A stretch of DNA of 44,835 bases, counting the filler, from Catajapyx aquilonaris (taxonomy: Eukaryota), in NCBI GenBank assembly GCA_000934665.2. It is 2 parts of 2 records of this genome, joined end to end, with 100 filler letters (N's around TTAATTAATTAA, not from the genome) between each part and the next. Parts side by side here need not be neighbours in the genome. Positions count along the whole stretch, not along the records: positions 22,486 to 44,835 come from JYFJ02005876.1; 1 more part is not named here. One strand, written 5' to 3'. The notes beneath the pieces were generated by a model, which was not told the origin of the DNA, made no database searches, and saw only the letters and a list, made by a program, of their open reading frames with translations. Below are positions 1 to 44,835 of the stretch, in pieces. Position 1 is the first letter of the stretch, and every line of letters starts with the position of its first letter. The translations under genes and the position numbers were made by a program.

Positions 1-79
1 GGAGGGGGGGGGGAGGGGGAAGAGGCACAGGATGGTCGTAAAGTTACAAATCATATAGAGAATTGGCTAGACGTGGCTA

Positions 80-750
80 TGTCCCTACACGCGTTGACTC
101 ATCACCAACGTGCATGTAGTTGCCACTTTTCCTGCGGAGTGACAGTGTCCTTTACACGCGTTGACTCATCACCAACGTACATGTAGTTGCCACTTTTCCT
201 GCGGAGTGGCACTAGTGTCCCTGCACATGTTGACTCATCACCAACGTGCATGTAGTTGCCACCTTTCCTGCGGAGTGACAGTGTCTCTACACACGTTGAC
301 TCATCACCAACGTGCATGTAGCTACCACTTTTCCTGCGGAGTGGCAGTCTCTACACACGTTGACTCATCACCAACGTGCATGTTGCTACCACTTTTCCTG
401 CGGAGTGGCAGTGTCTCTACACACGTTGACTCATCACCAACGTGCATGTACTTACTAATTTCCCCATGGAGTGGCAGTAGTGTGCACGCCATCAGATTGC
501 GGTATATCGTACTGCGTTCAAGTGGGAAGCGGGCTGGGCAGTGTTGCCAAATTTTGTTCATCGAATGAGGGGCAGTCATGACTTTTCCTCTACATGTATT
601 GACTCATCACCAACATGCATGTAGTTACCATAGTCACCACTTGGTGGGAGTAGTGTGCAGAGAGGGAAGATGCACGCCATCTGGTTGTGGCATATCGTAC
701 TATACATTCAAGTGGGAGCGGGCTGGGCAGTGTTGCCAAATTTTCAATTA
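80..750. repeat. Intronic minisatellite, ~64-69 bp unit, with a ~175-bp higher-order duplication at its 3' end
   Basis: Core TTGACTCATCACCAAC recurs at 94, 161, 230, 296, 360, 426 and 599. The segments at ~426-560 and ~599-745 share a tail ending TTCAAGTGGG(A)AGCGGGCTGGGCAGTGTTGCCAAATTTT. Confidence 0.95.
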
Positions 751-806
751 AATTGACTAAATGTATGGAATGCGTTGTACTGATGTTTCCTTCCTTCCGC
801 CCACAG

Positions 807-3749
<2,943 letters not shown>

Positions 3750-5930
3750 CCAAGTAGGACGGACGCGCGTGCAGACAACAGTGGTGACAACAATGGTGGG
3801 GGAGGAGAAGGAGGCCAGGGGGGAAACTTCCTGGCCTTGCTGGCCTGGGCTGGGGCGAGGCAAAGGGCGGCGGCGGCCATGCAGGAAGCGCAGGACTTTT
3901 GGGCGGCCTGTTGAGAAAAATTTTAATTACGTAGGGAAAACAAAAGCCTCAAGACTATTATTGAGTTTGGAGAATGAAAGCGCCCTTCCCCTCCCCCCTC
4001 CTGATGGACTCAACAATAGCCCACCCCAAAATGCATCAGTACAAAAAAAGAGAGGGAGTGAAGACTTTTTGATGCCTCCAGATACAACCACAAGAAGAAA
4101 AAAGAAACGGAAAGGAAAAAAAGTTACAAGAGAAGCAAGATTTTTACTCTGACAAAAAAGTGCGGGTCAAACAGTTGTGACCAGTGCGACGTTCAGTTAC
4201 CTTATTATTTTTCTCTCTCTCTCACTCTCTCTTTATCTCACTCTCTTGCTCTTCTCCTTGACGTTTATTTTCCTCCCCCGCCCCTCCCTTTGTGTCTCAA
4301 GTAGATCACGGTCGTTTGTCGGACAAATGACGGACAGTGTTGCCTGTTTTATTCATTCGGTGTGAAAATAATTCCTCGAACCCCTCCCTTCACTTTAAAC
4401 CATCCCTTATGTTCCGCAATCCCCCCCAAAAAAACAAAAAAAAAATGCTTGCATGCATGTGTGCATATGTAAATCACTACTTTTCAGGAAGCGTGTTTTA
4501 GGCATGGTACAATCCTTCCCCATATTTGTGGCCCCCAACCTTTTGACCCTCGACCCCCCCACCTTTATTTAGGCAATCAAGATGGCTCTCAATAATTATT
4601 ATTCAGAGTAAGAAGAAAAAAGCGTGCACGAAATAAGGAGAGAAAAAAAAATGGGCCATCCACTGCCAAGAATTTCTAAACCCTCCCCAAGCCCCACATG
4701 CCCAGCTTCCGACTCCCCTTCATGCGAGTTTTCATGCAAGCCATGTCCGTCACCTATTTTTTAAGAAAATCAGAAAAGATAGAAACATGCAAAGATGAAA
4801 AAAAAAAAAAAGTATTACACTCAGAGACCAGACACCCTGCTCTTGAATTTTCTAAGTTGGTTCTTTTTCTCGGTTCCGAGGAAGGAGCACGAGGCGACCA
4901 AGTTTTGCCTCCTGCGCCTACCTGGCCGCAAACAATCCCCCCGAGTCCCCCATCAATCAACCGATTTTTGCAACGTCACAGACCTCAGAAGAAAGTTCCA
5001 CCATAGTTCTGCCTTAAGGAGAAACTCTCTTTTTACACAAACCATTGGCCACACCACATTTAAAAAAATAAAAGTAATAATAGTATATTATAAATAACAA
5101 TAATAATTAAGACAGCAGCAGCAACAGCTTCAACAGTCCATATCCTTTCCCAACCCACCAACCGTTGATGTCAAGTCCCATCCAGTTTCTTAATCCACAA
5201 AGTGTTCCTATATAATTTTTTGTTTATGACCTTTCCCCCGATCCCCCCAACTTTTACGAATTGTGGCAGATTCCTCCCTCCTACTTTTACTCACCACACC
5301 ACACACACGACACTACACGACGTAATTGCCACATACATTGTACACACGTGCAAGCGAGCACTGCGCCAAACCACAGGCAGTGCCTCACTTCAGGTCATTC
5401 TAAGGTTCCTAGGACGCAGTCTCACACAACCTGCCAAGTGCTTTAGATACAAAGCGGCTGCCCCGCTGTAGAAGAATGGTTCTAATTTTTGATTTTCTTG
5501 TGTGTCCCACCACCACTCCCTACCTCCCAAATCCGCAAACACAGTTTTTGGGCATGAAAACGAGCAATTCACATGCGATCCTCCCCCCTTTTAACTCCCA
5601 ACCCCATGTAAAAAAAAAAAAAACTTTGTCTATTCGGTCCAGTTGGTTCTGGTGACTTGACTCTTTGCAACCTCTCCAACCAACTCCATGCCATAACTTT
5701 ACCTCCCCCGTCCTTCCAATCTTTTCTGTAAATCCCCCCCCCTGAAGAACATTCAGTGAAAAAAGAAAGGAAAAAAAAAAAAAAAAANGAAAGGAAAAAA
5801 AAAAAAAAAAAAGATGTCTCGAGTGGAGATACAGCTCGGTCCGTTCTTTGTGAGCAGACAAAGTTGGCAAATAAAATATTGAAAACTGTTTACATACACT
5901 AGTTTTAAACCATTTAAATAAAAAGTTGTG
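3750..5930 (+). other. Probable long 3' UTR of groucho
   Basis: Low-complexity A/C-rich non-coding sequence after the stop codon, with AATAAA at ~5068, ~5869 and ~5917. The true 3' end cannot be fixed without RNA data. Confidence 0.55.
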
Positions 5931-5969
5931 TAGTTTTCCAACCACTTCTTCATAGGACAGCAGCTGCAT

Positions 5970-6345
5970 TACTCTTGGAGCAAGGTGAAAAGTAAGTGTA
6001 CGGAACTTCTGTACAAGTCAATCGATACCAGCAACATCAGTTCAAGAAGAATTATATGGAATTTTAGGATTGGAAGGATTCCTTCGTGATTCTCAAGTGA
6101 TTGGGAATAAAATTGAGAACAATAGTAGGCCAGATCTCTGTGGTGGCTTCGTTGTCCTCTTGACAAAGGCTCATATTGTACCGAACTCAGTTATAGGTGT
6201 AAATATAAAAATGATTGCGGAAGCTCGCGTCTGAATCTTCTGGCCGACGTAGCAGAGAGCCGGTAGCGACTATACTTTGTAAGCGTAGCAGAGGATTGGG
6301 GCTCCCTCTTTCTCTTAATCTAGCCGCAGACTTTGCGTAGCCTAT
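5970..6345 (-). mobile_element. Degenerate LINE (CR1/L2/Jockey-like) fragment from the region C-terminal to the RT
   Basis: Minus-strand translation APILCYAYKV*SLPALCYVGQKIQTRASAIIF resembles the PILEY..VW...L..IQ.RA.RII motif of LINE ORF2, and contains stops. Confidence 0.45.
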
Positions 6346-7046
6346 GAATAAGAGATGATCCAGGTATTAAAATTCTGTGAATGTGACTAAAGGTTTTGTG
6401 CTAATATCAATCTGTTCCAGGGTTGTTGGTGGGTCATGCCAACCAGTACAGGATGACAAAGGTGCCTCCATCAGCTGCTGGCCATTGAAGACTGAATGAC
6501 TGCATGGAATTCCCCTCAGCTCAGGCCGTACCTCTTTGAGTTATTGCAAGTGCGCATTTTATTCTGTCTGTCAGCAGTTTTACCATGTATTATTGTCACT
6601 TTATGCACAATAAATTGACAATGATTGTGTTCATGGCTCTTATACGGCAAGTTAAACCTTTCATATCGCCACACATAACGATAGGTAGCCCATGGCAGAA
6701 TAATGCCGGGTGAGTAAATGGACGAGAAATTACCTATGTTTTTTTGTCTGCATTTGATGTCCTCAGGGCACATTGCAGTAGTGCTGCCATTTTTATAGTC
6801 ACAAAAAAGCATATGAATACTACGCAACCAATTACGACCTCAACTGGGATACATGTGCAATGCAATATGCAGTGCACATGTTGATTACTTGCATTGTTTG
6901 TCATTGCATAGCCACTGCTGCACAGGTGAGTTACAAACTCTAGCACATGTGCCGATACTTATTTGATTGAGGGGAGACATAAGAGTAGAATAGTGGTAGG
7001 CCATATTCAGACGGGGCACAAGTATCACGGTTGGAATGATCTTAAT

Positions 7047-9439
7047 ATGAAGGCGTCGTTTGACTCAATACTCGAAGTGGTAGGAGGATTCGGGGTGTGG
7101 CAGGGGACCATTGTTGCGGCCACTTTCATCTCCGGGATTTTGCTATTGTTCCACACCATTTGTTACGTGTTCGATTCGGCTGCACCCAGAGAGTTCTGGT
7201 GCAAGGTGGAGGGACTGGAAGGGGTCAACTGGACAGAGGAACAGGTCAAGGCCATCGCCATTCCGAGGTATATGTATACTGCGACCACATAATGATTCAG
7301 ACTGCTGTGTTGCATCACTTCTCTTATTGTTGCAGGGATGGGCAGGGAGGGTCGAGCCAGTGCCTGGTGTACGATCACAACTATTCTTCACTGGTGGGCA
7401 TGACTTACGAGGAAGCTGGACTGGTGGTGGCCTCATCTGGAGACCAGCAGAGCACCACTCCTTGCCACGACTGGATGTACGATCCGTCACCCTTCCTGTC
7501 CACCACCGTCACCGAGGTATGCAGTGGGTGCATATGATTGTACCGAACTATATACATTGTTGGCCAGAGATGTTAACCCAAGCAATGTTATATTCCCAGT
7601 GGGGATTGGTCTGCGAGAGAGCGGCTCTTCGGCCCACCATCCAAACAGTGGCTGTGTTTGGTGTCATGTGCTCCACGTTCATAAGCGGACTCTTGGCGGA
7701 CAAGTATGTGAACACATGCAAGGGTTCACACAAGTGTTTTCGGATTATGATGCTTTCTAAATCTCAGCATTTTCCCTCCAGAGTAGGTCGCAAGAGGACT
7801 ATTCTCGGATGGTCTCTTGTGCAGACGTGTGTCATGTTTGGCACAGCCTTCTCGCCCAACTACTACCTCTATTTGTTTCTACGATTCGTCACTGGGATGG
7901 CTTCCTTTGGGATGTATTCCATCTGCTTCATTCTTGGTAAAGTTGACAGCTCAAGGAGTGCAGTGGATCAGTCTCACATATTATCTTCCGATGTGTGCCA
8001 TTGGGACTGACAAAAGATTACTTGCACTAATTTCCTCTATAATCTTGTAGTCACTGAAGTGGTGAATACGGACCACCTTGTGTCTCCTCTTCGACTGCGG
8101 CACAGCTCTGGGCCTCATCTTCACCTCTGGGGTTTCCTATTGGCTGAGAGAGTGGAGACACTTACATTTTGCAGCAGCTGGACTCAGCCTCACCTTTCTC
8201 ATCTTCTCCAGGTAATCTCAGTTCAGAGTGATACAATCCATCACCGACATCCACACAATATGTGCAGGTTGGTCCCAGAGTCTCCGAGGTGGTTGATCCT
8301 CAAAGGGAGGATGTCCGAAGCTGAAGGCGTCCTCCTTAGGGCAGCCAGGATGAACGGAAGGGCACAGATGGCCAACTCTGATGATATGAGGATACTTATG
8401 GAAAAATTTAGAGAAGAGGTATGATACAGCGTAATGATCAGACCAATTGTTACGGAATGTCTCTTGCTCAATAGGAAGTTGGACTTGCGAATGATACGTG
8501 TAGAGGAAGCGTCGTTGATTGGCTGAAGCACTTGGTTGCCTTATGGCGCACTCCTGCAATCAGGTCCAGAAGTGTGAAGATATATTGGGCCTGGTTTGTC
8601 ACCGGATTGGCCTCAATCATCCTCCTATTAACGAGTGTCCGCCTTCCTGCTGGTCCTCACCTCATCACCTTCATCTTCGGATGTCAAAAGTTATTGGTCC
8701 GATTCTTACTCCTGTGGTTCATCACTCGGATCGGAAGGCGCATTCTTTTTGCCTTTTCATTTTTCAGCATGTCCGTCTTCGCCTGCGCCTTCACAGTGGT
8801 CAAATCAGGTACGGCAGAACTCTGAATTCGAGCCCAACTTTAATGACGCCAATCACGTAACACCCAAATAATATCTGATCGAATCTGTTCTCTTCTAAAC
8901 AGTTTCTTCGCCAGATCTGTACTACATAAGTGTGGCGTTGATTGTCTTGGCCAGGGTTGGAAGCGACATTAACTTTACCTCCATTTATATCTACACTGGC
9001 GAGTTATTTCCCACCGAGGTCAGGGGTCATGCAGTGACGACTGGAGGTTTGTACTCGAGGATCGGACAAATGATTGCACCATATCTCGTGGATTACACGG
9101 TAGGTTAATGACTGCCTTCACAAACTCGCGCAAACTACCACAGTGCAATAAATTATTAATATTGATGTAAGTTAATACCCAATATCAATAATCATGCTTC
9201 AGGCATCCGGCTATGGCTACCTGCCTGGAGTAGTGCTGACCTTGTGCAGTCTTATGGCCGGACTAGTCACATTTCGTCTGCCTGAAACCAGAGGACGAAA
9301 GTTGCAAGACACGGTCCAGGAATTGGAGGAACAAAGTAGAGGCGACAACTCATCGTGCACATTCAGCCTAAAAATATTACGCAGGCGCAAACCCCATGAG
9401 AAGCCCAATTCTGTGGACACTGACGCAGCAGTGGCCTGA
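7047..9439 (+). pseudogene. SLC22 / organic cation transporter-like MFS gene, copy A, frameshifted in exon 5
   Basis: Exons 7047-7267, 7336-7516, 7600-7703, 7782-7936, 8051-8211, 8268-8418, 8475-8808, 8903-9099 and 9203-9439. Motifs: FDSILEVVGGFGVWQ, STTVTEWGLVC, LADKVGRK, VPESPRWL, ELFPTEVRG, LPETRG. Exon 5 is 161 nt versus 169 nt in copy B, an 8-nt deletion near 8067. Confidence 0.85.
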
Positions 9440-11287
9440 AGGAAAAGAGTTACCGGCTGTGTACACTACGAGTACGAGGCACCACCTTGAGCTATAAGTC
9501 TTGGAAGGAGATTTCAACAACAATATTTCAACAGTTGTAGTATTGACTGTTATTGTAACTTTATGCACAATAAACTGACAATTGATCGTATTCATGGGGG
9601 CTCTTGTCCTGCTCTCATACCCTGTTCCCACAACAAATTTCGACAGGTATGGCCAAAAAGAAAAAAAAGGCCGTGTGAGTAAATGGGGGATAAATTATTG
9701 TAGCTATACTTTTGCTATGCATTGCGGTCTGCATTTGATGTCACCAGCGCACATCGGAGTAGTTTAAACTTCTTTTTTTTTGGTCACAAAAGCTGAAAAG
9801 CATATCAGCAAATGAATACTACTGTTCAAAAATCTCTTCCCAACTAGACTAACGTAACACTGGGAACAGTTGGACCATTCTGAGTGGGATAAAGCATGTC
9901 CCCTGTTTGAACTAATATTAAACTTGCTTCTGCGTTAAATGGACCTAATATTATTTTTATTAGTGACAAATATTTAAGTCTTTGAAAGTAGACTCTGCCT
10001 CCAAGTACTGCTATTAATAGGCAGATTAGTACAGCCACTACGGACAATTCACTTGGAACCTACTTGAGTAACTCATCCACAAACTACAAACCATTAGATT
10101 TAACATGTAGCAGGAAAACGAGCATGGCAGATTAATTAACTGAATTTTTGTACCATTTCATGCCCATTTCTCTGAAAATGGCTGGTTTCCTTGGCCACGT
10201 GAAGCTCACATCCTGAAAGTCCTCTTGACTGACCAGCAATGGTATATATCTTAGAGTGACCTCGGACCACTCAGCTATTCAAGCCGGTACTCAAGTGTCT
10301 TCTGTCCATCTGCATGGGCGTCTCGTGGGCCCAAATTGGACGGAAAGAGACGAACGAAGCAACTCTCTAAATTATTGACAACCGTGTACAGGATGTATAA
10401 ACACTTACAGTAAGTATATTGTGCATAAGGTTTCCGTGTACCAAACTGCCACACATTAGGTGAAGGGCATTAGGGCAACTATTACATATTGAATCAAGTT
10501 GTGGCCATACCCTGTCAGAATAATGATCACAATTTTTACCACAAGTACCACATGATTCACCAAACTGTATATTTTGCTGAACATCGGTGTAATTATGATC
10601 TTGGGTATGATGGTGACAAAATAATGTTAAATCTACCTCTCCCTGTGAACACATTCGACCCTATATAATATTCAGTGCCAAAGCCCATGTGTCACTAATA
10701 ATAAAGTGTAATAAATCGATAAGCCCATTTAACTATATTTCTAGCTTACTTTGAACATCGGGCAATAGCCTACATGGCTGTATTGTTACCTCCAGTAATT
10801 ATTGAACCCCATTGTTTTGAATAATAATTTTGGTCCAGCCATGTGGCCTGTCCCTGCTAGAAAAATAATTGAATGTGACACTCCAGTCATATGGCCAATT
10901 GTATCGCTTTGTTTATTTGTTCATTTATAATATACTATATATACTTATCAATATTTATTTATTAGTGTACAGTACTACCTAAATTCCGGTCACTTTCTCC
11001 AAACTTTTATTTATGTGCTTTAATGCTGATGCGACGATATGAAATAAGGTTACCGCTATCCCGATTCACATATCAATTTATAGAATGTTGCTTATTGGTA
11101 TAGCCTATAAGCTCGGAAACATAATTAACCTACGGTAGATACCGGTACTTCCATTTTGTTATTAAATCCACCAAAAATACAAAATATGAAACAACAGACC
11201 ATTTACAAATTATTTATTTATGAATCTTGTACAGTGTTTCTGACAGTGTACAATTGGATTCAACTCTTTTTCCCTCGAGCCACAGTG

Positions 11288-13634
11288 TCAGTGTCCACTG
11301 GTCTGAGTCTCTTTGGGCCTGCGCCGGAATATTCTGCCCAGACTGAATCTGAATGGTGAGTTGTCGACTCTATTACTTTGTTGCTCCAATTCCTGGACCG
11401 TCTCTTGCAACTTTCGTCCTCTGGTTTCAGGCAGAAGAAATGTGACTAGTCCAGCCAGGAAGCTGCACAGGGTCAGCACTACTCCAGCCACGTAGCCAGA
11501 TGCCTGAATAATAATTATTGTTGATATCAATATTAGTACTACTTGCACTACTGGGGGTTTGCAAAGCCAGTCAACTTACAGTGTAATCCACGAGGTATGG
11601 TGCGATCATTCCTCCTATCCTTGAGTGCATTGCTCCTGTGGTGACTCCATGACCCCTGACCTCAGTTGGGAACAGCTCACCAGTGTAGATGTAAATGGAG
11701 GTAACGTTAATGTCGCTTCCAACCCCGGCCAAGACTATCAACGCCACACTTATGTAGTGCAGATCCGGCGAAGAAACTGTTTAGATGGGAACAGACTCGA
11801 TCAGCACTGATGTTTTGCGTCATGAGATTTGCACCATTAAAATTGGAATCGGATTCAGACCTGCCTTGACCACTGTGAAGGTGCAGAGGAAGACGGACAT
11901 GATGAAAAATGAAGAGGCAAAGAGGATGCGCCTTCCAATCCGAGTAATCAACCAAATGAGCAGGCACCGGACCAGGAGCTTCTGACACCCAAAAATTACG
12001 AAGACAAGGTGAGGACCCACAGGAAAGAGCGCGCCCATGAAGAAGAGGCAGTTTACGACCAATCCGATCGCGAACCAATCCCAAAAAATAATCAAGCTGA
12101 TGGCCCTCATTGCAGGGGTGCGCCAAAAGACAACCACGTGCTTCAGCCGATCACAGCAGGTTCCTCGAGAAGTGACCTTCACTGGTTCGACTTCCTATTA
12201 TTTTAGTGAGAGACATTCCGTATAAGAATTAGTATGATCATCGCTCTTTAGAACACATGCCGACTGCCTGAAGTCCTCCATTAGTTTCCTCAGGTCATCA
12301 GAGTTGGTCGTCTTCTCCAGTCCGTTCATTCTGGCAGCCCGAAGGAGGACTTCTTCCGCTTCGGACATCCTCTCTTTGAGGATCAACCACCTCGGAGACT
12401 CTGGGACCAACCTGCATGTGTGGATGCATTCTATGTGTCGGACTCTCACTCTGAACTGAGCTTACCTGGAGAAGATAAGAAACGTGAAGCTGAGTCCAGC
12501 TGCTACAAAATGTAAGTGTCTCCACTCCCTCAGCCAATAGGAAACCCCAGAGGTGAAGAAGAAGCCTAGAGATGTGCCAATGTCGAAGAGGAGACACAAG
12601 GTGGACCGTCTACGAGTGTCGGCCACTTCACTCACTGCAAAGTTATGAAGAGTTGATAATCATCAGGTTAGCAAGTAATCTCTCTTCGTGCCTATAGCGG
12701 AAAACAATTAATTTAAAAAATAATTCCATGAGCCATCAACTTTACCAAGAACGAAGCAGCTGGAATAGAGTCCGTAGCAGGCCATTCCAGTGACGAATCG
12801 GAGGAACAAATAGAGGTAGTAGTTGGGCGAGAAGGCTGTTCCAAACATGACACACGTCTGCACAAGAGACCATCCGACAATACTTCTCTTGCGACCAAAT
12901 CTGGGGGGAAATGATGCGTGAGATTTAGAAACTATCGCTGTCGAAGAATGCTTGTATATTTTTTAAAAACCCTGCATGTGTGCACGTACTTGTCTGCCAG
13001 CAGTCCGCTTATGAGTGCGCAGCATACGACACCAAACACAGCCACTGTTTGGATGGTTGGCCGAAGAGCCGCTCTCTCGCAGACCAATCCCCACTGGGAA
13101 TATAATATTGCTTGGGTTAACATCTCTGGCCAACCGCGGTACAATCATATGCACCCACTGCATACCTCGGTGACGGTGGTGGACAGGAATGGTGACGGAT
13201 CGTACATCCAGTCGTGGCAAGGAGTGGTGCTCTGCTGGTCTCCATCAGATGAGGCCACCACCTGTCCAGCTTCCTCGTAAGTCATGCCCACCAGTGAAGA
13301 ATAGTTGCGATCGTACACCAGGCACTGGCTCGACCCTCCCTGCCCATCCCTGCAACAATAAGAGAAGTGATGCAACACAGCCTGAATCATTTTTGTGGTC
13401 GCAGTATATATACCCCGGAATGGTGATGGCCTTGACCTGTTCCTGTGTCCAGTTGACCCCTTCCAGTCCCTCCACCTTGCACCAGTACTCTCTGGGTGCA
13501 GCCGAATCGAACACGTAACAAATGGAGTGGAACGACAGCAAAATCCCTGAGGCGAAAGTGGCTGCAACAATGGTCCCCTGCCACACCCCGAATCCTCCCA
13601 CCACCTCCAGTATCGAGTCAAACGAGGCCTTCAT
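11288..13634 (-). CDS. SLC22 / organic cation transporter-like MFS protein, copy B (576 aa if the GC donor is used)
   Basis: Exons 13634-13414, 13349-13166, 13093-12990, 12900-12746, 12634-12466, 12411-12261, 12194-11861, 11776-11580 and 11503-11288 total 1731 nt with an open frame. Same motifs as copy A. Intron 6 begins with GC (12260-12259). Confidence 0.9.
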
Positions 13635-14688
13635 CTCCTCGTGTCAGGATCGTTCCAAACCACGAAACTCTTTTGATCATGGGTTGCGAATAGGTCTAAG
13701 CTAATGAGTAACGACGCGTGCGTTTGCATTTTCCACACACCTGGGTAGCAGTACTGTTATTTGTTGTCTGTCAGCGACTGCGAAAGTTCAACGAGCCCCC
13801 GACCTTCAATAGCAAAACAATGTAGAAGATCTTGGGATATTGTTTTGCACAAACATCCCAGCTGAGGGTGCATCATCGGAAACGTTTTCATATTATTATA
13901 GAGGGGGGCGCCTCTTGCAGGTCGGGTCCCATTCACGCTATGGGAAACTTATAAAGTTATAAATACCCACTACATGACTATTGTAAAGCTGATGGCGTAC
14001 CATATTGAAACGACCTAAAATCCTTCCTGATAAAAGAGGGTCATCCCCTAACATGAGAAGGATTGGGAAACTCATGATAAAAAATAACCACACTTTAATT
14101 CCACATAATATGCAGAGTTGAAATGTCACAAAGAGTCACACATACAGCGCAAAATTACAATTTTAAATTTACCCATAATTGAAAATACAGAATTCTCGAA
14201 TATATTACCTTGGTTTTTAGGTGCTAAAATTATGCTTGTATTTCTGGTGGCATTCAGATAAGTTTTTTTTTTAAAATAACAACAACTTCCCACAACTTAG
14301 AATAAGCTCAAGTGGTCCGCAAAAAATTCGGGTTGAAAAGGACAACCTGGGCAACAATGGTCGGGGTCATCGTACAGCACCTTTGAATCCACCCTCGCAC
14401 CGCCACCTTATATCCGGATGACCTTTTCGAACCCTTTCTCACCTTCAACCTTCGAAGCATCGTTAATCATGCAGAACGATGATGTGATCATGTGGCTTAA
14501 TGGCACGTGAGGTGCATAGGCGCACGTGACACTGTACAAGCCGTCACATCATGACCACATGATTAGAATAATGTAGTCTTCTGTATACTCCTTGGTACTC
14601 CCTGGTACTCCCAGACAATAAACAAATATGCCTCTAACTTCGGGAGCTTTTCCCTCTCGTGTCGTGCTTCCAATCCCAAGGGGCTAAA

Positions 14689-14761
14689 AAAATGGTGCCG
14701 GGGATCGAACCCGGGATCTTTCACATGCAAAGCGAACGCTCTACCACTGAGATACACCCCC
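14689..14761 (-). pseudogene. tRNA-Ala(TGC)-derived pseudogene or SINE head
   Basis: Minus strand reads GGGGGTGTATCTCAGTGGTAGAGCGTTCGCTTTGCATGTGAAAGATCCCGGGTTCGATCCCCGGCACCATTTTTTT. Anticodon and T arms pair and A/B boxes are recognisable, but the D stem has a T10-C25 mismatch and the 3' acceptor strand is CACCATT (G3:A70). Confidence 0.8.
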
Positions 14762-16750
14762 ACTTCGTAGGAGTTATTGCTTCATTACGAGGAGACCTAT
14801 GAACATGTTCATAACACATTATATTGAACATAATTTCATGCAGGGTGACACCATGTCCAAATCTCCAAAAGAAGGGCATAGATGCTCTGTATATAGGCTG
14901 TGTACAATACACACTATTATACTAATAAATACGCCTTTTTTACTTCAGCATTACCGAATCTACGATTTCAAACGTCCTATTTAATGTCTCTGTCTCTATA
15001 AAGTGAGTGATGACCAATAGTTTCACAACTATATCTGTTCTCTTCCTCAGACGCAGGACAGAGCTCCTGTTCACATAAACCCCCTGGAGGAGGAGGAGCA
15101 AGAAATGCAGAGAGGACCGCTCGAAGGAATATTGAAGCACCATCATCACCGTCATGTGCGATTAAACAGACTAAATTTTTTTCATATAATGCGTGTTGTG
15201 CCCATATCTGTGGATCGGAAAAAACAAAAACAAGCTTGCTAATTAAAAAACCTTAATTATTATCCCTCAATAAATTCTTCCTCGTTGAGATTCCAGGTCA
15301 ATTACGAGTAATTTCGGTGTGCCAGGTCTTCGGGTGCCAGGTCTTCAGGGAGGCAAGTACAGTATATTATTTGAAGGAAATTTAGAATCAAAAAGGCTTC
15401 AATTTTATAGCATGTCATTGCATCTAAACATTAAAATCCGTTACTCAAGTATTCGTTCGAGTTAAACATTGGCCTGTATTACAGTACTAGCTAATTTACC
15501 CGCATATGCAGTAGATATTTGTCATGTGTTGCATTGGTCTAGTGGCTCATATGGAGCTAATAATGGCAAAAAAAATTGAATCTAGATAATGTGCGTCATA
15601 CCTGATTTTCAGACAACTTAGTTCACAACTGCATCAGGTACTATCAATCTCGTTGAACCATTCGCAATGCTTAATTGTAACCAGGAACCTCCCATTAAAT
15701 GTGCATACTAAATGTTTCAAACAGTCGGCATTATTAAGTTATTATGTTTTCTTTTAACTGATCCACGTTCATATTTTAGATAGTTTTTTTTGACAATTTT
15801 TAATCCTTCATTTTGTACTCGTCAACACTACAGGATTGTACCATAGTAGGTGAGCGCTTTCTGGACATATACTCGAGCAGAGTTAGTTATCTTTTTTTCA
15901 TATTAATTTCTTCATATCAATTTATTATTGGCTCTCGCAGCGATCCACAAGTATTTTTTCAATAGAGCAGGATTTTATCTATGACAAGTTTTAAGCGCTC
16001 TAAAAACAATGTGTATGCATGGTATACACAGCAAATTGTGTATACTGCATTGTACTAACTAATGTACATAATGCAGCACACAATGTGCATTTTGTTTAAA
16101 TCGCAACGCTGTGTACCATGGATACACGTTTCTTTTGAGAGAGTACCCCTTGAAGTATCAGTTCGAGAGTAACATCCTGTGATGATGGGGGTGGCGTACT
16201 GCAGACAGAATAATTTGGGAACAGTTTCTTATAATTTTTTGTTTGTTTTTGACTAGTGTGAGAGTCGATGCTCTTCATGTGTGGGAATCTATTATTTTCT
16301 TTTAGTGGACATGTCCCTTTTTAGACCTTCTGTAGCAGGTATAGGGTGGCCATTTCCAAATCTTCAGAAAGAAGGACACAGCTGGTAGGTATAAATATAT
16401 GCTTTATACAATACAATACATTGTGTGACCCCTGACCTCGGGTCACACCCTGACTCGCTCAGTAACGCAGGTTCAGTTGAAGATGTCAGACTGGGAGAAA
16501 AGGGTGGAAGAAGTGGCGGGGAAAACTGGAAAAGCCGCGAAAATAATGGTTTCTGATAACATACTGTATAATGAATATGCCTTTTTTACTTGATATAACT
16601 GAAACACAAATTATCACATTCTTTTACTTAACACACTAATGAGGCTAAAAAATGTAACCTAAATCAAATATTTTATGGTGATTGTTGAATTTTGTGGCGC
16701 CCTTTCTTTGTACAATAAGTACATGCTGGAGAGAGTGTCAGTATCGAAGT

Positions 16751-16815
16751 AGCGCAGTGGTCTAGTGGTTAAGACTCTCTCTTCGTAACCCGAAGGTTGA
16801 AGGATCGAATCCTGA
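16751..16815 (+). other. Degenerate tRNA-like (Pol III A/B box) cassette 1 in the left arm; mirrored at ~18827-18890 on the - strand
   Basis: A-box TGGTCTAGTGG (16758) and B-box-like GGATCGAATCC (16802) at tRNA spacing; stems are degenerate. Confidence 0.6.
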
Positions 16816-16950
16816 AAAAGGAAGACTTCGTTTCTTTTTATCGCTATGGACCTTTGTCTCTGCCTGACTTCATCTCGCATCTTACATTTATTTCTCTTTG
16901 AAGTGCATCTGGTAAATAGGCTAGACCTTCTTGCCACCCACAGTTTCGTT

Positions 16951-17028
16951 GAAGCAGAGCGTGGCTCTGTGGAAACGCGTCGGACTCTCGATCGAAGGGT
17001 CCTGGGATCTAATCCCGGGGCTTCTTCG
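16951..17028 (+). other. Degenerate tRNA-like cassette 2 in the left arm; mirrored at ~18612-18690 on the - strand
   Basis: A-box-like TGGCTCTGTGG (16962) and B-box-like GGATCTAATCC (17005), with a T-stem-like CTGGG...CCCGG. Confidence 0.5.
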
Positions 17029-20000
17029 GTTGTGGTCAGACAAAGAAAAAAAAATTTGCAGCCGACATCTCTGGCCAAGATGGCGACTGTTTCTCCGGTG
17101 AAACATCTTCCGAGTTGACACTTGGAGGATGTGGAGGAGAAGGGGGGAGGGGTGGAGAGGGGGAGGAAGAGGGAGGAGGTGAGAAAATTTTTTTTTTTTG
17201 AAATTTTTAAGACACCTGCTTAATGGGAGGGGGCGGTCACTTTTTTCGAAGGAAAAAGTCTTAAATTTAATCATTCAAAAAATTGAAGAATTCAGGTTTG
17301 TGTGGGCCATCCCCAGCCCCCACCCTACCACTGCCCAAGTGGGTGCATTTACCTTATACCTGGGAGTTCCATTCTCAAACCTATCACCCCTCCAAATATT
17401 TAATCCTACAATTTAAACTATAGATCCTATAAAATAAGCAGCACATACAAATGATTCGGCACAATTTTTAGGTCATTTCCAATGGGTTGTTTCAGGCTGA
17501 CCTTTGACCTGAAAGGCCCTAATATTAGGTTTTTGGTCAGGGGAGAGGCCCCAACTCGATCTCCATCTGTCGGGTCTCTCGTAATGAGACTGTACAGAGC
17601 ACAGTACATAGATATACAGTATATATCTCTCGATGTGAGGTAGTATCCCCTAGCCAAATGTAGCAGTCCCAGTAGGCTGGTATCAGTATGACTGTGACGT
17701 AGGCGAGTGGTCACCTCTTGGGGTCATCAGGACGGACATTCGGCATCACCGTTTCGTGGCATTGCTTTATGGATTAATAAAATAATAAATCCCCACCCGC
17801 TTCTGCTGTGGGTGCTGGAGATGCGCAGATCGTTCGACGCGGTTTTAGATAGGCAAATTTTCGTGTAGGCTTGGTCACCTTCCAGTCTCTTTGACCTTAC
17901 ATATTCCCCCTTTTCCGCCCCCGCCCCGCTACCCACAAGGACAGGCGGACTGCTACAGTACATTTGGCTGCCAGGCTAGGGGCATACCACGGGGCATACT
18001 ATCTTCACATCGAGAGATATATACTGTATATCTATGTACTGTGCTCTGTACAGTCTCATTACGAGAGACCCGACAGATGGAGACCGAGGTAGGGCCTGGC
18101 CCCAGACCAAAAACCTAATATTAGGGTCTTTCAGGTCAAAGGTCAGCCTGAAACAACCCATTGGAAATGACCTAAAAATTGTGCCGAATCATTTGTATGT
18201 GCTGCTTATTTTATAGGATCTATAGTTTAAATTGTAGGATTAAATATTTGGAGGGGTGATAGGTTTGAGAATGGAACTCCCAGGTATAAGGTAAATGCAC
18301 CCACTTGGGCAGTGGTAGGGTGGGGGCTGGGGATGGCCCACACAAACCTGAATTCTTCAATTTTTTGAATGATTAAATTTAAGACTTTTTCCTTCGAAAA
18401 AAGTGACCGCCCCCTCCCATTAAGCAGGTGTCTTAAAAATTTCCAAAAAAATTTTTTCTCACCTCCTCCCTCTTCCTCCCCCTCTCCACCCCTCCCCCTT
18501 CTCCTCCACATCCTCCAAGTGTCAACTCGGAAGATGTTTCACCGGAGAAACAGTCGCCATCTTGGCCAGAGATGTCGGCTGCAAATTTTTTTTTCTTTGC
18601 CTGACCACAACCGAAGAAGCCCCGGGATTAGATCCCAGGACCCTTCGATCGAGAGTCCGACGCGTTTCCACAGAGCCACGCTCTGCTTCAACGAAACTGT
18701 GGGTGGCAAGAAGGTCTAGCCTATTTACCAGATGCACTTCAAAGAGAAATAAATGTAAGATGCGAGATGAAGTCAGGCAGAGACAAAGGTCCATAGCGAT
18801 AAAAAGAAACGACGTCTTCCTTTTTCAGGATTCGATCCTTCAACCTTCGGGTTACGAAGAGAGAGTCTTAACCACTAGACCACTGCGCTACTTCGATACT
18901 GACACTCTCTCCAGCATGTACTTATTGTACAAAGAAAGGGCGCCACAAAATTCAACAATCACCATAAAATATTTGATTTAGGTTACATTTTTTAGCCTTA
19001 TTAGTGTGTTAATAAGTAAAAGAATGTGATAATTTGTGTTTCAGTATATTCTTAAAAAATATTCGTGTGCCAAAAACAAACAAAAAAACCTGTTATGATT
19101 TCCGTAAAAACTGGCCACAGCCGCTCCCTTCCGTTCCTATCCTATTCCAAAAAGCAAATAAAATGAAAGCAAAGCAAGCAAAGAGTTCCAGTCACAACAA
19201 AAATTTCCCCCCTAAAGAGCCGCCGGCTGATAACGGGGTATGAATTATTATTACTGTTGCCCATTTTTTTTGGCTTCCAAAAATGGGAAATTCGCTGGAA
19301 TTGTTGCATACGTGCCCAAGGTGACTACTTTGAAGGTGGCAAATGTTAATGTTTTCATGAACAACTTTTCGATCACACCTCGTACACTTTTAAATTGTGT
19401 TCTTTTCATGACAACTATTCACATGGCAATCAATGATATACATGAGAGCTTCATTGGTACTAAAAAAATAACCAAGTATTATGTACGGTCGGGCACGGGA
19501 GAGGGTCCTGGCCCTTGGGACAGGGGGGGGGGGGTGACACCACGAGTTGCCGTACCGGGTGACAACAACACTAGCGACGCCACTGCTTAAAACATTCGCA
19601 TTCCTGGGCAAGTACTTCAGCAACCACCGGAGTAATAATGGTGGTGCCACCCTTGAATCTTTCTCTATAGCCATCCAAACTATTTCTGACTCCATAGATC
19701 CCAAGAGAACCATCGCGACCTGCCAGCGTCCTCCTCACACCCCTGCCTACTATTTTGATTTCCTCACCCCGATTAAAATCACTCGTTTACTGATCAACCT
19801 TCGCCATAGTTCACCTATAGTTTATCCTTGTTAGGACAGAATTTATTTCGACAGTGAGTAAGTCTGTTCCTGGTGTCATGTAAAAGAGCCCTTCTCACTA
19901 TATCATTTATTATATGCCCACCCTTTGTTTCGCACTCTCCGCCACTCTCGTTTCTTTTTAATCTCCCATATGTCAGACTCAGACTCTCTAGCTGGTTCAA

Positions 20001-22385
20001 TAGAGTTCAGTCAATCATACTACAGAACTGATTCTGCAGAGTATGATCTTTAAATAAATAAATATATACATACATACATAAATAAGGTTGTGCTATTAAT
20101 GATTAGTATTACCTCTGACAGTATCACCCATTGTTCTGATAATGCCAATATTAACAGATAAAAGTAACTGCCATGCACAGTGTAATCCTGGGCCCAGGAG
20201 GAAATGTCCGAAGTAAGTTTAAGGTATAATTGAGGGGTCATGGGTGCTGGGGATCAAGGAGGGAAAAACACAATATTAGTAATCCTATAACAATGACATG
20301 CAGCATTCTCCGCTTCTCAGCTTCCGCCGACGGCTATTTCTGTAAGCAATCAGACTTTATTGTATTAGTGGTGGCGCCATACTAATATTGGCATTATCAG
20401 AAGAAATTTATATTATTAACTGGTGACTGGTGTTATTACAGTCAGCACAAATAATGCAAAGCACTTGCACTGTATTAGTAAAGAGAGCCTCTGAGTTTAG
20501 GTTGGCATGTGCCAGTCAGGAGATGTCGATTATTTAGGTGCGTCCCAAGAATGAAATTCAAAAGTCTGAGGTTCAGTTTGGTTAACACGGTAGTGTGGCA
20601 GAAATGCATATGTCAGCAGCAGGCAACATGACATGGGCTGCATCGTTTCAATAATTTACATGACGGATTTATTCGGTTAGTCCTGCACACAAAAGCAGCA
20701 ACGTAATAATTATGTCCTCGTCTAAAATGTCTAATGCGCCATTATGTCAAAAAAGAAGGGTATGCCCTGTGAGTAAACCTAATATTGAATGCACTTTGCT
20801 TAACCCCACGGGCCGCCCCGGGGCCAAACAGGAAACCCGGGGGTGTACTCGTCTCTTCCGGCCATCTTGTAATTCGGAATCAAGATGGCGTCCTTTTTCT
20901 AGCATCCTCCCCGCTTCGATGATGCTTCAATGCCGCCATCTTTTTTTATTGTGATGCGAGGCTAGCCTCGCACACCAGCCCCTATCGCCCCTGCCATGGA
21001 CATAAATTCCCAACCAAGCCAGATCACGCCCTCAGCCCGAGCTCTACGATACTCTTCTAGCCTCTAACTATAGTCTAACGCCACGTCCGCCCCCCAGCAA
21101 AGTTGACTGCGAATAAAGAATGTGGCTTACCACCTATACTTACTTTGATTAGCACAAGGTTCGCGGTGGCGACCATTGACCCCGGGTTCATTGGCCCAGT
21201 GTTCTGCCCAATATCACAGACGCGGTTCCTGCCCCTCTGTTGGCCACCAACCCAGAAGTCATTGGCCCCGGGGCTAAGAGGGGGGTCACTGATCGCTAAC
21301 AGGCATCACCTCCGACTCGCCTGGAACCGCACAGATGAAAGGGGCGAATTCCGTCCTTCCCCAGCTATTATCTGTCACTTCCTCGATCCTCATTGGTCAA
21401 GAAAGACCGCGCAACTAGCCCCCATCCAATCCCGTAGTCCTAACGTCACGATCTCCCGCCAAAATAAGCCCGCCATCTTGCCTCACTAACGCCATTACCG
21501 GCCATGACGAACAAAAAGTTAAGCATATTTGGACTACCGCTACATGATCGTATGCTGCCGCACAGTGTATCGCTGGCACCTAAGCACCGCTTGGCAAATA
21601 ATCTATATGAGTAAACCTGAGTGTACTTTGACTAACCCTAGGGGCCGCCCCGGTGTCCTAGCCTCCACATTCAACGATATTTCAATGGCCCCAATTATTG
21701 TAGCCTCGCACAACAGCCCCCCACCATTATTAGCACCTGCTGCTGCTGCCCTGCGCATAATTTTCAAACAACCCAAATATTTCCCCCATCAACTGCCCAT
21801 GATTTCCAAACAGGTCCAATCTCGCCGAGTTGCGGCAATAAACCTCGGGTGCGAAAAAAAAGTGACCTACTTATTATGATCGGCCCAGGTTCAGCGCCAG
21901 CTTCATCCCGATGTGAAGGGACGCGTCGTCTTCCCCGTTATTGGCCATCGACCCCCTCGAGTTCACGGGCCTCTAGACCGGGGGGGTTGACTGACCTCAG
22001 CGCAGCCCAGTGCGTCTGATCCGTTCGGGGTCGGACGCCTTCCTCGACAGCAGTGCCATCTTGCTACAGTCCCTGACAACCTTGCCTCACTCACGCCTCT
22101 CTCGGTACGTAGTTATAAATATATGTTACAGTATCGTATCAAATGAACATGCTGTTGCAACACTGTGCTATGATGGTGACAATTTGGGCACCATACTTTT
22201 CAGGAGGGGAAGCCTTTATCCTAACTACGAGGCTTACAATGCGCCTCAGACGTTCGCAAGGAAGCCTGACAAATAGGATGAAATAGCTGCGTATTCCTTA
22301 ACCCTACCTCGGCTCAACTGGCGCGTCCGAATGCGCATCACCGCTCTCCCGCCGTGACGTCACATGCGGGTGTTGGACGCGCTCT

Positions 22386-22485
22386 NNNNNNNNNNNNNNN
22401 NNNNNNNNNNNNNNNNNNNNNNNNNNNNNTTAATTAATTAANNNNNNNNNNNNNNNNNNNNNNNNNNNNNNNNNNNNNNNNNNNN
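22386..22485. other. Assembly gap / contig joiner
   Basis: 44 N + TTAATTAATTAA (22430-22441, stops in all six frames) + 44 N, exactly 100 nt. Confidence 0.95.
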
Positions 22486-22816
22486 CTCCCCCCCCCCCCC
22501 TGAAAACATTTCTGGAACCGCGCCTGGGCCAAGGTCGGGATGTTGTTTATCAATGGTGACAATAACTCCATGGACGTTTATGAACAAATAAGTAAAATAA
22601 TTTCGGTTTTTTAAACGAGGTCCTTACCGCTGCCGTCAGATATGAGAAGATCCACTTCCCCTTGCAGCGAGAAAAAAACGCAGTGGTACCAAAATATCCC
22701 AACAGGTGGAGTTGGAATGCCGTTCCTTTTTCCCCCTTCCCCCAACGCCACCTCTTGGATGCTTTCGGTAACACTTGCCTTTTTTTTCTCGCCTCAAGGG
22801 AAGTGGATAATGAGTT

Positions 22817-23163
22817 GTTTTTTTTAAATTTACCCCGTGCCAGGCATCAATGGCCTATTTGGGGGGTGGCACACCACCATCAGTTTTCTCTGTCATTTTT
22901 TTTCTTCAGTCACCGGTGCAAGGAGTCAAGGATGTAGGGTAGGGGTAGGGATTTTTGGGGAGGGAACATGGGGTGCAAGGGCAATGCCTACAACTGGGTC
23001 ATGTGCTGTCCCCCAGGAGGTTAGGTTGCCAGACACCTCCTTGGTGCAGGTCAGAGACCCTCCCGACGCAGGTGAAAGGCAAGTTCCCCAGGCGGGGATC
23101 GAACCTGGAGCCTTTCACTCAGCAAGCCGTGACGTTACCATCACGGCCACCACACCTCCCCTC
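22817..23163 (-). mobile_element. tRNA-derived SINE (~347 bp) with a 16-bp target-site duplication
   Basis: TSD AAGTGGATAATGAGTT at 22801-22816 and 23164-23179. Minus-strand head has A-box GTGGCCGTGATGG and B-box GGTTCGATCCC; A-rich tail near 22817. Confidence 0.85.
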
Positions 23164-23379
23164 AAGTGGATAATGAGTTACGGTCCTCTCACATCTGACG
23201 GCAGTTACTGGCATCCCCAGTGGGAAGAGTTGGTAAGCAGGATCAGCCGCGATATTCAGCACTGAACCCCGGGCTAGGCCGAGAACGTCAAAAGAAAGTG
23301 GCGGGAAGAATGAAACCAGTCGTTGATCATCTAATATGATTTTTTAAATTGTAGTTATTTATTTATTTATTAAAATGAT

Positions 23380-23416
23380 CGCGGCCACCCGCGACCCCCC
23401 AGGTTGGGAACCACTG
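23380..23416. mobile_element. Terminus of a hAT (Charlie-like) element
   Basis: Ends in GCGACCCCCCAGGTTGGGAACCACTG, matching the CAGTGGTTCCCAAC-type hAT terminal repeat. No partner end identified. Confidence 0.5.
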
Positions 23417-23740
23417 ATCTAATACAGACACTGCCAAGTTCCATTGGCTGTTTATAATAAAGGGAAGTTATGAGCAGTTAGAAAAACGTGGTCGGAAAGT
23501 GTGCATATGATTTAGATACATGTGCGATTGCATGCGAGTAGAGGCGGTAGAGGTTGTGAATTTCTGTTCACACATTAATAAATTGTTGTTGTTTTTTAAA
23601 TTGCATGGGTCAAGATGGGTATGTTGAGGTGGGCAAATGCATATTTCCCAGCCAATGCAAAGGTGGGATTGCAGATTGGTCGCAGGATATAGGGAATCAC
23701 GGATAAGTGAATGCACGGAGGAACGGGTGGCTATTTAATA

Positions 23741-24283
23741 CAGGGTGGACCAACTTCAAGTGTCGTTTTATAACGGCTATTATTAGAAGAGCTTTAAGAT
23801 TGACGTATCAGCGACGTGTAAAATGGCCCACTTCGGCGCAACGAGATAGAATAGGGTAGAGGCCATAATGGTCGGACATCTTTGAAGCAAAATGGCGGCC
23901 ATCGGGCGGCCATGCCACTTCACGGCAAGAACTTTGAAATTGTAGTATCGCTAACCCTGTTCTCCTCTCCTGCCTCCTGGCGGGACTAGGAAGAAAAGCC
24001 TGTCTGGGGACGTTTTTATTTATTCCCACCCCCCGCCAGGAGGCAGGAGTGTAGACAGAGGAGAACAGGGTTAGAAATACGGCTATTTCAAATGAGCGCA
24101 TGTTCTTGCCGTGAAGTGGCATGGACGCCAAAGATCACGTGACCTTTACGGCCTCTACCCTATTCTATCTCGTTGCTTCGGCGCCATCGAAAGTGGGACA
24201 TTTTACACGTCGCTGCTACGTCACCGCAAAATCACCGCTATTAATCGCCGTTATAAAACGACACTTGAAGTTTGTCCACCCTG
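23741..24283. mobile_element. Tc1/mariner-type MITE (543 bp), largely palindromic
   Basis: TA|CAGGGTGGACCAACTTCAAGTGTCGTTTTATAACGGC ... GCCGTTATAAAACGACACTTGAAGTTTGTCCACCCTG|TA. Internal segments are also inverted (AACCCTGTTCTCCTCT...CCTGCCTCCTGGCGGG vs CCCGCCAGGAGGCAGG...AGAGGAGAACAGGGTT). Confidence 0.92.
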
Positions 24284-24287
24284 TATA

Positions 24288-25231
24288 TGGAAGATACTCC
24301 ACCAGTCATGACGTCACAGGTGAGTGGGGCGGAGCAGGGCCTTGGCGGAGGAAGGGTTATGACGCCTCCCCCTGTCCTCCCCTGGCCTCCCCTGTCCCAC
24401 CGGTTCATTGCAGTAGCCGCGGTTTTTCATTAGCTATTACTGGCAAATCGCTGCAACTCAGCAACAGCTATCGCACGTTTGGCCAGAATTAATGACTTAT
24501 GGACTTTTTGGCTACGTATTCGTCATTCTTCCGACGCCGTACTTTCACCTATACTCCTATAGGCCTGCATACGCGGAAGATAGGGCTGTATCCGCAAGGA
24601 AGGAAGGTTAGGTTAGGTTGGGTTGGGTTGGGTTAGTACACCGCCTACCCCTGTGTATCCGCTGAAGATAGGCTGTATCCGCTGAAGGTAGGTCTGTATC
24701 CGCAAGGAAGGTAGGTTAGGTTGTCTTAGTACATCGTACCCCTACCCCCTGCCACATGAAGCAGTGACAATATTAATATTCCAGGACTAAAATATTAACA
24801 CGCTTGCTCATGGTGATAATTATTATAAGAGACCGGTTAGGAACGAGTCCAGCCAGGAACGAGACCAGCCATGAACGGCGTCGTAGTGTAGTGGTTAGGG
24901 CCTACAAATCAGAGGGTCATGGGTTCGAACCCATGCAGACGAGGTTATTTTTAACCCCCGTTTTCTCCCATTTCTTTTTGTTTTCCTCACATTACTTTTT
25001 ACTCCCCTGCTTACTAATTTATTTACTTTCGCAAACAACTGAGAGAAAACTTGACATCTATTTTAATTGCATGATGCCAAGTTGCCAACACTCTATCATG
25101 GAATAGCGGATAACATCAGCTGCTACTGAGTCGCCTAATACCATAATAGCTAATAGTTGCTGGCTAGCGGCTACGCGCTACGAGCCTAAAGGCAGGCACC
25201 GGTGACGTCATGACTGGTGGAGTATCTTCCA
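24288..25231. mobile_element. Non-autonomous TIR DNA element (~944 bp) flanked by TA repeats, with internal cargo
   Basis: Perfect 30-bp TIR TGGAAGATACTCCACCAGTCATGACGTCAC / GTGACGTCATGACTGGTGGAGTATCTTCCA. Internal GTATCCGC tandem repeats and GGTTAGG/GGTTGG runs (24580-24725), plus a tRNA-like segment. Confidence 0.85.
24873..24950 (+). other. Degenerate tRNA-derived segment (SINE-head-like) inside the TIR element
   Basis: A-box TAGTGTAGTGG and B-box GGTTCGAACCC with T stem ATGGG/CCCAT; shortened anticodon arm; followed by TTATTTTT. Confidence 0.6.
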
Positions 25232-25341
25232 TATATATTAAATCGCGAACGGGTGGGGGTGGGGGGTTTGAATATGATTGGGATCATCACTGGCAATAAG
25301 TCCGAAGCGATTGAGAATAGGGCGGGCACTGTAGGCCGCAA

Positions 25342-25425
25342 GCCTAGAAAAGAGCGAGCGAAGCGAGTGGTTTTCTAGGCCAGCGCCCTAGGAAAATGCG
25401 AGCGTATAGCGAGGGTTTTCCTAGT
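25342..25425 (+). mobile_element. Tandem Helitron-like 3' termini
   Basis: Two hairpin units, GCCTAGAAAA-GAGCGAGCGAAGCGAGTGG-TTTTCTAGGC and CTAGGAAAA-TGCGAGCGTATAGCGAGGG-TTTTCCTAG|T, the second ending in CTAG followed by T. Confidence 0.5.
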
Positions 25426-25485
25426 ATTAGGCTATTATTAAATTGCTAGGTTTGTTCCTTAGTTGTAGGACTTGCTGTATCTCAC

Positions 25486-25716
25486 CTGTAAGATAGCCTG
25501 TATAGTGTCTCCCTCTTGCATAAGCAAGGAGGCAGGGGTAGCATGCACTTTCAGCAATTTCTTGACCATTGTACAAGAAATTAACATTGGACCTCAGCAG
25601 CCGGCAATAAATGCTCTTCCTACAGTCGAACCTCTGACAGAGGAGACATGGACCAATATGTCCACGACTATTGCTACTACTTTTATGGCTACATTATCAG
25701 TATGTACCATACCTTG
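25486..25716 (-). pseudogene. Degenerate SUMO-like domain downstream of the intact unit
   Basis: MVHTDNVAIKVV...GSTVGRAFIA, then LLRSNVNFLYNGQEIAES [4-nt insertion] ATPASLLMQEGDTIQAILQ|gtgag. Confidence 0.7.
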
Positions 25717-26269
25717 AAATATATTTTGACATGTCTTTCTTTAGATGCACCACCCACTTTTGTGGTGGCTTGGATAGTGGCTCCCTCCCGCATTCCCAAG
25801 GAGGCAGGGGTATCACTTCCAACAATACGTTGTCCTTTATGTAGAAAATTCACATCACACCTCAGCAGCCCCTGGAAATTGATCACATCATGACAATAAT
25901 TCCTGAGTAACATTCCATGCAGTCCTGAGCAAGCTATATGACAACACAGCATCCTCAGGCTATCACCAGTGTACGAATAATTCTCAAGTAAAAGATCAGA
26001 GAGATGAAGCTGATACTGACCCAACGGACACACAATGTATCCATCAACTTCTCCAATGACTGCTGCTTCCTCATCCTCGTCTCCCACCTCAGGGAAACGC
26101 TTCCAAAGTTTAACGGGATGCTACCCAGGAGAGGCTTCAAGTCATCCTGTGGATGGAGTGAGGGAAAATATAACACAACAATCAAGCCTAGTTCACACAT
26201 GCTCATCACCTGCTGGGCCTTTTCACGCTGGTCATCTACTTCATCGCTGCCTCCAGTTGAGTTGTCCAT
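25689..26269 (-). CDS. Divergent SUMO-like protein (three exons; 122 aa if the last exon reads to its stop)
   Basis: Exons 26269-26210 (MDNSTGGSDEVDDQREKAQQ), 26146-26021 (DDLKPLLGSIPLNFGSVSLRWETRMRKQQSLEKLMDTLCVRW) and 25871-25689 (GLLRCDVNFLHKGQRIVGSDTPASLGMREGATIQATTKVGG+ASKERHVKIYFKVWYILIM*), with phase-0 GT-AG introns. Aligns by eye to SUMO L.KLM.AYC.RQ|G....RF.F.GQRI....TP..LGME..D.I....QTGG. Confidence 0.72.
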
Positions 26270-27124
26270 GCTGGCAACTTCTCCTTCAGTCCTTCCGTAT
26301 GTGGAAGACTGGAAGCAGCTATATTGGCCCAGCTGCAACCAGAGTGTACCCGGGGCAGAAGAACTTACTTGGAGAGGATCTTTGTTCTGTTTGACAGCAC
26401 AGAATCGAATGCTGGTTGTGCGGGGTTGCCACATGCCACATCTGATCATAATCAGACACCTGGCAACACAGTTCTAATACTCAGCTTTATTTTTTAAATT
26501 AATGAAGGCTTCCATCCGTGGCTAATTTAGCTTTAGTAAGTTTCTAAAACGGAAATTGAGGTGGTTCATTACAGTGTTGCCACGTGCATTCCAAAATGGC
26601 CGGTGGATGGCGGGAGTTTCAAGTGATGGTCATGAAAGGTGACATGAATTTATTATTGCATCTCTTTTATTACAACTCTCTTGATATGAAGTCAGATGAC
26701 CAGGTATCTCAAGTTAATTAAGAGACATATGGTGGCCCAGGCCTGGAGTTGTTCCAGTATTATGTTGGTGCTGTGTAAATGGCATCTCCAATAATGAATA
26801 AGGCATGATGAACCTCCAGGAGCTAACTGTACATATTCAGGGTTCAAGTAACTAATAAAAACTGGTTAGTTTAGGTATACGAAGAAAAAGCGTCAGAATT
26901 CTTAGCAACATTTTATTTGAATTATTCGAATGTTAAAAGAATATACAGAACTTCTTGAAACCTGAGATTTTTGGTTGTGAGTGCTCGAAAACAAGGAAAG
27001 AAAAAACAAAAGTGGCATGGTATTCCTTCCAACAGTCGAGCACATCATCTTTATCTTAATTGACCTTCTTAAGTTCAGCTTCCACAAAACCTAGGGTTAC
27101 AGCATCGAGATTCGGACCTATATA

Positions 27125-27548
27125 CAGGGTGTATCTGAACTCAGTGCCCCGACATATATGACTGCCTTCCTAGCCACCAGAGGATCGATTTAAGTATAGG
27201 AGTCATTATGTTTGGCCGCCGCATTACGGAGATAATTGGCCGCAAACATGTAGTACAAAATATCCTGTCGGTTAGGCCACCCATCGAACCCTCCCTCAGT
27301 CAGAAGGCTCTGGAAGGTCTGGGGGCGGGACTTTGTTGGTTTGTTGCCCACAGGTGGTAAGGCCTCTTTGGCTAGTTACACCAGAAAATTCTATTTAAAA
27401 GTCAGAAGGAGCGATTAGGCAAAAATCCCTAAAGAGTGTATCTCAGTAATGAGGCTGCCCAGACATATGACTCCTATACTTAAATCGATTCTCTGGTGGC
27501 TAGGAAGGCAGTCATATACGTCGGGGCACTGAGTTCAGATACACCCTG
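27125..27548. mobile_element. Tc1/mariner-type MITE, family 2, copy 1
   Basis: TA|CAGGGTGTATCTGAACTCAGTGCCCCGAC ... GTCGGGGCACTGAGTTCAGATACACCCTG|TA, with ~110-bp imperfect TIRs. Confidence 0.95.
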
Positions 27549-27739
27549 TATAGGCTACGTACACAACAATAACTGCAAAATCCGTGATCAAAAATAAATG
27601 CGGTACGAGTGGTGATCCTCATTATTCATAGTTGGTATCAGTTTATTCCTCAACACTTTTATGACAAGGTGCGACCAAATATATACTTGTTCAGGGTTTA
27701 CCATTGATCACAAACCCCAGCCGAACTACAATCCTAGGC

Positions 27740-28125
27740 AGCTGGAGCTTTCAAAATAATGTGAGAGTCAAAGCGATCTTTGTCCTTCATGTGTAGGTGA
27801 TGGGAGTGTGGCCATCATCGATCTATGCCGGGCATGGAACGTGAAAATAACAGTGAACCTCAACAACCCCTGAAAATTGATCACTTCATGAGTTCACAGC
27901 ATTGCGATTATATTCCAATTCACTCTGACAAGTCGGTCTGGAAACCATTGCTCCCAACAAAAATATGAAAATGCTACTTCAAATCTGAGAAAATAAGTGG
28001 AAGTCCTGACCCGATGCTCGCAATACTTATCCATCAGGCAGGCAAGGTTCACGGTCATCTTCACATCATATCTTATGCCAGGACAAAGCAGAATTCAAGA
28101 TGATTCTCTCAGGCTCCATGTCATA
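27740..28125 (-). pseudogene. Degenerate two-exon SUMO-like domain
   Basis: Exon 28125-28011 reads YDMEPERIILN/LLCPGIRYDVKMTVNLACLMDKYCEHR|gt (frameshift). The exon from 27869 reads GLLRFTVIFTFHARH/IDDGHTPIT/HMKDKDRFD (frameshifts). Acceptors CTCCAACCACAG and CATGAAGTGATCAATTTTCAG are homologous to those of the intact unit. Confidence 0.75.
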
Positions 28126-28183
28126 CTGTGGTTGGAGTAGACAGTAGAGAAAGAGAAATGCCAGTGTCCATAATTGCTCTAAA

Positions 28184-28516
28184 AAAAATTTATTATTATT
28201 GATACCCCGTGCTCGAGCCTGAGGCTCGTTTAGGGGGGTGGGCTACCACCATCTGTGGTGAAACTAGTATACTGAAAGTATTTAGTGTGTTTCACGGGTC
28301 GTTAGGAGGGGATGTGCAAAGTGCATGTGCGCTGTCGTTAATTGGTCATTTTGTGAACTCCCCCGGGTGGCTTAGTCTATCGGAAATTGCCACCCGAAAC
28401 GAAGCCAGAGATGGCCCAACTCTGCACGAAAGAAGGTGGGAACCCCGGGTGGGGATCGAACCCGGGACCTTAACTTCCGTGGGCGCGCGCGTTACCGCGG
28501 CGCCACTCCGTCTCCC
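28184..28516 (-). mobile_element. tRNA-derived SINE (~333 bp) with a 13-bp TSD and an (AAT)n tail
   Basis: TSD TAATTGCTCTAAA at 28171-28183 and 28517-28529. Minus-strand head has A-box GTGGCGCCGCGG and B-box GGTTCGATCCC. Confidence 0.87.
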
Positions 28517-28636
28517 TAATTGCTCTAAATTATTTGTAGTCATGAACAATAGTATAGGAGTATAATAGACAAGCGAGGAAATTACTAATTTTGTTCCGCA
28601 GTTGCATGACTTGCTGTTGCTGTACTTGCCACTCAC

Positions 28637-28759
28637 CTGTATGATAGGATGGACGTTGTCTCCCTATTGCATACCCAAGGAGGCAAGGGTGTCGGTTCCA
28701 AAAACACGTTGACCATTATATAGAGGAAATGAACGTTGTACCTCAGCAGCCTGCAGCCC
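28637..28759 (-). pseudogene. Degenerate SUMO-like C-terminal-half exon
   Basis: Acceptor GCCAATTTCCAG, then LLRYNVHFLY/NGQRVFGTDTLASLGMQ*GDNVHPIIQ|gtgagt, with a stop, a frameshift and a 7-nt duplication. Confidence 0.75.
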
Positions 28760-28907
28760 CTGGAAATTGGCAACATCATGAGATCATACCAAAAAGTGAT
28801 TCCATGGAGCAAACTGAATGATACCTCAATTAACTTATGCGTAACTGACATGAAACTTAAATAAACCTCAAGTATAGGATATTGTGTCTTAAGCTCAGAA
28901 TACTATA

Positions 28908-29338
28908 CAGGGTGTATCTGAACTCAGTGCCCCGACGTATATGATTACCTTCCTAGCCACCAGAGGATCAACTTATGTAGAGGAGTCATTATGTCTGGGC
29001 AGCCTCATTACTGAGATACCGGTACACTCTTTAGCGATTTTTGCCTAATCGCTCCTTCTGACATTTAAATAGAATTTTATGGTGTAACTAGCCAAAGAGG
29101 CCTTACCACTTGTGGGCAACAAACCAACAAAGTCCCGCCCCCAGACCTTCCAGAGCCTTCTGACTGGGGGAGGGTTCGATGGGTGGCCTAACCGACAGGA
29201 TATTTTGTACTACATGTTTGCGGCCAATTATCTCAGTAATGCGGCGGCCAGACATAATGACTCCTATACTTAAATCGATCCTCTGGTGGCTAGGAAGGCA
29301 GTCATATACGTCGGGGCACTGAGTTCAGATACACCCTG
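28908..29338. mobile_element. Tc1/mariner-type MITE, family 2, copy 2 (inverted relative to copy 1)
   Basis: Same TIRs and TA TSD as 27125-27548; the internal core is the reverse complement of copy 1. Confidence 0.95.
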
Positions 29339-29394
29339 TATAGTTTTCACTGCCGTCGTCATGCCGCGGTGCGCATGAACCGTGCCCAGTTATA

Positions 29395-29660
29395 ACCCTG
29401 GAACCGTGACGTGGGGTCTTTTAGGACCCCAAAGGAATTAAACTGCATTAAAATGATAATTACAATGAACTGTTGCCATTTAAAAAGTATATAACAGGAT
29501 GTGGATGTTTATTTTGAATTAGAGATCGTTTTAGGCATTGTTCAAAGAATTATTGCATATAGTACATCATTTGTTGGGATGGTTTATACATTGAAAAGTA
29601 TTATATAAAAATTAAAATACGGATGGGGTCCTAACAGACCCCACATCGCGGTTAACGTAA
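29395..29660 (+). mobile_element. piggyBac-like non-autonomous element end; a second copy starts at ~44647
   Basis: ACCC(T/C)(G/A)GAACCGTGAC(G/A)TGGGGTCTTTTAG(G/A)ACCCCAAAGGAATTAA is shared with 44647-44740, where it reads TTAA|CCC. An inverted subterminal copy GGGGTCCTAACAGACCCCACATCGCGG lies at ~29625. Confidence 0.6.
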
Positions 29661-30479
29661 CTTTCAGGCTAACAAACTTATTTCATGGTCTGTAAATCTA
29701 TTCCAACTTTTGCACATTTGGGAGTTCTAATTTCCCCAGTTTCAAAAATACACGTTTCTTCTAAAACTTCATCAACATCCTGGTTTTTCCGCTTTTTTGT
29801 CCAACCACCTCACCGACACAAACCTGCAAATTGGGAGTCTAGTAAGGTCACACCATGCTTGGAAACCCATAACACAACAAGTGGAGTCATACATTGCATT
29901 GCACCACAAAACAACAAATAGCACACACGAACATAAATATATTGCAAAGCAATATACCATCAGTTTTCATACGTTGAACTGTTTGCAACTCGGACAAGAG
30001 CGGTGTTTGGTCATGACGGAACACCACCGCTCTTGTCTGCGCATGCGCAGCGCCTGCTAATAATTATCGTGTATTCATCGTAAATCGTGCCAACATACGA
30101 ATTGCAACTTATTTCTTCCCTAAGCTGACTTGCAAATTGTTTAGAGTAGGTGTGATTACTTTCCAAGAAAATCGAAATACTTGACACCTTATAATTATCA
30201 TGTATTTTGGTCATATTTATATAAATAAAAACAACATTTTTAGATAATTTAGTATGTCATTATATAGTTTAAGTTTGAGAATTCAAAGTTTAAGTAGGTT
30301 GCCCAGCCCGCATTTTTTAGGACTTTTCACTGGAGGTGCAGGGGTTCCCAAAGAACGTTTTGAAACAAAAAAATAGCTTTCCAAAAATAAATCCATCTCC
30401 ATCCCTAATATTATTTTGTCTGTACGGTACACTATACTATACTAGTGGGCGTTTCTCTGACTAGTTTAACATTAGCATA

Positions 30480-31100
30480 GGTTAAGCAGGGTTGTGTCAT
30501 GATTGTCTCCCTGGTTATTTAATTTGTATTTAGATGCATGTGTAAGGGAAGCTATGATTGAAGGTGTAGGTGTATATTTTGGTGATGAGATAGTGCTGAT
30601 GATTCTGCCCTTCTGGCGGAGAATGAGGCTGATTTACAGTTGTTGATCCTATGCAAGTTAGACAATGTTTGTGAGAGGAGGGGCGCGAGGATTAACGTAG
30701 ATAATACTAAGGTACTGCTATTTGAAAGAGGAGAGCAGGTTTCTCCGTGTTTGTTGCAGGTATCAGGAAAACTGGTTGAGCAGATCAACCAGTTTGTATA
30801 CCTGGTTAGTGTCCTTGAGAGTAATGGTAGAATTGATGGGGAGATTGACAGGAGAGTTAGTTCTGGGTTGAAAGTGATATAGGTGCCACAAGTAAGTTTT
30901 CTAGAAATAAGGACTTATCTTCTGCCTGTAGGTTGTCTGTCTATTCTCACGTTATTGTTCCTTCATTATGTATGGTAGTGATACGTGGGTTGGTCAGACA
31001 GAATACTTAGGATGTTGGCTACAGAGATGCGTTATCTCCGGGCTGTTTGTGGAGTTACGGTTGGATAAGATTAGGAATTATGAGATTTTGCAGAGGTAGT
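30480..31100 (+). mobile_element. Degenerate RTE-clade-like LINE reverse transcriptase fragment
   Basis: VKQGCVM, SPWLFNLYLD, ADDSALLAENEADLQ, INVDNTKVL and QFVYL.S...SNGRIDGEIDRR, interrupted by frameshifts and stops. Confidence 0.85.
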
Positions 31101-31422
31101 TTTAATTTGACAAGTTTTATTTAGTTCATATTGTGGCGTTAACTTGCCTCTCGCTTCATCGCTGGCGGCGGGGGCTGCTGCTGCTGCTGTTTTTGTTGTT
31201 GTCAGTGGCACTTTGTAGAATATAGACGAGAGCCAGCCATGTTGTCGGCCAGTTTCATATGTTGTCTGTGAACCTCATTTGCAGTTGATGTTATATTTTA
31301 AGGGGATTAAATATGACGTCGAATGCTATTGACCCCGTTGTATAACATGTTATCACAGGAAACAATCCTGGGAATTGGTGCACTAAGGTGGGAGATAAAA
31401 GGGAGACAATTTACAGTCCTGA

Positions 31423-32050
31423 CAGAAATGCGATCATAATACAACACATTAAGGACCAATTAAGATAAGGGACATCGATGCACTCAATCAATCTGAAACA
31501 TACAGATACTACACAGACATGCATTCCTCACCCAACCCTGCAGGTTATTTAAGATCAACAAACATCTCGCTAACAAATAAGAGGATTATATTGGCCATTA
31601 GGAATAACAGCAGATGGATTCCCCTGAAGCATGTGTCCTCCTTAACAATAGAACCGCATAACTTATGTTCGATTTGTGGCCACACCAACAGAGAGTCCTG
31701 GTATCATATTATTTTTGAATGTCTAATCTTAGAGCAAAGAAGGTGTGATATAAACTTGATTCAAGTGTCCAGGCCCCAATTCCTGTTAGAGTTGGGTGAT
31801 ATAAGTAACGAGAAATTCGAAATTTTAAAAAGATTACTAACTACTTATTATAGATATAAACGAATAAGTGAAGATTGAAGGGGATGTTGAAAGAACAGAG
31901 GTATTAACGCACACTAAACGATGAGAGTAGTTAAAAAGAAAAATGTAGAGGTGGTGAAGTCCGCCCCCAGGTTAGGGGGGTGCAAAAGCGTTGTGTTGAT
32001 CTAAAGGAATAAAATGTATGCCAATAAACTTATTATTATTAAATTATTAA

Positions 32051-32089
<39 letters not shown>
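31423..32089 (+). mobile_element. 5'-truncated LINE 3' end with a CCHC zinc knuckle, (ATT)n tail and 14-bp TSD
   Basis: TSD ATTTACAGTCCTGA at 31409-31422 and 32090-32103. ORF 31519-31878 contains CSICGHTNRESWYHIIFEC; AATAAA and an (ATT)n tail follow. Confidence 0.88.
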
Positions 32090-32092
<3 letters not shown>

Positions 32093-32217
32093 TACAGTCC
32101 TGATCATTCCACTACGCGTGTTTTGATTAGTGTACGGTATGATACTAATTACGTCTAATTTACGTAAGTGCTCTTACAATATTAAAATTTGTAGTTATTT
32201 TCCAGGCCTTTCTACCA

Positions 32218-32400
32218 ACAGGTCTAACTAACTCCTTTCCATCGTTTTATAAAGGGAAAATCGAGTGGGTCGTGAATCAGAACAATTCCGAATTATAGTT
32301 TTTCAAAGGCGTCTTATATGATATGGGAAAGGCAACATACGCCAATATGTAGGTGATGCATGAAAATACCCAAGTTTTAGATATACTAGTACAATATTCA
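32218..32400 (+). repeat. Dispersed repeat (~180 bp); direct copy at ~44452-44628
   Basis: Both copies share CAGGTCTAAC...TTTTATAAAGGGAAAAT(C/T)GAGTGGGTCGTGAATCAGAACAATT...AAAATACCCAAGTTTTA. Confidence 0.9.
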
Positions 32401-34787
32401 ATATATTTGCCAAAATCAGTGTACAAGTAACTTAGTTCTTGCAGACTCCTAACTTTGGTGGAAAATATTCCTTTTTGGTACCGTATACCTTACTGTACTG
32501 TACAGTACAACTTAACGTATTAGACAATTGAATTCGATTTAATTACACTCTCGTAGAACTATCATGCCTCAAGTCATGAAACACCAAATTTAGTAATAGC
32601 TAAATACTGACCAGATGAGAAGAATGAAATCTGCAATTAATACGAATTGGGTCCTTTTTACTGAAGTGGCTCGAAAGTCTGATATCCCTGTAATGATCAC
32701 TGATCCGCGAATTGTGAATACAGTATAAACAAATGTCGCCGGACCTATTTGAATACAAGTAGAACGTGCGAAATTGCAGTTCTGTATAGCCTTCAGTTGG
32801 CGCGGTGACCAGGTATTTCAGGTCTGATACTTCTGTATTATGCAGCAAGAATACCTGAGTACAGTAGCACTGGTAACAGCCGCTCAAAAAATGTTCATAA
32901 TCTCATTTCCCACAACTCCGGGTATATTGTGACACAGTACGCTAATTAGTGCGCTAATGTGCACTCTGTGTTGCCATGAAGGTATGGTGTTTGTTGCCTG
33001 TTTGATAAGTGCCTCTTTTTCACTAATTTCTGTCACTGTAGGAATCGAGAACCTGCTGGTGAGATGACTGTGTACTTTTCTCATGGGGGTTGCATGCAAT
33101 AAACTATTCTGCACACTTGAGTATTTTATTATTTTGTTGTGTGAAAATTATTTCACAAATTGTGAAATATATCAGCTGCAGAAATAGTGCAAAAATTATT
33201 TGATTGCATTTCAATCGATTTCAATGCCTGATAAGACTACAGTTTCAGGGCCTTTTCTGCTTTTCCACTTGGTCTTTTCTGGACTTTTCCAGCTGTTCAT
33301 TTGGAACAAAATTGCCCAGTATTGCAGACCAATGTGTCAAATGTGTGTGACCATCTTTTAGGATTGGATAATTTAATGTCTCCAATATTCATGCAACCAG
33401 AAATTACTGATGTGACAATAACACTAACTTTCAACAATGTTATTACAGGTTCAAATTAATCAGTAGGCCTACTATTTTGTTTGATGCATAATAAGAGGCA
33501 ATCTATTTTACCGTTGTAATAAGATCCATATTTGGAATAAGACCATTGTTATAGCGTCTGAAAAGTGTGACTTGTGTGTTATTAAATTACAATTAATCCA
33601 CTTATAATAATAATCGTAAATCAGAAGTTATTACAATAACTTCTCAATTATGACGTGGGCTGAACTGGACGAGTCTTGGGTACTGGTCATTTGTTAATGC
33701 ATGTCTTTTCATTTAAGAAAATCTACTTCTGTGGCAGTAATATTATTAAAAGTTCCAGGTTCGTTAGATAATGTAGAAATGTGCAATATGAAGAATAACA
33801 ATTCAGAATGCTCATTCAGCATGAAAGGTTCCCACATTCACAAGTATAACTTAATTGCTTAGGGTAATATTGAGTAATTATTCAGAGAAAAATGGTAACA
33901 TACCATACTATTTAATGCAATGGAGTGATTACTTATTTAAACACAATAATGGAAAGTTTTCAAAGCCCTTAGAAACTTACATGGTATAATAGGATGAATT
34001 TTAAAATACTGTTTTAACTTGATGTCATGAAAAAATATTTAGTTTGTAAATATAAAAATTGCGAAAAATAGTCAATTTTCTCCCTACTTCTGCCATGACG
34101 GATTCTTCAGTCTCCTACTCCTTCTTCCTGTCCACATGGCCAAACCGCCTTAGAGTAGACCTACACAGCTAATAATCTTTAACAGCCTCTTGAACATTTT
34201 GCCTCTGCAAAATCTCCTCATTCTCAATCATATATCTAACCCCATAAACAGCCAACACAACATACGATACCTCTGTAGACAACAGCTTATGGCTAATGGC
34301 ACTCAGCAACTGTGTGAGCGAGAAGTAAGTTTTAATATTAAATTTTTAGATCTTCCCCACGATGGCACTGACGATCAGCTGGAAACATTTTCGTTGCTAC
34401 TAGTTTCTGCCAGAATCAAGTTGCTGATGTCACAAGTCAAAAAAGAAATGAGGTTTAAGGTTTGAATGCAAAACTCTGTAATAATAGTCTACAGCTCAGT
34501 GTATTTTCCATTTCCCACTTGACACACATGGAAGGGACAGGAATACACACATTTGCTTTCTCCTTGTCTGCCTGGAACAACTTGTTCCATAGACAGGCTG
34601 AATAGGTTTGGGCAAGGGAGTGATCACAAGGCTTCCTGACATTTTCCCTTCCGCATCAGGAGTCTCCGCCGTTCTTAAGGCAATATGGTCTGATGAAAAC
34701 TGAACATCATGAAGCTCAGCTTCAATGTCAGAAGCAGGTGGCACCTCAGACTCAGCATCATTCATCTCCTCCTCAACTTCAGCTGCA

Positions 34788-37700
34788 TCAGTTGTCGTGA
34801 CATGCCCCGTCACACGATCCAACCCCACTTCCCACTTCTGATTCCTCAGAAATCCCTTTGGCTGCTTCCAACTCCACAGTCGAGATGGTTTCAGCCGGTG
34901 TGTCAATGGCAGGATCCGGTCCTGCCTTGCCCACTGACAGCCCCAACTCGAGCAGGGACTGCAAGAGGTCAACATCACCGACCTTGGCTCCCACCTCCAT
35001 CACTTCTTCGACAGCAATGACCTCAATGTCGACCAGGGCTTCCCCAAACTCAGTGATGCAGACAATAAACGTCTTTGTATCCGAATCGTCTGGCCTGGCG
35101 CCGCCAGTGGGTGGCATCAGTGAAAACCGAACAGCAACGGCCAGTTGAGGAATGGCTTCCAAGTCCACCGAAGGATGCAGGGGTCGCAGCAGGGTGATGT
35201 CAACAACTTCCTGACCTCCCCAGTCGCAAGACATCACCACCGCGCCCTCAGGAGTGGACGACACCACCTTGACCCTGCGCCAGTTGCCGTCTTCCATCTT
35301 CGCAGCCCAAATGCTCCCAGGAGCAACATCTTCCTTCCCAGGTCCCTCGCTCCTCTCCTCGTCATTCATGTACTGGGCTGCCATGGCCGAATCCACTTGG
35401 TACACCTGCATTAGTTGAAGAAGCATCATTAAATGCACATTGGTTGGTGAAGCAAGATAAATACCTTGTCCTCATTGGCCTTCAGCTGAATCCAGAAAAG
35501 AGTCGGACTCACAAAATTAGTGATGTACGCTCCAAAGTGATGGCCCACCGAGAAAGCTGGCGAAGCAGCCAGATCGGCTGTGACGTCAGGGACTCCCTCC
35601 ACGGTTGTTGCCACTCCCCCTTCTGACGGGCTGGGCGCAGCTTCGGCCAATCCTTCTGCCACAAGCTTGGCTGCCAAGTCCTCGCCACTGACCTTGACAC
35701 GCCCTTCCAGCACCTCAGCCTCTACGGCCTCCTCCCTTCCTGCAATTTCCCAGATTTTATCCACGATTTCAGCAGACCAGGGGGCATCACCAGGTGACGT
35801 CAAGCTTAAGTCAGCCTCCATGGCAAAAGCTGGCACTTCCAAGAATTGCTTCCCTAGAACCCGGAGTGACCCAACCACTTCCGAGTCACCGTAATCCAGG
35901 AAGCGGATCCTGATGCCCTCCTGGGTCACCTCCAGCACACGTGCCCTGCACCAAATTTGGTCAGAGGCACGCAGGGCAGCCGCGCAGCTGCCAACACGCA
36001 GATCCAACTCTTCCGATTCTCCACATGCCGAGTAGTGGGCAAGCAGCTGCTCAGTCTGGGCTGCCAGCTTATCTTCCTTACTTGTCAGATGTATCCAGAT
36101 GGTATTAGGGCTATCCACATGGACCAAGTACACGGAAAAGATGCCTTCAGGTACAACAAACTCTGGGACAGATGGCTTGGGAATTTCCGCTGCCAGTCCC
36201 TTCACAGGTTCCTTCGCTCCACACACCACGGTTCCGCCTTCATCTACCATGCGAACTATTGCTGTCTGGTCATTTTTCACGTCTAGTACGGCAGCCGTGA
36301 AGGCATTTTCCAACAGCATTTCAGATGCCTTGTCACGTTCCAGGCAGCAGCGAATGGCCTGGACTGGTATATCCATCAACTGGGTGGGCACAGCAGCCAC
36401 TTGCTCCCTCCTGACAACCTCCGAGTTGCCATAATCTACGTTAAAGACTGTGACTAATGTCTTCCCAATGGGGGCTTCAGTGACCCTCACCCTTGACCAC
36501 GCATCCATAAACAAGCAGATGCCAATGTTGCCAGGAATTAGGCTGGCACCGGTTTTCACTGGCTGAAAAAAATAAAGAGATGATCGCCATGTGTCAGATC
36601 AATCATGCGTAAAATAACAAAACTATAAAAAATGACAGAGAGGCGAATAGCCGCACCTGTACAGCTGCAAGCATTTCCTGGAGGTTATCCACTGCGGCTT
36701 GGTCGAACTGGATGAAGAAGGACCCATCTTCTTCCTGAACATGGCTGACAAAGGCGTCCAGGTCTTTCCCTATCAGACTCCTCAGGTGGTGTTCGGGGAA
36801 GGGTTGAACTTGGGCCAGTCCTTCTTCAATCATGGTGTTTGCTAGACTCTTCTCTCCAGTTGGGGACAGGAGGTCCACCAGCCACACTTCTTCATGTTTC
36901 TCCACAAATACGCACCTGATTCAGATGCAAGAACCAATTAGTAGGCATAGGACTCATCAGGATTAGACGATGCATATCACCAAAGAAGCGGGAGGGACAA
37001 ATGCCTTGGCATCATTTCCTCCACATGCAATAATTATGTTGCAGATCATGCTTCACCAACAGCCAATAACAACATACATAACGAACCTGTTCAACCTAGT
37101 AGCAACCATGTAACACTGTAAAGAAATGTTAAGTTCTGAGTGGATAGCTGTCAGGATAATTACGCAACTGTCGTATCCTTCCCAAAATGACTCAAAACCA
37201 TTTCGACTTACTTCAGAGCCTTCGTTGGGTGGAGAAGTGCTTCCGCCCTCTTAAGATCAGGCTGCGTCCAGCCCGTCTCCTTTTTGGGTAATACGCCTCG
37301 TACCCTGCACTCTATGGCCTGCATGGGTAGCTTCAGGAAGTCAGGACCCACTCTCTTCACATCCAATGGGTTTGTGAATGTTGCTGTGTTGCCAAAGTCG
37401 ATAAACTTGACCTGAGGAAACGACATATTTTACTCGTGGAAATTAACCGCCCAAGATTCCTCCTACCTGGCATCCATACTGCCTGGTTGCTGCTACAGTT
37501 ATCACACCCCTGTACCACCGTTCATCATCTTTGGCCACCACTGGTGTCCCCACAGGAGGCCGACTCTCGGTGTTCTCTGATAGCTCCATTGACCCGTACG
37601 TGGCTTGGAGGGTAGCCGTCAGTTCTTCAATTATTGTAGTGATGCCTAACTGCACGTGGAAGGACGATGGGGAGTCATACCAACTCACGTACACAATCTC

Positions 37701-40215
37701 AGCATCACCCGCGGAAACTGGATATGGAGCAAAGCTGGTTGTTGGCCTCGGAAAAGTTGCTTTCCGGTTGTTATCATCATCTTGTTGAAAGCCAGACTTG
37801 AACGAGTCTGCCCGCCTGGCAGGTGGTTGTAAATTGGCCATCACCTTCCTTCCATGGTCTGTGTTGGGAATGGTCACGCTCACTACCATCTCCCGAGCAT
37901 CTCCCTCTTCTTCTACCCCCAACACTTGGAAGGCCATGCTGGCATTGGTCATTACGCTCTTGAAGGTTGGCTCAGATATGCCGCGGGGGAGGTTGTTCAC
38001 CTTGCAGCGGACACCCAACATCTTCTGCCTCATGAAGCGAGCCTCCATGCAAAACACCATCTCACGGCTTACTTGCAAAACACGTCCGTAGTCCACCAGG
38101 CGGACACGGATCCTCTGGGTCGACGGGCATTCACTTAACACCTACAATCCAACAAAAAGAGGACCATTGAAGAAAAACCATCAATGCAATGGCGGATTGA
38201 CAACTTACCTTTCCTCTTAAGTAGCTACCAGTTGCAGAATCAAAAACCACCCACGCTTCCCCAACGTGTGACTCCGGAAGTTTCCCGACAACGAAGGCAT
38301 CCGGTTTATACAGGTATCGTGGGTGCCTTGTTAGCTTTTCGTACGTCTCATTCAAGGCTTTGTCTAATGCTGGTAAGTCAGTGGCCATAAACCTGAGAGG
38401 TTGGGCATACATGTAAGGTGGTAGGTCGACCTGGGCAACAAACATCTCCTCCGTGCTTTGAAGCTCTGGCAACCAGGGGACTGGATGGCTCTGCAACTCT
38501 GCAAGGACAAGTGCCTCATTGAGGCACTTATTTCCTTTCAGAATCAGATTTGACACATATTTGCCGTCTGCCACTTCCAGCACATTCATCTCCGATTCCT
38601 TCTCAATCAGCTTAGGAGCCCATTGATCTGGAATAGTTCTAATGGCATCCAGCTCTATCAGTATGGCTGTCTTCGGTGTATCATCATCCATCTTTGGTAG
38701 TACTTCAGCAATGGATACCTCTTCCTTGAATCCATAATCCACCATCCTGACTTGCACGGACTTGACCATAGGGTCTGACATGATCTCTGCACGGTACCAG
38801 GCACGGTCACTTGATGAGCGAGCGAGACATGCTGTACCAGGATGCAGCAGATTAGGACTCAAGGTGTTTCCTGGTGCAACAGCGGCACAGCGCTGGACCC
38901 TCCGCATGAGCCTCTCGAGACGATGCATGTCCTCCAGCAGCTGCATCCAGACACGGTTTTCTTCAATGAGGATGCACACGCCTGTCACGCTGTCCCCTGC
39001 CATCAGTGGCTCGTGCTCTGGGTAGCCAGCTGCGATGCTGCCAGCATGTCCGCATGACCTCAAAAGGTCCAAAACACTTTGTCCATCAGGGAGGTACAAG
39101 GACACCTGATAAACATCATCATCAGCGAGCCGCACAATGTGCATTTTCAATTCAATGTCACAAGTGATCTCTGCAAAATGATTCCCTACAATCCCATGGG
39201 CATCCCTCAGGCTGCAGGGGATTGCAAGGGGCTCTGGTACCAAGAAGTTGTCCGGACAGAAGGCCAGCTGGTGACTAGCGACCTGCTCAGAGTTGCCGTA
39301 ATCAACAAATCTGCACAACAAAAGTAATGTGTAAGTACGCTATTGAGAAGACAGTTGATGCATTGATACTTACCGTACAGTGGTCGGTGCATCCGGAGCA
39401 GAAATTACTATGGCTCGGTAAAGCAAACTATCCTGGCTGTAGCGCGCCAAGACAGGTGAACCCAGTCGAGGAACTTGGCTCACTGTTTCAAGCTTCAAAG
39501 CAGCTAGTTTGGCTCCCATGACATTCAGAGCCACTTCTGAACTGGCCATCTGTACATGGAAGAAGTGGGGTCCTCCGGCAGCTTCAGACACTTAAGCCCG
39601 GTACTCCCCAGCCTCAAGGGACAGGAACTGGTACGCATGTGGCCGTCTAGCGCACAGACCCACCTGCTGGGCAACCTCGCTCAATGGCTTCCCATTTACC
39701 TTGCTGAAGAGCTGAAACACAGGGACACCCTTATGTTGGCCTACAACCTTGTAGCAAAAAAGTCTGTCTCCTAGGGCATCTCGCAGTGCTGTGAAATGTG
39801 GGTCGACCCACACATCCCCCAAAGGCGGATACAGATCGGCAAGGAAGTGCTCCGATGAGAGAGGTCCCTGTTCTAGTCCAGGTTGTGCCTTCCACGGGCG
39901 CATGTTACATACGAGGGCTTCAGTTTCGGTACCAAAGTCAATCAGCCTCACCCTAACGTGCCTCGGATGGGAGGGCACCTCAGGGAGGACTATGCAGCGG
40001 TACCAGACAAGATCCCGGCATCGAACAAGGTAGATCACATCACGCTGCAGGACCAGACCATAGGATGTCCTGGCATCCAATTTGGGCCCAATGATCTGCA
40101 GGGATTGGTGCACATTATGTGCAGTGTCCACATTTGTCTGAATCCAGGCTATGATTTCAGATGAAGGGACCTCCTCACGCCTCACAAATGTCACTCCATC
40201 ATAAGGGCCTGGCAT
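34788..40215 (-). pseudogene. Multi-Tudor (8 extended Tudor domains) TDRD6/TDRD15/Tudor-like gene with an in-frame TAA: a pseudogene, a null allele or a base-call error
   Basis: Exons 40215-39374, 39310-38209, 38141-37467, 37411-37212, 36915-36657, 36562-35465 and 35405-34788 total 4794 nt in frame. Eight repeats of the WYR...V.F.DYG type (LIDFG, FVDYGN, MVDYG, LVDYG, FIDFGN, NVDYGN, FLDYGD, SCDWGG). TAA at 39594-39592. Confidence 0.85.
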
Positions 40216-41099
40216 GGCTCAACCAGTGGCACTCTATACGGGGGGAAATCTGTGGAAGAGACACACAGAAAAATATCAATTGCACCATATGCACTGCAGA
40301 ATGTGTGGGAACAAGTAGAAGTACTGTACTGTACGAGGTCAACTTACGAACACCCTGTTTGCACGCATTTTTAGCCCTTTTCCTTTTTCATACATCTTGA
40401 GTGGTTGCATTTTCAGGGTGAGAGAATTAGCGTGTGTTTGGGCAAGTCTTATCGAATCTTCACATATTATGGGCAGGGGTCAATGCATCGGCCAACATGG
40501 CCCCGACAGAAACAGGGGGCCCCAAATTGGCGAATTTCTATTGAAAAATTTGACATTTAACCCTTTGAGGCCTACGTGCATCATATGAAGATCTGCAGGG
40601 TTTTGATCTGGGCGCTCTCCAGTTTAGACAGAAATGGCTCAATCTGAGGGTCAAAGAGCTCCTACCACCCCGTCGTAGAAGGGAAGCTCAGCTACCATTG
40701 CGTATCAGTTTTTCCGCCTCACAGTGTGAGCTAAGCTTACCCCCCTACCGCGGCGTCAGAACCGGGCGTGCCGTAAGTCTGGACTCCTTGGAGTTTCTGA
40801 TAGTAGAGTGTTGTAGTATTATTTTGTAACCATACTAACAATTTTATAGTTACCTTAAATTGATTTAATTGCATTTAAAGTTAATTGCACTTTTAAAATA
40901 TTTTCTGGAACACCCTGTAGATGAAATATTTTTCGGAATTTTACAATTCAAAAGGACCACCAGGAGTTAAAATGTTAAATATTGAAGCATATTGTTTTTC
41001 ATTAATATCACTCTTCTAACTAGCCTACAATGTTTTTCAATAAACGAGAAAAACGCCATAAATTGGCTTATTATTATTATTATCATCATCATCATTATT

Positions 41100-41454
41100 C
41101 AGATCTCTCAACTCTCCCGCATTGGGTGGGGGACTGCCGCATTCGGACCCCTTCCCCCGCCTCCCCGCATGCATCACCATTTCCCCCGCTAATTGTAGTT
41201 TTACTAAACTATACTAAATATCTCGCGAAACTTACGGTGGGAACAACTGCGCACAATGTTTGCAAAATTTGTTGTATATTTCACTAATTTATGCACCTGT
41301 GAGGCTTAGATTTCTCTCCTACAGTAATCTCCAGATACACAGGAATATTATCAGTGTCAGTTTACATTGAAACCCCCCTCATTACTAACCAATATATCCC
41401 CCTCATTTTCATAGGCGGTTCCCCTCATTTGGTATCAGCCTAGTTGAGAGGTCT

Positions 41455-41455
<1 letters not shown>
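41100..41455. mobile_element. Small TIR element embedded in an (ATT/ATC)n microsatellite
   Basis: TIRs CAGATCTCTCAACT / AGTTGAGAGGTCTG match at 13 of 14 positions. Subterminal CCCCTCATT occurs three times; trinucleotide repeats lie on both sides. Confidence 0.65.
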
Positions 41456-41512
<57 letters not shown>

Positions 41513-42539
41513 CACTATTATTGCAAAAATTTGTAAATTAAACGTCTGCATTGAAAAGGGGGCCTCACCTGATGGCTGTGGAGCCCACGACGAGCATTCC
41601 AGAGGACCCTTCTCCAGCCAAAGGAACAAGAAGTTGAGAAGTGGATAATTTCTCCAGGCCCTGAAATCACTTCGCGTTTTACGAGAAATCCCGGCTATTA
41701 TCAGATAACCGCTAATTAGGTAATAGAGCGCTTTTAACCGTACATTTTACATCAAATTGGCCAGCGAGTTCGGATAATAATTATTTGTTGACCTGAAATA
41801 AGTGCTGAAAAGACGATAATAATGTTGAATAATATAAATTTGTGGAGAAACTAGACTGTAAGCTGATACAAACCTGGTAGCTATTAATACCCTCCCGTGA
41901 TGCAACGTCACATGTGAATATCCAACCAGGTGTGAGGATGCATCCCGGTTCATCATCACGTACGGTCGCGTCATAATTTGATGATCGCCACATGTGTTCA
42001 AATTTCTAACAATTGACAAGTAAGTACGCAAATCAGCACCAATGTTACTTACACCACTACCGTAAATATAATCAGCCCATGTAATTGTTAAAATATTGCT
42101 ATTGTTGGTTCCAGGTTCCGGCCCACATATTTTGGTGTTGGCTGTACCACCGGACGTTGAGGACGTATGATTGAGGTGAGCATAAATTTCGATCATTTTT
42201 ACACTAAATGTAAGTATTTATTGGGGACTTTATCCGTTTGCATTTACTCAGTGCATTCCATTAAGTACATCACGTACACTACTAGTACGTTACGCAAGAA
42301 CATAATCACAGCGATTGTTGTCGTTAAAGAGTTCATTGATATGTGTAATTGTTCTTGCGGGAACGATAAATTGAGTTTCCTGTGTACACAGGCTGAAGCG
42401 CAGTCGGTCTGTGGAAGACTTTCGCAGCACAGCGGTGGGAGTATCGTCGACACGATGGCGGGCGCCGTACAAATAAGCAACAACAAGGTGCGGCATAGCA
42501 AAGCTGGACAACACTGACAATTATGTCATCACCTAATCG

Positions 42540-43170
42540 ATAATTTATTTTCTTAATTAATAACTTGACCATTGAATAATTTCATTTGGTCAATTTATAA
42601 TTTATTTCATTATAAGTAGTCGTTTATTATCTATTTAATATTTTAATCATCATGTCATGAACCAATAAGTAGCTGACCAATCACTTAATTTAGTTTTTTC
42701 GACCAATTAACAATTCATTTAATCAGTCAAAAATTTATTTCATTCCCATATTCATGTAATCAGTCAAAAATTCATTTCCTTCATAAATATCTTATTTGAT
42801 TATTCGATAGTGTATTCATTAATACCAATGAATAATTTGACATTAATTAATAAGTAAATAAGTGATCAATAAGTCATTTGCTATTTTCAGACCAATTAAT
42901 CATCTATTTAATAATCAGTTTAATTTTAATTAATTCAAATAATTATTATAATCTAATTTCTTATACCATTTATCCAATTGCTCCATAATTATTTAATAAT
43001 TAATTAAGTAATAATTATAAATATCTAATTTATTAACAGTGTATCCAATTGCTCCATAATTATTTATTTAATAATTAAGTAATAACTATAAATATCTAAT
43101 TTATTAACAGTTAATCCAATTGCTCCATAATCTGTTTATTTAATTAATAATTCATTTGATTCGCTAATAA
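42540..43170. repeat. AT-rich low-complexity region with a ~72-bp tandem unit (three copies)
   Basis: ATCCAATTGCTCCATAAT occurs at ~42972, ~43043 and ~43114, with TATAAATATCTAATTTATTAACAG between copies. Confidence 0.85.
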
Positions 43171-43188
43171 TTTAATTGTCATCAATAG

Positions 43189-44368
43189 GTGTTAATAATT
43201 TATGGACCTTTGCTTTTCAAGACATTTGATCACCTCCCGGAGGAAATGCAGGTGAAACTGTTCTGGTACCTGTCGACTAGAGACCTGCTGGCAGCGTCTC
43301 TGGTGTGCCGCTCCTGGCACAAGGCAGCCCTGGACCGGCGGCTATGGAAGGAGGCCAGGCTGAGCGGCTGGAGGGTCTGCAAGTGGAGGGCCGGACGCTT
43401 GCTGGAGCAGATGCCACTGCTGAGAAAGCTAATTCTTAGTCAGATAGAGAATCCGGACCAGCTCATTCAGAAGGTTGGGGACGACCTGCCCTTCCTGGAG
43501 GTGCTCACCATACAGCAAGTGGCGCTGGCTGGCTCGGAGCCACTGGCGAATGTGGCCAAAAAGTGAGTCGGCACTGGCTCCCAAAACCAATGATGTGACT
43601 AACACATTTTCTGACAGGTGCACAGCCCTGCGGGAGGTCGTTTTGACTGACGTTAGCATTCCGGCAAGTTTCCAGCATCCACTGGACATCTTCGCGGGAT
43701 GTTCCAAGCTGGAGAAGATCGACCTGGGTCAATACACCTGCCGCCGACGCCAACCAGATGGCACCATCAAGCGGGAGTGGTCCAGCTTGTCCGAGGTCAC
43801 CCTCAGCTGGGTGTCCGGAGACAGCTGCGACCCGGATGCAGAGATGGAAGTGTTGGCCGACAGCCTGAGTCACCTCCGGAAACTGCATATTGGGCGTTTG
43901 GGGTTGCCTCAATCCTGTATGCTCTTGGGTCAATGCAGCCCACTGGAGGAGCTGGACATCTCTGAGCCAAACTGGGACGCTCCGGACGGCCTCCTCCAGG
44001 CGATGTGCAACTTAGTCAGTCTCCGCCAGCTGAGCATGGGTGACACTTGGGAGCGTACCGGATCCGATCTCCTTGCATATTTCTGCGAGCCGCAAGTCGT
44101 TGGGCGGCTGGAGAGGTTAAGCTTCAACGAGAGCGAGACACTGACCGACACGTGCCTGGAGGCGATTGCAAACAATTGTCCACTGCTCAGAGACATTGCA
44201 CTACACAAGTGCCAGAAAATTACCTCGCTCGGCGTGATCGACTTCATCACAGCATGCCAAGCACTTCGGTACATCCGGCTGCGGCACTGCTACGGCGTGG
44301 ACCTCAGCAATGCTCATCTGTGGATACGTGAGCGGTATCCACACCTGCACATCCTGGAGCTGCGATGA
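43189..44368 (+). CDS. F-box / leucine-rich-repeat (FBXL-type) protein; start uncertain
   Basis: F-box motif FDHLPEEMQVKLFWYLSTRDLLAASLVCRSWHKAALDRRLW. Intron 43563-43617 (phase 2). LRRs include CPLLRDIALHKCQKITSLGV and LTDTCLEAIANNC. Stop at 44366-44368. Confidence 0.85.
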
Positions 44369-44740
44369 GGCAACGGTCTAGTGCCATTGCGGAGTTGTGG
44401 TGGATCCAGGCTGCGAATGAGGAGGTTCAGTGAATTTAGGAACACTAACATCAGGTCTAACGTTATCCTTTCCATCATTTTATAAAGGGAAAATTGAGTG
44501 GGTCGTGAATCAGAACAATTCTGAATTATCGTTTTTCAAAGGCGTCTTATGATATGGGGAAGGCAACATACGCCAATATGTGAGTGATGCATGAAAATAC
44601 CCAAGTTTTAAATATACTGGTACAATATATTAGCCTACACTAATTAACCCCAGAACCGTGACATGGGGTCTTTTAGAACCCCAAAGGAATTAATGCATTA
44701 AAATGATAATTCCAATGAACTTTTATCATTTTAAAAAGTA

Positions 44741-44835
44741 CAGGGTGTCCCTAAATGATTGTCAACATTTGAAAGTTGCTTAATTTCTATTAGATGCGGT
44801 GTGCAATGACAAGACAGACATAGAATGAAAGAGCA
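44741..44835. mobile_element. Start of another mariner-type MITE inserted at a TA in the piggyBac-like element
   Basis: TA|CAGGGTGTCCC begins where similarity to the 29395 copy stops. Confidence 0.5.

Follow-up and report, generated by a model that had tools for sequence, protein, structure and literature searches.

In the 44,835-nt window of Catajapyx aquilonaris DNA analysed here (the whole stretch, 44.8 kb), the minus strand at 25.4–28.8 kb carries the second-half exon of a SUMO domain four times, starting at 28759 (copy A), 27869 (B), 25871 (C) and 25602 (D), and the first-half exon twice, starting at 28125 (B) and 26146 (C), all of these pieces lying on one strand within 3.4 kb. The copies are homologous to each other and, judging from their matches to known proteins, to SUMO; A, B and D are dead and only C is intact, and by the same sequence comparisons the locus is a SUMO1-like one in birth and death. 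The reading we favour, as somewhat the most probable, is that SUMO-derived exon pairs, closest to SUMO1, form a small and old local family undergoing birth and death, in which C is the one possibly live copy. The features of the locus are as follows (a caret marks an exon–intron boundary).

28898..29348, no strand assigned, second MITE-like copy, upstream of A, occupying the expected place of the A first-half exon
28637..28781, minus strand, copy A second-half pseudo-exon with acceptor context, ending IIQ^GTGAGT, phase 0
28171..28528, minus strand, SINE-like insertion between A and B, with a 12-nt target-site duplication (TTAGAGCAATTA at 28171–28182 and 28517–28528)
28011..28125, minus strand, copy B first-half exon, frameshifted once, then donor ^GTCAGG
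27843..27891, minus strand, copy B acceptor and first ~12 second-half codons (GLLRFTVIF; nhmmer E 4.2e-5, 27892–27843 only)
27121..27553, no strand assigned, young MITE-like insertion between B and C, with ~114-nt terminal inverted repeats
26210..26269, minus strand, putative exon 1 of unit C, weakly supported, translation MDNSTGGSDEVDDQREKAQQ, then donor CAG^GTGATG
26021..26146, minus strand, unit C first-half exon (beta1-beta2-alpha1), translation DDLKPLLGSIPLNFGSVSLRWETRMRKQQSLEKLMDTLCVRW, then donor ^GTCAGT
25692..25871, minus strand, unit C second-half exon and read-through tail, translation GLLRCDVNFLHKGQRIVGSDTPASLGMREGATIQATTKVGG plus a 19-residue tail
25749..25757, minus strand, Val-Gly-Gly codons or surviving splice donor GTGGGTGGT, at the same place as the donor Q^GTGAG of A and D
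25489..25602, minus strand, copy D second-half pseudo-exon, ending at donor ^GTGAG, phase 0
25440..25478, minus strand, start of the intron after D, homologous to the start of that downstream of A (28579–28617; 82% over 39 nt; 0/200 shuffles)

Under the favoured reading, the unit would comprise two exons, one for the first half (beta1, beta2, alpha1, ..YC..R) and one for the second (GLLR..F..GQRI..TP.SLGM..GD.I..), separated by a phase-0 intron of ~145 nt. A, B and D would have died, variously through indels, a stop codon, loss of the acceptor or decay of the second half past recognition, and younger transposon insertions would later have split the array. At least A and B would once have been neighbouring exons of a single transcript. 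C would be expressed and folded, with a role as a SUMO-like module for binding or, should a protease expose Val-Gly-Gly (residues 101–103), as a conjugatable tag.

Four homologous minus-strand segments had been proposed in an earlier note, and all four were located where it had placed them (D at ~25602). At the DNA level (blastn), C is 71.9% identical to A over 153 nt (E 8e-18) and 72.9% identical to D over 107 nt (E 8e-12), and D is 69.1% identical to A over 181 nt (E 3e-16); C and the second half of B share 88.6% identity, over 35 nt only. The acceptor context that had been described as common to three segments, CATGA.GT(G/T)..CAATTT(C/T)CAGG, matches the window exactly three times (25871–25892, 27869–27890 and 28759–28780), with no match in any of 100 dinucleotide shuffles, and the acceptor regions of the two first-half exons, B and C, have 24 of 28 bases in common, a value reached in 0/200 shuffles. 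The protein pattern said to follow, (G)LLR and then F..GQ.I..TP.SLGM..GD, fared less evenly: it is present in three of the four segments (A, C and D) and absent from B, and in A and D it can be read only across lesions, C alone having it unbroken.

No further copies were found in the window by tblastn, by the protein profile over 2126 six-frame ORFs or by DNA profiles. Weak protein-profile matches at 16194–16244 and 15508–15543 (E ~1) contain no SUMO-like sequence in any frame, and a borderline DNA-profile match at 35217–35153 (E 0.03, 8.4 bits), inside the multi-Tudor gene that neighbours the locus in the window, was judged to be chance. None of eight opposite-strand ORFs over the locus has a Pfam match at E<=1, and the single Rfam match over 23000–30500, to mir-4716, scores 26.8 bits, far below its 76-bit cut-off.

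A SUMO origin, as had been suggested, is where the Pfam, solved-structure, protein-library and profile matches of C all point. Exon 3 of C alone retrieved 24 proteins at E<=0.001 among 1.84 billion (best E 5e-19), and PF11976 (Rad60-SLD/SUMO) lies above its own cut-off in all 24 of them. In Pfam itself this exon matches Rad60-SLD at E 0.0017, its 18.6 bits falling under the curated cut-off of 23.8, as expected of a query that is only half a domain. Among solved structures the list is headed by SUMO2 (E 7e-5) and SUMO1 (E 0.007), the best match as a single domain being a SUMO1 chain (E 0.007). In the ESM Atlas the nearest clusters to exon 3 are Rad60-SLD/ubiquitin at 0.89, under the 0.9 level and thus a lead only. 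Against a profile of 106 SUMO domains, built from the proteins found with exon 3, that exon has an E of 5e-11 among 2126 window ORFs, of which the five top-scoring are all pieces of the locus. Adding exon 2 to exon 3 by the proposed splice raised the score from 39.6 to 56.8 bits (+17; E 2.2e-16 for 2126 ORFs, with a profile itself derived from exon 3 matches), whereas the best of 500 shuffles reached 4.3 bits. The spliced C aligns to profile columns 19–77 of 81, its beta1-beta2 staying unaligned, and keeps the most conserved columns, F46, G50, D57, T58, P59, L62, M64, G67 and I70, as well as K28, M30, C34 and G38.

According to the earlier note, vertebrate SUMO genes have a phase-0 intron at the YC.RQ^G position; in B and C the two halves are separated by a phase-0 intron (CGG^GT and TGG^GT) of 141 and 149 nt, and the preceding first-half exons, noted as ending LMDTLCVRW^gtcagt (26021) and LMDKYCEHR^gtcagg (28011), are both present. 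The likeness to SUMO1-type proteins (PF11976, ubiquitin clan) extends over the second half (F-L-x-x-G-Q-R-I ... T-P-x-S-L-G-M-x-E-G), the end of the first half (..L-M-D-x-Y/L-C-x-R) and a possible Gly-Gly close to the end of C. Canonical SUMOs are highly conserved, whereas C is only 33–45% identical to any library SUMO domain, has T-K-V before the Gly-Gly where the consensus of the 106 reference domains is E-Q-x, carries a 19-residue tail after it and has a rewritten beta2/alpha1 surface (SLRWETRMRK), and three of the four copies are broken.

The lesions of these three copies are various, and they bear out the earlier proposal of birth and death. Copy A has insertions of 7 and 2 nt together with a TAG in frame; it scores E 5.8e-5 on the SUMO profile, and 29.8 bits with X at the breaks. 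The first half of B is read as YDMEPERIILNSALS (28081–28125) and IRYDVKMTVNLACLMDKYCEHR (28011–28076) in frames one base apart; it scores E 0.0062 on the SUMO profile, and its PDB matches are SUMO1-derived chains only, the best having 10/21 residues identical to SUMO1 (E 0.25, for a 22-residue query). The second half of B is unrecognisable past ~50 nt, where 68/300 shuffles match the observed alignment score, and runs into a stop after 33 codons. In copy D the acceptor AG is gone and 4 nt have been inserted between LLRSNVNFLYNGQEIAES and TPASLLMQEGDTIQAILQ; read with X in place of this lesion, D scores 31.9 bits. A donor, rather than a stop or Gly-Gly, terminates both A and D, and no first-half exon was detected for either with the protein profile over 2126 ORFs or with DNA profiles, nor, for A, beyond the second MITE-like copy (protein and DNA profiles).

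Copy C (26269–25692) most likely encodes, or did until recently, a divergent SUMO-like beta-grasp protein of ~100–120 residues. After (G)LLR it reads GLLRCDVNFLHKGQRIVGSDTPASLGMREGATIQ, uninterrupted, and it is free of lesions in 80 core codons (~240 coding nt) and at four splice sites, with its stop codon at 25689–25691. The ATG of the putative exon 1 has A at -3 and G at +4; no homologous exon was found elsewhere in the window by tblastn, and intron 1 (26147–26209, 63 nt) is in frame and stop-free, so that splicing is not needed for an open frame. Comparison of the copies suggests that purifying selection once acted on the C lineage, with an omega of ~0.24 and a wide error: pairwise dN/dS is 0.39 for C–A, 0.31 for C–D and 0.60 for A–D, and branch omega, from an alignment of 35 codons, is 0.24 for C, 0.95 for A and 0.43 for D. 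The C-branch value is below 1 in 96.6% of bootstrap replicates, although over these 35 codons its interval, 0.05–1.18, includes 1.

The chief rival, less probable in our judgement but to be taken seriously, is that the whole locus is dead, with C an unexpressed relic that stops and frameshifts have spared in the graveyard of an extinct SUMO paralogue. That three of the four units are broken would fit this, as would the upper end of the bootstrap interval, and the first half of C is strongly diverged and unrecognisable alone (E 1.4 on the SUMO profile; no match in the PDB). Long open frames occur on both strands (in three of the six frames) of 26000–26480, so the openness of C may be in part compositional. 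Also consistent with a dead locus, the protein-library searches found no annotated protein: those with exon 3 returned no close relative or ortholog of C, and a word-indexed search of proteins of 78–251 residues gave no candidate. The neighbouring Tudor ORF, put through the same kind of search over longer proteins, gave nothing at E<=1e-10 either; the absence of C from the library therefore says little about its annotation. A lineage-specific expansion, as inferred in the earlier note, would have the lack of any close relative in the protein library as its sole evidence. What weighs against a relic is the lesion count: C has none across its four splice sites and ~240 nt of coding sequence, whereas its siblings have two or three per ~120 nt, and after equally long decay a rough Poisson expectation would be ~5, which would put P(0) below 0.01. 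The lower dN/dS of the pairs that contain C, compared with A–D, and the retention of the most conserved SUMO columns likewise speak against a relic.

A stronger claim for C, which we consider improbable, is that an invertebrate lineage has in it a live modifier, derived from SUMO1 and evolving fast, the Val-Gly-Gly having arisen through one A-to-G change that turned the donor GTGAGTGG into GTGGGTGG and left the exon to be read through, with the flanking pieces as remains of a former multi-SUMO-domain gene. Read through GTGGGT at 25757, C continues ..TTKVGG plus 19 residues at the very place where A and D have a donor, and its site, GTGGGTGGT, differs from GTGAGTGG of A at intron position +4. 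The sequence of C after Lys38 does not significantly resemble the A intron (127/200 shuffles scored as high), so that GTGGGTGG and GTGAGTGG resemble each other by position only, and the Gly-Gly of C may be a chance by-product of what was once a splice donor. The read-through tail (..ERHVKIYFK) was also tried as beta1 of another domain and rejected, at 0.5 bits in the SUMO1 alignment.

The earlier note had left open whether the segments are tandem paralogs or parts of a multi-domain gene, and each alternative gains some support: C resembles a stand-alone unit, whereas a single transcript probably once contained both A and B as exons. From the A donor to the B acceptor is 511 nt, or 165 nt once the SINE and one duplicate are subtracted, phase 0 to phase 0, against 149 and 141 nt for intron 2; a gap that is thus intron-sized and in phase makes a common transcript probable, and at least one ancestral gene would then probably have encoded tandem (two or more) SUMO-like domains.

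It is nevertheless very unlikely that a single multi-SUMO-domain gene, for a poly-SLD protein or a Rad60/Esc2/NIP45 relative, is still alive here with all four segments as its successive domains. The 165-nt junction would suit such a gene, as would the ends of A and D, and the library does hold natural proteins with 4–6 head-to-tail SUMO domains. Its top matches are fungal multi-SUMO-domain proteins from Rhizophlyctis rosea, a chytrid (a hypothetical protein of 536 aa with six Rad60-SLD stretches), and a Cadophora sp. cluster; these too have several SUMO domains per chain, some joined without Gly-Gly, but identity is 35–45%, their high scores come only from summed domains, and they offer no evidence of orthology. 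Members of the RENi family (Rad60, Esc2, NIP45/NFATC2IP) have two C-terminal SUMO-like domains, in tandem and not conjugated, and the A and B exons have the look of two successive SLDs (n, then n+1). Apart from the A-to-B junction, however, nothing at the locus recalls this two-SLD layout: an N-terminal SIM-bearing region was not found, no upstream region being linked to the pieces, and the NFATC2IP SUMO-like domain matches exon 3 of C far more weakly (E 1.4) than does SUMO1 (E 0.007). The lesions of A, B and D rule out a read-through product today, A and D lack a first-half exon, and neither the search for decayed units in the B–C interval nor that for resemblance of the region upstream of C to the A-to-B intron was significant (26/300 shuffles reached the global score; nhmmer E 0.14 even in a search space of 1181 nt).

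We give still less credence to a Pack-MULE- or Helitron-like transposon having picked up gene fragments and dispersed them, in place of local gene duplication, as the source of the pieces. A and D are indeed exon-plus-flank fragments of only ~200 nt, and the locus is rich in mobile elements: two MITE-like copies, the SINE and, at 24284–25235, a further element with inverted ends. Yet the MITE-like copy at 27121..27553 is 95% identical over 440 nt to an inverted copy at 28903–29342, whereas the SUMO-like pieces are ~70% alike, which implies different ages and places the MITE-like element outside the old SUMO-like duplication; nor do the pieces have flanking inverted or direct repeats, and all are on one strand within 3.4 kb, with none elsewhere in the 44.8-kb window. 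Chance as the source of both the SUMO resemblance and that among the segments is refuted, individually weak as some half-domain scores are (18.6 bits in Pfam; E 0.25 for the B first half in the PDB), by blastn E-values of 8e-12 to 8e-18 between copies, three acceptor motifs against none expected, library E-values down to 5e-19 with 24/24 SUMO-domain proteins, and a profile whose five best matches of 2126 ORFs all lie in the locus.

The family of SUMO-derived exon pairs that we favour has a counterpart in plants. In Hammoudi et al. (2016; PMC6680281), the Brassicaceae SUMO paralogues AtSUMO3, AtSUMO4/6 and AtSUMO7/8 are described as tandem-duplicated, diverging and pseudogenised, such duplicates escaping the tight constraint on the archetype and then dying or gaining new roles. 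Local tandem duplication, rapid divergence of copies other than the archetype, loss by premature stops and splice-site mutations, and copies without di-glycine are common to both, whereas the plant duplicates are of whole genes and the locus described here is in an animal, with two copies that are single-exon fragments and an A-to-B junction that suggests a multi-domain ancestor. According to PMC4866545, animals other than vertebrates retain no more than one or two SUMO genes, highly conserved and of SUMO1 and SUMO2/3 type, with losses in some insect orders. With a local cluster of SUMO1-like copies as strongly diverged as these, the plant pattern described in PMC6680281 would reach into animals. 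Should C not be expressed, the locus would be only a well-preserved record of such a gene's decay; should it be a live modifier, its rewritten SIM-binding surface (beta2/alpha1) might have private readers, perhaps in the germline, beside a multi-Tudor gene. If C is expressed, it would be a natural experiment in SUMO drift, in which the SIM-binding face is rewritten and the C-terminus unusual while the core of the fold is kept.

The SUMO-like locus occupies the minus strand at 25.4–28.8 kb of the window, whose DNA is eukaryotic and animal-type, with GT-AG introns, and it lies between a WD40/transporter-like side and Tudor and F-box/LRR genes. It is a SUMO1-like birth-and-death locus, composed of three dead pieces (A, B and D) and one intact, very divergent unit (C). 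Its parts and its neighbours, the latter named from a Pfam run on long ORFs, are as follows.

~2–3.7 kb, plus strand: WD40 gene (Pfam)
7084–8010, plus strand: transporter-like ORF (weak Pfam MFS match, E = 9.4e-4, 18.6 bits, under the 33.4-bit cut-off)
14690–14761, minus strand: tRNA-Ala (TGC) gene
From 25602, minus strand: D, second-half exon
25692–25871, minus strand: C, exon 3 (second half)
26021–26146, minus strand: C, exon 2 (first half)
26210–26269, minus strand: C, putative exon 1
From 27869, minus strand: B, second-half exon
28011–28125, minus strand: B, first-half exon
From 28759, minus strand: A, second-half exon
34496–40218, minus strand: multi-Tudor gene (Pfam Tudor matches in five ORFs)
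43.2–44.4 kb, plus strand: F-box/LRR gene (Pfam)

The earlier note had proposed a cryptic tandem array of diverged SUMO-like domains, built of four segments. All four second-half segments are found on the minus strand where it placed them, along with two first-half exons, and the observation stands with the correction that three of the four keep the SUMO-like pattern and just one is intact. The intact copy, C, reads without a break through GLLRCDVNFLHKGQRIVGSDTPASLGMREGATIQATTK, then VGG and 19 more codons, to a stop at 25689–25691. A keeps the pattern of C, yet bears three lesions: a 7-nt tandem insertion that follows codon two, another insertion, of 2 nt, nine codons further on (the stretch between both insertions being out of frame), and TAG in place of the GAG of C and D. 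In D the AG acceptor is gone and a 4-nt insertion lies mid-exon. A, C and D are 69–73% identical in DNA (blastn, E = 8e-12 to 8e-18). B shares with C the acceptor and about 12 codons (88.6% over 35 nt, blastn), and the nhmmer match of its second half (E = 4.2e-5) is limited to 27892–27843; for the rest of that half, the alignment score was matched by 68 of 300 shuffles, and the reading ends in a stop. The acceptor context said to be common to three segments was borne out, with three occurrences of the motif in the window and none in 100 shuffles, as were the first-half exons said to precede two of the segments. These belong to B and C and share a phase-0 donor, GG|GTCAG; their acceptor regions are identical at 24 of 28 bases, a score reached by none of 200 shuffles. 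The first half of B can be read if the frame shifts by one base between YDMEPERIILNSALS and IRYDVKMTVNLACLMDKYCEHR.

Descent from SUMO is best seen in C. Exon 3 alone scored below the Pfam cut-off for Rad60-SLD (PF11976, the SUMO-domain family; E = 0.0017, 18.6 versus 23.8 bits), as is to be expected of a query that covers half a domain, and matched Pfam ubiquitin at E = 0.041. Against all solved structures it gave 53 weak matches, led by a two-domain SUMO2 chain (7e-5) and followed by many SUMO1 chains (0.007–0.05), with SUMO2/3 single domains (0.25–1.7) and NFATC2IP (1.4) further down. The 22-residue first-half piece of B matched two chains among 177,635 structure sequences, namely a SUMO1 chain (10 of 21 residues identical, E = 0.25) and the 41-residue chain PD6, whose alignment covers that same SUMO1-like region (E = 0.51). 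A HMMER search of C exon 3 against 1.84 billion representative proteins returned 24 matches at E ≤ 0.001 (best 5e-19, 33–45% identity); PF11976 was far over its cut-off in all 24. The matches score highly because each protein has 2–7 SUMO domains. Two of them are named, both fungal. No close relative was found in this library, which may lack the present genome.

We then used a SUMO profile built from 106 SUMO domains of these library matches, and thus derived from exon 3's own matches. Among 2126 six-frame ORFs of the window, its best five hits all fell within this locus: C exon 3 (E = 5e-11), A (5.8e-5), the second part of D (1.8e-4), the first half of B (6.2e-3) and the first part of D (0.1). 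Further matches in the window (E ~1) were judged to be noise. With exon 2 of C spliced to exon 3, the score climbed from 39.6 to 56.8 bits, and shuffling this product 500 times gave 4.3 bits at best; beta1–beta2 was left unaligned, and the most conserved SUMO-family columns are kept. The significant match of the spliced product to this in-house profile, together with PF11976 in every library match, upholds the claim that the segments are SUMO-derived.

The layout of the array hints at its history. In C, intron 2 measures 149 nt, and in B 141 nt. From the donor of A (28636) to the first-half acceptor of B (28126) there are 511 nt, of which 346 nt are a SINE-like insertion together with one copy of its target-site duplication; before the insertion, the gap was thus 165 nt. 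The end of A is in phase 0 and bears neither a stop nor Gly-Gly; the first-half exon of B starts in phase 0. Since so short a gap cannot accommodate a 3′ end together with a promoter and first exon, A and B either followed one another as exons in a single transcript, or A is a fragment of exon size inserted into the 5′ intron of B. The former would imply that the ancestral gene held two SUMO-like domains or more. The two most similar copies are A and D (dS 0.46, versus 0.65–0.76 to C), and they have in common 39 nt at the start of the intron downstream (score reached by none of 200 shuffles), so D once had an intron behind it. No first-half exon was detected before A or D with the SUMO protein profile and DNA profiles, and no decayed unit could be demonstrated between B and C by alignment against shuffles or nhmmer. 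Nothing recognisable was found on the opposite strand over the locus, nor any known RNA family. At 26000–26480, three of six frames, with both strands represented, stay open for 124–172 codons across these ~480 nt; the recognisably SUMO-like part is limited to the final 42 codons in one of them.

The locus also contains mobile elements. The SUMO-like pieces themselves have no flanking repeats. Two MITE-like copies in opposite orientation (27121–27553 and 28898–29348; ~435–450 nt, 95% identical over 440 nt), each with ~114-nt terminal inverted repeats, are recent insertions. The SINE-like insertion within 28171–28528 is 334 nt long, is A/T-rich at one end and is bounded by a target-site duplication of 12 nt (28171–28182, 28517–28528); its GGTTCGATCCC box is, in our reading, typical of tRNA-derived SINEs, and ARAGORN called no tRNA in it. 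These elements are of far more recent origin than the SUMO-like pieces, which are ~70% identical, and merely interrupt the array. A stretch at ~23000–23265 seems similar to the SINE-like insertion, and an ORF there has a GIEPG motif in common with it. Just downstream of D, ~950 nt (24284–25235) bounded by a 39-nt inverted repeat (97% complementary) are probably another transposon, and further inverted repeats lie at 23738–24286.

Elsewhere in the window, the WD40 gene is presumably Groucho/TLE-like. Two alike transporter-like genes, which we take to be SLC22-like, stand head-to-head and inverted at 7000–9000 (plus) and 13640–11300 (minus), their ORF translations near-identical in places; the look-alike ORF at 13245–13643, on the opposite strand to that at 7084–8010, had no Pfam match. 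A large inverted duplication (16659–17274 and 18369–18981) carries near-identical ORFs of 185–186 and 116–117 aa on opposite strands, also without a Pfam match. The multi-Tudor gene is directly upstream of the SUMO-like cluster on the same strand, and a word-indexed protein search found no related protein of 682–2000 aa for it. A ~97-nt dispersed repeat recurs at 29393–29489 and 44645–44740 (89% identical).

Is C alive? Its acceptors and donors are intact and its ~80 core codons free of lesions; its sibling copies show two or three in every ~40 codons, and by rough reckoning about five would be expected in C had it decayed as long as its siblings. Nei–Gojobori dN/dS over 35–37 codons was 0.39 for C–A, 0.31 for C–D and 0.60 for A–D, and branch omega was 0.24 for C (bootstrap 95% range 0.05–1.18, below 1 in 96.6% of replicates), 0.95 for A and 0.43 for D. 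These values, from a small sample, suggest that purifying selection acted on the C lineage and that A decayed neutrally. Counting against a live gene are a look-up of RNA runs for this stretch that listed none, the lack of a protein matching C in the searched libraries (which may simply not include this genome), the assignment of exon 1, which is a guess, and a first half too diverged to be recognised alone by the SUMO profile or structure search.

With three dead pieces beside one intact unit, the birth-and-death interpretation of the earlier note is essentially right. One or two SUMO genes are reported for non-vertebrate animals (PMC4866545). The closest described evolutionary pattern is that of Brassicaceae, where tandem SUMO duplicates grow apart, are deprived of the di-glycine or of splice sites and turn into pseudogenes (PMC6680281). 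The hint of tandem domains given by A and B has parallels in RENi proteins (PMC549199) and in the fungal multi-SUMO library proteins, neither being close relatives. Seven library matches of C exon 3 (P0001–P0006 and P0008) are natural proteins with 4–6 head-to-tail SUMO domains, many Gly-Gly-ended, in a polyubiquitin-like build; P0001, a hypothetical protein, comes from the chytrid Rhizophlyctis rosea and the P0002 cluster from Cadophora sp.

If expressed, C would yield a protein of ~122 residues whose N-terminal tail is acidic and is followed by a putative SUMO-like beta-grasp, Val-Gly-Gly at 101–103 and a 19-residue tail. The Gly-Gly sits at the exact place of the splice donor of A and D, one position differing from the A donor, so that this tag-like end would either have arisen recently, as a by-product of reading through the donor, or go unused. 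Given expression, C seems about as likely to be a SUMO-like binding protein that is not conjugated as to be a conjugatable tag. In SUMO, the beta2/alpha1 stretch forms the groove that binds SIMs, the SUMO-binding peptide motifs. This is the most changed part of C, and the partners of its putative product would therefore differ from those of canonical SUMO.

Follow-up and report, generated by a model that had tools for sequence, protein, structure and literature searches.

Known SUMO tails are 2-11 residues long, and in canonical SUMO1 genes an intron lies just before the last few codons (...TGG). RENi proteins are long, bear SUMO-binding motifs and finish in a tandem pair of SUMO-like domains that lack a Gly-Gly. 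Basal insects retain SUMO1 and SUMO3 (PMC4866545), and human SUMO4 and SUMO5 have low expression that is limited to certain tissues (PMC13174819). Another source describes human SUMO3-alpha, in which an alternative donor bypass at exon 2 adds 38 internal residues (PMC9911741). It also places the stop in exon 5 and attributes added residues 'near the C-end' to a further exon, located between exons 4 and 5, a gene structure compatible with the SUMO1 intron position, though not exact.

Here we describe a cluster of four SUMO-like copies, all on the minus strand and within 3.3 kb, in a window of 44,835 nt (the whole stretch of DNA analysed) from the genome of Catajapyx aquilonaris. The focal unit is the sole intact copy. 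Our main reading, to which we give a probability of about 0.85, is that a SUMO1-type parent underwent local partial duplications that kept the intron flanks, with three copies now decayed and a single one intact, whose Gly-Gly and tail come from a former splice donor and its intron.

The nearest analogues in kind are the lineage-specific SUMO paralogues of doubtful use, SUMO4 and SUMO5, together with SUMO3-alpha. The focal unit would resemble SUMO4 and SUMO5 in being a lineage-restricted duplicate with unproven maturation or conjugation (PMC4866545, PMC13174819). Those two differ little from their parents, whereas the better half of the focal copy has ~40% identity to SUMO; unlike them, it retains introns and is without the original 3' exon. 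With SUMO3-alpha it would share a bypassed donor and an intron read as protein, although here the bypass would lie at the last coding junction, be fixed by mutation and create both Gly-Gly and a stop.

Sister copies and their surroundings

The sequence-only reading had set the focal unit beside sister copies with CAG/GTGAG donors. Copies A and C are indeed homologous and have such donors, but the sisters are broken fragments, not intact units (Table 1). Copies A, B and C combine parental intron or splice flanks with lesions, the marks of unprocessed pseudogenes, whereas the focal copy has no lesion. Copy C lies 157 nt downstream of the focal Val-Gly-Gly. Exon 2 of copy B is nearer to SUMO1 than focal exon 2 is, keeping I-x-x-x-V-K-M-T (with V-K-M-T as in the aligned SUMO1 chain) and Y-C; it weakly matches a SUMO1 chain in the PDB, where focal exon 2 alone has no match at E up to 10. 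No exon-1 equivalent was found upstream of copy B, of which only exon 2 aligns with the focal unit (59% over 145 columns).

Table 1 Features of the SUMO-like cluster and its neighbourhood (positions in the window)
Feature	Position	Strand	Description
Copy A	28759-28637	-	exon-3 pseudo-exon; acceptor and donor CAG/GTGAGT kept; 2-nt insertion, TAG at 28666-28664
Copy B, exon 2	28125-28011	-	pseudo-exon, frameshifted; reads IRYDVKMT..LMDKYCEHR; acceptor ccacag/, donor GG/GTCAG as in focal exon 2
Copy B, exon 3 start	27869-27798	-	GLLRFTV...; similarity gone after ~30-70 nt
Copy C	25600-25486	-	exon-3 pseudo-exon; 4-nt insertion (frameshift); strong donor CAG/GTGAGA; possible in-frame acceptor at 25634
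Focal exon 1	26269-26210	-	60 nt; ATG and 20-residue acidic arm; donor CAG/GTGATG, score 7.7
Focal exon 2	26146-26021	-	126 nt, 42 aa; acceptor ccacag/, donor TGG/GTCAGT; putative beta1-beta2 and helix
Focal exon 3	25871-25689	-	183 nt including TAG at 25691-25689; acceptor ttccag/
Focal exon-3 core	25871-25758	-	38 aa; SUMO beta3-beta5; homologue of the exons in copies A and C
Val-Gly-Gly codons, GTGGGTGGT (GTG GGT GGT)	25757-25749	-	once a 5' splice site; copy A has GTGAGTGGC
Tail	25748-25689	-	19 residues, partly hydrophobic, and TAG; probable former intron; holds good donor AAG/GTATGG at 25713
Possible upstream intron	26368-26309	-	60 nt; donor CAA/GTAAGT (last exon base 26369); acceptor ttccag/TCT; putative
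SINE-like insertion	28516-28184	-	333 nt, between copies A and B; flanked by 13-nt target-site duplication
MITE-like element	27121-27553	.	second, inverted copy at 28898-29348; copies A and B in between
TIR-bounded transposon-like element	24284-25235		beyond copy C

Copies A and C have ~50 nt of post-donor intron in common, after which similarity stops. A search for a lost fourth exon in the downstream flanks of A, C and the focal copy recovered only a 28-nt common stretch, ending 47 nt past the donor. Because the likeness of A and C stops where it does, the duplicated segment probably ended inside the intron, and so no copy would carry a later exon.

The region from 19 to 34.6 kb of the window is rich in repeats. 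The 13-nt duplication around the SINE-like insertion is present in two exact copies, whereas none of 100 shuffles had any. A tRNA origin of the 333-nt insert was rejected, as ARAGORN found no tRNA; the one Rfam match, to mir-4716, was sub-threshold and away from the insert. The inverted MITE-like pair shares repeat I1 (320 nt at 98%) as well as I2 and I3. Farther out, 8 kb upstream of the focal unit and on the same strand, lies a multi-Tudor gene. We searched Pfam with 100 stop-free frames from 19-34.6 kb, comprising all minus-strand frames of at least 40 aa and 11 picked plus-strand frames out of 189 on both strands, and none scored above its family cut-off. Membership of the focal unit in the multi-Tudor gene was rejected on the same result (0 of 100 frames at the cut-off; matches to CAMSAP_CH, DUF4264 and NR_Repeat were sub-threshold).

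Exon structure of the focal unit

Joining the focal exons reproduced the three-exon frame of the sequence-only reading, with its acidic arm and ...IQATTKVGG followed by 19 residues. The exons sum to 369 nt and give a product of 122 aa, with all junctions in phase 0; counted up to the donor at 25758, their lengths (60, 126 and 114 nt) are symmetric. The minus-strand frame stays open upstream of the ATG to 26473, so the ATG may not mark the true 5' end, and because the 60-nt stretch upstream keeps the frame and contains no stop, exon 1 might be internal. The start at 26308 given by the sequence-only reading coincides with a possible acceptor (ttccag/TCT), 60 nt past the strong donor at 26369.

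From the first glycine of exon 3 to the second of the Gly-Gly the span is 41 residues, as had been stated, and the ungapped offset of exon 3 to SUMO1 agrees with one residue fewer than in SUMO1, on the SUMO1 residue numbering that we take to apply. The focal Gly-Gly thus stands in frame at the canonical place, one residue short of the SUMO1 distance, and is followed by a putative pro-peptide. The previously noted M-R-E-G-A is present in the focal frame at the acidic patch, where SUMO1 has M-E-E-E-D. Further differences from SUMO1 are a valine at the residue before the Gly-Gly, a beta1 and beta2 that are not alignable, with a strand-beta2/helix region unlike SUMO, and the derivation of the Gly-Gly from a former donor, followed by a tail longer than known SUMO tails.

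Resemblance to SUMO

The C-terminal half of the focal product aligns with SUMO1 without gaps (F-L-x-x-G-Q-R-I, T-P-x-x-L-G-M), and the helix motif L-x-K-L-M-x-x-x-C-x-R-x-G is present. Searched alone against Pfam, exon 3 matched Rad60-SLD (PF11976) at E=0.0022 and 18.2 bits, under the 23.8-bit cut-off. In the PDB, 45 sequences matched it at E up to 10. A linear di-SUMO2 came first (E=5e-5); the residues after the focal Gly-Gly, ASKERHVKIYFKV, pair there with the beginning of its second unit, for a few bits only. The best single-unit matches were SUMO1 chains, at E=0.008 and 20 bits, whereas SUMO2/3 chains on their own reached ~15 bits. The language-model neighbours of exon 3 were Rad60-SLD/ubiquitin clusters (0.91, with 172-180 of 256 features in common).

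We also built a local SUMO profile from 60 full-length units excised from multi-unit SUMO library proteins. The spliced product scored 49.4 bits on this profile and exon 3 alone 34.1, exon 2 contributing 15 bits through the helix motif, and the best piece outside the SUMO copies among 1848 six-frame pieces of the window scored 5.8 bits. The resemblance to SUMO exceeds chance. The spliced product covers profile positions 18-76 of 78, starting at the helix, and within exon 2 only the helix part (...SLEKLMDTLCVRW) aligns. By these comparisons exon 3 is clearly SUMO-like and nearest to SUMO1, and exon 2 weakly so. The 'complete SUMO-like core' of the sequence-only reading therefore stood for the C-terminal half and the helix, but not for beta1 and beta2, which are unaligned in an exon that has no PDB match of its own. 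In our reading, the alternating hydrophobic residues of exon 2 (I.L.F, V.L.W.T.M) would fit two strands.

Relatives in protein collections

Among 1.84 billion representative proteins we found no single-unit orthologue of the focal product. The matches at E<=0.001 were 19 proteins, all of 203-2704 aa with 2-6 matched stretches, which score by summing these stretches, each at 34-45% identity to the focal product. These nearest library matches (P0004-P0022) are multi-unit SUMO repeat proteins, with head-to-tail units, many of them ending in Gly-Gly. Their high scores come from 2-6 summed units, whereas the sister units of the focal copy are broken. In a word-indexed collection of 5.8 billion clusters, no protein of 33-105 aa had three 5-residue words of exon 3 and none of 106-2000 aa scored for exon 3, so that no gene model with focal exon 3 is on record in that collection. 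In a search of the literature, the titles listed included no donor-derived Gly-Gly and no arthropod SUMO-like cluster.

Gly-Gly from a former splice donor

In the DNA alignment, focal GTGGGTGGT stands in the columns of GTGAGTGGC (copy A) and GTGAGATAC (copy C), preceded by the exon-final triplet CAG in A and C and AAA in the focal copy. As A and C have CAG/GTGAG where the focal copy has AAA/GTGGGT, the focal Val-Gly-Gly is the read-through of a former donor, and the warning that its Gly-Gly may be intronic was well placed: the codons lie exactly on the donor of the sisters. Read through in the same way, copy A would give V-S-G; the single +4 A>G turns V-S-G into V-G-G and also weakens the donor. 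Of the nine nucleotides that make up the donor, three are changed in the focal copy alone, namely -3 (C>A), -1 (G>A) and +4 (A>G), against a divergence of 12-14% elsewhere in exon 3. All three weaken the donor, which suggests that it is no longer maintained in that role and would favour read-through.

The former donor retains some strength. On a rough matrix with approximate nucleotide frequencies, AAA/GTGGGT scores 6.3 bits, above the 4.6 bits of the exon-2 donor that the three-exon model needs, and AAG/GTATGG within the tail scores 8.6 bits. The 19-residue tail aligns loosely with the intron of the sisters and by this likeness is former intron. Neither AATAAA nor ATTAAA occurs in the ~620 nt that follow the TAG, the first lying at 25067 and 25023, inside the transposon-like element.

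Constraint or decay

The focal copy has no stops and no frameshifts, and its four splice sites are intact. The sisters carry, by a conservative count, at least four disabling lesions in 353 aligned nt, and at this rate the probability of no lesion in 240-300 nt is 0.03-0.07, before correction for choosing the best of four copies. When substitutions alone were simulated at 14% divergence, the ATG, an unbroken frame and all four splice dinucleotides survived in 3.6% of runs, likewise before that correction. Of the 114 sites in the three-copy alignment of exon 3, 69 are invariant and 3 have a different base in each copy. Over these 38 codons the focal branch carries 8 replacement and 8 silent changes, compared with 9:4 in A and 8:5 in C. 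The probability of 8 or fewer replacements among 16 under neutrality is 0.03-0.07, and the focal ratio does not differ significantly from the sisters (Fisher p=0.35). Some focal replacements fall on positions that the sisters and the profile both keep: in FLY.GQ (Y>H), in EGD.I (D>A) and in the last strand (I/L>T,T). The signs of constraint on the focal copy are weak.

These data bear on the most serious rival explanation, that all four copies are non-functional leftovers of a local partial SUMO1-type duplication, the focal frame being open by luck and its Gly-Gly due to a neutral change, an A>G transition, in a donor no longer in use. We consider this possible, though doubtful. Three of the four copies are visibly dead, and the ancestral last exon is absent from the copies, whose common sequence ends ~50 nt past the donor. 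The lack of an orthologue among the 1.84 billion representatives and of a gene model in the word-indexed collection fits a relic, as does that of a canonical poly(A) signal within ~620 nt of the TAG. So do the replacement of conserved positions and a focal exon 2 more diverged than that of dead copy B. Val-Gly-Gly needs one specific transition, for which our rough estimate at 12-14% divergence is 5-10%, and the constraint statistics become weak once the best-of-four choice is allowed for. Against a relic speak the absence of disabling lesions from 300 nt and four splice sites, when the sisters have at least four in 353 nt, and the over-representation of silent changes on the focal branch (8 of 16).

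A module of a longer transcript

A further explanation, which we regard as unlikely, is that the donor at 25758 or 25713 is used, the Gly-Gly being intronic or internal and the unit a non-conjugatable SUMO-like domain in a multi-exon, perhaps multi-unit gene, with exon 1 an internal linker entered through the acceptor at 26309. The symmetric phase-0 exons are what tandem in-frame modules require, and no stop interrupts the frame ahead of the ATG, where the strong donor at 26369 and the acceptor at 26309 lie. The two candidate donors have scores of 6.3 (AAA/GTGGGT) and 8.6 (AAG/GTATGG), and copy C has an acceptor in frame at 25634 as well as a strong donor at 25486. With the SINE-like insert removed, the donor of copy A would stand 165 nt from the exon-2 acceptor of copy B, and among library proteins the nearest are SUMO repeats of several units. 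Yet the neighbouring units are all frameshifted, stopped or truncated, so that a multi-unit product would be scrambled; the 100 stop-free frames from 19-34.6 kb revealed no other domain-bearing exon; and the changes that weaken the donor argue against its upkeep as one.

The focal unit resembles RENi proteins in its best Pfam model, Rad60-SLD, and would have no free Gly-Gly if the donor were used, but it consists of a single intact unit whose arm has 20-29 residues. The RENi-like alternative (Rad60/Esc2/NIP45) raised by the sequence-only reading is rejected because only one unit is intact, its neighbours being frameshifted or truncated and no larger gene having been found around it in the 100 frames from 19-34.6 kb; nor is this a poly-SUMO gene, since A, B and C each have a frameshift, stop or truncation. 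Of the features by which SUMO modifiers are recognised, the focal unit shows only some.

Discussion

Within our main reading, that of a SUMO1-type parent partially duplicated on the spot, we favour for the focal copy, tentatively and at slightly less than even odds, a young, fast-evolving, lineage-specific SUMO1-derived gene that ends by read-through and is still, or was until lately, under some constraint. Its exon structure, its descent from SUMO1, the broken state of its sisters and the donor origin of its Gly-Gly are shown by the sequence comparisons, whereas transcription, read-through and folding of the focal copy are inferred. A SUMO1-type gene would have been partially duplicated in tandem, introns included, the focal copy being the one intact survivor. 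The copied segment would have ended ~50 nt into the intron after the beta3-beta5 exon, so that the copies were left without the original C-terminal exon. The focal donor would then have changed from CAG/GTGAGT to AAA/GTGGGT, the +4 A>G weakening it while converting V-S-G to V-G-G. Left unspliced, the 3' end would give a 122-aa precursor consisting of the acidic arm, a beta-grasp core, V-G-G, the 19-residue tail and the TAG.

If the product is a tag, a Ulp/SENP-type protease would cut off the tail and expose V-G-G for the SUMO E1 and Ubc9. Judging from the residue before the Gly-Gly, the acidic patch and the strand-beta2/helix region, which are all unlike SUMO, we think it improbable that the putative product is competent for conjugation. 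More improbable still is a working tag whose conjugation end derives from a splice site, that is, a new fast-evolving modifier with its own partners and a place in a lineage-specific SUMO-like family. Such a modifier would have lost its last exon by partial duplication, and one A>G would both have silenced splicing and written the second glycine. It would be marked by the V-G-G end, the altered acidic patch and a remodelled beta2/helix groove. The multi-Tudor neighbour, 8 kb off on the same strand, at least invites the thought of a role in the germline or in genome defence for this putative modifier.

On present evidence the focal unit is a finding of modest weight, and may be a young new tag or a copy not yet broken. 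In the absence of expression it would count as common debris of duplication, and would caution that GTGAGTGG-type donors can give rise to an intact Gly-Gly. If it is expressed and processed, the lysine directly before V-G-G means that trypsin would leave a Val-Gly-Gly remnant on substrates (~213.1 Da, computed from standard residue masses), and the locus would record, in datable form, how one mutation in a donor let a ubiquitin-like modifier draw its Gly-Gly end and pro-peptide from an intron. Arthropods, credited with no more than SUMO1 and SUMO3 (PMC4866545), would thereby gain a further SUMO paralogue.

Putative mobile elements around the SUMO-like copies

The SUMO-like cluster is surrounded by repeats. 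Copies A and B, two broken sister copies of the intact focal unit, are bracketed by two copies of a MITE-like element that have their own terminal inverted repeats. The 333-nt insertion resembles a SINE in having a sequence like a tRNA T arm, GGTTCGATCCCC, as well as an A/T-rich end, and its flanking direct repeat reads as a target-site duplication; ARAGORN called no tRNA within it, and a 29-nt stretch similar to it occurs at 23086-23114. Past the focal stop codon, the first canonical poly(A) hexamers fall inside the element bordering copy C, the third broken copy.

Features along the window
Feature	Position	Strand	Remarks
WD40 beta-propeller gene	2065-4152	plus	frame 2940-3749 matches WD40, E=2e-22
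Runs of N	5788 (1); 22386-22429 (44); 22442-22485 (44)		taken as assembly gaps
Nested inverted repeats	23738-24286		arms 28-96 nt
Element with 39-nt terminal inverted repeats (97%)	24284-25235		immediately downstream of copy C
MITE-like element, two copies	27121-27553; 28898-29348	opposite orientations	~430 nt each; 320 nt at 98%
SINE-like insertion, 333 nt	within 28171-28529		exact 13-nt direct repeat on both sides
Multi-Tudor gene	34496-40218	minus	five long open frames, each matching Pfam TUDOR, E 2e-5 to 3e-36
Open frame, 306 aa	43448-44368	plus	weak leucine-rich-repeat matches, E=1e-4, under cut-off

Probable foldback structures and other genes

Within the nested inverted repeats, a hairpin at 23951-24074 gave an Rfam mir-4716 match of 26.8 bits (E=0.033), below the gathering score of 76; the likeliest reading is a foldback element rather than a miRNA gene. 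At ~16800-18820, chance tblastn matches come up again in mirror order (16993-17025 paired with 18647-18615, 17521-17589 with 18122-18054, and 16866-16828 with 18774-18818), as expected of a large inverted duplication with arms of ~1 kb.

The multi-Tudor gene shares its strand with the SUMO-like cluster and lies ~8 kb upstream of it; nothing was found connecting the two. Frame 2940-3749 also matched several propeller families besides WD40.

Integrity of the SUMO-like copies

Intron 2 of the focal copy (149 nt) has no stop in the frame of exon 3, leaving a continuous 143-aa open frame (25689-26120, minus strand). The upstream portion of this frame does not resemble SUMO, which makes the stop-free intron look accidental. 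Since the 4-nt insertion in copy C and the 2-nt insertion in copy A both lie outside homopolymers, these insertions are probably genuine.
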